Positions 1 through 51,953 of a DNA stretch of 51,953 nt are shown here, in pieces. The DNA is from an uncultured Solibacteraceae bacterium (GTDB lineage Bacteria > Acidobacteriota > Terriglobia > Bryobacterales > Bryobacteraceae). Made by a program: the position numbers and the translations under genes. Positions within the stretch are counted from its first letter, which is position 1. The number at the start of each line of letters is the position of its first letter. The stretch spans positions 4,827-56,779 of the forward strand of contig CAZWDD010000002.1 in the NCBI GenBank assembly GCA_964632345.1, given 5' to 3'. The notes below the pieces were generated by a model. That model worked only from the letters and a program-made list of their open reading frames with translations, was not told the DNA's origin and did not search any database.

Positions 1-1103
1 GAGTCCTGCCAGCCGCCACCGCTGCCGCCGAGCCACTCGCCAAGGATGGCGCGGGCGGCCACGATGCGGCGGTCGGGCTCAGCAAGGGGTCCGGTGAGGG
101 AGCGGATCTGGCGGGTGGCCCGCATACAGAGCGAGATGAGACAGGCGAGCAGGTTGGTACTGACGGCGAAGCGGCTGCCCTTGGGAATATCGTTGACCTG
201 GCTGACGATCTCGATGCCTGCGCCGGGGCGGCCGGTCAACTTCTCCAACAGCGCGGGGAGCGACTGGCCGCTGCCCTCCATGCCGCCGGGGACGAGGCCG
301 CTGGCGATGACGGCCGCTTTCAGGAGCCCGAGGTAGTCGCGGGCGAAATCGAAGAGCTCTTCGAGGGATGCGACGCTGGCTTCGGCGCCAAGGTCGACAC
401 TGACGAGGCGGAGGACGGGTTCATCGATGACGCGGAGGAAGCCTTCGACGGGGGGGCGGGGGGCCGCATTGGAGCCGCGGACGGCGAGATCGACGGAAAT
501 GTTGATAACGCGGGCGCCTTCGGGGTAATCCATTGCGAGGAAGAAGATGTCACTCCAGGCGCTATGGGTGAGATCCATGCGGACGGGAGTGGTCTCATGG
601 AGAACGGCGAAGGGATTGGAGACGGTAAGTTCGGGGGCGAGCCGGAGAGGATAGTCGGCGAGGTGTCCGGTGCGGAACATCCAACGGTTGCCGGGAAACT
701 GGCGGACGCTGGCGCGGACCTGATCGGCGAGCGTCTGGAAGGCGAGGCCGCGGTAGGCGTTGGCGAGGGCGCTGCTGAGGGCGGGGCTGGCGCCATGGGC
801 CGATTGGGCAGCGAGGAGCTCGGTGACCGCCTGTTCGAAGCGGCGGGCGCGGATATGCTCAATGGCGGAGTAGGGGATGAGTTCGTGGCCGGGGGCGAGG
901 AGAGCAATGTGGAAGCGATGCAGGGTGGAGAGAAAGACGAGGGCGCGGACGCGGTCATAGAGATTCGCGGCTTCGCGGCGGAAGTGATCGAGCCGGGCGG
1001 CCTCGGCGAGGAGTTCGGCGGCGGACCGGCCCGCGGGCCACTGCTCGAAGGGGAGGTCGCGAACGGCGGGGTCCGGGCTGGTGATCCGGTCAAGCAGGGT
1101 CAT
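1..1103 (-). CDS. conserved hypothetical protein, first 367 codons only (3' end lies beyond the left edge)
   Basis: Not in the ORF track because there is no stop in the window. Manual translation from ATG 1103-1101 gives an open frame, MTLLDRITSPDPAVRDLPFEQW...RAILGEWLGGSGGGWQD. It shows the C-ending codon bias of neighbouring minus-strand genes. An ATGA start/stop overlap with the upstream gene lies at 1100-1103. Track ORFs 320..1093(-) and 564..1370(+) are P/S- and G/E-rich off-frame artefacts. Confidence 0.6.
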   Translation of the reverse strand, partial: MTLLDRITSPDPAVRDLPFEQWPAGRSAAELLAEAARLDHFRREAANLYDRVRALVFLSTLHRFHIALLAPGHELIPYSAIEHIRARRFEQAVTELLAAQSAHGASPALSSALANAYRGLAFQTLADQVRASVRQFPGNRWMFRTGHLADYPLRLAPELTVSNPFAVLHETTPVRMDLTHSAWSDIFFLAMDYPEGARVINISVDLAVRGSNAAPRPPVEGFLRVIDEPVLRLVSVDLGAEASVASLEELFDFARDYLGLLKAAVIASGLVPGGMEGSGQSLPALLEKLTGRPGAGIEIVSQVNDIPKGSRFAVSTNLLACLISLCMRATRQIRSLTGPLAEPDRRIVAARAILGEWLGGSGGGWQD

Positions 1104-1936
1104 CGGGCGGCGAGCTCCAGCATCATGGCGAGGATCTCCTCGCGGTCGGGACCGCGGAGGCCGAGGGCGAGTTGCGCCTGCAGGAGCCCGTACTTGGACC
1201 CGATATCAAAGCGGCGGCCGGCGAGGATGGCGGCCAGGTACCGTTCGCGGCGGGCGAGGATCTGGAGCGCGTGGGAGAACGAACCCGTCCCGCCGGAGGC
1301 ATCGACCTGCTCCTGCAGAATGGACATAATGCCGGGGGTAAACAGATGGATGCCGAAGAAACAGAGGTAGTGGCCCTGGCGAAGGCCGGGGGAGGCCAAC
1401 AACTGTTCGGCTTCGGTGGGAGTGGGTTTTTCGAGGACGGTTTCGACCTGGTAGAGTCCGCCGCCAAGCGCAGGACCGCCGACGGCGCCGAAGTACGGCA
1501 GCAGGCCTTCGCGGGTGGGGGTTACGGCACTGACGCTGCAGCCTTCGGCGGCATGGAGCGAGACGAGCCGGGCGGCGAGTTCGCGGGCCTCGCCGTGATC
1601 GGCGAGATAGAAGTGATCCCCGACGAGGTGGAGGAAGGGGCTATCGCCGGTGAACTGGCGCGCCTGGAAGATGGCGTCGGCGTAGCCGCGGGGAGCGGGC
1701 TGCTCGATGAGGGTGATGCGGCGGCCGGAGCCGGCGAAGAGCTTTTCAAAGGCCGGGGCTTCGCCGCTGGCGACGACGACGCCGATCTGGTCGACGGCAT
1801 CGCCGAGCAGGTCGAGCAGGAACTCGCCGATGGTTGGCCGCCGGTTCTCGGCGGTTGCGAGGGTCTGGTGAAGGAGATGCTGCTGACCCGGCCCGGCCGC
1901 CGTGATCACTGCCTTAAGTTTCATATTGCCTGCCAT
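1100..1936 (-). CDS. sugar-phosphate nucleotidyltransferase-like protein (GalU/RmlA-type fold)
   Basis: 278-aa ORF. The N-terminus KLKAVITAAGPGQ and the length resemble an NTP-transferase fold with a degenerate G-x-G-T-R loop. An alternative start is ATG 1924 (MKLKAV). The function is from family resemblance only. Confidence 0.6.
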   Translation of the reverse strand: MAGNMKLKAVITAAGPGQQHLLHQTLATAENRRPTIGEFLLDLLGDAVDQIGVVVASGEAPAFEKLFAGSGRRITLIEQPAPRGYADAIFQARQFTGDSPFLHLVGDHFYLADHGEARELAARLVSLHAAEGCSVSAVTPTREGLLPYFGAVGGPALGGGLYQVETVLEKPTPTEAEQLLASPGLRQGHYLCFFGIHLFTPGIMSILQEQVDASGGTGSFSHALQILARRERYLAAILAGRRFDIGSKYGLLQAQLALGLRGPDREEILAMMLELAAR

Positions 1937-2072
1937 TATCGATGCGCCTGGAACCGCCGGAGAGGGCGGGATTCCCTACTGGCCGGGCTCCAGCCACAGC
2001 CAGGGGTTCTCCACTCTATCGGCATTCGCCGCTCAAACTAATAGATCCGCCTGGAGGGCGCTCCACTATAGG

Positions 2073-2090
2073 GGTACATTTCTGTGTACC
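2073..2090. promoter_or_regulatory. 18-bp palindrome GGTACA-N6-TGTACC in a divergent intergenic region (candidate operator)
   Basis: GGTACA (2073-2078) and TGTACC (2085-2090) are exact reverse complements. They sit in an AT-richer patch between the divergently oriented genes starting at 1936(-) and 2177(+). Confidence 0.2.
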
Positions 2091-2152
2091 ACCAACGGGG
2101 GCCGGGCTGCAGAGGGGGGACACTGCTGCAGCAAAACGGCGGGAAGCCTCGC

Positions 2153-2158
2153 TACAGT
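2153..2158 (+). promoter_or_regulatory. candidate -10 element TACAGT (short leadered mRNA)
   Basis: The context gcTACAGTag is the same 11-mer as at 51272-51282. It lies 18 nt upstream of ATG 2177, and that interval contains AGGAG (2166-2170). Confidence 0.3.
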
Positions 2159-2176
2159 AGAGCTTAGGAGAATTGG

Positions 2177-3400
2177 ATGATGAGATTCTTGCATAGCATG
2201 GCGGCCGTTGCCCTGACCGTGGCAGCGGGCTGGGCGCAGACCAATGTGGGCACGAAGCAGGCGGAGGCGACGCTGCCGTTCAATGTCACGACCGTGTCGC
2301 ATTTCTCACTGCCGTGGCGGATTGCGTTTCTGCCGGACGGGCGGATGCTGATTACCGAGAAGATCGGGCCGATCTGGCTGGTATCGGCGCAGGGAGAAAA
2401 GATCGCGCCGCTGGGCGGGACGCCGCCGGTGTACTGGCAGGGGCAGAACGGGATGCTGGGGATTTTTGTGTCGCCGCATTTCGCGACCGATGAACGGGTG
2501 TACCTGACCTACATCGAGCCGGGCGAGTATGGCGGAAGCCAGGTGCTGGCGCGGGCGAAGCTGAACGCGGGGCGTTCGCCGCGGCTGCAGGATTTCGAAG
2601 TGATCTGGCGGCAGATGCCGCGGGGCAAGGGCGGACAGGCGGGCGGCCAGATTGCGTTCGCGCCGGACGGGAAGTCCCTGTTCATGAGCGTGGGCGACCG
2701 GCAGCGGATGACGCCGGCGCAGGATCCGGACCAGCCGGTGGGCAAGGTGGTGCATCTGACGCTGGACGGCAAGCCGGCCCCGGACAACCCGAACTATGGA
2801 AAGACGGGCGCTTCGACGATTTCGCTGATCGATCCGCCGCGGGACACGGAGCTGGCGAAGACGGCCAAGCCGGTGAGCACCTACACGTTCCCGGGGCCGA
2901 ACCTGACGCCATCGGAGACCTGGGCGAGCGGGTTCCGCGCGCCGTACGGGCTGGCGTTTTCGCCGGCCGGAGAGCTGTGGGAGGTGGAGCACGGCCCGCG
3001 CGGGGGCGACGAGTTGAACCTGGTGCAGAAGGGCAAGAACTACGGGTGGCCGCTGGTATCGTTCGGCATGAACTACAACGAGGTGCCGATTCCGAGCCAC
3101 GACTCGCGGCCTGAGTTCACCAAGCCGGTGCTGTACTGGACGCCGGTGATCGCGCCGGGGAACCTGATGTTCTATCGCGGGAAGAAGGCGTTTCCGCAGT
3201 GGGACGGCAACGGGTTCATCAGCGGGATGGGGAGCCATACGCTGAACCGGATCATCTTCGACGGCAAGGGCGGCGCGAAGGCGGCCGAGCGGTGGGACCT
3301 GGGCAAGCGGCTGCGCGATGTGGCGCAGGCGCCGGACGGGACGCTGTGGCTGCTGGAGGACGCGAACCCCGGCGCGCTGATTCATGTGACGCCGAAGTAG
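2177..3400 (+). CDS. PQQ-dependent soluble sugar (glucose/sorbosone) dehydrogenase family protein
   Basis: 407-aa ORF with AGGAG upstream of the ATG and a signal peptide (MAAVALTVAAGWAQT). The motifs LPWRIAFLPDGRMLITEK and GPRGGDELNLVQKGKNYGWP are typical of this beta-propeller family. Confidence 0.85.
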   Translation: MMRFLHSMAAVALTVAAGWAQTNVGTKQAEATLPFNVTTVSHFSLPWRIAFLPDGRMLITEKIGPIWLVSAQGEKIAPLGGTPPVYWQGQNGMLGIFVSPHFATDERVYLTYIEPGEYGGSQVLARAKLNAGRSPRLQDFEVIWRQMPRGKGGQAGGQIAFAPDGKSLFMSVGDRQRMTPAQDPDQPVGKVVHLTLDGKPAPDNPNYGKTGASTISLIDPPRDTELAKTAKPVSTYTFPGPNLTPSETWASGFRAPYGLAFSPAGELWEVEHGPRGGDELNLVQKGKNYGWPLVSFGMNYNEVPIPSHDSRPEFTKPVLYWTPVIAPGNLMFYRGKKAFPQWDGNGFISGMGSHTLNRIIFDGKGGAKAAERWDLGKRLRDVAQAPDGTLWLLEDANPGALIHVTPK

Positions 3401-3425
3401 GATTGCCGGCAGTAGAAGCAGGTTG

Positions 3426-3456
3426 AAGGGCGCCGTTCGCGGCGCCCTTACTTTTT
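3426..3456 (+). terminator. Rho-independent terminator
   Basis: Perfect 10-bp stem AAGGGCGCCG / CGGCGCCCTT (3426-3435 / 3440-3449) with a TTCG loop, followed by ACTTTTT. It starts 26 nt after the stop of the + strand gene. It overlaps the stop codon of the convergent gene. Confidence 0.75.
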
Positions 3457-5097
3457 GGCCGGCGGCGCTTCCTCGACGAGGAGGACGCGATTTGCCGGGA
3501 CGTCGCTGACGCGGCTGACGGCGCCGCTGGGCCAGCGCACCTCGACTTCAGCCACGCGGGACTCCGGGCCGAGGCCGAAGTGGAGCTGGCGGCTGCTGGA
3601 GGACAGGAACCCGACGCTGGGGTTGACCCAGTCATACAGGGTCCGGCCGCCGGGGGTGGTGACCTTCACGCGCGCGCCGATGCCGTCGCGGTTCGACGCG
3701 GCGCCGCGCAGCAGTACGCCGAGCCAGCCGGGGTTGCCGGGGACGCCGCCATTCAAGAGAATTGCAGGCTTCCTGCCGAGGGAGGTGACGACGATATCGA
3801 GGAAGCCATCGCCGTTGAGATCGGCGAAGGCAGCGCCGCGCTGGAAGCCGCGCCGGGCGAAGTGGTCTCCGGCCTGTTTGGAGACATCGGCGAAACGGCG
3901 GCCGCCGCGGTTTTCGAACAGTGTATCCGTCTGTTCGGCGTTGTCGCGCAGAGAGTCGACGTCGCCGTTGGCGGAGTAGAGATCTTTCCAGCCGTCGTTA
4001 TTGAAATCGATGAAGCCGGCGCTCCAGCCGGAGTAGGGGGACGAGAGGGGAGCGAGTCCGGCGGCGGGCGTGACGTAGCGGAACGACTTTCCGCCGAGGT
4101 TGCGGAAGAGTCCCCAGATCTGGGTGGTGAGGTTGTTGTAGAAGATATCGGGCCAGCCGTCGTTGTCGTAATCGCGGGCGTCGGCGCCCATGGCGGAGAC
4201 GGTGGCTGCGTCGTCGTTGTAGGCCACGCCCATGGCGAGGCCGCGCTCGGCGAACGTGCCGTTGCCGAGGTTCCGGTAGAGGAAGTTCGGCTCGGTGTCG
4301 TTGGCGATGAAGATATCCGGCCAGCCGTCGCCGTTGAAGTCGGCGACGGCGACGCCCATGCCCTTGCCGAGCGCGCGGCCGAAGCCGGCCGCATCGGTGA
4401 CGTCCTGAAACTTGCCGCCGCCGAGGTTGCGGTAGAGACGATGGGGAACGGCGGGGTATGTCTTGGGGTGGCAGTAGAAATCGACGCCGTCCTCGCGGAT
4501 GCAGCGGCGGTCGGTATCGACGGTCCAGGTGGTGTAGTTGGAGACGACGAGGTCGAGCCGGCCGTCGCGATCGTAATCGACCCAGGCGCCCTGCACGCTG
4601 AGGGTGCCGGGGGGTTTTGGGGCGAGGCCGGATTGGGTCGAGACATCGCGGAAGGTACCGTCGCCGTTGTTGCGGTAGAGGGTGTTGGGGCCGGCGTTGG
4701 CGACGAAGAGGTCGGTCCAGCCGTCGTTATCGAAATCGGCGGCGGCGGCGCCGAGGCTGTAGCCGAGCGACTCGCCGCCGAGCCCGGCCTGGCGGGTGAC
4801 ATCCTCAAACTTTCCATCGCCGAGATTGCGCAGGAGGGCGTTGTGGTGGGAGGCATCGGGGCGGAGCAGATCGGGGAACGACGCGCCGTTGGTGAAGAAG
4901 AGGTCGGGGCGGCCGTCGTTATCGAAGTCGAGGACGGCGACGCCGCCGCAGAGGGGCTGGGGGAAGTACTTGCGTTTGCCGTCGTAGCCGTTCTGGGTGC
5001 GATAGGCGAAGTCGCTGCGGGACGCGACGTCTTGGAAGCGGGGGACCTGGGCGCAGAGGACGCAGAGCAGCGCGGCGGCGGCTATTGCTTTCGACAT
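3448..5097 (-). CDS. FG-GAP/VCBS repeat protein with C-terminal ASPIC/UnbV domain (CRTAC1 family)
   Basis: Track ORF 3448..5247 trimmed to ATG 5097, giving the signal peptide MSKAIAAAALLCVLCAQ. The upstream extension is R/P-rich. Repeated DFDNDG / DYDRDG / DFNGDG calcium-loop motifs are present. The C-terminal block NRDGIGARVKV...LHFGLG is UnbV_ASPIC-like. Confidence 0.85.
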   Translation of the reverse strand: MSKAIAAAALLCVLCAQVPRFQDVASRSDFAYRTQNGYDGKRKYFPQPLCGGVAVLDFDNDGRPDLFFTNGASFPDLLRPDASHHNALLRNLGDGKFEDVTRQAGLGGESLGYSLGAAAADFDNDGWTDLFVANAGPNTLYRNNGDGTFRDVSTQSGLAPKPPGTLSVQGAWVDYDRDGRLDLVVSNYTTWTVDTDRRCIREDGVDFYCHPKTYPAVPHRLYRNLGGGKFQDVTDAAGFGRALGKGMGVAVADFNGDGWPDIFIANDTEPNFLYRNLGNGTFAERGLAMGVAYNDDAATVSAMGADARDYDNDGWPDIFYNNLTTQIWGLFRNLGGKSFRYVTPAAGLAPLSSPYSGWSAGFIDFNNDGWKDLYSANGDVDSLRDNAEQTDTLFENRGGRRFADVSKQAGDHFARRGFQRGAAFADLNGDGFLDIVVTSLGRKPAILLNGGVPGNPGWLGVLLRGAASNRDGIGARVKVTTPGGRTLYDWVNPSVGFLSSSSRQLHFGLGPESRVAEVEVRWPSGAVSRVSDVPANRVLLVEEAPPAKK

Positions 5098-7133
5098 GTT
5101 CCGAATAGCCAATCTCGAAATACGGTACACGACCCGGGGGCGTCGCGGGCGCCGAGGGTTTCGGCGGTGCGGAATTTCGCCGCCGCCTCGGTACGGCGGC
5201 CCGCGTCGAGGAGCAGCATCCCGTGCGCGACCCAGGGGTGCGCCCACTCGGGCGAGGCTGCCTGCAGGCGGCGGAGTTGCGCCTCGGCCTGTGCGCGATC
5301 GCCCCGTAGCGCAAGGACCATGGCCTCGGCGAGGCGGAGTTCGCGGTTTGCCGGCGCGGCGGCCAACCCGCGGCGAAGGACGTCGAGCGACTCTTCGCTG
5401 CGTCCGTACCTGGCGAGGAGCAGGCCGGCCTCACGGGTGAGGTCCGGGCTGGCGGCGCCTGCGGCGAGAGCGTTTGCGACGGCCTGGGCGGCGGGGCCGG
5501 GCTGGCCGAGCGCATCGAGGGTGCGGGCGCGGGCCATCCAATAAGCGCCATCGCGCTGCTCGGTGGCGACGGCGTCCAACCCGGCGAGCGCGGCTGCGGC
5601 CGCGCCGGTGCGAAGGCGAGCGTTGGCAAGGGCGGCCGGCGGGCCGCTCCGCTCCAGAAAGGCCAGGGCCAGTCCGGGTTCGCCGGCGTCGAGCAAGGTT
5701 TGGCCGGCCTGGCTCCAGATCTCGCGGTCGGCATTCAACGAGAGCAGAGCGCGGTAGGCGCCGATGGCGTCGGCGGAGCGTCCATCGGCGAGCAGGAGGC
5801 CGGCGAGGTGGAGTTGGAGGACGGGGTCATCGGGGCGGGAGGCGGCCATGGAGCGGAAGCGGTCAATCTCCCTGGCGCGGCGGCCGGCGGGATCGAGAGT
5901 GGCGAGTTCGATCATGCCGGGTTCGCGGCGGGCATGGCGCTGGCGGGCGGGGCGGAGCTTGCGGTAGGCGGCGAGCCATTGTTCGCCCTCGGCTTCGCGG
6001 CCGAGTTCGGTGAGCGCGCGGCCGAGGTGGAGCGCCACTTCGGCATCGGCGGGCGCGAGGGCGGCGGCCTTGCGGAGAGCGGCCTCAGCTTCGTTGGGCT
6101 GGTCGAGGGCAAGGAGCGCGACGCCGAGTTGGTCGAGGGCGCGGATGTCATCCGGCACGACGCGCAGCGCCTGCCGCAGGTGAGGGATGGCTTCGGGGGT
6201 GCGGCCCATACGGTGCAGCAGCCAGGCGCGGGCGACGTGAGCGGGCGCGTGGCCGGGCTGGAGGACGACGGCCTGCTGCAGCGAGGCCAGTGCGCGATCC
6301 GGATCTTTTTCCCAGACCAGTTGGGCAAGGTAGAAGTGGCCGTCGGCGTCCTGCGGTTGGTTGGCGATGTGGCGTTCGAGTTCGAGTATGCCGGCTTGGC
6401 GGCCGCGCGGGGTGTGGGCGAGAGCGCGGGCGCGGTCGCGGCGGGCGGCAGCATCGGCCGGGGCGAGTTGCAGGTAGCGGTCGTAGGCGAGGACGGCGTC
6501 ACCGAAGTAGCCGGCGTCCTCGGCGGCGCGGGCGAGGGCCAAGGCGATGGCGGGATCGCGCGGGGCCTGCGCCTGGGCGCGCGCGAGGAGGAAGACGGCC
6601 CTGGGGAAATCGCCGGCGGCGGCGTTGGCAAGACCGGCTTCGAGGGTTGCGGCGGGATGGTCCGGGCGGAGGCGGAGGGCGGCTTCGAGGGTGTTGCGCG
6701 CGGTTTTTGCGTCGCCGGCGCGGGCCTGCGCCTGGCCTAGCAGGAGGAGGATATCGGGGTCGCCCGGCAGCGCAGCGGCGAGGCGCTGCAGGCGGTCCCG
6801 CGCGGACGGGAAGTCGCGTGCCGCCATTTCCAAACGCGCTATCTGGATGCTGGCGTTAGGATGGTTCGGGTTGAGGCGCAGGAGGCGGGCGAAGTGGATG
6901 CGGGCCTTGTCCGGGTGCCCGCAGGCGAGATAGTGATTGCCGGCGTTGTTGAGCAACGCGGGGGAGGGCGAGGGGCGCGCGAGTGCGCGGAGGTAGATCT
7001 GTTCCGCCTCCGCGCACTGCCCTGCCTGGTCCAACTGCGCAGCCCTCCGAATTTCATCGGAAGGCTGCGCAAGGACCAGCGTGGCCAGACACAGCAGCAG
7101 ACAGTGGAGCCTAGAACTCAACCCGCAACCCAA
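5082..7133 (-). CDS. TPR-repeat protein, secreted
   Basis: 683-aa ORF with an N-terminal hydrophobic signal (LHCLLLCLATLVLAQ). A/L/R-rich 34-residue-type repeats run throughout. It overlaps the downstream FG-GAP gene by 16 nt and the upstream receptor gene by 23 nt. Confidence 0.8.
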   Translation of the reverse strand: MGCGLSSRLHCLLLCLATLVLAQPSDEIRRAAQLDQAGQCAEAEQIYLRALARPSPSPALLNNAGNHYLACGHPDKARIHFARLLRLNPNHPNASIQIARLEMAARDFPSARDRLQRLAAALPGDPDILLLLGQAQARAGDAKTARNTLEAALRLRPDHPAATLEAGLANAAAGDFPRAVFLLARAQAQAPRDPAIALALARAAEDAGYFGDAVLAYDRYLQLAPADAAARRDRARALAHTPRGRQAGILELERHIANQPQDADGHFYLAQLVWEKDPDRALASLQQAVVLQPGHAPAHVARAWLLHRMGRTPEAIPHLRQALRVVPDDIRALDQLGVALLALDQPNEAEAALRKAAALAPADAEVALHLGRALTELGREAEGEQWLAAYRKLRPARQRHARREPGMIELATLDPAGRRAREIDRFRSMAASRPDDPVLQLHLAGLLLADGRSADAIGAYRALLSLNADREIWSQAGQTLLDAGEPGLALAFLERSGPPAALANARLRTGAAAAALAGLDAVATEQRDGAYWMARARTLDALGQPGPAAQAVANALAAGAASPDLTREAGLLLARYGRSEESLDVLRRGLAAAPANRELRLAEAMVLALRGDRAQAEAQLRRLQAASPEWAHPWVAHGMLLLDAGRRTEAAAKFRTAETLGARDAPGSCTVFRDWLFGTCRKQ

Positions 7134-10100
7134 GCTGGGCGCGGCGTCCGAACGTGGCCGACAGCTGGTTGTTCGTTACGCCGAAGAGGCTGCTCAACAC
7201 ATTGGTGTTCGGGTTCGCCCACGTCATGTTGTTGGCAGCGTTGAAGACGTCCATGCGCATCTCGAAGCGGTACCTTTCGGTGATGGGCATGCGCTTGACG
7301 ATGGACATGTCGAGGTTGAAGAGGCCGGGATTGGTGAGCCCCTCGTACTGCCAGGGGTTTTCGCGCGGGGTGAAGTTGGGCAGGCGCTGGAATGCCGCGG
7401 TGTTGAACCACTTGCCGGGCGTGGGGTTTTCAATGAGAGGGTCACCGGTGACGACGGCGCCGCCGAAGCGGGTAAAGAAGCCGGAGCGCCAGGTGAGCAG
7501 GCCGGTGAGGTCCCAACCGCCGACGGCGTAGTCGAGCACGCGGGGCATCTGGGAGCCGAAGGCGCGGCCGCGGCCGACGGGAAGCTCCCAGGTGGCGGCG
7601 GTGGTGATGCGGTGGCGCGGGCGGTCACTTTCCTGCCAGGTGAAGTTGCGCTCGTAGGCCGCGATGTCGTTAAAGAACACCTCGTCCTGCTGGCGGGCGA
7701 AGTTGTAGCCGAGCAGTACGGAGTAGCCGTTACCGAAGCGGCGGTTGAGGCGGAGCTGGAGGGACTGGTATTTCATCCGGCCGCCCTGGATGCCATCGAT
7801 GACGTTGAGGTTTCCGTACTGCGGATACTGGCGCATGAGCGAGGTGAGTGCCACGGTGCGCTGGTAGCGGAGGGCGCCGGGGAACTTATCGACGGTGGAG
7901 AAGTTATAGAACGGGTTGGGGACGGCTTTGTTGGTGGCGTCCTTGTACTGATAGGCGACGCGGGGGTCCACCTGATTGACATTGAATCCGCCGACGAGCT
8001 GGCCGGTGAAGTTGAGGTAGTAGGTGACGTCGAGGAGGATGTTCTGCGGCAGCTGGCGCTGGAAGGAGAAGTTGATGCGGTCACTGTAGCTGCGGGGCCT
8101 GTTCTGGGCGACGAAGGAGAGCGAGTCGCCGAGAGAGGTGTAACGGCCGAGTGATTTTTCGTAGGCCGGCACGACGGGCTGCGAGGCCGGGAAGGGATCG
8201 CGGAGGCGTGCCGAGGGGATGCCGAGGACGGCCGGGTAGGCGCCGGTGACGTTCTTGAAGCCGACATAGTAGGTGTCAAAGACGTTGAAGGTGCCGCCGG
8301 TCCAGGGGGTGAGGTAGCGGCCATAGCCGACGCGGAACGAGGTGTTGTCATTGATGCGATACGCGATGCCGGCGCGAGGGGAGAAGCCGCCGCGGCCGGC
8401 GTCCCACTGGCCGCGGTTCTGCGCGTCGGCGAATTGGAATGCGCCGTTGAAGGTGGTGGGTCCCTGGTAGAAGCTTCTGAGCTCAGCGGGCATCTGCGGC
8501 GCGCCCGCCCCCTGCATTTCGGGGATGGGCGAGGTGAGATCGAGCGGGCGGGTGAGGCGGTTCTCGGGATCGGTGTAGGCGGTTTCGTACTCATACCGGA
8601 GGCCGAGGTTGACGGTGAGGTTGCGGGAGACCTTCCAATCGTCGTTGATGAACATGCCGTAGAACCGGTTCTGGCCCTGGGGCAGGATGGTGGTGGTCAT
8701 GGAAGTGGAGCCGCTGTCCCAACTGTCGGCGCCGTTGCCGGCGGGTTGGATGGCGCCGAGCAGGAAGGTGGCGTAACCGTCGCCGGAGGTGCGGAGATCG
8801 GGATTGACGAAGGTGGCCGAGGTGGCGTCGGCCTGGAAGCCGAAGCCGGGGTTGTTGCTGACGATGAGGCTGGTGGTGCGGGTGCCGCGGGTGTCGGCGC
8901 CCATTTTCAGATAGTGCCTGCCCTGCTGGCGGGCGACTTTGACGCTGACGCTATCGGCGTTGGGGCGCTGGTCCCAGGTGCCGCCGCGGGGGCCCATGGA
9001 GGTCCAATACTCGCCGGTGCCGGTGCCCATGATCGACATGCGGGGCAGGAGTTCGGGAACGACCTTGTTGCCGAAGACGGTTTGATGGAAGTTGGAATTC
9101 GGCCAGTATTTGGCCCAGCAGCCTTCACAGGTGGAGGCGTAGCGGGAGGCGTCGATGAAGCTGTGGTAGGTGGCGTTGATGTTGACGACGGTGGCGGGGC
9201 CGACGGTCCAGACGGCGTCGCCGGAGATGGAGGTGGCGTCGCGCTGGCTGCCGCGGTCGTTGACGAAGAACTCCGAGCCGGTGGGGTTGGAGGTGGTGAC
9301 GGGCGTCCAGAGTTTGCTGTAGCGGCCGTAGAAGCGGAGCTTGTCGCTGTGGATGTAATCGACGCGGTTGGAGAGGTTGTGATAGTCGTAGCGGATGGGG
9401 AGGGGGACGTAGTAGTTGTTGATGTTGTAGGGTCCCTGGCCGGGGCGGTTGGAGTTCCAGAGCCCGGCCATGTACTGCACGGCGATGGGGTCCTGTTGCG
9501 AGCGCGGGATGACGTTGCCGGGGAAGGGCATGCGGGTGACGGTGCGGCCGTCGGCGGAGGTTTCGGTGGTGAACGGGTCATAGATGGTGCGGAGGCCGCC
9601 GACGGCGTTCAGGGACCGGGAGAAGTCACCCTGGCGTTCGAGATCCGAAGGCACGGTGTTGATGAAGTCGTTGGGATCGGTTTTGCGCCACTGCTCATAG
9701 GAGAAGAAGTTGAAGAGCTTGTTCTTCTTGATGGGGTTGCCGAGGGTGCCGCCGCCCATGTGGATACGGCCGAGGTTGATGGTGCGGAAGACGCGGTTTT
9801 CGAGGGCGTTGGCCCAGGGATACTGGCCCTGGTAGAAGGTGTTGCCGTGCCAGGAGTTAGTGCCGGATTTCATGGTGAGGGTGATGGCGGAGCCAGAGGA
9901 GTGGCCGTATTCGGCGTCGACGGCGTTCTGCTGGACGGCGACTTCCTGGACGGAATCGGGCGAGGGCATGTAGCTGGTCTTGTAGCCGATGCCGATGGGG
10001 CTGCCGTCGATCTGGAGATCGTTGGAGTAGTCGCGGCCGCCGCCGATCTGCTGGCGGTTGCCGGACCAGGTGAAGTAGGGTTCGACTTCGCGGGCGGTGT

Positions 10101-10587
10101 CACTCTGGACGACGGCGGGGTCGAGACGAGCGAGCAGGAGGGGGTTGCGGGACATCTGGGGGAGGTTGGAGACGAGGGCCGCGTCGACGGTGGTTTCGAG
10201 CTTGGAGGTGTTGAACTGGACAGTGCTGGCCTGGTCGCTGACGGTGACGGCTTCGCGGACATCGCCGGGCCGCAGGACGGCGTCGACGGTGATATCGGCT
10301 CGCGATTGGAGGACGATTTTTTCCTGAATAAAGCGCTGGAAGCCGGCGAATTGGACGGTAACGGTGTAGGGGCCGGGAAGGACGAAATCAAACAGATAGC
10401 GTCCGGACTCATTGGTTTCCCGGACACTGGTAACACCGGTCTGGGTATTGGCGAGCGTAACAGTCGCGCCGACGATCGCGGATTGTGAGGTATCGGTTAC
10501 GGAACCCTGCACGCGGCCCCGGTACTCCTGGCTCCACAAAGAAACGGCGGCCAGCCAGATCACGGCAAAAGATGCGGTTGATTTCAC
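7111..10587 (-). CDS. TonB-dependent receptor with N-terminal carboxypeptidase-regulatory-like domain
   Basis: 1158-aa ORF with a GTG start and GGAGGA 6 nt upstream. A signal peptide is followed by a CarboxypepD_reg-like segment (GSVTDTSQSAIVGATVTLANTQTGVTSVRETNESGRYLFDFVLPGPYTV). A long beta-barrel body follows, with a C-terminal aromatic residue (LGLRVEF). Confidence 0.9.
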   Translation of the reverse strand: MKSTASFAVIWLAAVSLWSQEYRGRVQGSVTDTSQSAIVGATVTLANTQTGVTSVRETNESGRYLFDFVLPGPYTVTVQFAGFQRFIQEKIVLQSRADITVDAVLRPGDVREAVTVSDQASTVQFNTSKLETTVDAALVSNLPQMSRNPLLLARLDPAVVQSDTAREVEPYFTWSGNRQQIGGGRDYSNDLQIDGSPIGIGYKTSYMPSPDSVQEVAVQQNAVDAEYGHSSGSAITLTMKSGTNSWHGNTFYQGQYPWANALENRVFRTINLGRIHMGGGTLGNPIKKNKLFNFFSYEQWRKTDPNDFINTVPSDLERQGDFSRSLNAVGGLRTIYDPFTTETSADGRTVTRMPFPGNVIPRSQQDPIAVQYMAGLWNSNRPGQGPYNINNYYVPLPIRYDYHNLSNRVDYIHSDKLRFYGRYSKLWTPVTTSNPTGSEFFVNDRGSQRDATSISGDAVWTVGPATVVNINATYHSFIDASRYASTCEGCWAKYWPNSNFHQTVFGNKVVPELLPRMSIMGTGTGEYWTSMGPRGGTWDQRPNADSVSVKVARQQGRHYLKMGADTRGTRTTSLIVSNNPGFGFQADATSATFVNPDLRTSGDGYATFLLGAIQPAGNGADSWDSGSTSMTTTILPQGQNRFYGMFINDDWKVSRNLTVNLGLRYEYETAYTDPENRLTRPLDLTSPIPEMQGAGAPQMPAELRSFYQGPTTFNGAFQFADAQNRGQWDAGRGGFSPRAGIAYRINDNTSFRVGYGRYLTPWTGGTFNVFDTYYVGFKNVTGAYPAVLGIPSARLRDPFPASQPVVPAYEKSLGRYTSLGDSLSFVAQNRPRSYSDRINFSFQRQLPQNILLDVTYYLNFTGQLVGGFNVNQVDPRVAYQYKDATNKAVPNPFYNFSTVDKFPGALRYQRTVALTSLMRQYPQYGNLNVIDGIQGGRMKYQSLQLRLNRRFGNGYSVLLGYNFARQQDEVFFNDIAAYERNFTWQESDRPRHRITTAATWELPVGRGRAFGSQMPRVLDYAVGGWDLTGLLTWRSGFFTRFGGAVVTGDPLIENPTPGKWFNTAAFQRLPNFTPRENPWQYEGLTNPGLFNLDMSIVKRMPITERYRFEMRMDVFNAANNMTWANPNTNVLSSLFGVTNNQLSATFGRRAQLGLRVEF

Positions 10588-10611
10588 GGCAAGTCCTCCT
10601 AATGGCGGGGG

Positions 10612-10639
10612 AGTATATCACAGACGATTCCCCCGTCAA
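10612..10639 (-). promoter_or_regulatory. sigma70-like promoter of the TonB-receptor/TPR/FG-GAP operon
   Basis: The minus strand reads TTGACG (10639-10634), a 16-nt spacer, then TATACT (10617-10612). This lies 24 nt upstream of the GTG, and the interval contains GGAGGA. The inverted repeat GGGGGA (10607-10612) / TCCCCC (10629-10634) brackets the -10 and spacer. Confidence 0.45.
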
Positions 10640-10693
10640 GGTTAGGATTTGCGAGTACTAAACGGTTTGGCTGGCGGAAGGCGGAAGTTTCGC

Positions 10694-10699
10694 TAGAGT
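10694..10699 (+). promoter_or_regulatory. candidate -10 element TAGAGT, 7 nt before ATG 10707 (leaderless geometry)
   Basis: The sequence is TAGAGT, then ggtggat, then ATG. The hexamer and spacing are identical to those at 18825. Confidence 0.4.
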
Positions 10700-10706
10700 G
10701 GTGGAT

Positions 10707-11996
10707 ATGCGCGTGATCTGGTTGATGGCCGTGGCGGCGGGGTTGATGGCGGAGGAGCACTGGCCGCAGTTCCGGGGGCCGGGGGCAGCGGGAGTGGCCG
10801 ACGGGGCGGATTTCCCGGAGCGGTGGAGCGCGACGGAGAACGTGGCGTGGAAGAGGGAGATTCCGGGCGTGGGATGGTCGTCGCCGGTGGTGTGGGGGGA
10901 CCGGGTATACCTGACGACGGTGGTTTCAACGGGGCCGTTGGAGCAACCGAAAAAGGGGCTGTATTTCGGGGGAAACCGGGGGAAAGTCAGCGATGTGCAC
11001 CGGTACGTGGCGCTGGCGCTGGATGCGAAGACGGGGCGGATTGTGTGGGAGCGGGAGTTGTGGAAGGGCGTGCCGCCGGAGTCGCGGCACCTGAAGAACT
11101 CGTTCGCCTCCGAGACGCCGGCCACCGATGGGGAGCGGGTGTACTTTTACTTCGGGCAGATCGGGCTGTTTGCGCTGGACCGGGAGGGGAAGACGGTGTG
11201 GACGCTGCCGGCAAAGGCGGTGGAGACGCGGTATGGGTGGGGTACGGCGTCGTCGCCGGTCCTGCACAAGGGTCGGCTGTACGTGGTGAACGACAACGAC
11301 ACGGCCAGCTACCTGATGGCGATTGAGGCGAAGACGGGGAAGGTGATCTGGAAGGTGGACCGGGCGGGGGAGAAGTCGAATTGGTCGACGCCGTTTATCT
11401 GGGAGCATGACGGGAAGACGGAGATTGTGACGACGGGGACGGGGAAGAACCGGTCCTACGACCTGGACGGGAAGCTGATCTGGGAGTTCGGCGGGATGAG
11501 TTCGATTGTGATTCCGACGCCGCTGACGAAACACGGGCTGCTGTACCTGGCGTCGGGCTACGTGGGCGACGAGAACCGGCCGGTGTTCGCGGTGAAACCG
11601 GGGGCGAAGGGGACGCTGACGGACGCGCACATTGCGTGGAAGCTGCCGCAGGCGGGGCCGTACAATCCATCGCCGATTGTGTACGGCGACTACTACTACA
11701 CGCTGCTGGACCGGGGCTTCCTGACGTGCCATGACGCGCGGACGGGGAAGGAGATTTACGGGAAGCAGCGGATTGATCCGGCGGCGGGGGCGTTCACGGC
11801 GTCGCCGTGGGCGGCGAACGGGAAGCTGTATCTGCTGAGCGAGGACGGGGACACGTATGTGGTGGAGGCGGGGCCGGCCTACAAGCTGGTGGGCAAGAAC
11901 TCACTGGATGAGTTTGTGATGGCGACGCCGGCGATGGCGGGCGACAGCCTGTACATCCGGACGGCGACGAAGGTGTACCGGATTGCGAAGCGTTAG
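10707..11996 (+). CDS. PQQ-like beta-propeller repeat protein (BamB/PQQ-repeat family), secreted
   Basis: The track ORF starts at GTG 10698. I prefer ATG 10707 (MRVIWLMAVAAGLMAEEHWPQFRGPG) because of the -10-like hexamer 7 nt upstream. Repeated W-x-motif blades (NVAWKREIPGVGWSSPVVWGDRVYL, GRLYVVND, GKLYLLSEDG) are present. Confidence 0.8.
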   Translation: MRVIWLMAVAAGLMAEEHWPQFRGPGAAGVADGADFPERWSATENVAWKREIPGVGWSSPVVWGDRVYLTTVVSTGPLEQPKKGLYFGGNRGKVSDVHRYVALALDAKTGRIVWERELWKGVPPESRHLKNSFASETPATDGERVYFYFGQIGLFALDREGKTVWTLPAKAVETRYGWGTASSPVLHKGRLYVVNDNDTASYLMAIEAKTGKVIWKVDRAGEKSNWSTPFIWEHDGKTEIVTTGTGKNRSYDLDGKLIWEFGGMSSIVIPTPLTKHGLLYLASGYVGDENRPVFAVKPGAKGTLTDAHIAWKLPQAGPYNPSPIVYGDYYYTLLDRGFLTCHDARTGKEIYGKQRIDPAAGAFTASPWAANGKLYLLSEDGDTYVVEAGPAYKLVGKNSLDEFVMATPAMAGDSLYIRTATKVYRIAKR

Positions 11997-12900
11997 GGAA
12001 CTGGAGACGCTGGAGTTCGGAGCGGCGCTGTGCGCGGTGAACCCGGCGGAGGTGGCGCGGCGGGACGGGGCGTTTTATGCGCGGCATCCGCTGTTCCCGG
12101 AGGCGCGGTGCGAGCGGGCGGTAGCGCTGGCGCGGGAGTTTTTCGCACTGCCAGAGGAGGAGAAGCAGGCGCTCTCGATGGCTGGGTCGGCGCATTTCCG
12201 CGGGTATAGCGAGATGCGCGGGGAGCGCGACTGGCGGGAACAGATCCATTTCGGGCGGGAGGAGGAGGCGGCGGCGGGGGAAGCGTACGACAGGCTGCGG
12301 GGGCCGAACCGGTGGCCGCGGGATGCGGAGTGGCGGGCGGAGTTACTGGCGCTGCTGGCGGACATGGATCAGGCGGCGCGGGACGTTCTGCAGCGGCTAT
12401 GGTACGCGGGGGTGGACGAGCACGGCTATCAACTGCTGAAGCTGATCCGGTATCACGCGGCGGCGGAGGCGGCGCGGCCGGGCGTGGCGGCGCATGTAGA
12501 CTTCAGCTGGATTACGCTGCTGCTGCAGGACGATACGGGCGGGCTGGAGATACGGACGCCGGAGGGAGAGTGGGTGGCGGCGCCGCGGCGGGCGGGGACG
12601 GTGCTGGTAACGCTGGGCGAGATACTGGAGTTCACGAGCGGGGGCGAGTTCCGGGCGACGCCGCACCGGGTGACGGCCGGGGCACGGGGGCGGATATCGA
12701 TTCCGTACTTTCTGAACCCGGCGCTCGATACGGTGCTGGGGCCGGGGCGGTGGCGAACGGTGCCGAAGGCGGAGGGGGAGCATGTGCACCGGGTATTTGT
12801 GGAGGCGCCGGAGGGACCGATTGTGTTCGGGGAGGAGGAGTGGCGGCGGAAGGGGATGGGGGTGTGGTGCGGGGCGTGCTGTCAGCCGGGGGAGAGTTGA
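11983..12900 (+). CDS. 2-oxoglutarate/Fe(II)-dependent oxygenase (isopenicillin-N-synthase-like)
   Basis: 305-aa ORF with a TTG start that overlaps the upstream stop, so the start is uncertain. The motifs HVDFSWITLLLQD, GGLEIRTPEGEWV and RATPHRV match the H-x-D...H...R-x-S/T facial-triad pattern. Confidence 0.8.
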   Translation: MRSVRELETLEFGAALCAVNPAEVARRDGAFYARHPLFPEARCERAVALAREFFALPEEEKQALSMAGSAHFRGYSEMRGERDWREQIHFGREEEAAAGEAYDRLRGPNRWPRDAEWRAELLALLADMDQAARDVLQRLWYAGVDEHGYQLLKLIRYHAAAEAARPGVAAHVDFSWITLLLQDDTGGLEIRTPEGEWVAAPRRAGTVLVTLGEILEFTSGGEFRATPHRVTAGARGRISIPYFLNPALDTVLGPGRWRTVPKAEGEHVHRVFVEAPEGPIVFGEEEWRRKGMGVWCGACCQPGES

Positions 12901-13670
12901 AATAGGCGGTCGGGATCGGCGTGGGGGGCGAAGACGGGTTTGCCGCGGTAGGTGAAGCGTTCGCGGGTTTCGTGCTCGGCCCAGGTGAGGGCGGCCTTGA
13001 GGGCGGTACGGACGACGTCGCCGCGGGAGGAGGAGGCGGGGATGTGCCATTTGCGGCCGGTGAATTCGGCGGGCTGGCCGGTGGCGGCGCAGGGGAGGGT
13101 GGAGGAGAGATGGAGCAGGAAGCCGTCGTCGAGGGGAGCGGCGTGGAAGCGGCAGGCGTCGAAGCGGATTTCGTCGAGAATCTGCTGGAGAGTGGCGAGA
13201 GTGAGGGTGGCGGCGCGGGAGTGGACGAGGGCGATGGCGTGGCGGATGGCGGCTTGGACCGTGGGGTGAACGGGGACGCGGTGGTGGCGGGCCATGGTGC
13301 GGAGGAAGAGGCGGCCGCGGTTGAGGTCGGCGGCTTCCGAGGGGGAGACGGCGTGGCCTTCGATGACGGCGCCGGGCGGGATGTCGGCGATGGCAAGCGC
13401 GAGGGGGCGGCCGGCGGCGAGATAGTAGGCGACTTCGGCGACGGTGGCGACGCCGCGGGTTTCGCCGTTGAGGACGAAGACGAGGACCTCGGCGGCGTCC
13501 TTGGCGAGCATTTCGGCGGCCTCCATGGCGGGGGTCCAGGCGCCGGGCGGGAGCTGGGGGTTGCAGTAGGAGATGCCAGCGGCTTCCAGCGCTGGGACGG
13601 CGACATCCTGGCGCCAGGTGGAGACGCCGCTGGCGCCGCCGAGGAAGACCTGACCAGAGAGGACTGACAT
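12882..13670 (-). CDS. nucleoside 2-deoxyribosyltransferase-like domain protein with an uncharacterised C-terminal domain
   Basis: 262-aa ORF. The N-terminal 150 aa (VFLGGASGVSTWRQDVAVPALEAAGISYCNPQ..W..E..AEVLVFVLNGETRGVATVAEVAYYLAAGRPL) fits the Nuc_deoxyri_tr2-type Rossmann pattern. The C-terminal ~110 aa are not recognisable. Confidence 0.6.
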   Translation of the reverse strand: MSVLSGQVFLGGASGVSTWRQDVAVPALEAAGISYCNPQLPPGAWTPAMEAAEMLAKDAAEVLVFVLNGETRGVATVAEVAYYLAAGRPLALAIADIPPGAVIEGHAVSPSEAADLNRGRLFLRTMARHHRVPVHPTVQAAIRHAIALVHSRAATLTLATLQQILDEIRFDACRFHAAPLDDGFLLHLSSTLPCAATGQPAEFTGRKWHIPASSSRGDVVRTALKAALTWAEHETRERFTYRGKPVFAPHADPDRLFQLSPG

Positions 13671-13703
13671 AGCCTTACTGGCGCGAAACGGGGCGCGAGC
13701 GCC

Positions 13704-15374
13704 TCACCCCTTCTTCTGCTTGCGCTTCTTCTGCTGCTGTTGCTGCTGGGGCGGGAGCCAGCTTTGCCAGGGGACGACGAGGGAACGATCGGCCCAGGCC
13801 TGCCATTTCTGCGACATCATTTCGACGCGGGCGGTTTCGCGGGCGGCGAGGTTGTTGACCTCGGTACGGTCGGTATCGATGTCATAGAGTTCCCAGGGGC
13901 CGCCGTGTTTTTTGACGAGCTTCCACTTGCCCATGCGGATGGCCTGGTTGCCTTCGTGCTCCCAATAGATTGCCTCGTGTCCGGGGCGCTGGCGGCCCTC
14001 GAAGACGGGGCGGAGGCTCTTGCCTTCGAGAGGGGTGATGCGGTTGCCCTGGAAGGTGGCGGGATACTGCGCGCCGGCGAGATCGACGCAGGTGGCCATG
14101 ATGTCGATGAGGTGGCCGGGCTGGGAGGTGAGGGCGTTGCGGCCCTTGACGCCGCGGGGCCAGTGGGCGATGAGGGGGCTGGAGATGCCGCCTTCGTGGA
14201 CCCAGTGTTTGTAGAGGCGGAAGGGGGTATTGGAGGCGTGGGCCCATTCGGGGCCGTAGCTCTGGTAGGTGTCGGCCGCGCCGGGCATGACGGAGGCGTC
14301 GTTGCCGACCTGGACGGGGCGGCCGTCGCGGGTTTTGACGGGGCGGATGGAGGTATTGGGATTGTTGTCGTTGGCGTTGCGGGGGGCCATGCCTTCGGCG
14401 CAGCCGCCGTTATCGGCGAGGAAGAGAATGAGGGTATTGTCGAGCTGGTTTTTGGCCTTGAGGGCGGCGACGATTTTGCCGACGGCCTGATCGAGATGGT
14501 CGATCATGGCGGCGTAGACGGCCATGCGGCGGATGTGCCACTCCTTGTTGGGAACGTCGTTCCAGGCGGGGATGTCGGGATCGCGGGGGGAGAGTTCGGT
14601 GTTGGAGTTGACGACCTTGAGGCGTTTCATGCGGGCGAGGCGTTCGAGGCGGAGGGCGTCCCAGCCAGCGCGGTAGCGGTCCTTGTATTTGGCGATGGTG
14701 GCCTCGGGGGCGTGCATGGGCCAGTGGGGAGCGGTGAAGGCGACATAGAGGAAGAAGGGGGCGGCGGGGGCGGCGGGGCCGGCGAGTTCATCGATGTAGC
14801 GGGCGGCGTTTGTGCCGAGTTCGTCGGTGTAGTAGAAATCGGGCTTGTCGGGCTGGATGGGGGTGTTGTCGCGGGTGAGGGAGAGGGGATCAAAGAAGCT
14901 GCCGGCGCCGGCGATGGTGCCGAAGAATTTTTCGAAGCCGCGCTGGAGGGGCCAGTTGTGGTTGTCGGCGGTTTGGGGGGTGACGTGCCATTTGCCGGTC
15001 ATGGCCGTGCGGTAGCCGGCGGAGCGCAGGACTTCGGCGATGGTGACACAGGAGCGGCTGAGATCGCCGCGGTAGCCGGGGCGGTTGTAGTCGTTCATCA
15101 TGTGGCCGATGCCGGCCTGGTGGGGGTAGAGGCCGGTGAGGAGGGAGGCGCGGGTGGGGCAGCAACGGGCGGTGTTGTAGAACTGGGTGAAGCGGAGGCC
15201 GTTGCGGGCGAGGGCGTCGAGATTAGGGGTGGGGATCTCACTGCCGTAGGGACCGATGTCGGAGAAGCCCATGTCGTCGGCCATCATCACGATGATGTTT
15301 GGGCGCGGCGCGGGGGCCTGGGCGGCGAGGGCAGGGGCGGCGAAGGCCGCGCGGAGGAAGTCTCTACGTTGCAC
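13704..15374 (-). CDS. arylsulfatase (Cys-type, formylglycine-dependent), TAT-exported
   Basis: 556-aa ORF with a GTG start and twin-arginine signal MQRRDFLRAAFAAPALAAQA. It has NIIVMMADDMGFSD, the C-x-P-x-R motif (CCPTRASLLTG), and the C-terminal tail PPQQQQQQKKRKQKKG. Confidence 0.9.
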   Translation of the reverse strand: MQRRDFLRAAFAAPALAAQAPAPRPNIIVMMADDMGFSDIGPYGSEIPTPNLDALARNGLRFTQFYNTARCCPTRASLLTGLYPHQAGIGHMMNDYNRPGYRGDLSRSCVTIAEVLRSAGYRTAMTGKWHVTPQTADNHNWPLQRGFEKFFGTIAGAGSFFDPLSLTRDNTPIQPDKPDFYYTDELGTNAARYIDELAGPAAPAAPFFLYVAFTAPHWPMHAPEATIAKYKDRYRAGWDALRLERLARMKRLKVVNSNTELSPRDPDIPAWNDVPNKEWHIRRMAVYAAMIDHLDQAVGKIVAALKAKNQLDNTLILFLADNGGCAEGMAPRNANDNNPNTSIRPVKTRDGRPVQVGNDASVMPGAADTYQSYGPEWAHASNTPFRLYKHWVHEGGISSPLIAHWPRGVKGRNALTSQPGHLIDIMATCVDLAGAQYPATFQGNRITPLEGKSLRPVFEGRQRPGHEAIYWEHEGNQAIRMGKWKLVKKHGGPWELYDIDTDRTEVNNLAARETARVEMMSQKWQAWADRSLVVPWQSWLPPQQQQQQKKRKQKKG

Positions 15375-15380
15375 CGGGCC

Positions 15381-15386
15381 ATTTTA
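15381..15386 (-). promoter_or_regulatory. candidate -10 element TAAAAT, 6 nt before GTG 15374 (leaderless geometry)
   Basis: The minus strand reads TAAAAT, then ggcccg, then GTG. Confidence 0.35.
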
Positions 15387-15457
15387 TTGCATTGGAGACG
15401 GGGCTAAGGGAGACGCCCGATGGACAGCGGGGCAGGGGTCTGGCATTCTGTGGGGGC

Positions 15458-15664
15458 ATGAACAGGTCTGGACGGAATCGGGGGCTGGCGTGGGCCGGCA
15501 CGGCGCTGATTGGGATGGGCGCGGTGCAGGCGGGTGGGGCGCTGTACTTGTGCGTGGGCGGGGGCGTGGACGGGATATTGAGCCCGGTGGCGGCGGTGGC
15601 GGCGGCGTGGCCGGTAGCGGCGCTGCTGTGTTTTCTGGGCGGGCGGCTGAGACAAACGGCGTAG
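15458..15664 (+). CDS. small hypothetical membrane protein (68 aa)
   Basis: Internal ATG of track ORF 15299..15664. The product is MNRSGRNRGLAWAGTALIGMGAVQAGGALYLCVGGGV...AAWPVAALLCFLGGRL, with two hydrophobic segments. Its G-ending codon bias matches local + strand genes. There is no family evidence. Confidence 0.35.
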   Translation: MNRSGRNRGLAWAGTALIGMGAVQAGGALYLCVGGGVDGILSPVAAVAAAWPVAALLCFLGGRLRQTA

Positions 15665-15683
15665 CGTCCGCGCGTATAGGGGT

Positions 15684-16052
15684 ATGTGGCCCCGGATTGT
15701 ATTGGGTATCGCGGTGGCGATCCTGCTGTTCGCCGGGGGCGCGGTGTGGCCGCAGCCGGAGCGGCGCGGGCTGGACGCCATTATCTGGAAGGCGATCCTG
15801 GTGGTGATGACCGGGCTGGGGTGGGCGCTGGGGGCTGTACCGGCGGCGGTGGCGGCGCGACGCGAGGGGTGGTGGGTGGTGGCGGTTTACCTGTGCGCGG
15901 GGGCGGCGGCGACGGCGTTGGTGGACTATGGCGGAGGCCGGCTGGCAGGGCCGTTGGCGCGGACGGGGGCGCTGGCGGCGGGCATCGGAGCGCCGCTGGC
16001 GGCCGGATGGTGGCTACTGGCGCTGCTGCGAAGGGATTCCCCAGGCGGGTGA
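15684..16052 (+). CDS. hypothetical integral membrane protein (122 aa)
   Basis: ATG start. Three to four hydrophobic helices (IVLGIAVAILLFAGGAV, AILVVMTGLGWALGAV, WWVVAVYLCAGAAATALV, GAPLAAGWWLLALL). The codon bias matches neighbouring genes. There is no family evidence. Confidence 0.4.
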   Translation: MWPRIVLGIAVAILLFAGGAVWPQPERRGLDAIIWKAILVVMTGLGWALGAVPAAVAARREGWWVVAVYLCAGAAATALVDYGGGRLAGPLARTGALAAGIGAPLAAGWWLLALLRRDSPGG

Positions 16053-16061
16053 AGAGAGGCA

Positions 16062-16067
16062 TACACT
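16062..16067 (+). promoter_or_regulatory. candidate -10 element TACACT, 7 nt before ATG 16075 (leaderless geometry)
   Basis: The sequence is TACACT, then atgcggt, then ATG. Confidence 0.35.
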
Positions 16068-16074
16068 ATGCGGT

Positions 16075-16977
16075 ATGCTTTCGCGCCGCAGTCTACTCAC
16101 CACCGCGCTTGCGGGGGCGGCGGGCGCCGCTCCGCGGCTGATTATCGACACGCACCTGGAGGTGTGGACGGACGACCCGAAGTTCCCGTTCGCGCATCCG
16201 GAGCGGCCGGATTTGAAACGGGTGGCGGTGCAGGCGCCGATTGAGAATCAGGTGCAGCAGATGAAGGATTTCGGGCTGCGGTACGCGGTACTGATCAACC
16301 CGCGGTACTTCGGCTGGGACAACTCCTACATCTCGTATTCGCTGCACAAGCATCCGGAACTGTTCGTGGCGCACGGGCTGGTGAATCCGCTGGACCCGAA
16401 GGTGCATGAGCGGCTGCGGTACTGGGTGAAGGAGCACGGCTTCCAGGGAATGCGGTTCAGCCCGATCTATCATCCGAAATCGACGTGGTTGAACTCCAAG
16501 GAGCACTATCCGCTGTGGAAGGAAGCCGAGCGGCTGGGAGCGGTGTTCAACTACTACATCCTGCCGCACCAGATGCCGATGCTCGAAGAGATGTGCGGGC
16601 GGTTTCCGGGGGTGAAAGTGGTGATCGACCACGCGGGGAAGCCGGACCTGAAGCTGGCCGATCCGTGGCCGGAGTTCCGGAAGATGTTCCGGCTGAAGAA
16701 GTTCAAGCAGGTGTGGATTTCGAACTCCGAGCCGTATGAGATGACGGAGTTGAAGAAGTATCCGTATGAGGATACGTGGCCGTTTTATAAGGCGATTTAT
16801 GAAGAGTTCGGCGGGCGGCAGATCATCTGGGGCACGGGGTATCCGCGGCCGCGGTGGGAACTGCCAATGGATAAAGAACTGGAGTTTGTGGACAAGTACT
16901 GTTCCTTCTACACGGAAGAGGACCGGCGCCTGATCCTTGGTGAAAACGCATTGCGAATCTGGAGGTTTCCGAAATGA
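16075..16977 (+). CDS. amidohydrolase-2 family TIM-barrel hydrolase (lactonase/decarboxylase type), with export signal
   Basis: Track ORF 15928..16977 trimmed to ATG 16075 (MLSRRSLLTTALAGAAGAAP). The motifs IIDTHLEVW and VVIDHAGKP fit the metal-ligand pattern of Amidohydro_2. An ATGA overlap with the next gene lies at 16974-16977. Confidence 0.8.
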   Translation: MLSRRSLLTTALAGAAGAAPRLIIDTHLEVWTDDPKFPFAHPERPDLKRVAVQAPIENQVQQMKDFGLRYAVLINPRYFGWDNSYISYSLHKHPELFVAHGLVNPLDPKVHERLRYWVKEHGFQGMRFSPIYHPKSTWLNSKEHYPLWKEAERLGAVFNYYILPHQMPMLEEMCGRFPGVKVVIDHAGKPDLKLADPWPEFRKMFRLKKFKQVWISNSEPYEMTELKKYPYEDTWPFYKAIYEEFGGRQIIWGTGYPRPRWELPMDKELEFVDKYCSFYTEEDRRLILGENALRIWRFPK

Positions 16978-18821
16978 GAGTTGCGGGATTGCTGGTGATG
17001 GCGGCGCTGGCGGCGGTGGCGCAGCCGGCGGTGCGGATCGATAAGCCTGTGTCGCCGCCGGCGTGGGCGCTGCTGGAGCGGGAGCTGCTGAAGCAGAGTT
17101 CGCTGGCCTGCGACCGGTTCGCGAACAAGTATCTGGACGCGCGGGGCTACCTGCTGCATACGCCGCGGTGGGGGACGCTGGACGGGCCGGACGACGCGAT
17201 TGAAACCTTCTACAACTGGACGCTGTTGCATGCGTTGGGCGGATCTGACACGGTGCTGGCGAACTACAAAAAGGCGTTGGAAGGCCACCTGCTGCAGTAC
17301 AAGGAACTGCGGACGGTGAAGACGAAGCTGGCCGAGAATGGCGCCTATCACAAGGAGTTCATCACGAAGTCCGACTGGTTCCACACGGGCGAGGGGATGC
17401 GGGCGTTTATGTTCCTGGGCTTGTCGGACCCGGCGGACCCGGTGCTGCGGCTGCGGATGAAGCGGTTCGCCGGGCTGTACATGAACGAAGATCCGGAGGC
17501 GCCGAACTACGATCCGGTGCAGAAGATCATCAAGAGCATCTGGACGGGCAGCAAGGGGCCGATGCTGCACAAGGCGACGACGTATGACTGGGTGGGCGAC
17601 GCGGTGCCGGGCACGTTCCACCTGCTGCACGGGAAGCAGGGGCGGGGCGGGATGGTGGACCTGACGAGCGTCTACGACAAGATGCTGGCGCATTGCGACG
17701 AGTATCTGGACAGCGTGGGGGATCATCCGCTGAACCTGGCATCGACGGGGTTGGCGATGAACGCCTACATGCTGACGGGCGAGAAGAAATACAAAGACTG
17801 GGTGCTGGAATACGTGGGCGCGTGGAAGCAGCGGACGGACGCCAACGGCGGAAACATTCCGACGAATATCGGCCTGAACGGGCAGGTGGGCGGGGAGTAT
17901 GGAGGCAAGTGGTACAAGGGCACCTACGGGTGGAACTTCACGATCTACGACGGCGAGATTGAGAAGATGGCGCACCGGAACACGTTCGACGCGGGGGCGT
18001 GGCCGGGGTTCGGGAATGCGTTTCTGCTGAGCAGGGGGGACGCGGGATTCGTGGCGACGCTGCGGAAGCAGATGGAGAATCTGTACGCGCAGAAGAAGGT
18101 GATCGACGGCAAGACGATGCTGCCGAACGGATACGGCGACCCGCGCGGGCATAAGTACACGGGCGGGAAAGAGGAGTGGTACAACTACACGCCGAACCTG
18201 TTCACGAACCGGTTGACGGAGATCTACCTGTGGTCGATGGACCCGAAGGACCGGGAGAAGTTTGCCGGGGATGCGTGGCTATCGTTCCTGGAAGGGAAGG
18301 ACGCGGGGTATCCGGAGCGGGCGCTGCGGCAGGAGTTGGAGATGGTGCGACGGAAGGTGAACGAGATTGAAAACGACGACACCTCCGCCGATACGCGGCT
18401 GGCCGATTACCTGATGGGCTTCAACCCGGCGGCGACCGATGCGCTTTCCAAGCTGACGCTGGGTTCCTACCTGAGCGGCAACATCTGGACGCTGCACGCG
18501 CGGGTGCGGTATTTCGACCCGGCGCGGCGGCGGAGCGGGCTGCCGGAGGACGTGGCGGCGCTGGTGGAAGGCTTCACGGCGGACAGCGTGGCGGTGCGAC
18601 TGGTGAACGTGAGCAGCGTGGAGGCGCGGGAGGTGGCGGTACAGGCCGGGGCGTACGGCGAGCATCAGATTGTGTCGGCGACGGTGGGCGGGAAGACGGT
18701 GAACGTGAACGGGCCGGTGTTGCACGTGCGGCTTGCGCCAGGGGCCGGGGACCGGGTGGAACTGCGGGTGAAACGGTATGCCAATGAGCCGACGCTGCGT
18801 CAGCCATGGGGCCGGGAATAG
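16974..18821 (+). CDS. secreted protein of unrecognised family (615 aa)
   Basis: Long ORF with signal peptide MRVAGLLVMAALAAVAQP and normal amino-acid composition. It is translationally coupled to the upstream amidohydrolase. I recognise no motif. Confidence 0.75.
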   Translation: MRVAGLLVMAALAAVAQPAVRIDKPVSPPAWALLERELLKQSSLACDRFANKYLDARGYLLHTPRWGTLDGPDDAIETFYNWTLLHALGGSDTVLANYKKALEGHLLQYKELRTVKTKLAENGAYHKEFITKSDWFHTGEGMRAFMFLGLSDPADPVLRLRMKRFAGLYMNEDPEAPNYDPVQKIIKSIWTGSKGPMLHKATTYDWVGDAVPGTFHLLHGKQGRGGMVDLTSVYDKMLAHCDEYLDSVGDHPLNLASTGLAMNAYMLTGEKKYKDWVLEYVGAWKQRTDANGGNIPTNIGLNGQVGGEYGGKWYKGTYGWNFTIYDGEIEKMAHRNTFDAGAWPGFGNAFLLSRGDAGFVATLRKQMENLYAQKKVIDGKTMLPNGYGDPRGHKYTGGKEEWYNYTPNLFTNRLTEIYLWSMDPKDREKFAGDAWLSFLEGKDAGYPERALRQELEMVRRKVNEIENDDTSADTRLADYLMGFNPAATDALSKLTLGSYLSGNIWTLHARVRYFDPARRRSGLPEDVAALVEGFTADSVAVRLVNVSSVEAREVAVQAGAYGEHQIVSATVGGKTVNVNGPVLHVRLAPGAGDRVELRVKRYANEPTLRQPWGRE

Positions 18822-18824
18822 GGA

Positions 18825-18830
18825 TAGAGT
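18825..18830 (+). promoter_or_regulatory. candidate -10 element TAGAGT, 7 nt before ATG 18838 (leaderless geometry)
   Basis: The sequence is TAGAGT, then agaacgg, then ATG, all within the 16-nt gap after the previous stop. Confidence 0.4.
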
Positions 18831-18837
18831 AGAACGG

Positions 18838-20073
18838 ATGAATTCGAAGCGGTGGTACGTCGTCTGCTGGTTGAGCCTGGGCATGGTGATTGCCTATATC
18901 GACCGGGTGAACCTGACTTCGGCAATGCCGGAGATTGGAAAGATGCTGCAGTTGGACGAGGCGCAGCGTGGGATGGCGCTATCGGCGTTTTTCTGGACGT
19001 ATACGATCGGCCAGATTCCGGCCGGAATGCTGGTGGACCGGCACGGCGTCCGCATGCTGTACACGGCGGGAATCGTGTTGTGGAGTATAGCCTCGGCCGC
19101 GACGGTGTTTACGACAGGGCTGTGGGCACTGATCGCGACGCGGCTGGTGGTGGGGCTGGGCGAGAGCGTGGTGACGTCATCGTCGCTGCGGTATATCCGG
19201 GCGCACTTCGCGGAGAAGGAGCGCGGGTTCGCGGTGGGCGTCTACATGACGGGGACGAAGATCGGGCCGGCCGTGGGGCTGCCGCTGGCGGGATTCCTGG
19301 TGGTGCAGTACGGGTGGCAGGCGATGTTCCTGATGATGGGACTGGGGAGCCTGCTGTGGCTGGGGCCGTGGCTGGGATGGGTGAAGAGCGACGACCCGGC
19401 GGCGGTGGCGGCTGTGCCGGGGACGGCGAAGGGCGGCGATAGCGTATCGCTGGGAGATGCGCTGAAGAGCCGGGTGATGTGGGGCATCATCATCGGCACT
19501 TACTGCTACATGTACTTCGTTTATTACTGCATGACGTGGATGCCGCAGTATTTCCAGAAGACGCACGGGATGTCGATCAAGGATTCGAACTGGTTCGGCG
19601 GCGTGTCGTTCGGCGGGATGGCGGCGGTGGCGGCGATCGGTGGATGGGCGGCGGACCGGATGATCGCCCGCGGAGCGGAACCGATCTTCGTGCGGCGGCT
19701 GTTCACAGTGGCGGGGTTCCTGATGGCGGCGATGCAGACGCTGAGCGTGTTCACGGATTCGAAGGAGCTGATGATCGGGCTGACGGTGGCGTCCCTGTGC
19801 GGGCTGGGGCTGGCGACGGCGAACTACTGGGCGCTGACGCAGACGCTGATGCCGGGCGCGGTGCCGGTGGCGATCCAGAACACGGCGGCGAATCTGGCGG
19901 GCATTGTGGCGCCGTGGCTGACGGGCTGGATGGTGAAGGAGACGGGCAGCTTCGACGCGCCGATCAAGGCCGTGGGAATCTGGCTGATGCTGGGCGTGTT
20001 CGCCTATATGTTCATGGTCAGGCGTTCCGCATCTGCTGTGCCAACTGCTGCGCAGCCGACTTCAGCAGCATAA
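18838..20073 (+). CDS. MFS transporter (anion:cation symporter / hexuronate-galactonate-like)
   Basis: Track ORF 18778..20073 trimmed to ATG 18838 (MNSKRWYVVCWLSLGMVIAYIDRVNL). There are about 12 hydrophobic segments. The loop motifs GMLVDRHGVR and LVVGLGES are MFS-type. Confidence 0.9.
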   Translation: MNSKRWYVVCWLSLGMVIAYIDRVNLTSAMPEIGKMLQLDEAQRGMALSAFFWTYTIGQIPAGMLVDRHGVRMLYTAGIVLWSIASAATVFTTGLWALIATRLVVGLGESVVTSSSLRYIRAHFAEKERGFAVGVYMTGTKIGPAVGLPLAGFLVVQYGWQAMFLMMGLGSLLWLGPWLGWVKSDDPAAVAAVPGTAKGGDSVSLGDALKSRVMWGIIIGTYCYMYFVYYCMTWMPQYFQKTHGMSIKDSNWFGGVSFGGMAAVAAIGGWAADRMIARGAEPIFVRRLFTVAGFLMAAMQTLSVFTDSKELMIGLTVASLCGLGLATANYWALTQTLMPGAVPVAIQNTAANLAGIVAPWLTGWMVKETGSFDAPIKAVGIWLMLGVFAYMFMVRRSASAVPTAAQPTSAA

Positions 20074-20776
20074 CGTCGGTGCCGGCGGTGAGGAAGCGGA
20101 AGCCCATGTCGCGGTAGCGGCGGGTTTCGGCGCCGGAGGGCAGCAGGATGCCGGCGACGCGGTTGTGCTTCGCCGCGGCGGCGAGCGTCTTTTCGAGCGC
20201 ATCGGTGAAGCGGGGGTGGGTGTAGTCGCGGAAGACGCCGAGGCTGGTGGACAGATCCATGGGGCCGATGTAGAGGACGCCGACGCCTTCGACGGCGGCG
20301 ATCTCCTCGACGTTTTCGACGGCCTGGGCGGTTTCGATCTGAATGATGGGAAGCAGGGAGGAGAGGGAGTCGACGCGATAGTCGTTGTAGTGCTCGCCGT
20401 AGCCGGCGGCGCGGACAACGGTGGCGACGCCGCGGACGCCATCGGGGGGATAGCGCATGGCGGCGATGCATTCGCGGGCCTGGGCGGCGGTTTCAACGCG
20501 GGGAAACATGATGCCCTGCACGCCGAGATCGAGCAGGCGGTGGACGCGCTGCTTTTCGAGCGACTCGACGCGGACGACGGGAATGGCGGGCGTCTGGCCG
20601 AGGGCGTGGAGCTGGCCGAGGATGTCGCGCTCCGAGCCCATGCCGTGTTCGAGATCGATGATGACGTAGTCAAACCCGGCCAAGCCCATCAATTCGGTAT
20701 TGACGGGGTAGCCGGTGGAGATGAAGGCGCCCATGAGGGTATCGCCCTGGGCGAGATGATTCCAGCGGTTTTTCAT
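20018..20776 (-). CDS. HpcH/HpaI family 2-keto-3-deoxy-acid aldolase
   Basis: 252-aa ORF. The motifs FDYVIIDLEHG, VVRVES, GIMFPRVETAAQA and MRYPPDGVRG are typical of HpcH/HpaI/YfaU aldolases. An ATGA overlap with the upstream gene lies at 20773-20776. Confidence 0.9.
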   Translation of the reverse strand: MKNRWNHLAQGDTLMGAFISTGYPVNTELMGLAGFDYVIIDLEHGMGSERDILGQLHALGQTPAIPVVRVESLEKQRVHRLLDLGVQGIMFPRVETAAQARECIAAMRYPPDGVRGVATVVRAAGYGEHYNDYRVDSLSSLLPIIQIETAQAVENVEEIAAVEGVGVLYIGPMDLSTSLGVFRDYTHPRFTDALEKTLAAAAKHNRVAGILLPSGAETRRYRDMGFRFLTAGTDVMLLKSAAQQLAQQMRNA

Positions 20777-21879
20777 TGGGAGATGACCTGCCGCGCCACC
20801 TGGTAGCGCGCGAGTTTTTCCGGACTGACGGCGTAGCCGAGGCCGGGCGTTTCGGGAAGGGCGATGCGGCCGCCGCAGACTTCGAGGAAGGGTTCGATGA
20901 TGTCGTCGCGGAACCAGCGAAGGCTGGCCTCGACGTCGGTGGGATAGTCGCAGCCATCGAGGGCGGCCATGGCGGCGCCCTGTGCCTGGCCGATGCCGAG
21001 TTCGGGCATGGTGCCCATCCAGATGGACAGGCCGAGCGCGCGGCAGCGGTGGTAGAGCTTCAGGGCGTTGCGGAAGCCGCCGACGCGTTGGATCTTGATG
21101 TTGGCGATGCGGAAGGAGCCGAGCGCGGCGGCGCGTTCGAGATCGGCGAAGGTCTCCAGGCTTTCATCGAGGCAGATAGGGGTGCGCAGGGCGCGCTGGA
21201 GCGTGGCGGAGTCCTCAAGCGCGGGGCCAGCGAGCGGCTGCTCATACATGCGGAGGCCGAAATCGTCGAGCTGGCGATAGATATCGAGATGATCGAGCGT
21301 GTAGGAGGCGTTGGCATCGGTCATCAAGGGGATGTCGCCGAAGCAGGCGCGGACGGCGCGGACGAGTTCGATGTCATGGCCGGGACAGATCTTGATCTTC
21401 ACGCGCTTGTAGCCATCAGGCAGGTACTTGGCGATGGTGGCCAGGAGTTGATCCGGCGAGTCGTAGAGGCCGACGGCGAGGCCGGACTCGGCGTGGTTGC
21501 GGGTGGCGCCGAGAAGGCGGTGGACCGGGAGGCCCTGGCGCTGGGCTTCCAGATCCCACAGCGCGGTTTCGAGGCCGACCTTGGCAAAGTTGCTGCCGGG
21601 CTGGGCGTCAATCCAGGCGCTGGCGGCATCGAGCGAATCAAACGTGCGGCCGGCGAGGGCCGGGGCGAGTTCGGTGGTCAACTGCTGCCAGCAGGAGGCA
21701 GGGGTGTCGGCCGAGTAGAAGCTGCCGGCCATGGGGGAGGACTCGCCGTAGCCGATGAGGCCGTCCGATTCGACAGCGGCGACGATGCCATCCTTCTCCG
21801 CCACTTCGCCGTTGGAGATGCGGAACGGCTCATGGAGCGGGATGCGGACGTGCGTGAGGGTGATGCGCCCGATCCGCAT
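20773..21879 (-). CDS. enolase-superfamily enzyme, MLE subgroup (OSBS / N-acylamino-acid racemase / epimerase-like)
   Basis: 368-aa ORF with the K-x-K motif VKIKI. The metal ligands are in DANASY, YEQPL and CLDES, and a second lysine is in KIQRVGG. Its start overlaps the stop of the upstream gene by 1 nt (TGATG). Confidence 0.85.
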   Translation of the reverse strand: MRIGRITLTHVRIPLHEPFRISNGEVAEKDGIVAAVESDGLIGYGESSPMAGSFYSADTPASCWQQLTTELAPALAGRTFDSLDAASAWIDAQPGSNFAKVGLETALWDLEAQRQGLPVHRLLGATRNHAESGLAVGLYDSPDQLLATIAKYLPDGYKRVKIKICPGHDIELVRAVRACFGDIPLMTDANASYTLDHLDIYRQLDDFGLRMYEQPLAGPALEDSATLQRALRTPICLDESLETFADLERAAALGSFRIANIKIQRVGGFRNALKLYHRCRALGLSIWMGTMPELGIGQAQGAAMAALDGCDYPTDVEASLRWFRDDIIEPFLEVCGGRIALPETPGLGYAVSPEKLARYQVARQVISQ

Positions 21880-23150
21880 CAGCCCTTCATCTCCAGGCCG
21901 CGCATGGTGCCGGTGGCACTGGCGAATTTGTCCGATTCAATGCCCATGCGCTGCAGCATGCTGACAAACAAATTGGGCAGCGGATAGTTGCGGGCGGTGT
22001 CGAAGGCCAGGTGGCTGCCGTGGCGGAAGCCGCCGCCGGCGAGCAGGACGGGCATGTTGTCGGTGGTGTGTTTGTTGGCGTCGCCGAAGTTGCTGCCGTA
22101 AAGGACCATGGTGCGGTCGAGCAGGGATTCGCCGCCCTCCCGGACGCCGCGGAGCTTGCCGAGGAGTTCAGCGAGCAGGCGCATGTGCCAGGTGTCGATG
22201 GCCTCCAACTGCTTCAGCTTGGATTCGTTTTTTCCGTGGTGAGAGAGGTTGTGATAGCCGTCGGTGATTTCGACGCCCTTGACGTCGATGGCGGGGGAGT
22301 TGGAACTATCGAGGAAGAGGGTGATGAGCCGGGTGGAATCGGTCTCAAACGCAAGGCGGGAGATATCGTACATGAGCCGGGTTTTTTCCATGTAGGCGCG
22401 GCTGTCGGCGGGGTCGACGGGCTGCGGCTCCTTCGTCTGCGGCTTGGGCTTGCGCTCCCACTCCTGGGAGAGGACCATGCGCCGCTCCAGTTCGCGGACT
22501 CCGGTTTCGTACTGATCGAGGCGGGCGCGATCCTGCGCGCCCAACTGCTGTTTCAGGCCGCCGGCGTGCGCGGCAACGGAATCGAGAATGCTTTCACCGA
22601 GCTTGAGGCGGGCCACCTGCCGTTCGACCTCTTCGGCGGTGCCCTGCAGGAAGAGCTTGCGGTAGACCTGGGCGGGGCTTTCCTCGCAGCCGATCATGAC
22701 GCCGGCGCCGGTCCAGGTGAGGCTGCGCTGGCCGCGGTTGACGTTGACGCCCAAGGTGATTGAAGGGAAGCGGGTCTGGACGCCGATGCGGTCGGCCATG
22801 TACTGGTCGAGCGAGATGGTGTTGCGGAAGCCGCCGTTGGCGGGATGGGGCGCGGCGGTGAGGAAGCAGATCTCCGAGGCGTGGCTGCCGTCGACATCCG
22901 GATGAGAGACGCCGCTGAAGACGGTGAAGTCATTGCGGTAATCGGCCAGGACCTGCAGGTAGGGAGAGAGCGTGTACTCCTTGCCCGCATTGGCCGGGAA
23001 GAAGCCGCCGGGGAGGAGACCGAGGTTGTTGCAGACGGCGAGCATGCGGCGCGGGGGCGGGGCGTTCTGCGCTTCGAGCCAGGGGAGCGAGAAGGCGACT
23101 CCGGCGGCGCGGAGGACCTGGCGGCGTGTCAACGGGGAGATGCGTTTCAT
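21879..23150 (-). CDS. DUF1552 domain protein, TAT signal
   Basis: 423-aa ORF with [19 protein letters not shown]. The blocks [26 protein letters not shown] and [17 protein letters not shown] fit DUF1552. It starts 3 nt after the stop of the upstream gene. Confidence 0.8.
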
Positions 23151-23153
23151 GGC

Positions 23154-25676
23154 CTATTTATGGGTGAACAGATCGCTCTGGACGATTTGGTGGAGGAGGG
23201 TACGCAGGCCGTAGCGGTCCGCCGCGGCTGCATCCAGCATACGCTCGACGGCCCCCCGGTCGGCAAACGAGACGGGGGCGCCGGTGGCATAGGTGAGGAG
23301 TTGGACGGCGGCGTTGCGGGCGATGGCGCGTTCGTCCTGGAGGAGGAGTTTTTTCAGCCCGTTGACGTTGGAGAAGGTGGCGCCGCTGGCGAGGGCGCCG
23401 GAGGAGTCAACGGGCTGGCCGTGCTTGAAAGTGAAGAGATGGCCGTTCTTGCCGACGCCGTTGGCGGGGGCGCCGGATTCGGTGGAGCGGTAACGGTCGC
23501 GCCATCCGCCGGCCACGTCGAAGCTTTCGAGGGCGAAGCCGGGCGGATCGATTTTGATGTGACAGGAGGCGCAGCCGGGGTTGTTGCGGTGTTTGTCGAG
23601 TTGCTCGCGGATAGTGGTGGCGCCGCGGGTGTCGGGTTCAACGGCGGGCACGCCAGGCGGAGGAGGAGGCGGCGGGTCCCCGAGAATACGTTCCAGGATC
23701 CAGACGCCGCGGAGGACTGGCGAAGTGGTGGTGCCGTTGGCGGTGACCTTAAGGACGCTGGCCTGGGTGAGGAGGCCGCCGCGGACGGAGCCGGGCGGGA
23801 GGGAGGCGAGGCGGAGGGCGACGCCATGAACAGGATCGAGCCCGTAGTGGCGGGCGAGGTGGGAGTTGAGGAAGGTGAAGTTGGAATCGATGAGATTGGC
23901 GGCGGGGAGGTTGCGGCGGAGGAGGTGGTGGACGAAGAGCTGGGTTTCGCGCTGGGCGGATTCGGTGAGCAGGTCGTCGAGGTAGTAGTCGGGATAGAGA
24001 GTCTGGTCGGGAGTGGTGTCGTTGAGCTTGCGGAGGTCGAGCCAGTAGTCGAGGAAGGCGTCGACGAAAGAGCGGGAGCGGGCGTCGTCGAGGAGGCGAT
24101 CGGTCTGGGCGCGGAGGACGGCGGGATCGAGAAGCGCGCCGGATTCGGCGAGGGCGCGGAGGCGGCGGTCCGGCGGGCCGTTCCAGAGGAAGTAGGACAG
24201 GCGGCTGGCGAGGGCGTGGGAGGTGAGGCGGCCGGGCTCCTCTTCGAGATAGAGGAGGCCGGGCGAGCAGAGGACGGCGACGTAGGAGGCGATCATGGCC
24301 TCGGAGAAGTTGTCGAGGCGGTCGAGGGCGATGCGGAGGTAGCGCTGGACTTCGGGCTCCGTGGGCGGGCGGCGGTAGGCGCGAGCCATGAACTGGCGAA
24401 GGAGTTTTCCGGCCTCGCGCCGGGGGTTGGCGGGGCTGGGCGCGGCCGGGTCGAGCGCGCCGAAGAGACGGCGGACGCCGAGGCGGGCGGCGGCGTTTTC
24501 GACGGGGCCGGTGACCTCCATCCAGCGGTAGGCGACGCCGGGCATGCCGTGCTTGGAGGCGTCCGGGCTGCCGGTGAAGCCGGGGCGGGAGCGGAAGAGG
24601 CGGGCGGCGTCGGGGAGGATGCGTTCGCCGGGCAGGAGGTCCACTTCGAGTTCATGGACCGCGGGGTCCGGATCGACATCGAACCAGCCGAGCCAGCGCT
24701 TCTCGCCGCCGGGGCTGAGGGCGTAGATGGTGACGGGTTCGGTGGTGCGGCCTTTTTCGGTGGACTCGCGATTGGGGGTCCACCAGGGATCGGCGCGCTT
24801 GCGGCTTTCGTTGGTGAAGATGGTGTTGATCCAAAGGGAGAAGGCGTTGAAGCGGAGGCGGTAGCGGCCGCCGGAGGGGGCGGCGAACTGGTCCCAGTGG
24901 TGTTCGTTGCCGACGTAGTTGCCGGCGGGGGTGGCAAAGCCTTCGAGTTCGCGGGTGGCAGGATCGGCCGCGCCAACGGTGAAGGGAACCTTTTCGGCAA
25001 GAACATCGGGCTGGGCGGCGAAGCCGAGAATGGGGATGGTGGCGCGCTCCGGGTGGCGATTGAAGGAGCTGTAGCGCATGCGGTTCTGGAAGCGCTTCTG
25101 CTCGCGGGCGTAGAAGCGGCGAGTCTCCTCGGGCTGGCGGGCGGCGGCGAGGACCTGGCGGATGGCGGATTCGGCAGTCTCCATGTAGCGCGCCATCTGG
25201 ACGTGAGAGACGTCGAGCGCCTGGCCCACCTTGTTGAAGCGGTTGAGGACGCCGTCCTCGGGAAGCGAATCGCGGAGCTGCAGCCAGCGGGCGGCGAGCA
25301 GATCGCGGACCGTGTTTTCGTACTCGTAGCGATTGAGGCGGCGGAGGACGGCGCGGCCGTGCTGCTGAGTGCGTGCGTTTTCGTGAGCAATAAGCGGTTT
25401 GGCGAGTGCGGCAAGAAAGGCCGGGCGGCCGTCGGGCGCGGGGGTTCCGCGGGGAGGCATGGCGCCGTCGCGCACCGAGTCATGGACGCGGACCCAGCGG
25501 GAGAAGTTGTGCGGGTCGGCGGGCTGAAGCGGGAGCGCCTTCAGGTCGAGGCCGGCGGGGGCGCGGGCGCCGCTGTGGCAGCCGGTGCAGTTGCGGTCGA
25601 GGAAGGCGCGGACGGCGGGCGGCGGCTCGGCGGCAGCCACGAGCGGCAGGGTGAGCAATAGCAGGGTTCGCAGCAA
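23154..25676 (-). CDS. DUF1587/DUF1595/DUF1592/DUF1588/DUF1585 multidomain protein with CxxCH motifs
   Basis: 840-aa ORF with a TTG start and GGAGGA 8 nt upstream, plus a signal peptide. Diagnostic blocks are NCTGCHSG, RRLNRYEYENTVRDLL, LCSPGLLYLEE, LASRLSYFLWNGPPD, TSPVLRGVWILERILG and GCASCHIKIDPPGFALESFD. Confidence 0.85.
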   Translation of the reverse strand: MLRTLLLLTLPLVAAAEPPPAVRAFLDRNCTGCHSGARAPAGLDLKALPLQPADPHNFSRWVRVHDSVRDGAMPPRGTPAPDGRPAFLAALAKPLIAHENARTQQHGRAVLRRLNRYEYENTVRDLLAARWLQLRDSLPEDGVLNRFNKVGQALDVSHVQMARYMETAESAIRQVLAAARQPEETRRFYAREQKRFQNRMRYSSFNRHPERATIPILGFAAQPDVLAEKVPFTVGAADPATRELEGFATPAGNYVGNEHHWDQFAAPSGGRYRLRFNAFSLWINTIFTNESRKRADPWWTPNRESTEKGRTTEPVTIYALSPGGEKRWLGWFDVDPDPAVHELEVDLLPGERILPDAARLFRSRPGFTGSPDASKHGMPGVAYRWMEVTGPVENAAARLGVRRLFGALDPAAPSPANPRREAGKLLRQFMARAYRRPPTEPEVQRYLRIALDRLDNFSEAMIASYVAVLCSPGLLYLEEEPGRLTSHALASRLSYFLWNGPPDRRLRALAESGALLDPAVLRAQTDRLLDDARSRSFVDAFLDYWLDLRKLNDTTPDQTLYPDYYLDDLLTESAQRETQLFVHHLLRRNLPAANLIDSNFTFLNSHLARHYGLDPVHGVALRLASLPPGSVRGGLLTQASVLKVTANGTTTSPVLRGVWILERILGDPPPPPPPGVPAVEPDTRGATTIREQLDKHRNNPGCASCHIKIDPPGFALESFDVAGGWRDRYRSTESGAPANGVGKNGHLFTFKHGQPVDSSGALASGATFSNVNGLKKLLLQDERAIARNAAVQLLTYATGAPVSFADRGAVERMLDAAAADRYGLRTLLHQIVQSDLFTHK

Positions 25677-25693
25677 CAGGTGGGTCCTCCGCG

Positions 25694-27085
25694 TCAGGCG
25701 AGAATTCCGTGAATCGGGCCGGTTCCTTCCTCAATCATGTGGAGCGGGCGGCCGTTGACGACGACGCTCATCCGCTTGTAGTCGAGCCCCATCTGCTGGA
25801 GCACGGTGGCCTGCAGGTCGGTGACGTAGTGGCGGTTTTCAACGGCCTTATAGCCGATATCATCGGTGGCGCCATAGACGGTGCCGCCCTTTACGCCGCC
25901 GCCGGCGAGCCAGCAGGTGAAGCCGTTGGGGTTGTGATCCCGGCCGACATCGTTCTGCGAATAGGGCGTGCGGCCGAACTCGGTGGCCCAGACGACCATG
26001 GTGGATTCCAGCATGCCGCGCTGTTTCAGATCCTTGATGAGGCCGGCGATGGGCTTATCGGTCTGGCGGGCGAGCGGGCCGTGATCCTTCATATTCTCGT
26101 GGGAATCCCACTTGCCGTTGCCGGCGCCGCCGCCGTGGCAGACCTGGATGAAGCGGACGCCGCGTTCGGCGAGTCGGCGGGCGAGCAGCATCTGGCGGCC
26201 GAACTCGTCGGTATCCTCCTCGCCGACGCCGTACATGGCGCGCACATGGGCGGGTTCCTTGGCGAAATCGACGAGTTCGGGACCGGCCACCTGCAGCGTT
26301 CCGGCTAGCTCATAGGCGCGGGTGCGGGCGGCGACTTCGGCGTCGAAGGCGTGGCGTTCGTGGAACTCGCGATTCAGCCGGGCGAGGACCTCCATCTGGC
26401 GGTCCCGTTCGGCGCGACTGAGGCCGGGCTGGAGCTTTAAGTTCTCGAGCGGTGTTTCACCGGCGAGAAAGGGCGTGGCCGATTCGGCGCCGCCGAGGTA
26501 GCCGCCGGTGGACTGCGCCGGGGCCGAGGGCTTGCCCATGGCGACGTAGGTGGGCAGATTTTTGTTGCCGCTGCCGAGGGCGTAGCTGATCCAGGCGCCG
26601 GTGGCCGGGTGGTCAAAGATGCGGTTGCGATGGCCGGTGGACATCTCCCAGCAGGCGGGGAAGTGGCCAACCTCGTGGCAGAACATGGAGCGGACGATGG
26701 CGATATCGTCGACAACGGAGCCGATGTGGGGGAACCACTCGCAGACGGGCGTGCCGCTTTTGCCGTAGCGGGTCCAGACGCGCGGGCAGTGAAGCACGGG
26801 GCGGAGCTGGGGCTTGCCGTCGTTGGAGTTCTTGGTCTCCAACATGCGGCCGGCGTGCTTGTTGTCCTTGGGGTCAAACGTGTCCATGGCGCTGACGCCA
26901 CCGCACATAAACAGGAAGATGACCGACTTCACTTTCGGCGCGAAATGCGGCCCGGCGCCGGGGCGGATGAACTTGCCGTCCTCTGCCCAGAGGGTGGAGA
27001 GTGCGGCGCCGGTGACGCCGAAGCGGAGCTGGCGGAGGAAGGCGCGGCGGCTGGATTCCGACGAGAGGGGCGAGTGGAAGATCAT
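25694..27085 (-). CDS. DUF1501 domain protein (sulfatase/alkaline-phosphatase-like fold), TAT signal
   Basis: 463-aa ORF with SRRAFLRQLRFGVTGAAL. The blocks KSVIFLFMCGGVSAMDTFDPKDN and VVWATEFGRTPYSQN fit DUF1501. An ATGA overlap with the upstream gene lies at 27082-27085. Confidence 0.9.
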   Translation of the reverse strand: MIFHSPLSSESSRRAFLRQLRFGVTGAALSTLWAEDGKFIRPGAGPHFAPKVKSVIFLFMCGGVSAMDTFDPKDNKHAGRMLETKNSNDGKPQLRPVLHCPRVWTRYGKSGTPVCEWFPHIGSVVDDIAIVRSMFCHEVGHFPACWEMSTGHRNRIFDHPATGAWISYALGSGNKNLPTYVAMGKPSAPAQSTGGYLGGAESATPFLAGETPLENLKLQPGLSRAERDRQMEVLARLNREFHERHAFDAEVAARTRAYELAGTLQVAGPELVDFAKEPAHVRAMYGVGEEDTDEFGRQMLLARRLAERGVRFIQVCHGGGAGNGKWDSHENMKDHGPLARQTDKPIAGLIKDLKQRGMLESTMVVWATEFGRTPYSQNDVGRDHNPNGFTCWLAGGGVKGGTVYGATDDIGYKAVENRHYVTDLQATVLQQMGLDYKRMSVVVNGRPLHMIEEGTGPIHGILA

Positions 27086-29166
27086 GGCAGGAATACGAAC
27101 TCGCTGAGGTTGAGCAGCATCCAGGCGAAGCCCGTCAACTGTTCGGGCTGCGCGGTTTTCAGGTACGACAGGGCGGCGTCGCGTTCAGAGGGCGAGGGCG
27201 GGCGGCCGAGGGTGAGCTTGAAGCCGTAGTCGACTTTGTCGGCGGGACGGGGGCCGGCTTCGCGGTGGAGGCGTACGGCCAGGTCTCGCGAGGCGGCTTG
27301 CGGCAGGCTGCCGTTCAACAGATAGAGCACCTGCGGGGCGGTGATGGTGCGTTCGCGGCGGGCGCAGGGGACATGGCCGTCTTCGGCGTCAAAGGTGGTG
27401 AGAAAGGCGGGCATCATGTTCATCGACGTGTCGGCGCCGCGGCCCATGTAGATGCCGCGGCGGTTGTCGCGTTTGTCGTAGTTACCGGTGCGGGCGGCGC
27501 TCATGACGCGGCGCTCGCCGATGGCCTCGCCGCGGAAGGAGACGCCGCCGATGGAGAGATCCAGCGTGCCGGCTGCGGCAAGCATGGAGTCACGGATGAT
27601 TTCGGCTTCCAGGCGGCGGACGGGGAACTTCCAGAGGTGCTTGTTCGTCGGATCGATGGCCTCGTTGGCGGCGCGAAGCTCCGGCGTGGCGACGGAGGAC
27701 TGCTGGTAGGCATCCGACATGACGATGAGCTTGTGCAAGGCCTTCATGCTGTATTTGCGGGCGACGAACTCGCTGGCGAGCAGGTCCAGGAGTTCGGGGT
27801 TGACGGGCATCTGGCCGGTGCGGCCGAAGTCCGACGGCGTGGCGACGATGCCGTCACCGAAGTGCCACTGCCAGATGCGGTTGACGGCGACACGGGCGAA
27901 GAAGGGATTGGCCGGGGCGGTGAGCCAGTTGAGGAAGGCCTGGCGGCGGTCGCCGGAGAAGGAGAGATCCTTGGGCGCGAAGGGGAAGCCGGGCTGGACT
28001 TCGTCGCCCTTCTTGGTGCGGTCGCCGCCGATGTAGATGTGGCTGGGGCGGGCGGCGCGGGCAGCGTCGGCGCGGACGGTCCAGAAGTGGGGAAGGACGG
28101 GGAGGTCCCGGCGGATGGAGACCTGGCTCTGGCGGGTCCACTCGTATTGGACGGTGGTTTCGAGCGGGAGAGTATCGCGGTAGGCGCGCGGGTCGGGCTC
28201 GACGACGGAGTTGTAGAGCGCCACGAATTTTTTGTCCTCGTCGGTGCGGGCGGCGGGATCCTTCTTAAAAGCGGCCTGCGCTTCGGCGGGCAGGAAGGCG
28301 ACGCGCTCATCGATGATCTTCTGCGTGTAGGGAGCGGTGAAGGCATCGATGCGAGGCTGGATGGCGGCCATTTCGGCGCGGGCCTTGGCAAGGATCTCCT
28401 CGTGGCGCATGATTTCGGCGGCCGAGGCGAGGTTGCGCTTTTCCGGCACCAGGGGATCGAACAGCGCCTTCATGCCGTAGTAGTCACGCTGGAGGATGGG
28501 GTCGTACATGTGGTCATGGCACTTGGCGCAGGCGGTGGTCATGGCCATGAAGGCGGAGGAGACTTTTTCGACGGCCTCGGTGGCGAGGTCCTCATTGGGG
28601 TCGTTGGGATTGCGGACGGCGCGGGAGAGGAAGGCGGTGGCGAAGAAGTCATCGGCGCGGGGGGAGAGGTCGCCGGCGATGTGGGCGCGCACGAACTGGT
28701 CGTAGGGAATATCGCGATTGAGGGCGCGGATCATCCAGTCCCGCCAGAGGTAGATGGACTTTTCGGCCAGCATGTTCTCGTCGACGTCGGCATAGGCGAG
28801 GACGTCGAGCCAGTGGCGGGCGTAGCGGACGCCGTGTTGGGGATCGGCGAGGAGGCGATCGACGGCCTTTTCGTAGGCGTTGGGAGAGTGGTCGGCGAGG
28901 AAGGCGTCAACTTCGGCGGGTGAGGGGGGAAGGCCGGTGAGGTCGAGGTGGAGGCGGCGGAGGAGAGTGGCCCTGCTGGCGCGGGGGGCGGCGCGGAGGC
29001 CCTTGTGGGCATGAGCGCGGGAGAGCAGGACGTCGATGGGATTGCGGGCGTCGTCGTCGACGGCGGGGCGCTGGACCGGCTTCTGGGACCAAAGCGGCGG
29101 CTTCTGCGCAGACAGGGGTAACAAGGCCGGCACGAGTGCCAGCAGCGCAAGACATAGCCGATGCAT
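27082..29166 (-). CDS. DUF1549/DUF1553 (PSD1-type) protein
   Basis: 694-aa ORF with a signal peptide. The DUF1549 block is NPIDVLL...LLRRLHLDLTGLPPSPAEVDAFLAD...YARHWLDVLAYAD. The DUF1553 block is CAKCHDHMYDPILQRDYY. Confidence 0.9.
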   Translation of the reverse strand: MHRLCLALLALVPALLPLSAQKPPLWSQKPVQRPAVDDDARNPIDVLLSRAHAHKGLRAAPRASRATLLRRLHLDLTGLPPSPAEVDAFLADHSPNAYEKAVDRLLADPQHGVRYARHWLDVLAYADVDENMLAEKSIYLWRDWMIRALNRDIPYDQFVRAHIAGDLSPRADDFFATAFLSRAVRNPNDPNEDLATEAVEKVSSAFMAMTTACAKCHDHMYDPILQRDYYGMKALFDPLVPEKRNLASAAEIMRHEEILAKARAEMAAIQPRIDAFTAPYTQKIIDERVAFLPAEAQAAFKKDPAARTDEDKKFVALYNSVVEPDPRAYRDTLPLETTVQYEWTRQSQVSIRRDLPVLPHFWTVRADAARAARPSHIYIGGDRTKKGDEVQPGFPFAPKDLSFSGDRRQAFLNWLTAPANPFFARVAVNRIWQWHFGDGIVATPSDFGRTGQMPVNPELLDLLASEFVARKYSMKALHKLIVMSDAYQQSSVATPELRAANEAIDPTNKHLWKFPVRRLEAEIIRDSMLAAAGTLDLSIGGVSFRGEAIGERRVMSAARTGNYDKRDNRRGIYMGRGADTSMNMMPAFLTTFDAEDGHVPCARRERTITAPQVLYLLNGSLPQAASRDLAVRLHREAGPRPADKVDYGFKLTLGRPPSPSERDAALSYLKTAQPEQLTGFAWMLLNLSEFVFLP

Positions 29167-29174
29167 ACCCTAAC

Positions 29175-29180
29175 AGCTTA
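29175..29180 (-). promoter_or_regulatory. candidate -10 element TAAGCT, 8 nt before ATG 29166 (leaderless geometry)
   Basis: The minus strand reads TAAGCT, then gttagggt, then ATG, directly downstream of the glgP terminator. The hexamer and spacing are the same as at 43178. Confidence 0.35.
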
Positions 29181-29185
29181 TCCGC

Positions 29186-29215
29186 AAAACGAAAAGGGCG
29201 GGCCGGAACCCGCCC
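29186..29215 (-). terminator. Rho-independent terminator of the phosphorylase gene
   Basis: The minus strand has a GGGCGGG / CCCGCCC 7-bp stem (29215-29209 / 29202-29196) with a 6-nt loop, followed by TTTTCGTTTT. It lies 20 nt after the stop at 29235. Confidence 0.7.
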
Positions 29216-29234
29216 TCGTATTAGTGGAACCGGA

Positions 29235-31778
29235 TCAACTCCACTTGAGCAGCGCGTTGCTGGGGCGCGTCAGCGGGTGGTCAAAATGGTTGCTCGACAC
29301 ACGGAAAGCGCAGCCGAGGCGGCCGGTCTGGTGAGGTGCGTAGTCACAGCCAAAGGTCCACGCGGCGCCGCGCTGCTCCATCGGCGTGAGGCGGACAATC
29401 TCGGTATCCTCCAAGGCGCCGTCGGCATCGATGCGGCCGACAACGGCCTCGACGCGCACATCCTTCGGGACGAGACCGGCAAGATCAACCACCGCGCGCA
29501 GCGGCATGGGATGGCCGGAGAGCACCGGCCCGTGCGGCGCGCCGCCAACCTCGACAAACTTCACCTGCGCCCAGGCGGCCTGGATCTGCCGGTCCCATGC
29601 GACGCGTTCCTTGCTGCGGCTGAAGTTGTCGCTGCGGGTTTCGGCGCGGTACTCGTGGGCCGGATCGTAGAGTAGGCGCGAGTAGTCATCCAGCATGCGG
29701 CGGGCGTCGTACTGCGGGGTCAACGCCCGGATGGACTGCTTCATGCGCTTGACCCACTCCGTCGGCACTTCGTCGGCGCGGGCGGCGTAGTAGAGCGGCA
29801 GGATTTCGTTTTCCAGCATGGACAGGACGGATGAGGCGTGGATTTCGTCCTGGTCGTCCGCGTACGGTTCGCGGTCGCCGATGGCCCAGCCACCGGAGAC
29901 CTCATAGGACTCGTCGAACCAGCCATCGAGAATGGAGAGGTTCAGCACGCCATTAATGCCGGCCTTCATGCCGGAGGTGCCGCAGGCCTCTTCGCCACGG
30001 CGGGGGTTGTTGAGCCAGATATCGACGCCATGCACGAGCTCGCGGGCGACGGCGATGGAGTAGTCCTCTACGAAGACGAGGCGATTGGCGATTTCCGGAT
30101 CGCGCGAGAGCTGGAAGATCTCGCGGATGAGCGTTTTGCCGGGGATGTCCTTCGGGTGCGCCTTGCCGGCCACGAGGATCTGCACGGGCATGCGGTTGTT
30201 GGTGAGCAGACGCTTCAGGCGCGGCAGGTCCCGCAGCATGAGGGTGGCGCGCTTATAGGTGGCGAAGCGGCGGGCGAAGCCGATCGTGAAAATGTCGGGA
30301 TCCAGGGCCTCCGAGAGGCGGCGAATCTCCGGCGAGGCGGCCTTGCGCTGCTGCGCACCCTGCAACAGGCGGTTGCGGACGAAGCTGATCAACTGGCGCT
30401 TCCGCTTCTTGTGGGCCTCCCAGATTTCGGCGTCCGGGATGTCATCGATGAGCTTCCAGGTATCGGGATCGGTGGCCTTGTCCTTCCAATCCGGCTGCAG
30501 GTAGTTGTCGTAGAGGGCCACCAGGTCGCCATTGACCCAGGAGCCGACGTGGACGCCGTTGGTGACGTGGGTGATGGGAATCTCCCAGGCCGGAACGTTC
30601 GGCCACAGGTCCTGCCACATCTCGCGGGAGACGACGCCGTGCAGGGCGCTGACGCCATTGCGCCAGCAACTGGTGCGGATGGCGAGGATGGCCATCGAGA
30701 ACGGCTCGCCGTGGTCATGCGGGTTGCGGCGGCCGAGCGACATCAACTGGTCGATGGAGAAGCCGGTCTTCTGGCAGTAGCCGGTGAAGTAATGGTGCAT
30801 GAGGCCGGGGTCGAACAGGTCGATGCCGGCGGGGACAGGGGTGTGCGTGGTGAAGACGTTATTGGCGCGGCAGGTTTCGATAGCCTCGTCGAAGGTAAGG
30901 CCGTAGTTGGCCATCAGGACGCGGATCCGCTCGAGCGCGAGGAAGGCCGAGTGGCCCTCATTCATGTGGAAGACGGTGGGCTCGATGCCCATGGCGCGGA
31001 GTGCGCGCAGGCCGCCGATGCCGAGGACGATCTCCTGGCGGATGCGGGTGTTGGAATCGCCGCCGTAGAGCTGGTCGGTGATGTCGCGCACTTCCGGGTT
31101 GGGATTCTGCGGGATGTTCGTGTCGAGCAAGAAGAGCCGGACGCGGCCCACCTGGATTTTCCAGACCTTGGCACAGATGTCGCCGCCGGGCATGGGGATG
31201 TCGACGATGAGCTCCGACCCGTCTTCCTTCACCACCGGCCGGAGCGGGAGGGTGTAGAAGTCGTTTTCGGGTGACTTTTCGATCTGCCAGCCGTCCGGGT
31301 TCAGAGACTGGCGGAGATAGCCCTTCTGATAAAGGAGCCCGACGCCGATGAGCGGCAGGGCCAGATCGGAGGCGCCCTTGAGATGATCACCCGACAGGAC
31401 GCCGAGGCCGCCGGAGTAGATAGGCAGGCATTCGGCGAGGCCGTACTCCATGGAGAAGTAGGCGATGAGCTTGCCGGAGTCCGGCGGGGCGGCCTGCATG
31501 TAAGCATCGAGGCGGTCACAGGACTTCTGGTACATCGCAACGAAGCGAGGGTCGGCGGCTGCCTTTTCAAGAGTGGCTTGGGAGACTTGCCCAAGCATAC
31601 GGACGGGGTTGTGGGAGGAGCTACGCCATTCGGCGACGTCGAGGCGGCGGAACATACTGCGAATGTCCCGGTCCCATACCCAAAGGAGGTTGTAGGCGAG
31701 TTCGGAGAGGCGCGACAGAGCGGCGGGAAGGGCTGGCTGAACTAAGAACTCATGTTGTGGACGAATCTGGAACGGCAT
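29235..31778 (-). CDS. glgP: alpha-glucan phosphorylase (GT35, glycogen/maltodextrin phosphorylase, DUF3417-type N-terminus)
   Basis: The track ORF begins at TTG 31844. I prefer ATG 31778 (MPFQIRPQHEF), which leaves a 73-nt divergent intergenic region. Diagnostic blocks are LSELAYNLLWVWD, YFSMEYGL, PIYSGGLGVLSGDHLK, and EACGTSGMKAGINGVLNLSILDGWF (PLP-lysine region). Confidence 0.9.
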   Translation of the reverse strand: MPFQIRPQHEFLVQPALPAALSRLSELAYNLLWVWDRDIRSMFRRLDVAEWRSSSHNPVRMLGQVSQATLEKAAADPRFVAMYQKSCDRLDAYMQAAPPDSGKLIAYFSMEYGLAECLPIYSGGLGVLSGDHLKGASDLALPLIGVGLLYQKGYLRQSLNPDGWQIEKSPENDFYTLPLRPVVKEDGSELIVDIPMPGGDICAKVWKIQVGRVRLFLLDTNIPQNPNPEVRDITDQLYGGDSNTRIRQEIVLGIGGLRALRAMGIEPTVFHMNEGHSAFLALERIRVLMANYGLTFDEAIETCRANNVFTTHTPVPAGIDLFDPGLMHHYFTGYCQKTGFSIDQLMSLGRRNPHDHGEPFSMAILAIRTSCWRNGVSALHGVVSREMWQDLWPNVPAWEIPITHVTNGVHVGSWVNGDLVALYDNYLQPDWKDKATDPDTWKLIDDIPDAEIWEAHKKRKRQLISFVRNRLLQGAQQRKAASPEIRRLSEALDPDIFTIGFARRFATYKRATLMLRDLPRLKRLLTNNRMPVQILVAGKAHPKDIPGKTLIREIFQLSRDPEIANRLVFVEDYSIAVARELVHGVDIWLNNPRRGEEACGTSGMKAGINGVLNLSILDGWFDESYEVSGGWAIGDREPYADDQDEIHASSVLSMLENEILPLYYAARADEVPTEWVKRMKQSIRALTPQYDARRMLDDYSRLLYDPAHEYRAETRSDNFSRSKERVAWDRQIQAAWAQVKFVEVGGAPHGPVLSGHPMPLRAVVDLAGLVPKDVRVEAVVGRIDADGALEDTEIVRLTPMEQRGAAWTFGCDYAPHQTGRLGCAFRVSSNHFDHPLTRPSNALLKWS

Positions 31779-31822
31779 AATATAACGAATTTTCAGGGTA
31801 CCAGACGCGGCAGGGAGGGGTG

Positions 31823-31845
31823 TCGCGTGGAACACGCGATACAAT
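31823..31845. promoter_or_regulatory. perfect 17-bp palindrome TCGCGTG-GAA-CACGCGA abutting a TACAAT -10-like hexamer (candidate operator + promoter)
   Basis: The arms at 31823-31829 and 31833-31839 are exact reverse complements. TACAAT (31840-31845) lies 6 nt before TTG 31852. The same motif, GCGTG-N4-ACGCGATA, recurs at 43123-43139. Confidence 0.4.
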
Positions 31846-31851
31846 GGGGGC

Positions 31852-32946
31852 TTGGTCTATCAGCTCGTTTGGGAGAATCTGAAACACCGCCCGGTGCGGA
31901 CTCTGCTGAGTTCGCTGGCGATCGGGTTGGGTGTCACTATGATGTTGACGTTGGTCGGCGTGGGCGAAGGGATGCTGCGCGACCAGGAGTCACGGACGCG
32001 GGGCGTGGGGGCGGACATTATTATCCGTCCGTCCGGGTCGTCGGCAATCGGCATCACGCCGCCGAGCATCAACGAAAAACTGGTGGCGTGGGCGGCCGGG
32101 CAGCCGCATGTGCGGCAGGCGACGGGCGTGGTGGTGCAGCCGCTGGGCGGGGTAAGCACGGTGCACGGGGTGGATTTCCAGGAGCTTTCGGCGATGAGCG
32201 GCGGATTCCAGTTCCTGGAGGGCCGGGCGTTCGGGCATGCGCAGGAAGCGATTATCGACGAGTTCTACGCGAAAGAGAAGAAGTTGAAGGTCGGCTCTGT
32301 GATGAAGCTGCTGAACCGGGACTGGAACGTGGTGGGAGTGTTCCGCAGCGGAAAGCTGACGCGCATGATGCTGCCGAAGGACGTGCTGCAGGACCTGACG
32401 TCCACCTCCGGCAAGGTGTCGGTGATCTACGTGAAGCTCGACGACCCGAAGCATACGGGGGAAGTGATTGCCGAATTCAAGAAAGTACTGTCGGACTATC
32501 CGATTTATTCGATGGACGAGCTAGCCTCGCAGTTTTCAGTGAACAGCCTGCCGGAGCTGAAGGCGTTCATCGGCGTGGTGATGACGCTGAGCGTGCTGTT
32601 CGGCTTTCTGGTGGTGTTCCTGGCGATGTACACAGCGATTCTGGAACGGACGCGGGAGATCGGCATTTTGAAGGCGCTCGGCGCGGGCCAGGGTTACGTG
32701 CTGGGCATTCTGCTGCGCGAGACGTTTCTGATGGCCGTCATCGGCAGCATGCTCGGCATCGCGATGAGTTACGGCACACGCTGGCTGATTGCCACATTTA
32801 TTCCTGCCTCGATGACGCAGGCGATCGTTTACGAGTGGTGGCCGATCGCGAGCGGCATCACACTGGGCGGCGCGCTGCTCGGGGTGCTGTACCCGGCCAT
32901 CAAGGCGGCGCGGCAGGACGCGTTGGAGTCCCTATCCTATGACTGA
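31852..32946 (+). CDS. ABC transporter permease, FtsX/MacB-type
   Basis: 364-aa ORF with a TTG start. The N-terminus LVWENLKHRPVRTLLSSLAIGLGV is typical of FtsX-family permeases. A periplasmic domain is followed by three C-terminal TM helices. It overlaps the ATPase gene by 8 nt. Confidence 0.85.
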   Translation: MVYQLVWENLKHRPVRTLLSSLAIGLGVTMMLTLVGVGEGMLRDQESRTRGVGADIIIRPSGSSAIGITPPSINEKLVAWAAGQPHVRQATGVVVQPLGGVSTVHGVDFQELSAMSGGFQFLEGRAFGHAQEAIIDEFYAKEKKLKVGSVMKLLNRDWNVVGVFRSGKLTRMMLPKDVLQDLTSTSGKVSVIYVKLDDPKHTGEVIAEFKKVLSDYPIYSMDELASQFSVNSLPELKAFIGVVMTLSVLFGFLVVFLAMYTAILERTREIGILKALGAGQGYVLGILLRETFLMAVIGSMLGIAMSYGTRWLIATFIPASMTQAIVYEWWPIASGITLGGALLGVLYPAIKAARQDALESLSYD

Positions 32947-33622
32947 TCCGGCGCCGATCATCAACATACAGAATCTGCGGAAAACGTTCCGCTCCGGCGA
33001 GGTGGACGTGCACGCGCTGCGGGGCGTGGACCTGACGGTGCAACGCGGCGAGTTTCTGGCCGTCATCGGCCCGTCCGGCTCCGGGAAGTCGACGCTGTTC
33101 CACATCCTGGGCGGGCTGACGCCGCCAACCTCGGGAACGGTGGTGATCGACGGGCAGGATCTGATGCAGCTTTCCGACGGCGGCCGCACGAACCTGCGCC
33201 GCAAGTCGGTGGGCTTCGTTTTCCAGAAGTACAATCTGCTGCCGACGCTGACGGTGGGCGACAACATCGAGATCGCGCGCGATATTGCACACATCCGCGG
33301 CCCGCTGGATGGACAGTTCCGTGAGGTCCTGGAGATACTGGGCATCGACAAGAAACTGGACCGCAAGCCGCGCCAGTTGAGCGGCGGAGAGCAGCAGCGC
33401 GTGGCCATTGCGCGCGCCATCGTCAACCACCCGGCCATTCTGCTGGCTGACGAGCCGACCGGGAACCTGGACACGGAGAACTCGGCGGCCGTGCTGGACC
33501 TGATGCGCGACCTGAACAAGCGCCTGGGGCAGACCATTCTGATGATCACGCACAATCCGGAGGCGGCGGCGTTCGCGGACCGGATCGTGCAGATGCGCGA
33601 CGGCCAGCTACACGCTGTGTAG
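32939..33622 (+). CDS. ABC transporter ATP-binding protein (MacB/LolD-like)
   Basis: Walker A is GPSGSGKST, the signature is LSGGEQQRV, and Walker B is ILLADEPT, followed by an H-loop (ITHN). Confidence 0.92.
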   Translation: MTDPAPIINIQNLRKTFRSGEVDVHALRGVDLTVQRGEFLAVIGPSGSGKSTLFHILGGLTPPTSGTVVIDGQDLMQLSDGGRTNLRRKSVGFVFQKYNLLPTLTVGDNIEIARDIAHIRGPLDGQFREVLEILGIDKKLDRKPRQLSGGEQQRVAIARAIVNHPAILLADEPTGNLDTENSAAVLDLMRDLNKRLGQTILMITHNPEAAAFADRIVQMRDGQLHAV

Positions 33623-34468
33623 GCGCGCCAGTTCCAAAGCGCCGTAGAGCACGGAGTCATCACCGAGCGCGCCGGGCACCACGTCGAGGCGTGCGCGGCT
33701 CCACGATGTCACCTGCCGGCGCAGTTCCTCGCGAAGCGGCACGAACAGCTTATCGCCAGCCTTGCTGATACCGCCGCCGATGACGATTCGCGCCGGGTTT
33801 AGCAGCATGATGCAGGCCTTCAGGCCCATCGCCAAATTGACGACGTACTCGCGGACAAAGGCGGGATCGCCGACCAGATCGCGGGCCGGTTTGCCGTAGT
33901 CCTTCTCCAGCCACAGGCCGCAGCACATGCGTTCAAAGCAGCCGCGGGAGCCGCAGAGGCAGTCCGGCCCGCCGGGCCGGATGGTGAGGTGGCCGATTTC
34001 GCCGGCATAGGAATCGGCGCCGCGGTAGACGCCGTCCGCCGTCAGGATGCCGCCGCCGATGCCGGTGGAAAGCGTCATATAGAACAACGGCCGGAAGCCG
34101 GCGCCCGCGCCATGGACGCCCTCCCCCAGCGCGCCGGCGTTGGCGTCGTTATCCATCACCACGCGTTCAATGCCAAGCTCGCGGCGGACCCAGCCGCACA
34201 GATCGAAATCCGCCCAGCCGCCGACGTGCGTGGAAAGCGCCACCATCTGCGTCTCAAAATTCACGGGTCCGCCGAAGCCGATGCCGCAGCGGTCCAGCGG
34301 CAGTTGGCGCGCCCACTCACGGCCGATGGCCGCAATGCGGTTCAGCATCCAGTCGCGGCCGCCCTCGCGGTCGGTGGCGTGGGATTCCCGGCGCACCATG
34401 GCGCCGGCAGCGTCAAAGACGGCTACGGTGAACTTCGTGCCGCCGATATCGATGGCGAACGTGTTCAT
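33608..34468 (-). CDS. ROK family sugar kinase (no HTH domain)
   Basis: 286-aa ORF with AIDIGGTKF, the zinc motif CLCGSRGCFERMCCG, and GGGIS. An ATGA overlap with the upstream gene lies at 34465-34468. Confidence 0.85.
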   Translation of the reverse strand: MNTFAIDIGGTKFTVAVFDAAGAMVRRESHATDREGGRDWMLNRIAAIGREWARQLPLDRCGIGFGGPVNFETQMVALSTHVGGWADFDLCGWVRRELGIERVVMDNDANAGALGEGVHGAGAGFRPLFYMTLSTGIGGGILTADGVYRGADSYAGEIGHLTIRPGGPDCLCGSRGCFERMCCGLWLEKDYGKPARDLVGDPAFVREYVVNLAMGLKACIMLLNPARIVIGGGISKAGDKLFVPLREELRRQVTSWSRARLDVVPGALGDDSVLYGALELARLHSV

Positions 34469-35439
34469 CCCTTCGCCAGCAGCTCGGCGGCCGGCGCCGT
34501 GCCCGTCCCATTTTTCATGATGGTGATGGAGGCGACGCGATTACCGAACTCGGCGGCGGCCACGGCGTCGCGCGTGACGGCGTAGGCACAGGCGGCGCCG
34601 GCGCTGAAGCTGTCCCCCGCGCCACAGATATCGACGGGGTTTTCCACCGGCGCTGTGCGGACCCAGCTTTCACCGGTCTCGTCGAAGATCCGCACGCCTT
34701 CGCCGCCGTAGGTAACGAACAGCAGCGGCGCCTTGCACACTGCACGCAGGCCGGGGAAGTCGACACGGCCAAGGGCGCGTTCGGAGGCCTCGGTGGCCTC
34801 CTTCAGGTTCGGCTTCACAATGACGCCCTGGAACAGTTCGGCGCGCGCACGCGAGTCCACCCACACTACCTTCTCCGGATAGGCGGCGGCCGTCGACTCA
34901 ATGGCGCCGCGCAGCGCCGGCGTCACCACGCCGCCGGCCGAGGTCTCGGCCTGATCGCTGACCAGGATCACGTCGAAGCGCTCGGCATTCGCCAGAAACC
35001 GGCGGACCAGTTCCATCTCCACCTTCTCCGACAGCGCGCGCGTGACCACGAAATCGACCCGCGGCAGGTCCTCCTCGCCGGTCTTCGTGTTGATCAGCTT
35101 GGTATAGGTGAAGGTCTGCAGCTCGGGGACTTCCAGCAGCAGGGAGCCATCGATGCCGCGCTCGGCCAGCGCCTTCTTCAACTCCCACGCGAAGCCATCC
35201 GCGCCGGTCACGCCGAGCACGGCGACGACGCCGGTACCGAAGGCGGCCAGGTTGTTGGCCACCGTGCCGCCCGCGCCGGGGGTTACCTCCGTCCGGACCA
35301 CACCGGTGCGCGGGATGCCGGTCTCGGCCGAGGGCAGCGCAAGGGCCGGGTCATACCAGCACCAGCGGTCCAGGCAGATGTCGCCCACTACCAGAACTTT
35401 CAGGGCCGCGATCTTTGCGAGCAGTTCCGCGGTTTTCAT
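34465..35439 (-). CDS. PfkB/ribokinase-family carbohydrate kinase
   Basis: Track ORF 34465..35541 trimmed to ATG 35439 (MKTAELLAKIAALKVLVVGDICLDRW). The upstream gene stops at 35445. The motifs GGTVANN and DICGAGDSF are PfkB signatures. Confidence 0.85.
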   Translation of the reverse strand: MKTAELLAKIAALKVLVVGDICLDRWCWYDPALALPSAETGIPRTGVVRTEVTPGAGGTVANNLAAFGTGVVAVLGVTGADGFAWELKKALAERGIDGSLLLEVPELQTFTYTKLINTKTGEEDLPRVDFVVTRALSEKVEMELVRRFLANAERFDVILVSDQAETSAGGVVTPALRGAIESTAAAYPEKVVWVDSRARAELFQGVIVKPNLKEATEASERALGRVDFPGLRAVCKAPLLFVTYGGEGVRIFDETGESWVRTAPVENPVDICGAGDSFSAGAACAYAVTRDAVAAAEFGNRVASITIMKNGTGTAPAAELLAKG

Positions 35440-35444
35440 CGGGC

Positions 35445-36251
35445 TTACTCCGGGAACAGGGCCGGCAGCAGTTCGGGCGTGGTGGCAAAGTGGGGCACGA
35501 TCCAATCGGCGCCGGACTTCACCAGGCGGTCGCGCTTCCATTCGTCGACCTTCGCGCAGGCCGGCTCATCGGACGCCACGCCGACGGCCACGCCGCCGAC
35601 GCTCTTCACGTTTTCGATTTCCACGTAACCGTCGCCGAAACCGACGAACTCCTCGCCGCGGTTCTCCGCCGAGTCGATGATGCGCTTGATAAGAATGGCC
35701 TTGGAGAAGGTCTTATAGTCGTCGAGCGCGCCGTAGATGCGGTCCTCGAAGTAGGGGTTCAAGCCGAGGATGGCCGCTTCGTGCTTCACGAATTTGTCGT
35801 CGGTGCCGGAGGCCAGATACATCTTGATGCCGCGGTCGCGCAGGCCGTTGAGCAGTTGCATGGAGCCGGGGACCAGCCACTTTTCCGGGGAAACATGGCC
35901 TTTTTCCAGATCGTCGATGCGCGTCTTGATCCGCTCCATCAGGCGGTCCAGATACATGTGCTTATAGACCAGCGGGTCTTCGGGCTTGCCGCCGCGCTTG
36001 GTGATCTGGTCGGCGAACTCGATCATCTGATAGATGGTCTGCCGGCCCGTCAGGCGGCCGACGTACTCCAGCACCACAGCGCTCAGATCTTCCTCGGACT
36101 CCCCGGTCTTCAGGTCCAGCAGGATCTCCACCATCATCGGCACCATGGTCTCCACCCAGCCGGAGCGGATGAGGGACAACGTACCGTCGAAGTCAAAGAG
36201 CGCGACTCGCGCGTTTTGCGCATGCGCACCGGGGCGCAGTGTTTCTATCAT
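35445..36251 (-). CDS. HAD-superfamily phosphatase/hydrolase
   Basis: 268-aa ORF with HAD motif I FDFDGTL, motif II LASGT, and a GDG.VE-type motif III/IV (GFGDGYVE). Confidence 0.8.
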   Translation of the reverse strand: MIETLRPGAHAQNARVALFDFDGTLSLIRSGWVETMVPMMVEILLDLKTGESEEDLSAVVLEYVGRLTGRQTIYQMIEFADQITKRGGKPEDPLVYKHMYLDRLMERIKTRIDDLEKGHVSPEKWLVPGSMQLLNGLRDRGIKMYLASGTDDKFVKHEAAILGLNPYFEDRIYGALDDYKTFSKAILIKRIIDSAENRGEEFVGFGDGYVEIENVKSVGGVAVGVASDEPACAKVDEWKRDRLVKSGADWIVPHFATTPELLPALFPE

Positions 36252-36278
36252 TCTTCCCTCATTTTCGCACGGCCCGCC

Positions 36279-37562
36279 TCAGGCGAACCATTTTCCCCAT
36301 GGCGCGCGCCAGTCGCGGCCCAGAACGCCTGCCTTTTCGCCTTCAATGCGCTCCGTTTCGCCGTTCCAGTGGAGTTTCCGCCCAAGCTTCACGGCCAGGT
36401 TACCGAGGTGGGCAACGATGGTGGCGCGGTGGCCGGTCAGCGCCGTGGCGCGCTGCTTTTCGGTGCCGCGGATGCAAGCGATGAAGTGCTGCGCATGGAC
36501 GGAGGTGGCGTCGGTGGTGTTCTTGCGACGCGGTTCGCTGCCGTCCTCAAAGTAGACCTCATAGCCGATGCGGTCACAGAAAATGGTCCCCCTGGCGCCA
36601 TAGTAGGCTTCGCCGTGGGGACGGTTATACTGGCCGCTCATGTTGTAGTAGCGGTGTCCGGGCGTGCGTCCGGGCGCGCCCTGTCCGTTCATCATCACGG
36701 CCTCATAGTTGAGGACGAAGCCGGGGTATTCGTAGGTGACCTGCAGCACATCGGGAATCTCGCCCACCCCCTGCAACCCGTAGCGCTGGGAGACGGCCGA
36801 GACGGTCGAAGGCATATCGGCGCCCATGATCTGGTGAACGGTGTCGAAGCGGTGGGTGCCGTAGTCGGTGATGAAGCCGCCCGAGTAGTCGAAGAACCAG
36901 CGGTAAGTGCCAAGAAAGCGGGCGCGGTCATAGGGCACCAGCGGCGCGGGGCCGCAGTAGAAATCCCAGTCGAGATCGGGCGGTTGCGTCGTGTTGTCGA
37001 GTCCGCGCGGGATGATGGGCCGCAGCCGCGCGTTCACCGCGTTCCAGATTTTGACGTAGCGGACATCGCCGATGAGTCCGCCGGCGATCATCTGCTGCAC
37101 GTCCTGGTAGTGCGCCGCCGAGCGCTGCTGCGTGCCGGTGAGGAACAACGTCTTCGCTCTCGCGGCCTCCTGCACCATCACCTGCTGCTCGCGGATGTTG
37201 TGGGCCAGCGGCTTTTCACAGTAGACGTGCTTGCCGGCGCGCAGCGCCTCGATGGCCGGGATGGCGTGCCAGTGGTCCGGGGTCCCGATCAGGACGGCGT
37301 CGATGTCCCGGCTCTCCAGCAGACGGCGGAAGTCGGAGTAGACCTGCCCGCCCGGCCCGAGCGCGGCGCGTGCCTTTTCGGCGTTGGTTTTGTAGACGTC
37401 GGCGAAGGCCGTGAATTCGCCGCCCGGCGCCTGGCGCATGAAGTTGGCGACGTAGGACCCGCGGCCGCCGCAACCGATCAGCCCGATGCGCACCCGCTCA
37501 TTGGCGCCATACACCGCGGCCGCGCTCGCCGCCGTCACTGTCACGAAACTCCGGCGTTTCAT
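36279..37562 (-). CDS. Gfo/Idh/MocA family oxidoreductase, TAT signal
   Basis: Track ORF 36279..37778 trimmed to ATG 37562 (MKRRSFVTVTAASAAAVYG). It has the Rossmann motif IGLIGCGGRG, plus TPDHWH and EKPL. Confidence 0.85.
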   Translation of the reverse strand: MKRRSFVTVTAASAAAVYGANERVRIGLIGCGGRGSYVANFMRQAPGGEFTAFADVYKTNAEKARAALGPGGQVYSDFRRLLESRDIDAVLIGTPDHWHAIPAIEALRAGKHVYCEKPLAHNIREQQVMVQEAARAKTLFLTGTQQRSAAHYQDVQQMIAGGLIGDVRYVKIWNAVNARLRPIIPRGLDNTTQPPDLDWDFYCGPAPLVPYDRARFLGTYRWFFDYSGGFITDYGTHRFDTVHQIMGADMPSTVSAVSQRYGLQGVGEIPDVLQVTYEYPGFVLNYEAVMMNGQGAPGRTPGHRYYNMSGQYNRPHGEAYYGARGTIFCDRIGYEVYFEDGSEPRRKNTTDATSVHAQHFIACIRGTEKQRATALTGHRATIVAHLGNLAVKLGRKLHWNGETERIEGEKAGVLGRDWRAPWGKWFA

Positions 37563-37581
37563 GGCAGCCAATATACCGGAG

Positions 37582-38346
37582 TCAGCGCCAGAACCGGAAC
37601 CAGCGGCCGCCCGGCTCCGGCGGCGGCAGCGGCCCGGCCGGAACCTCGCGGCCCTCGATGGCGGCACGCGGATGGGTCGTGAGCAGCAGTTCGGCGTAGG
37701 TGGCGCCGTAGCGGTCCGCGACGTGGTCGCGGACGCCGTCCAGCCGGGTGGACCGGCGGTCCAGGTCGTGCGCGTCACTGGCCAGAAAGTGCACCAGTCC
37801 GCGCTCCAGCAACTGCTCGGCGTACTTGCGCGCGTCGCTGCCGAAGGTGCCGAGCAGCGATCCGCCCGTCACCTGAAGATACGCGCCGCTCTCCACCCAG
37901 CGCTCCACCCGCGCTACGTCCTTCCGCAGCAGCCAGTTCCGCTCCGGGTGCGTCACGATGATGCCCATGCCCGCCGCGCGCAGGCGGGAGAAGATCTCTT
38001 CGGTGTTCGGGAAGATCACCATGTCGCTGAACTCCACCAGCAGCCAGCCCAGCCCGTTGATGGAGAACCGGCGGGGATCGGCCACCGCCTCTTGAATGTT
38101 GTCCAGTTTCAGGTGGAAGTCGCAGCCGGTGTGGATGCGGATGCGGTCCTCGAGGCGGGCCTGCAGCTCCTGGCGCCGGGTGGCGATCAACTCAGGCAGG
38201 AAGGCGTAGGTGGTGTCGGCGTGCGGGGTCGCCACGATGTCCGTGGTCCCCGCCGCGGCCGCCATCTCCACCATGGCCACGCTCGCTTCCAGTGAACGGG
38301 CCCCGTCGTCCAACCCCCAGAGAATATGGGAGTGGATATCAACCAT
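37582..38346 (-). CDS. CpsB/YwqE-type PHP-domain protein-tyrosine phosphatase
   Basis: 254-aa ORF with MVDIHSHILWGLDDG, ATPH, THPER and ASDAHD metal-binding blocks. It overlaps the upstream gene by 8 nt. Confidence 0.8.
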   Translation of the reverse strand: MVDIHSHILWGLDDGARSLEASVAMVEMAAAAGTTDIVATPHADTTYAFLPELIATRRQELQARLEDRIRIHTGCDFHLKLDNIQEAVADPRRFSINGLGWLLVEFSDMVIFPNTEEIFSRLRAAGMGIIVTHPERNWLLRKDVARVERWVESGAYLQVTGGSLLGTFGSDARKYAEQLLERGLVHFLASDAHDLDRRSTRLDGVRDHVADRYGATYAELLLTTHPRAAIEGREVPAGPLPPPEPGGRWFRFWR

Positions 38347-39520
38347 CGATCTTTTTCAGCGACTCGTTCCACCGGGCCCGGACGCCGCGGCGGAGGGACT
38401 CCATGGCCATGCACATGGCTACGCTGGTGGCGTGGCCGGCCTCCACCGGAGCATTCGGATCCTTGCGGGACTTCGTGCACTCCAGGAAGTTGCGGATGTG
38501 GGAGCGGGTGGCCGAGTTGAAGGTGCCCGGCTCCACTTTGTGCACGGCAGGTTTCAACTCAATGGCCTTCGGGTCCTCGCGGTACAGCGCGTAGCTCTCG
38601 CGGCCGACATCGAAGCGGGCCTTGGAGCCGTTGTACTGCACCAGTTGATCCAGCGTGCCGGAGTAGCGCATGGCCTTGTAGCCGACGGTGAAGGTGGCCA
38701 GGAAGTTCTCCGGATACTCCAGGCACATGGTCGTCGTTTCCGGCACCTCGACGCCCTCCAGATTGGGCCGCCCGCCGCCCACCACGACGGCCGACGGAAT
38801 GCCGGCGTTCATGAACCAGTGGATGGCATCGACGATATGCGCCGCCTGGCCGATCATCAGGCCGCCGGAGTAGTCCCAGTAGTAATACCAGTTGAAGAAG
38901 CGGGCCGGGTCGGCATCGCGTTTTGGCGCCGTGCCGAGCCAGGCTTTCCAGTCGATATCACCCGTAAAGTTGCCCTTGCGGACGCTGGTCTGGTGGTTGT
39001 ACCACCAGCCATTCACCAGCCGCACATCGCCCACCTCGGCCGGCGTCAGCAGCTGCTTCGCCTCATGAAACAGCGGAAAGCTGCGGCGCTGCGTGCCCAC
39101 CTGGACAACGCGCTTCGTCCGGCGGACGGCCTCAATGACGCGGTAGCCCTCCTCCGGCGTATGAACCATGGGCTTTTCGACGTAGACATCCTTGCCGGCG
39201 TTCACCGCGTCGATGACCATCTGGGCGTGCCAGTGGTCTGGCGTGGCGACGATGACGACGTCGATCGACTTGTCCTCCAGCATCCGGCGGTAGTCGCTGA
39301 ACGGCTTCGCGCCGGTGGAGGCCACCTTCAGGCCGGCTTCCAGGTTGGGCTTGTAGACATCGCAGACCGCGCCCATTTCGACGCCGATCTCCTTGAACTC
39401 TCCCGTCAGCAGGCGGCCCCGCCCGCCGGAGCCGATGACCGCGCCGCGGATCCTGTCATTCGCTCCCAGGACTGCCGCGGCGGAAGCTGCCGTCGAAAGA
39501 AAACTACGCCGTATCATCAC
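38339..39520 (-). CDS. Gfo/Idh/MocA family oxidoreductase, TAT signal
   Basis: 393-aa ORF with a GTG start at 39520 or ATG at 39517 (MIRRSFLSTAASAAAVLG). It has GAVIGSGGRG, TPDHWH and EKPM. Confidence 0.85.
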   Translation of the reverse strand: MMIRRSFLSTAASAAAVLGANDRIRGAVIGSGGRGRLLTGEFKEIGVEMGAVCDVYKPNLEAGLKVASTGAKPFSDYRRMLEDKSIDVVIVATPDHWHAQMVIDAVNAGKDVYVEKPMVHTPEEGYRVIEAVRRTKRVVQVGTQRRSFPLFHEAKQLLTPAEVGDVRLVNGWWYNHQTSVRKGNFTGDIDWKAWLGTAPKRDADPARFFNWYYYWDYSGGLMIGQAAHIVDAIHWFMNAGIPSAVVVGGGRPNLEGVEVPETTTMCLEYPENFLATFTVGYKAMRYSGTLDQLVQYNGSKARFDVGRESYALYREDPKAIELKPAVHKVEPGTFNSATRSHIRNFLECTKSRKDPNAPVEAGHATSVAMCMAMESLRRGVRARWNESLKKIDG

Positions 39521-39540
39521 CTCACATCATCCCAAACTGC

Positions 39541-39972
39541 GTGAGGCCCGGCACTCTGTTACTGACGCACGCCGCCGCCACCTGGTTCATGACCGGCCTG
39601 ATCTGGGTGATCCAGGTGGTGCACTATCCGCTGTTCGCGCGCGTGGGCGCGGCGGGCTACCGCGAGTACCAGATGGCGCACCAGGGGTTGATCACGCTGG
39701 TGGTGGGGCCGGCGATGCTGGTGGAGGCCGCCGCGGCGCTGCTTCTGCTGCTGGAGCGGCGAGACGCGCTGACACTGGCCGGCGCGGCCCTGCTGGCGGC
39801 GGTGTGGGCGTCCACGATGTTTCTACAGGTGCCGGCGCACAGCGCGTTGAGCGCGGGATTCGACGCCGAGGCCCATGCGCGACTGGTGAACACGAACTGG
39901 ATCCGAACCATCGGGTGGACCACGCGGGGCCTGATCGCGCTTCTGCTGCTGGCGCGGAACGGCGTAAAATAG
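39541..39972 (+). CDS. small integral membrane protein (143 aa), family not recognised
   Basis: GTG start with four hydrophobic segments (WFMTGLIWVIQVV, LITLVVGPAMLVEAAAALLLLL, LAGAALLAAVWASTMFL, GLIALLLLA). It lies only 20 nt from the divergent gene. Confidence 0.5.
   Translation: MRPGTLLLTHAAATWFMTGLIWVIQVVHYPLFARVGAAGYREYQMAHQGLITLVVGPAMLVEAAAALLLLLERRDALTLAGAALLAAVWASTMFLQVPAHSALSAGFDAEAHARLVNTNWIRTIGWTTRGLIALLLLARNGVK
39965..39970 (+). promoter_or_regulatory. candidate -10 element TAAAAT, 7 nt before GTG 39978 (leaderless geometry)
   Basis: The sequence is TAAAAT, then agcgggc, then GTG. It overlaps the stop codon of the upstream membrane-protein gene. Confidence 0.35.
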
Positions 39973-39977
39973 CGGGC

Positions 39978-41237
39978 GTGAACCGCCGCACGTTTCTCCC
40001 GCTCAGCGCCGCGCCGCTGCTGGCTCAGCCGCCCGGCCGCAAGTACAAAACCGCTCTCATCGGCTCCGGCTGGTGGGGGATGAACATTCTGCGGGAGGCA
40101 ATCGCCTCGGGCGAGTGTTCCGTGGTAGGCCTGGCCGACCCCGACCCGGCGCAGATCGCCGCCGCGCAAACCGAGATCCGTAAGCTATCGAGCGACCAGC
40201 CGCGCGAGTACCGCGACTACCGTGAACTGCTGCGGAAGGAGCGGCCCGATATCGCCATCGTCGCCACGCCGGACCACTGGCACGCGCTGCCCACTATCGA
40301 CGCCGTGAAGGCCGGCGCGCATGTCTATGTGGAGAAGCCGATCAGCCATACCATCGACGAGGGCAAGGCCATGGTGCGCGCCGCCCGCGAGGCCGACCGC
40401 GAAGTGGTGGTGGGGCTGCACCGGCGCGTCTCGCCGCACTGCATCTCCGGCATGGAGTTTCTGAAGTCCGGCAAGGTGGGCAAGATCGGCATGGTGCGCC
40501 TGTTCGCGCACGCCGCCGGCGGACCGGGGCAGAAGTCGCCCGACTCCGAACCGCCGCCGGGAATGGATTGGGACCTGTGGCTGGGCCCGGCGCCGAAGCG
40601 GCCGTTCAACAAAGCCATCCACCCGCGCGGCTTCCGCCAGTTCCTGGATTTCGCCAACGGCACGCTGGGCGATTGGGGCGTCCACTGGTTCGACCAGTTG
40701 TTCTGGTGGACCGAGGAGACGCACCCCAAACGCGTCTACTCCACCGGCGGCCGGTTCGTGCGGCAGGACTCCACCGACGCGCCCGATACCCAGATCGTCG
40801 CGCTCGATTTCGAAGGCTTCAAGTGCACCTGGGAGCAGCGCCACTACGCCGGCAACAGCGCCGAGGCCACGCCCATCGGCGCCTATTTCTACGGCACCAA
40901 CGGCACCTTCCACCAGGGCTGGCGCGACGGCTGGACGTGGTTCCCGGCCAACAAGAACGAGAAGACCATCCACGTCGAGCCGCAGTTGAACTCGCCCGAC
41001 GGCCAGAACATCAAGGAGCTGTGGGCGGACTTCCTCGACGCCATCAAGAAGCGCCGCCGCCCGGTCCGCGACATCGAAATCGGCCACCACGCCACCGCCG
41101 CCAGCCTGCTGGGGATGATCAGCATGAAGCTGGGCCGGTCCATTGAATGGGACGGCAAACAGATTCCGAACGACCCGGCGGCGAATCAACTGCTGCGGCG
41201 GGCCTACCGCAAACCCTGGGAGTACCCGAAGGTCTAA
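39978..41237 (+). CDS. Gfo/Idh/MocA family oxidoreductase, TAT signal
   Basis: Track ORF 39393..41237 trimmed to in-frame GTG 39978 (MNRRTFLPLSAAPLLAQ). The sequence upstream of it overlaps two other genes. It has ALIGSGWWG, TPDHWH and EKPI. Confidence 0.85.
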   Translation: MNRRTFLPLSAAPLLAQPPGRKYKTALIGSGWWGMNILREAIASGECSVVGLADPDPAQIAAAQTEIRKLSSDQPREYRDYRELLRKERPDIAIVATPDHWHALPTIDAVKAGAHVYVEKPISHTIDEGKAMVRAAREADREVVVGLHRRVSPHCISGMEFLKSGKVGKIGMVRLFAHAAGGPGQKSPDSEPPPGMDWDLWLGPAPKRPFNKAIHPRGFRQFLDFANGTLGDWGVHWFDQLFWWTEETHPKRVYSTGGRFVRQDSTDAPDTQIVALDFEGFKCTWEQRHYAGNSAEATPIGAYFYGTNGTFHQGWRDGWTWFPANKNEKTIHVEPQLNSPDGQNIKELWADFLDAIKKRRRPVRDIEIGHHATAASLLGMISMKLGRSIEWDGKQIPNDPAANQLLRRAYRKPWEYPKV

Positions 41238-42268
41238 GCGAGCTGGACCACTGATTTCCCCACGCCGTCGCGATACGCTTCCAGATCCGCGAACGCCTTT
41301 TCGATATCGTCGAGCGGGCTGCGGTGGGTGACCACGGGCCCCAGGAAGGCAGGCCGTTCGGCGAGCAGTTCGATGGCCAGCGGCGTCTCGTTGTTGCTGC
41401 GGCGCACGTTGAACAGCGGGGCCTCCTTGCGGCGGAGTTCGTGAAAGTGGATGATGGGCTGCGCCTCGCTCGGAATGCCGGTGGCCACCACACGCCCGCC
41501 CTTGGCGACGGCGATGGCGGCGTGGTGCAGCGAACCTCCGCGCGTAACGCAATCGAGCACGGTCTCGACGCCGCGCCGGTGCGTGGCGGCCAGAATCTCG
41601 CGCGAGGGGTCCACTTCGGACGGGTCGATCACCACATCAGCGCCCATGGCGCGCGCCAGGTCCCGCCGGTGGGCAACGGGGTCAACCGCGTACACCCGGC
41701 GAACGCCCTGCATCTTGAGCATGGCGATCGTCAGGCTACCGATGGGTCCGCACCCGAAGACCGCGGCCGAGGCGCCGGGCGTGAGGTCGGCGAACCGCAG
41801 CGAGTGGAGCGCCACCGCCAGCGGCTCGAACAGCGTCCCTTCGGCCAGCCCGACGCCCGGCGGAATCGGCACCAGGCAGTGCTCCGGGACGGAGACGATA
41901 TCGCGGAAGTAGCCAGGGTCTGGGCCAGCCGAAAGGAACCGGATGTTATCGCACAGGTTGTGCCGCCCGGAGCGGCACATGGGGCAGTGGTAGCAGTAGA
42001 TGGCTGGCTCCAGAAAGGCGCGGTCGCCGGGCTGCCAGCCGGATACGCCGGGGCCGGTGGCCAGCACCGTCCCGGTAGGCTCGTGGCCTAGCACCATGGG
42101 AAACACGCTGGGGGTGTCCCCCACCGAACCTTCGGAAAAATTGTGAAGGTCCGAGCCACAGATACCGCAGTAGTGGACCCGGACCTGCACTTCGCCGGGC
42201 CCTGGGGCGTCCGGCGCGGCCTCCGTGATGTGGAAGCGATGTTGAGCGATGAGTTGAGCGATGCGCAC
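41234..42268 (-). CDS. zinc-dependent medium-chain dehydrogenase (sorbitol/threonine-dehydrogenase-like)
   Basis: 344-aa ORF with a GTG start placed directly after the upstream TAA. It has CGICGSDLH, GHEPTG, a structural-zinc Cys cluster (CYHCPMCRSGRHNLC), and the Rossmann motif VFGCGPIG. Confidence 0.88.
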   Translation of the reverse strand: MRIAQLIAQHRFHITEAAPDAPGPGEVQVRVHYCGICGSDLHNFSEGSVGDTPSVFPMVLGHEPTGTVLATGPGVSGWQPGDRAFLEPAIYCYHCPMCRSGRHNLCDNIRFLSAGPDPGYFRDIVSVPEHCLVPIPPGVGLAEGTLFEPLAVALHSLRFADLTPGASAAVFGCGPIGSLTIAMLKMQGVRRVYAVDPVAHRRDLARAMGADVVIDPSEVDPSREILAATHRRGVETVLDCVTRGGSLHHAAIAVAKGGRVVATGIPSEAQPIIHFHELRRKEAPLFNVRRSNNETPLAIELLAERPAFLGPVVTHRSPLDDIEKAFADLEAYRDGVGKSVVQLA

Positions 42269-42781
42269 TTATTTCTTAAACAGGTTCTCAAATGCGAGGC
42301 GTGCCGCGTGGACCGAGCGCGGAACGGAACGCTCCGGCGCGGCTGCCGCGGCGGCCACGGGCTTGGGCGGAGCGGGCGGCGGGTTGGAGTCCCGGGCGAT
42401 GGTGACGCGCGGGCTGAAGAGTTCGCAGGAGTTCACTTTATCCTTCGCCGCGATACGCTCCGGAATCTCCCGCGTGCACTGGAAGTGCGCGGCGGAATCG
42501 AAGAACGCGCACTGTTTGCAGCAGCGCAGAGTGGCGGCGCACTTGGGGCACGGCTCCGCGAAGTCGAATCCATCGGGCAGCGCGTAGGAACAGGCGAAGC
42601 AGCGCGACGCGGTAACGTTCCGCACCAGCCGTGGCAGCCGCGGCGCGGTGACGTCCATCACGTGCCGGGGCGGCGGAAAGTGCTCTGTCAGCGGCCGGCT
42701 GCCCGAGCCTGTTTTCGATTCCGTGCCGCCGGCGTTCCCGTCCTGGTAGCCGTGCTGGCGATATTTGCGATCCCCGTCCAT
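42269..42781 (-). CDS. Cys-rich (zinc-ribbon-like) small protein, 170 aa
   Basis: Track ORF 42269..42856 trimmed to ATG 42781, which has AGGAG 9 nt upstream. The product is MDGDRKYRQHGYQD... with CFAC, CPKC, CCKQC and two further Cys, plus a Pro/Ala-rich tail. Confidence 0.6.
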   Translation of the reverse strand: MDGDRKYRQHGYQDGNAGGTESKTGSGSRPLTEHFPPPRHVMDVTAPRLPRLVRNVTASRCFACSYALPDGFDFAEPCPKCAATLRCCKQCAFFDSAAHFQCTREIPERIAAKDKVNSCELFSPRVTIARDSNPPPAPPKPVAAAAAAPERSVPRSVHAARLAFENLFKK

Positions 42782-42802
42782 ATGAGAAAGCTCCTGCATT
42801 GA

Positions 42803-42851
42803 AATAAAAAAACAGCCCCTCCCCGGGCGCGGCGCGAGGGCCGGCAGCCGG
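42803..42851 (-). terminator. terminator-like GC-rich imperfect hairpin + U7 tract (terminator of an sRNA, or attenuator of the Cys-rich gene)
   Basis: The minus strand reads CCGGCUGCCGGCCCUCGCGCCGCGCCCGGGGAGGGGCUG, then UUUUUUUAUUUC. GCCCUC pairs with GAGGGGC with one bulge. It ends about 20 nt before the start codon at 42781. No coding gene lies upstream on this strand. Confidence 0.3.
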
Positions 42852-43117
42852 AGCACAAAACCAGAGTTTCAGGGAGAGAGACGAGGAAAGGTTAGACGGT
42901 GCAGGCGGGAAGGAAGAGAGCTTGCCTGGGGGGCCGTCCACTCACGTTGTACCACGAATACCCGGTGGGGGGAAGCGTGGGCTCGCCGTGGGCTGAAGGG
43001 GCTCGACCGGCGGCGCGGGCGATGCGGGGAGGGCAAGCAACCCTCTACTTCCAGCCTAGCGCGGGGCGTCAAGTTTTCGACCCCTCCGGCGAGCGCGCGA
43101 CCCACCGAAACCCGCAG

Positions 43118-43143
43118 ATATTGCGTGATTTACGCGATATTTT
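43118..43143. promoter_or_regulatory. imperfect 23-bp palindrome (ATATTGCGTGA-T-TTACGCGATAT) followed by TATTTT; second copy of the GCGTG-N4-ACGCGATA motif
   Basis: The arms at 43118-43128 and 43130-43140 match 9 of 11 as reverse complements. The site lies in the only AT-rich patch of the 410-nt intergenic region. TATTTT lies at 43138-43143. Confidence 0.4.
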
Positions 43144-43177
43144 GAAAAGCTGTGAACGATTCCGGCCGGACCGGGCG

Positions 43178-43183
43178 TAAGCT
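43178..43183 (+). promoter_or_regulatory. candidate -10 element TAAGCT, 8 nt before GTG 43192 (leaderless geometry)
   Basis: The sequence is TAAGCT, then ggtggcag, then GTG. The hexamer and spacing are the same as at 29175-29180 on the minus strand. Confidence 0.3.
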
Positions 43184-43191
43184 GGTGGCAG

Positions 43192-45234
43192 GTGAGCACA
43201 CCGTTAGGAGTGTCAATCCGCCGGCGCGAGGGCCCGGCCAAGTTGAGCGGGCGGGCGATGTATGTGGACGATGTGCCGTTCGCGGACATGCTCTATGGGG
43301 TGACGGTCCGTTCCACGCTGGCCCGCGGCCGCATCCGCGCCATCCATTTCGACCCTTCCTTCCCTTGGGCCGAGTGCATCGTCGTCACGGCGCGCGACCT
43401 GCCCGGCCCGAACCTCATCCCCGGCCTCGCTGATGATCAACCCTGCCTGGCCGCGGCGGAAATCCATCACGCCGCCCAGCCCGTTGTTCTGATTGCTCAC
43501 CGCGACCGCTACATGGCCGAACGCGCGCGCCAATCGGTGACCATCGACTGCGATCCGCTGCCGCCCGTCTTCGACCCCGAAGCCGCAACCGAGTGCTTCA
43601 AAACCATCCTCATTGAGAAGGGCGACCTGGCGGCCGGATTCGCCGGCGCCGCCCACGTGGTGGAGGGCGTCTACACCACGGCGGCGCAGGAGCACGCCTA
43701 CCTGGAGACGCAGGGCATGGCGGCGCGCGTGGAAGGCGGCACCGTCCTTGTCTGGGGGTCCATGCAGTGCCCCTACTACGTCCACCGCGCCGTGGAGCAG
43801 GTGCTGGCCCCGCTGCATGCGCGGGTCATTCAACTCGAAACCGGCGGCGGATTCGGCGGCAAGGAGGAGTACCCGTCGGTGATTGCCGTTCACACGGCGC
43901 TGCTGGCCGCCCGCGCCGCCGGCGCCACCGTGAAGATGATTTATAGCCGCGCCGAGGACATGGCCGCCACAACGAAGCGCCACCCGTCCCGCGTCCGCCA
44001 CCGCACGGCCGTCGATGCGGCGGGCCGCCTGATGGCGATGGAGATCGACGTTCTGCTCGACGGCGGCGCCTTCACCACCATCTCCCCCGTCGTCCTCTCC
44101 CGCGCCGCCATCCACGCCGCCGGGCCCTACTTCTGCCCGAACATCCGCATCCGCGCCCGCGCCGTACGGACCAACCATCCTCCGCACGGCGCGTTCCGCG
44201 GCTTCGGCGCCCCCCAGACGCAGTTCGCCATGGAGCGGCAGATGGACGAGATCGGACGCGCCACCGCCGCCGGACCCGTCGAAGTCCGGCGGCGCAACTT
44301 CCTGCAACAGGGCCAGACCACCGCCACCGGCCAGCTGCTGCGCGAGCCCATGAATCTGCCCGCGCTCCTCGACGAAGCCATCGCACGCTCCGGCTACGGC
44401 ACACGGCCCGGCATGGGCATCGCCGCCGTCATGCACGGCACCGGCTTCACAGGCACCGGCGAACGCGATCTCCACTCCTCCGTCCGCCTGGAACGTACCA
44501 CCGGCGGCGTGCGCATCGTCACCGCGGCCACCGAGATCGGCCAGGGTTCCCACACCGTGCTGCCGCAGATCGTCGCAGCCGAAATGGGCATCCCGGTGGA
44601 ACATGTGGAGATGGCCCCGCCCGATACGGCCATCGCGCCCGACAGCGGCCCCACCGTGGCCTCTCGCACCACCATGATCGCGGGCGGCCTGCTGGCCGAG
44701 GCGGCGCGCCAGCTGCGCAGCTCCAACGCCGCCAGCGCCACCGTCCACTACTCACCCCCGTCCGGCAGTTCCTTCGACGAAGCCAGCTACACCGGCGACG
44801 CCTACCCTGGCTTCGCCTGGGCCGTGAACGTTGCCACCGTCACCGTGGACCCCGAAACCGGCGAGGCCCACGTCCTGGACCTGGTGGCCGTGCAGGACGC
44901 CGGGCGCATCGTGAACCCGGTGCTGGCGGCCGGACAGGTGGAGGGCGGCGCCGCGCAGGCCATCGGCCTCGCGCTCTTTGAGGAAGTGCGCTACGAAGAC
45001 GGCCGCGTGGCCAACGGCTCCCTGTCCCGGTACATCGTCCCAGGCCCGGCGGATCTGCCGCCCGTGCGGGCCTATTTCCAGGAGGCCACGGCCCGGCCCC
45101 GCGGGCTGGGCGAGTTGCCCATGAACGGGCCCGCGGCGGCTATCGGCAATGCCCTCACCGAACTGCTCGGCGCCCCCGCCGACCAGCTTCCCATGACCCC
45201 GGAAAGGATTCTGGCATGCCTTCCTACAACATGA
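43192..45234 (+). CDS. xanthine-dehydrogenase/aldehyde-oxidase family molybdopterin-binding large subunit
   Basis: 680-aa ORF with a GTG start. It has GRAMYVDDVP, AQEHAYLETQG, ETGGGFGGKE, FRGFGAPQ and a catalytic Glu context (PRGLGELPMNG). Confidence 0.9.
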   Translation: MSTPLGVSIRRREGPAKLSGRAMYVDDVPFADMLYGVTVRSTLARGRIRAIHFDPSFPWAECIVVTARDLPGPNLIPGLADDQPCLAAAEIHHAAQPVVLIAHRDRYMAERARQSVTIDCDPLPPVFDPEAATECFKTILIEKGDLAAGFAGAAHVVEGVYTTAAQEHAYLETQGMAARVEGGTVLVWGSMQCPYYVHRAVEQVLAPLHARVIQLETGGGFGGKEEYPSVIAVHTALLAARAAGATVKMIYSRAEDMAATTKRHPSRVRHRTAVDAAGRLMAMEIDVLLDGGAFTTISPVVLSRAAIHAAGPYFCPNIRIRARAVRTNHPPHGAFRGFGAPQTQFAMERQMDEIGRATAAGPVEVRRRNFLQQGQTTATGQLLREPMNLPALLDEAIARSGYGTRPGMGIAAVMHGTGFTGTGERDLHSSVRLERTTGGVRIVTAATEIGQGSHTVLPQIVAAEMGIPVEHVEMAPPDTAIAPDSGPTVASRTTMIAGGLLAEAARQLRSSNAASATVHYSPPSGSSFDEASYTGDAYPGFAWAVNVATVTVDPETGEAHVLDLVAVQDAGRIVNPVLAAGQVEGGAAQAIGLALFEEVRYEDGRVANGSLSRYIVPGPADLPPVRAYFQEATARPRGLGELPMNGPAAAIGNALTELLGAPADQLPMTPERILACLPTT

Positions 45235-45659
45235 CCGTCAACGGCGAGCCGCGCACGGCCGAAGCCTGGCCGATGGAGCGGCTGCTCGACGTGCTGCGGC
45301 GCGACATGGGGCTCACCGGCGTCAAGGAAGGCTGCGGCGAAGGAGAATGCGGCGCCTGCGCCGTGCTGCTCGACGGGCAGTTGGTGAACGCCTGCCTGGT
45401 CCCGGCCGCGCAGGCCGAAGGCGCGTCCATCACCACCATCGAAGGACTGGCGAACCCGCGCCTCCAGGAGGCCTTCCTCGAACTCGGCGGAACGCAGTGC
45501 GGTTTCTGCACACCAGGCATGTTGCTGGCCGCCGAAGCGCTGCTGCGGGCGAATCCGCATCCGTCCGATACGGAGATCCGCACCGCGCTCGGCGGCAATC
45601 TTTGCCGCTGCACGGGCTACATGGGCATAGTGGCGGCAGTGCGGAGAGTGGCCGAATGA
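45231..45659 (+). CDS. (2Fe-2S)-binding small subunit of the molybdenum hydroxylase
   Basis: The track start is 45216. I prefer ATG 45231 (MTVNGEPR), which forms an ATGA overlap with the large-subunit stop. The cluster motifs are CGEGECGACAV, CGFCTPG and CRCTGY. Confidence 0.9.
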   Translation: MTVNGEPRTAEAWPMERLLDVLRRDMGLTGVKEGCGEGECGACAVLLDGQLVNACLVPAAQAEGASITTIEGLANPRLQEAFLELGGTQCGFCTPGMLLAAEALLRANPHPSDTEIRTALGGNLCRCTGYMGIVAAVRRVAE

Positions 45660-46519
45660 GGAGCTACGTACCAGACTTTGAAATGGCCACGCCGCTCGAC
45701 ATCGCGGCGGCGCTGCGCCTGCTGGCCGAAGGCGCGCGGCCCTTCGCCGGCGGCACCGATCTGATGGTGGAACTGGAGGCCGGCACGCTCCGCGGGCGGC
45801 GTTTTGTCAACCTCTGGCCGCTGGCGGAACTGCGCGGCGTCACCCCCGGCGCTGACCGGCTGCGGATCGGCGCGCTGACCACCTATACGGACCTGCTGGC
45901 CAGCGACGCCATCCACCGCGAGTACCCGATGCTGGCCGCCGCAGCCCGTGAAACCGGCAGCGTGGCGATTCAGAACCGCGGCACGCTCGGCGGCAACCTC
46001 GCCAACGCATCGCCAGCGGCCGATTCGCCCCCCGTGCTGCTCGCCTATGACGCCGAAGTGGAGCTGTGGTCGGAGACGGGCCGGCGCGTGGTTCCCTACG
46101 AAACGTTCCATTGCGGGTACAAACAGACGGCGCTGCGGGAAGGCGAATTGATCGCCGCCATCCTGTTGCCGCCGCGCGCCGCCCGGCCCGATGGCGCCTG
46201 GCGCGAACGCTTCCGCAAGGTGGGCGCGCGGCGGGCGCAGGCCATCGCCAAGCTCAGCCTCGCCGCCGTGGCGTGCGTGGAAGGCGGGGTGCTCCGCGAA
46301 CTTCGCATTGCCTTCGGCAGCATGGGCCCCGTGCCGCTGCGCTGCCGCCACATGGAGGCGGCCATCCTGGCCGGCCATCCGCCGCCATTCGACGAACTGA
46401 CCCCGGTGGATGACTTCCGTTCCACCGCCGCCTACCGCCTCCGCGTCGCGCGGAATCTGCTCGAAACGTTTCTGCGCGAATACGTGATGGAGTCCGGCGT
46501 GGGTTCTCGCGTAGACTGA
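45656..46519 (+). CDS. FAD-binding medium subunit of the molybdenum hydroxylase
   Basis: Track ORF 45347..46519 trimmed to ATG 45656, which forms an ATGA overlap with the small-subunit stop. The product is MRSYVPDFEMATPL..., with AGGTDLMVE and IQNRGTLGGNLANASPAADS. Confidence 0.88.
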   Translation: MRSYVPDFEMATPLDIAAALRLLAEGARPFAGGTDLMVELEAGTLRGRRFVNLWPLAELRGVTPGADRLRIGALTTYTDLLASDAIHREYPMLAAAARETGSVAIQNRGTLGGNLANASPAADSPPVLLAYDAEVELWSETGRRVVPYETFHCGYKQTALREGELIAAILLPPRAARPDGAWRERFRKVGARRAQAIAKLSLAAVACVEGGVLRELRIAFGSMGPVPLRCRHMEAAILAGHPPPFDELTPVDDFRSTAAYRLRVARNLLETFLREYVMESGVGSRVD

Positions 46520-46529
46520 CACTACACCC

Positions 46530-47906
46530 ATGGCTGCCCCGCGCCCCATCTCCACGCCCGGAAAGTGCGGATGCACCGGCATCCACCCGGGTGCGGACAT
46601 CCTGCCCGTCATCGCGGCCCCAGACCAGACGGGCGGCAAGATCCGCAACACCATCCGCATGGACCTCATCTCCATCGCCTGCTGGCGTTTGGATGACACG
46701 GGCTTCGAGTTCGGCTCCTCCTTCGTGCGTTCCGATACGAAGGACGACTTCGCTTCGCTCGCCAGACTGCGGGACCAGTATCCCGGCGCACCCATGTCCG
46801 TCTTCGGCCACGCCGATCCGGTCGGGGACGACGCCTTCAACAAGCAACTCAGCGGACGCCGTGCGCAATCGATCTACGCCGTGCTCGTGCGCGACACGGC
46901 CATCTGGGAGACCCTCTACCAGGCTGCCGGCAGCGCCGAGGGCTGGGGCCAGGGCTCCATCACCCACATGCTCACCGCGCTCGGCTACGACGCCGCCGCC
47001 GGCTACTCCGCCGCCGTGCAACAGTTCCAGCAGGACCACGCCCTGCAGCCTGTGGATGGCATCGCCGGCACGCAGACGAGGGCGAAGCTCTTCGCCGCCT
47101 ACATGGGCTACCTGTGCCCAGCCCAATGGACCAAGAGCGACTTCCTCGGCGCCGGCGCCGACTCCGGCGGCAAGGGTGACTACCAGGGCTGCGGCGAGTT
47201 CAATCCACAACGCGTCTTCTCGCAGGAGGAGGAGCAGCGTTTCCTCCAGGCCGAGCACAAGGCGGAACGGAATGAGTTAAACGCCATCAACCGCCGCGTC
47301 GTCATTTTCCTGTTCCGCCCCGGCACCGTGGTCACCCCCGCCAAATGGCCCTGCCCGCGGTCGAGCGAAGGTACCACCGGATGCGTGAAGCGGCAGTGGT
47401 CCGACGGAACAACGCGGCGCTCCGCGCAGGCCGAACGCCGCGAATTCGGCGAGACGCAGGACACCTTTGCCTGCCGCTTCTACCACCGCCTGGCCGCGGT
47501 CTCCCCCTGCGAAGGCGTGGAGCCGAAGCTGGTGGAGCTGATCATCCCGCTCGAAGAGGACCTCGACGACGACCCCTACGAACCGGACCGCGTCCGCCTC
47601 CGCCAACTCGACGGCGGCTACCAGAGCGAACTCGTCGAGGGCGGCCCCGACGTGCGGCAGGATGGCAAGCATCCGCTGCACTACTACCATTTCCACCAGG
47701 TGCCGCCGGGGCTCTACACCGTCGAGGTGTGGACGCACGAGCACTGGCACACGGTCCTCGACGGTCTGACGGTTTCAACGGCGGGAGCCTTCCTCGGCCA
47801 GCAGTCGGTCGAAGCCTCGACCACGGGCGAGGACATGGGCACGCCGGAAGAGTGGATCGTCGACGAACTGCTGGAAGAAGAAGAACTCGACATGGGCTGC
47901 TGCTGA
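46530..47906 (+). CDS. OmpA-like / peptidoglycan-binding domain protein without a recognisable signal peptide
   Basis: 458-aa ORF whose ATG lies 10 nt after the previous stop. It has an OmpA_C-like N-part (FEFGSSFV...VFGHADPVGDDAFNKQLSGRRAQSIYAVL) and a PG_binding_1-like segment (ITHMLTALGYD..AAVQQFQQDHALQPVDGIAGTQTRAKLF). The OmpA closing motif NRRVVIFL comes next, then a Cys/His-rich region and an acidic tail ending MGCC. Confidence 0.75.
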   Translation: MAAPRPISTPGKCGCTGIHPGADILPVIAAPDQTGGKIRNTIRMDLISIACWRLDDTGFEFGSSFVRSDTKDDFASLARLRDQYPGAPMSVFGHADPVGDDAFNKQLSGRRAQSIYAVLVRDTAIWETLYQAAGSAEGWGQGSITHMLTALGYDAAAGYSAAVQQFQQDHALQPVDGIAGTQTRAKLFAAYMGYLCPAQWTKSDFLGAGADSGGKGDYQGCGEFNPQRVFSQEEEQRFLQAEHKAERNELNAINRRVVIFLFRPGTVVTPAKWPCPRSSEGTTGCVKRQWSDGTTRRSAQAERREFGETQDTFACRFYHRLAAVSPCEGVEPKLVELIIPLEEDLDDDPYEPDRVRLRQLDGGYQSELVEGGPDVRQDGKHPLHYYHFHQVPPGLYTVEVWTHEHWHTVLDGLTVSTAGAFLGQQSVEASTTGEDMGTPEEWIVDELLEEEELDMGCC

Positions 47907-47915
47907 GAGGGAACG

Positions 47916-50174
47916 ATGGGAACTTCGGTGCCGGTAGAGTTGAAGCCGATTGTGCGCATCCGCGTGCGCTGCAAGGAGGATCATAAGGACCCCTGGCTGC
48001 GGCGGCTCTACGTGGTGTGGGCGCCGCTGCCTCCCATGGCCGATGCGGCTCTGTTCTCCGTCGCGCAGTCCGACAGCCTGGGCTACCTCTCGCCGCCCCT
48101 TAACGACCTGGACCCCACGCCCGACAAGAGCATTCCACTCGTTGTCGATGTCGACTACCAGTTCTACTTCGTTCGCTATCCGGACGCCTCGTTCGCCAAC
48201 AGCCTGGCGCAGGAACTGAACACCGTTGCCGGCGCGAAAAGGAAGTGGGGCGAGCCGCGCGTGTTGCGGGCGGTGCTGACGCAGACCGGTGTGGACAAGA
48301 AAAAGAAGCCCATCCTCGAAGGCGTAATCTCACTCGATGAGGACCCGGCGTGGTTCCTGCCGCAGGGCAGCCCGCAGTACGGCAACTGGCTGCTGTTCCG
48401 CGATATGCCGGGAACGGGATCGAACAAGAAGGATGCCGACATTCAGTGCCGGCCGCTGTTTCAACAGGTGCGCCGGCTGCAGTTCCACCTCGGCCGCCTG
48501 CGCTATCCCGTCGGCAATCAGTGGCACCCCTACTCCCCGGAACCGGCCATGGATGCCAAGGGGCGCACCAAGTACCAGCTCTACCCCAACGAAGGCGTCT
48601 TTGACGTCTGCCTGTGGAATGCCGTGCTGCTGTTCCAACGAAACGCGCGCGCCGGCGAAGCCATCAAGCTGGACCCTGCCAAGCCGCGCGTCCCCACGCT
48701 GGCGGCCGGGTCGCTCGATCCCCTGCCCGCCGCCGCCGACGCGCATGTGGAAATCCGGGACTCGCTGCAATATGTCAGCGACATCGACGCCAGCCCTGGC
48801 GAAGCCTTCGCCGCCATCCCCGACCCGCAAACCGCCATCGTCGACACCTCCACCGCCGATGCCATCAAGCAGTGGCTGACGAAGGACTTTCGCAAGCCGG
48901 GCAAGGTGCTGGTTTCGCGGCCCGAGTGGATCCCGTGGATCTCCTGGATGCAGGAGGATGCCTACTCCGTCATCGAACAACTGGCCGCGGAACTCACCCG
49001 GCTCCATGTCGATTTCACCAATGGCTTCCAGGTGAACAACGGTTTCCGCGATACCCGCATGAGCGTCACCGTGGCCGGCGCCGGGCAGGCCATCTACTCC
49101 ATCCACAAGTCCGGATTCGCCTTCGACATGGCGATGCAGGATTACGTGGCGCCGCGCACCGATGCGCCGCTCTACTTCGAAAAGGACGAAGCCGCCTCCG
49201 GCAAGCGCGTGAAGTGGATTGTCTACGCGCTGGCGAAGGCGGACCAGATCGGCGCCGGACCGTTTGAACCGCATGTGGAGTACAAGGATTCCATCCGGCC
49301 CTGGTTGTACGATCCCACCTCACCCGAAGGCGGCAGCACCCAGCCGGAACTCGTCATCGCGGGCAGGAAGTTCCTGAACTTCACCAAGGTCTGCGACCAC
49401 TTCCTGCTGCGCCGCATCAGCGCGCATGAGACGGGCTGGCAGGGCACCAACGCGGTCACTTACACACTCAGCGATGCCGCCGCCCTCGGCGAATTCATCA
49501 ACGGGCTGAAGGCCCACCTGTCCCGCTCCGGCTACACCCCGGAGGCCAAGGCGAAAATCGACGGCACGGAGTTCCCGCTCGCGGACCTGAAGGACCTGCA
49601 GAAGCACCTGGCCGCGTGGCGCCAGGCGACGGCGACGCACAACCCCACGCCAACGGTCCGCGTCGAGCCGTGGACCAAGGAAGGGGCAAAAGTCATCCAG
49701 TCGCTGCGCAGCAAGGCACTGGCCGGGCGGAAGGTGAAGCTCATTGTCGACGGCTACTGGAGCGGCGGAAAAGGCGCCGAGGGCTTCCCGGAGCCGCTGC
49801 CTCCGCCGCCACCGCCAAAGGAAGGCGAGACCCCGCCGGAGCCGCCCGCCGGCCCCGTGGAAGGCACCATCACGCTGAGCTCCAAGGCCGAATTCCCCCT
49901 GAAATTCGCCTTCGTCATGAGCCCCATCACCACGCCCAAGCAGATCACAGCCAGCTCCGTCATCGAACTCGGCGCGCTTGTTGGCCATCCCGCCCATATG
50001 GAGTGGTGGCACTTCCAATATGAGCCGGGCTACAACGGAAAGAAGTGGGGCGAGATTCTGGAACTGATCGGCTGGACGCGGGATGGCCTGCTGGGCCAGG
50101 AGGGCAGCACCGGCTTCCACGGCCTCTACGGGCTGGGCTATCTGCCGGACGGCCTCGACAAGAACGCCACCTGA
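47916..50174 (+). CDS. large M15/LAS-type (VanX/VanY-like) zinc peptidase-related protein with a PG-binding-like segment, no recognisable signal peptide
   Basis: 752-aa ORF with GAGGGA 3 nt upstream of the ATG. SIHKSGFAFD (aa 395-404, nt 49098-49127) matches S-x-H-x-x-G-x-A-x-D. EWWHF (aa 696-700, nt 50001-50015) matches the E-x-x-H motif. VRRLQFHLGRLRY...FDVCLWNAVLLFQRNA resembles PG_binding_1. A poly-Pro linker lies at about aa 625-647. Confidence 0.75.
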   Translation: MGTSVPVELKPIVRIRVRCKEDHKDPWLRRLYVVWAPLPPMADAALFSVAQSDSLGYLSPPLNDLDPTPDKSIPLVVDVDYQFYFVRYPDASFANSLAQELNTVAGAKRKWGEPRVLRAVLTQTGVDKKKKPILEGVISLDEDPAWFLPQGSPQYGNWLLFRDMPGTGSNKKDADIQCRPLFQQVRRLQFHLGRLRYPVGNQWHPYSPEPAMDAKGRTKYQLYPNEGVFDVCLWNAVLLFQRNARAGEAIKLDPAKPRVPTLAAGSLDPLPAAADAHVEIRDSLQYVSDIDASPGEAFAAIPDPQTAIVDTSTADAIKQWLTKDFRKPGKVLVSRPEWIPWISWMQEDAYSVIEQLAAELTRLHVDFTNGFQVNNGFRDTRMSVTVAGAGQAIYSIHKSGFAFDMAMQDYVAPRTDAPLYFEKDEAASGKRVKWIVYALAKADQIGAGPFEPHVEYKDSIRPWLYDPTSPEGGSTQPELVIAGRKFLNFTKVCDHFLLRRISAHETGWQGTNAVTYTLSDAAALGEFINGLKAHLSRSGYTPEAKAKIDGTEFPLADLKDLQKHLAAWRQATATHNPTPTVRVEPWTKEGAKVIQSLRSKALAGRKVKLIVDGYWSGGKGAEGFPEPLPPPPPPKEGETPPEPPAGPVEGTITLSSKAEFPLKFAFVMSPITTPKQITASSVIELGALVGHPAHMEWWHFQYEPGYNGKKWGEILELIGWTRDGLLGQEGSTGFHGLYGLGYLPDGLDKNAT

Positions 50175-50181
50175 TCGGCAG

Positions 50182-51021
50182 CTAGCGGATCTCCATCCAC
50201 AGGCTGCCCCCGCGGTGCGGGACCAACAGCGGCATCCGCGCCGCTACCAGTTCCCGGCGGCACTTGTAGAACCAGTCCGTCAGGAATAGCACCCGCGCCC
50301 GCGCGTTGTTGTGCAGCCAGGCGCGCAGCAGGTACGCCTCGTTCCAGGACCGGTTCTGCCCGGCAATCCAGTCCCGCGGATACTCGAACGGGTAGAAGAT
50401 GTCGTGGATATGGACGTGGACGCCGGGCCGCAGCGCGGGCAGGATGCGGAACAGGTAGTCGAGAACGTCGCTGCCGGTCTTGGCGACGTGTGAGGAGTCG
50501 ATGAAGAGAATGTCGCCCGGCCCCAGCTCCGCGAAGAGGTCCAGCGGGACGTCCTGCAGTTTGGCAGGCAGGATCGCCGCGGCGGCGGGGCCAAGCAGTT
50601 CGCGCGCCAGTTCCGGGTGCGGGTCAATGAAGGTGAACCGCGTCGAGGAGCCCAGGTGCCGCGCGTCGATGTCCAGCGCCGCGCACGACGAGTAACCCGA
50701 GCCCACTTCGATGTAGCGCGCCGGGCGCAAGTGGGCCATCACGGCCAGTAGCGCCAGCGCATCGGCCAGCGGAAAATTGGGGTTGGCGTAGTGGTAGCGG
50801 TGGCCCGTCGCGGGTTGCTCCGGAAACGGGTGGGACAGGTAGTGGCCCGCCATTCGCTCGAACCATTCCAGGAACAGCCGCTCTTCCAGGCCCAGCTCGG
50901 CCAGCGGAGTTTCGGGCGCCGCCTCCAGCGTCATGGCGCGTTCCACGCTCGGGTCGGCCGGGTCGACCAGCGGCGAATAGAAGTGGCCTGGCGGAACCCA
51001 GGTGGCCGGAGTGTCAGACAT
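50182..51021 (-). CDS. class I SAM-dependent methyltransferase
   Basis: Track ORF 50182..51096 trimmed to ATG 51021 (MSDTPATWVPPGHFYSPL). SAM motif I is YIEVGSGYSS, and a downstream acidic motif is ILFIDSSH. Confidence 0.75.
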   Translation of the reverse strand: MSDTPATWVPPGHFYSPLVDPADPSVERAMTLEAAPETPLAELGLEERLFLEWFERMAGHYLSHPFPEQPATGHRYHYANPNFPLADALALLAVMAHLRPARYIEVGSGYSSCAALDIDARHLGSSTRFTFIDPHPELARELLGPAAAAILPAKLQDVPLDLFAELGPGDILFIDSSHVAKTGSDVLDYLFRILPALRPGVHVHIHDIFYPFEYPRDWIAGQNRSWNEAYLLRAWLHNNARARVLFLTDWFYKCRRELVAARMPLLVPHRGGSLWMEIR

Positions 51022-51101
51022 CTCAGCTATGAGCGTAGCAGTCCCACGCTTGCGAAATATTGCTCCTGCGCCCTCAACCCTCCGTCTGTCTATCACTTAC
51101 G

Positions 51102-51258
51102 CCGTCCGCCCGGCCGCTGCGTTCGGCCGCTTTCGCTTGCCGTCCGTGCCAGAATGCGGAAGTGGACGGCGGTTGCCCGCCAGGCGCAGCGGGGACGGCA
51201 AAAAAATCGCAGGACCGTCCCAGAAGTAGTTGAAAACAAAAGACCGCATGTCGGACGG
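51102..51258. repeat. cluster of six CCGTCC / GGACGG hexamers in alternating orientation (two 7-bp-stem hairpins)
   Basis: CCGTCC lies at 51102, 51140 and 51215. GGACGG lies at 51164, 51193 and 51253. GCCGTCC (51139-45) pairs with GGACGGC (51164-70). GGGACGG (51192-98) pairs with CCGTCCC (51215-21). Confidence 0.5.
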
Positions 51259-51275
51259 TCCGACGCAAAAACCGC

Positions 51276-51281
51276 TACAGT
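51276..51281 (+). promoter_or_regulatory. candidate -10 element TACAGT, 7 nt before ATG 51289 (leaderless geometry)
   Basis: The sequence is gcTACAGTag, then ggagg, then ATG. The 11-mer cgctacagtag is shared with 2150-2160. Confidence 0.35.
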
Positions 51282-51288
51282 AGGGAGG

Positions 51289-51953
51289 ATGACCCGCCGC
51301 CAGCTCCTCCACGCCGCGCCCTTCCTGCTCACCACCGCCAAGGGCCAGCCCCGGACGCCCATCACCGGCCAGGGCGAACATACCTATGAGGTCCATCATG
51401 ACTTTCTCCAGCTCCCGGAGAAGCTGAAATTCGGCAACACCCACGGCATCGTCGTCGACGCGCAGGGCCGCATCATCGTCGCCCACACGGTCCACGCGAC
51501 CAGCGAGTCGCCCGACGCCATCGCCATCTTCGACCCCGCCGGCCGCTTCATCAAGTCCTGGGGCGCCGACCTCCGCGGCGGCGCCCACGGCCTCGTCATC
51601 CGCAAGGAGGGCGCGCAGGAGTTCCTCTACATCTGCGATAACGTCAAGGGCTTCGTCCGCAAAACCACGCTCGACGGCGAAGTGGTCTGGGTCCTCCACG
51701 CGCCCATGATGTCCGGCCTGTACAACAAGGCCTCCGAGTATAAACCCTCCACCCTCGCCGTCGCGCCCAACGGAGATCTCTACATCGCCGACGGCTACGG
51801 CAAGTTCTTCATCCACCACTACGACGCCAACACCAACTACATCCGCACCTTCGGCGGCTCCCGCGCGCTGATGGACCGCGACCCGAAGGTGGAAACCGGG
51901 CCCGGCAGCACCATCTGGCCCCACGCCGCCGCCATCGATACCCGCAACGGCGC
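51289..51953 (+). CDS. NHL-repeat / six-bladed beta-propeller protein, TAT signal, N-terminal 221 codons only (runs off right edge)
   Basis: Not in the ORF track because there is no stop in the window. Manual translation gives MTRRQLLHAAPFLLTTAKGQPRTPITGQGEHTYEVHHDF...GIVVDAQGRIIVAH...LAVAPNGDLYIADGYG..., open to the window end with strong C-ending codon bias. Track ORF 51097..51924(-) is its G/V/A/D-rich antisense artefact. Confidence 0.7.
   Translation, partial: MTRRQLLHAAPFLLTTAKGQPRTPITGQGEHTYEVHHDFLQLPEKLKFGNTHGIVVDAQGRIIVAHTVHATSESPDAIAIFDPAGRFIKSWGADLRGGAHGLVIRKEGAQEFLYICDNVKGFVRKTTLDGEVVWVLHAPMMSGLYNKASEYKPSTLAVAPNGDLYIADGYGKFFIHHYDANTNYIRTFGGSRALMDRDPKVETGPGSTIWPHAAAIDTRNG

Follow-up and report, generated by a model that had tools for sequence, protein, structure and literature searches.

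Probable recent assembly of a six-gene string from three separable two-gene modules in a Bryobacteraceae lineage

Six minus-strand genes of a Bryobacteraceae genome set two kinds of exported protein pair directly ahead of an enolase-superfamily enzyme and an HpcH aldolase. The question raised by this order is whether the adjacent enzymes reveal a metabolic function for the pairs. The window (the whole stretch of DNA analyzed, 51,953 nucleotides) contains the six predicted open reading frames at exactly the expected positions (20018-29166), and Pfam assignments agreed with the predicted order of PSCyt2/PSD1, DUF1501, DUF1592-family, DUF1552, enolase-superfamily and HpcH aldolase genes, designated A to F (Table 1). 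With a probability of about 0.7, we consider the string to be a recent mosaic in which three separable modules of two genes each are probably co-transcribed and serve no single obligate pathway.

Table 1. Positions of the six genes and neighboring features within the window
Feature	Description	Position	Strand	Source	Remarks
A	694-aa PSCyt2 (DUF1549) + PSD1 (DUF1553), Sec signal	27082..29166	-	Pfam	
B	463-aa DUF1501, twin-arginine signal (SRRAFL)	25694..27085	-	Pfam	
C	840-aa PSCyt1/PSD3/PSD5/PSD4/PSCyt3/PSD2, Sec signal	23154..25676	-	Pfam	
D	423-aa DUF1552 (HXXSHH), twin-arginine signal (TRRQVL)	21879..23150	-	Pfam	
E	368-aa enolase-superfamily, MR_MLE_N + MR_MLE_C, without signal peptide	20773..21879	-	Pfam	
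F	252-aa HpcH/HpaI class II pyruvate aldolase (GarL/HpaI/RhmA-like)	20018..20776	-	Pfam	
MFS transporter	D-galactonate-transporter (anion:cation symporter) subfamily	18778..20073	+		
615-aa secreted protein	Sec-type signal; DUF8034 in relatives	16974..18821	+		
Amidohydro_2	Twin-arginine signal from M50	16075..16977	+		
glgP	glgP-type alpha-glucan phosphorylase	29235..31844	-		Adjoins A here; in sister species upstream neighbor of C
Terminator	Intrinsic terminator after glgP	29194..29217	-		10-pair stem, 7 GC, T-run

All five junctions had the predicted lengths. A/B and E/F are ATGA overlaps (-4 nt each), B/C is a 17-nt gap in which GGAGGA lies 8 nt ahead of the TTG start of C, C/D is a 3-nt gap, and D/E is TGATG (-1 nt; 21877..21881, minus strand). 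A scan of 15.5-32 kb returned the glgP terminator as the only strong minus-strand terminator, with none inside the string, and the six genes plausibly form one transcript. Note that such spacing is not unusual and should be considered the norm for this genome, where crude gene calls place 57% of same-strand junctions at 17 nt or less and yield 21 runs of at least six tightly spaced genes. The operon had been proposed to start right after the glgP terminator at a TAAGCT -10-like hexamer; both terminator and hexamer are present, but a sigma-70-type scan found no promoter at the hexamer. No stem with a T-run was found between glgP and C in the three sister-species junctions read (L031, L035 and L038).

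The proteins of the two pairs are alike in design. A and C are predicted to be Sec-exported and carry invariant CxxCH motifs, B and D are their predicted Tat-exported partners, and the paralogues retain both signals and motifs. Every CxxCH motif named in the original prediction was located: CAKCH at residue 213 of A, which all 38 aligned paralogues of this genome keep, and, in C, CTGCH at residue 30 together with CASCH at residue 702, both kept in 12 of 12. These motifs suggest that A and C bind haem. B has remote similarity to the alkaline-phosphatase/sulfatase superfamily (hhalign versus the sulfatase family, 95.7%), and DUF1552 is a remote homologue of DUF1501 (hhalign of D versus DUF1501, 98.3% over 354 columns). 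The AF2 model of D (pLDDT 84.4, pTM 0.88), for which the best Foldseek matches were LtaS, choline sulfatase and phosphonate monoester hydrolase, predicts a fold of the alkaline-phosphatase superfamily into which a long helical segment is inserted. A-B and C-D would then represent the same abundant periplasmic design, each joining a CxxCH protein to a metalloenzyme-like partner of the alkaline-phosphatase superfamily.

Both pair types have known counterparts. Studholme et al. (2004; cited in PMC3542564 and PMC5615132) were the first to define PSCyt/PSD domains, in Rhodopirellula baltica, and Kamneva et al. (2012; PMC3542564) described PSCyt1/PSCyt2/PSD1 with DUF1501 as a “conserved genetic module” of Planctomycetes and Verrucomicrobia. 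A-B resembles this module in that A has a CxxCH motif and a signal peptide and adjoins a Tat-signal DUF1501 protein, and in its massive copy number (about 60 A-B pairs in this genome). It differs in its acidobacterial host, in that A lacks PSCyt1 and carbohydrate-binding add-ons, and in the position of its sister-species orthologue behind a TonB-type outer-membrane protein (OMP) gene. The second pair type joins a PSCyt3/PSD-family protein to DUF1552 (HXXSHH; He et al. 2017, PMC5615132). C-D, one of about 20 such pairs here, matches it with a full PSD3/PSD5/PSD4/PSCyt3/PSD2 set followed by DUF1552, but in one genus is part of a longer run that also includes a PQQ dehydrogenase/cytochrome and enolase-HpcH; other C-D paralogues in this genome often have an exported ankyrin-repeat protein after them instead.

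The six-gene order was seen only in the window and in an independent JGI metagenome contig (L058). In a fragmented metagenome-assembled genome of 692 contigs and 6% contamination, such an order could arise by mis-assembly, but L058 comes from another sample and is collinear with the window over 18.9 kb at 93.8% nucleotide identity, every junction included. Because the same order stands on this independent contig, the string is no assembly artefact, and mis-assembly is exceedingly improbable.

Of 13 informative sister-species loci, 10 have a gene for a 715-aa PQQ-type dehydrogenase/dihaem cytochrome c (GSDH) upstream of E, and the other three have a TonB-type OMP gene there; C-D is present in seven, reduced to a D remnant in one and missing from one, and A-B occurs in none (0/13). 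No GSDH-cytochrome c orthologue was found in this assembly. Comparison with the junction of L031 shows that TGATG at D/E is the scar left when the GSDH gene was cleanly removed by a ~2.1-kb deletion, which fused the stop of D to the start of E. As for A-B, orthologues of B with 80-92% identity lie on other contigs in six sister genomes, and the sister-species A-B locus is elsewhere, behind a TonB-type outer-membrane gene (in G019 and G004, 3 nt behind a CarboxypepD_reg/OMP_b-brl_4/TonB gene). At the corresponding OMP locus of this genome (C34) A-B is missing; the pair has relocated from there to between glgP and C. The modules were joined recently, in one Bryobacteraceae lineage, by one insertion and one deletion.

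The modules also occur apart. Six genomes (G022, G012, G020, G006, G002 and G003) have E-F without a D orthologue at a threshold of E <= 1e-160, and five have D orthologues (76-81% identity) without adjacent GSDH, E or F. Three of these five (G024, G001 and G011) have no E orthologue at all. In the same three, a PSCyt2/PSD1-type gene other than A adjoins the C-D orthologue, and in G024 its DUF1501 partner was confirmed. The tandem of both pairs coupled to enolase and HpcH genes is real as a string; because the six-gene order, the tandem and the direct D-to-E coupling are all confined to this lineage, the original claim fails for the arrangement as a whole.

That prediction amounted to a single pathway in which the DUF pairs would process a periplasmic substrate and E and F would finish the product. 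The tight junctions, the absence of a strong internal terminator and the recurrence of the order on an independent contig all favor it, as does the proximity of enolase-superfamily genes to DUF-pair genes, which in this one genome is ~5-fold enriched (8/30 versus a 5.2% background, P about 1e-4) and makes this the most enriched paralogue family. The expected co-occurrence with enolase genes does not extend to four complete genomes of the same order, where MR_MLE_C shows no excess near DUF1552 (5 versus 4.6 expected) or DUF1501 (12 versus 9.4 expected); nor are the two pair types, also expected to co-occur, found together above chance there (4 versus 5.1 expected). Further evidence against one pathway comes from the ordinariness of tight spacing in this genome, the deletion scar at D/E, the recruitment of A-B from an OMP locus and the separate occurrence of the modules. 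We regard a single pathway as improbable; it is largely refuted on its own terms, because the arrangement is unique to one lineage. A mosaic of separable modules is therefore weak evidence for the function of the haem-motif/phosphatase-fold pairs.

A narrower possibility is that only C-D is integrated, in a genus-level operon C-D-(YjbR)-GSDH-cytochrome c-E-F where D would free or modify the sugar substrate in the periplasm and C would pass electrons to or from the PQQ dehydrogenase/dihaem cytochrome, A-B being an incidental later insertion. In at least seven sister species and in metagenome contigs L081-L084 (order C-D-YjbR-GSDH-E-F), C-D runs in the same direction as GSDH-E-F and is separated from it by 3-nt gaps or overlaps; all products but E and F are predicted to be exported, and haem c motifs occur in both C and the dehydrogenase. 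Since this tight order recurs in many lineages of the genus, C-D may be functionally tied to the route. However, C-D was lost with GSDH-E-F retained in L042 and persists only as a D remnant in L040, an OMP gene replaces it in three species, its orthologues stand elsewhere alone or before an ECF sigma factor, the window lineage retains it despite loss of the dehydrogenase, and the DUF1552-enolase association is missing in other genomes. Integration of C-D is unlikely on this balance.

The MFS transporter, exported amidohydrolase and secreted protein predicted to lie convergently next door are all as described. The 3' ends of the MFS gene and F overlap by 56 nt, and 11 of the 13 sister loci have the MFS gene convergent with E-F, one contig ending before reaching it; presence of the 615-aa protein gene varies among sister species. 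All sister loci read have F next to E; one metagenome contig lacks F. For Amidohydro_2, the nearest curated families are lactonases (4-sulfomuconolactone hydrolase and L-fucono-1,5-lactonase, NCBIfam NF052480), both well below cut-off (35-59 bits versus cut-offs of 400-500). The stable partners of E are the convergent D-galactonate-type MFS and this Tat-exported lactonase-like protein. F has H44, R69, E148 and D174, with GarL, HpaI and YfaU as best curated and structural matches; scores of F and the MFS are far below every equivalog cut-off.

Acid-sugar clusters bring together a dehydratase of the enolase superfamily, a 2-keto-3-deoxy-acid aldolase of the HpcH family and an MFS of the anion:cation symporter type. 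In E. coli, L-rhamnonate dehydratase occurs with YfaU and glucarate dehydratase with GarL. Such enzymes have been characterized (Rakus et al. 2008 and Rea et al. 2008, as cited in PMC2948282; PDB 2vws and 1dxe). E, F and the MFS are the same trio of protein families, but the lactonase-like protein and the dehydrogenase of relatives are predicted to be periplasmic, and E falls in the NSAR/OSBS (MLE) subgroup, outside known acid-sugar dehydratase subgroups. Processing of acid sugars or amino-acid derivatives had been proposed; the gene set around E resembles acid-sugar clusters, and E itself does not.

E might accordingly be an N-succinyl/N-acyl-amino-acid racemase or OSBS and no dehydratase, its pairing with aldolase and transporter reflecting no acid-sugar route. 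It scores above cut-off for TIGR01928 (244.5 versus 200.65 bits), and to our knowledge the subfamily includes no acid-sugar dehydratase. Its best solved relatives are NSAR/OSBS enzymes, whose members include Amycolatopsis NSAR 1SJA, Listeria innocua 1WUF and Deinococcus 1R0M (PMC12006748), and it matches the subfamily over its full length at about 220-240 bits. Its key residues (K161/K163, D188, E213, D238, K262 and R265) supply the KxK, D/E/D and K motifs and, three positions beyond the second lysine, the arginine specific to the subfamily; K163, K262 and R265 are conserved, and R266 is the published subfamily marker (PMC12006748). Relatives with 63-68% identity lie in racemase-type contexts, beside a GNAT or beside an amidohydrolase/deacetylase and M55 peptidase. 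In contrast, three arrangements tie E to an HpcH aldolase (the genes overlap in this genus, form E-HpcH-GNAT in L078 and diverge in L047), its constant partners are the MFS and lactonase-like proteins, and no men genes, desuccinylase or GNAT were found within the window. E is moreover a lineage-restricted second copy beside a universal paralogue directly behind a GNAT, which suits the racemase role better. A racemase or OSBS role for E is rather unlikely.

On the favored reading, E is a dehydratase and E-F the cytoplasmic part of a gene set for organic-acid catabolism. Most sister species have a gene for a putatively periplasmic PQQ-type sugar dehydrogenase fused to dihaem cytochrome c directly upstream of E. 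Periplasmic oxidation would convert a sugar to a lactone, hydrolysis would yield the acid, and the MFS would take it up; E would then abstract the alpha-proton and beta-eliminate to a 4-hydroxy-2-oxo acid, which F would cleave to pyruvate and an aldehyde. Non-phosphorylative aldose routes use a dehydrogenase, an Amidohydro_2 lactonase, a dehydratase and then an aldolase or dehydrogenase. The proposed route shares that order of enzyme steps and a lactonase of Amidohydro_2 fold, but its first two steps would be periplasmic, the dehydrogenase is lost in the window lineage, and the lactonase match is weak.

The DUF pairs themselves would be plug-in modules, gained and lost beside varied exported functions, with A-B inserted and the dehydrogenase gene deleted in this lineage. 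Elsewhere in this genome, the genes that tightly adjoin DUF pairs on the same strand are likewise varied: ankyrin, LRR, CBM9, GDSL esterase and multihaem cytochrome genes, and also GFO_IDH_MocA, phosphoesterase and sulfatase genes.

The six minus-strand open reading frames A to F were found at exactly the coordinates originally predicted (listed in the table), and the junctions between them, the positions of the CxxCH motifs and the convergent neighbours (an MFS gene, an amidohydrolase and a secreted protein) likewise agree with the first description. The original prediction took the string for one coupled operon, in which the two DUF pairs (A-B and C-D) gain a metabolic context from E and F; the observation stands, and the interpretation is only partly supported. 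The TAAGCT hexamer offered as the -10 element of A was a guess, and a sigma-70-type scan found no promoter upstream of A.

Coordinates of the six-gene string, its flanks and the loci compared with it (window positions unless a contig or locus is named; G000 is the host genome).
Feature	Location	Strand	Length	Content	Junction with next gene
A	27082-29166	-	694 aa	PSCyt2 + PSD1 (Pfam)	-4 (ATGA)
B	25694-27085	-	463 aa	DUF1501 (Pfam)	+17 (GGAGGA, TTG start)
C	23154-25676	-	840 aa	PSCyt1, PSD3, PSD5, PSD4, PSCyt3, PSD2 (Pfam)	+3
D	21879-23150	-	423 aa	DUF1552/HXXSHH (Pfam)	-1 (TGATG)
E	20773-21879	-	368 aa	MR_MLE_N + MR_MLE_C (Pfam)	-4 (ATGA)
F	20018-20776	-	252 aa	HpcH_HpaI (Pfam)	
glgP terminator	29217-29194	-		10-pair stem + T-run	
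MFS/F overlap	20018-20073		56 nt	convergent gene ends	
Secreted protein	16974-18821		615 aa	Sec signal, no Pfam match	
Its paralogue, G000	C438:1-294				
Its paralogue, G000	C67:15510-17249				
Its paralogue, G000	C294:5561-7081				
Gene after DUF1592/DUF1552, G000	C6:25153-26580			ankyrin-repeat (Pfam)	
Gene after DUF1592/DUF1552, G000	C10:16603-18267			similar by eye	
Gene after DUF1592/DUF1552, G000	C32:5851-7380			similar by eye	
YjbR-family gene	L082 3955-4290				
YjbR-family gene	L081 7560-7886				
E relative, 63% identical	L079 1612-3887			overlaps amidohydrolase/deacetylase	
Both pair types, divergent	L109 (G024 C1) 9501-16548			C-D orthologue, 80%	
E paralogue, ~40% identical	L056 (G000 C136) 254-5872			MazG-GNAT-enolase-EamA-MFS	

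Between 15.5 and 32 kb the glgP terminator is the only strong one on the minus strand, and this absence of strong internal terminators is the one piece of evidence that would favour co-transcription across the five junctions. Tight spacing alone is little informative, since 57% of same-strand junctions in the host assembly (a 6.17-Mb MAG in 692 contigs) are 17 nt or less and 21 runs of at least six tightly spaced genes occur there, both figures being based on crude gene calls. Homologues bear Bryobacteraceae/Acidobacteriota labels. Note that the overlap between the MFS gene and F leaves no space for a terminator. Note also that GC skew, calculated as (G-C)/(G+C), is +0.15 to +0.36 over the first ~32 kb of the window, 0.09 at 32-34 kb and ~0 past 34 kb; values in the first ~32 kb are far above those usual for bacteria.

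E orthologues (72-85% identity) are present in 16 of 28 genomes of the genus. Their surroundings were fetched and labelled by homology, giving 13 informative sister-species loci. F directly follows E at all 13, and the same MFS gene lies convergent beside F at 11 (one contig ends first). Directly upstream of E, ten of the 13 loci carry a gene whose 715-aa product joins a PQQ-type glucose/sorbosone dehydrogenase beta-propeller to a C-terminal SO2930-type dihaem cytochrome c (the GSDH-type gene), and three carry a TonB-type outer-membrane protein gene. C-D stands upstream of the GSDH-type gene at seven loci; one locus retains a remnant of D only, one has no C-D, and in one the contig ends before the C-D position becomes visible. 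A-B is present at none of the 13. The order C-D-YjbR-GSDH-E-F recurs on further metagenome contigs, and on one contig E is convergent with MFS-DUF8034-Amidohydro_2 and F is missing. In some lineages (L082 and L081) a small gene of the YjbR family (108-111 aa) sits, with overlapping ends, between the DUF1552 and PQQ dehydrogenase genes; L031 lacks it.

The sole independent match to the full six-gene order was an 18.9-kb collinear stretch of a JGI contig (L058; 93.8% nucleotide identity). An assembly artefact is rejected on this ground, and because only L058 shares the order we consider the arrangement real but confined to one lineage. The predicted linkage of both DUF pairs to the enolase-HpcH genes beyond the host genome is thus absent from all 13 sister-species loci and is shared by L058 only.

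Comparison of the D, dehydrogenase and E junctions shows how the string arose. In the sister species D ends in ...MRGLEPKGNA* and is followed after 3 nt by the dehydrogenase gene, whose stop overlaps the start of E; the window has D ending in ...MRGLEMKG*, with its TGA overlapping the ATG of E. The TGATG is therefore a deletion scar, left when the dehydrogenase gene (~2.1 kb) was cleanly removed. The overlap behind the proposed coupling of D to E is real, and coupling as a conserved feature is not. A search of the G000 assembly found no orthologue of the dehydrogenase elsewhere, the best match being 31% identical.

The upstream end tells of an insertion. Six sister genomes have B orthologues (80-92% identity), which lie on different contigs from E. 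The A-B orthologues of G019 and G004 are preceded, at 3 nt, by an outer-membrane gene of the CarboxypepD_reg/OMP_b-brl_4/TonB type, and in G000 the genes flanking that locus are found on contig C34 with neither the outer-membrane gene nor A-B. At the three sister junctions read, glgP leads to C through a short spacer that contains no stem and T-run. As judged from these sequences, the terminator and A-B are new in the lineage of the window, and A-B is most likely an incidental passenger. Tight, overlapping junctions in such genomes can thus result from very recent chance deletions and insertions.

All three modules occur separately. D orthologues of 86-89% identity are present in eight genomes and lie beside GSDH-E-F in the seven with a long enough contig. 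Six genomes (G022, G012, G020, G006, G002 and G003) have E-F and no D orthologue at an E-value ≤1e-160, and three with C-D orthologues of 79-81% identity (G024, G001 and G011) lack any E orthologue. Downstream of C-D in G017 and G008 come an ECF sigma factor and a HEAT-repeat protein. The pairing of E with F varies too: relatives at 71-73% identity lack F and adjoin CN_hydrolase or glgP, one at 68% is arranged E-HpcH-GNAT, and in G034 (53%) HpcH is a divergent neighbour. The DUF pairs behave as mobile plug-in modules.

Two further loci were noted. A relative of E on L079 overlaps an upstream amidohydrolase/deacetylase gene (PRK09237 above cut-off) and has M55 and M14 peptidase genes on its flanks, a setting of D-amino-acid/peptide type that differs from the window's. 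In G024 the C-D orthologue is divergent, at 96 nt, from a different PSCyt2/PSD1 + DUF1501 pair, and PSCyt2/PSD1-type genes also stand beside C-D in G011 and G001; this is a second, independent juxtaposition of both pair types in the genus.

Neighbourhood statistics were calculated for G000, which has 30-34 enolase-superfamily and 6-7 HpcH genes. Of 41 such genes, ten are at most two genes away from a DUF-pair gene (background 5.2%, P = 4e-5), and the enolase superfamily ranks first for enrichment among paralogue clusters with at least five members (8/30, P = 1e-4). A co-directional tight enolase/DUF-pair junction occurs in the window only, and the two pair types are in direct tandem in 1 of 57 pairs. 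The next most enriched cluster is a 551-aa family (3/6; GMC-oxidoreductase-like by eye); sulfatase genes are not enriched (4/52). For replication we used four complete or near-complete Bryobacterales genomes of a sister family (G054 was omitted, having few matches) with 135 MR_MLE_C genes and random positions as the null. There was no excess of MR_MLE_C genes near DUF1552 (5 within 7 kb, 4.6 expected) or near the 134 DUF1501 genes among the matches listed (150 of 283; 12 versus 9.4 expected, P = 0.22), and co-location of DUF1552 with DUF1501, again among the matches listed, did not exceed chance (4 versus 5.1 expected). A general enolase/DUF association, significant in G000, is rejected as not replicated in these four genomes.

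A-B is a PSCyt2/PSD1 + DUF1501 module, in which a PF07583 + PF07587 protein adjoins a co-directional PF07394 protein with an ATGA overlap (Pfam E-values 9e-66, 3.5e-77 and 2e-124). C-D is a PSCyt3/PSD-family + DUF1552 pair, the PSD3/PSD5/PSD4/PSCyt3/PSD2 protein being followed after 3 nt by PF07586. G000 holds ~60 A-type and ~60 B-type genes and 17 to about 20 C-D pairs. Among these paralogues the CxxCH motif of A (CAKCH at 213) is kept in 38/38, each of the two motifs of C in 12/12, and the RR motif in 36/41 DUF1501 and 17/17 DUF1552 proteins. Read from sequence, A and C carry Sec-type signal peptides, B (SRRAFL) and D (TRRQVL) carry twin-arginine motifs, and E and F have no signal peptide.

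Profile-profile comparison (hhalign) relates DUF1552 to DUF1501 (D to B, 98.3% over 354 columns) and both to G000 sulfatases (B, 95.7%; D, 87%); A and C have no detectable homology (9%). A sequence search for solved structures returned no match for B or D. The AlphaFold model of D (pLDDT 84.4, pTM 0.88) has as its top Foldseek matches solely members of the AP superfamily (LtaS/LtaP, choline sulfatase, phosphonate monoester hydrolases and sulfatases), at TM scores of only 0.3-0.42 because of a long helical insert. By homology or fold similarity B and D thus belong to the alkaline-phosphatase/sulfatase superfamily. No CxPxR motif was seen; the invariant residues H90, D115, H304, D345 and H361 of D could be metal ligands. 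From these relationships each DUF pair is predicted to consist of a Sec-exported protein with invariant putative haem-attachment motifs and a Tat-exported AP-fold protein. Published descriptions match this make-up and leave function open (PMC3542564, PMC5615132).

Tight neighbours of other DUF pairs in G000 are mixed: exported ankyrin-repeat proteins, LRR and CBM9/beta-helix proteins, a GDSL esterase, a multihaem cytochrome, Tat-type GFO_IDH_MocA oxidoreductases, a phosphoesterase and a sulfatase. At 3 of 17 DUF1592/DUF1552 pairs an exported protein of 475-554 aa comes next, at -4 to +6 nt, which suggests a recurrent three-gene unit.

E scores 244.5 against TIGR01928 (cut-off 200.65), and its closest solved relatives are 1wuf, 1sja, 1r0m and 2zc8 (E-values 1e-60 to 1e-70). 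Its residues K161/K163, D188, E213, D238, K262 and R265, placed by motif position, match the signature of the NSAR/OSBS subfamily (catalytic K163 and K263, D/E/D metal ligands, second-shell R266; PMC12006748). F is a class II pyruvate aldolase of the HpcH/HpaI type (PF03328, 6.6e-39) that keeps H44, R69, E148 and D174, which correspond to H45/R70/E149/D175 in the reference numbering. It resembles GarL, HpaI and YfaU/RhmA and scores below every GarL/HpaI/RhmA equivalog cut-off (210.8 versus 393, 206.6 versus 406.75, 195.3 versus 368.8 and 141.4 versus 441). The convergent MFS protein falls in the D-galactonate-transporter subfamily. For the Amidohydro_2 protein M50 is the likely true start and gives it a twin-arginine signal; the closest curated families are lactonases, far below cut-off.

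In its protein families, the set of E-F, the MFS and the lactonase-like protein mirrors acid-sugar clusters, which unite a dehydratase of the enolase superfamily with an HpcH aldolase and an anion:cation-symporter MFS. In the five-step route that we put at roughly 45%, a sugar would be oxidized to its lactone in the periplasm (by the PQQ dehydrogenase in the sister species), the lactone would be opened there to the acid, and the acid would be taken up, undergo beta-elimination by E and be cleaved by F to pyruvate and an aldehyde. The subfamily of E counts against this and for a racemase; that E is one seems rather unlikely, since the window holds no men gene (OSBS context) and no GNAT succinyltransferase or desuccinylase (NSAR context), the neighbours being HpcH, MFS and DUF genes. 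A second, ~40%-identical paralogue of E, found in 60 of 61 genomes searched, lies in G000 directly behind a GNAT gene in a string with overlapping junctions (C136); its context fits an N-acyl-amino-acid racemase and makes it the better candidate. E as the cell's menC is unsupported: men genes are missing from its surroundings, and 12 of the 28 genomes in the genus have no E orthologue.

In the subclade with linked C-D, that pair may, at low probability, supply a periplasmic step. Quite improbable is the fuller scheme in which C-D-(YjbR)-PQQ dehydrogenase/dihaem cytochrome-E-F, the Tat-lactonase and the MFS protein form a genuine pathway with DUF1592/DUF1552 as its periplasmic front end; the AP-fold enzyme would free or modify the sugar and its haem-motif partner would exchange electrons with the dehydrogenase. 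In that scheme E would be the first member of the NSAR/OSBS subfamily to dehydrate a hydroxy acid for an HpcH aldolase. Were it true, DUF1552 systems would gain a first metabolic anchor and a well-studied enzyme subfamily a new activity.

Few uncharacterised gene families of Planctomycetota, Verrucomicrobiota and Acidobacteriota are as expanded as the two pair types, and a firm metabolic context would be valuable; this locus supplies none, and its parts are members of already known kinds. It offers two useful leads: a genus-restricted operon with a DUF1552 pair and a periplasmic PQQ dehydrogenase/cytochrome side by side, and a recurrent pair of NSAR/OSBS-like enolase and HpcH aldolase whose substrate is testable in vitro.

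The 615-aa secreted protein of the window corresponds to DUF8034 in relatives; a 595-aa gene upstream of E in L078, considered as a relative, is unrelated. It has four paralogues in G000. The one on C438 is directly downstream of another DUF1552 gene, and the one on C67 adjoins a sulfatase-DUF1501-PSCyt2 string.
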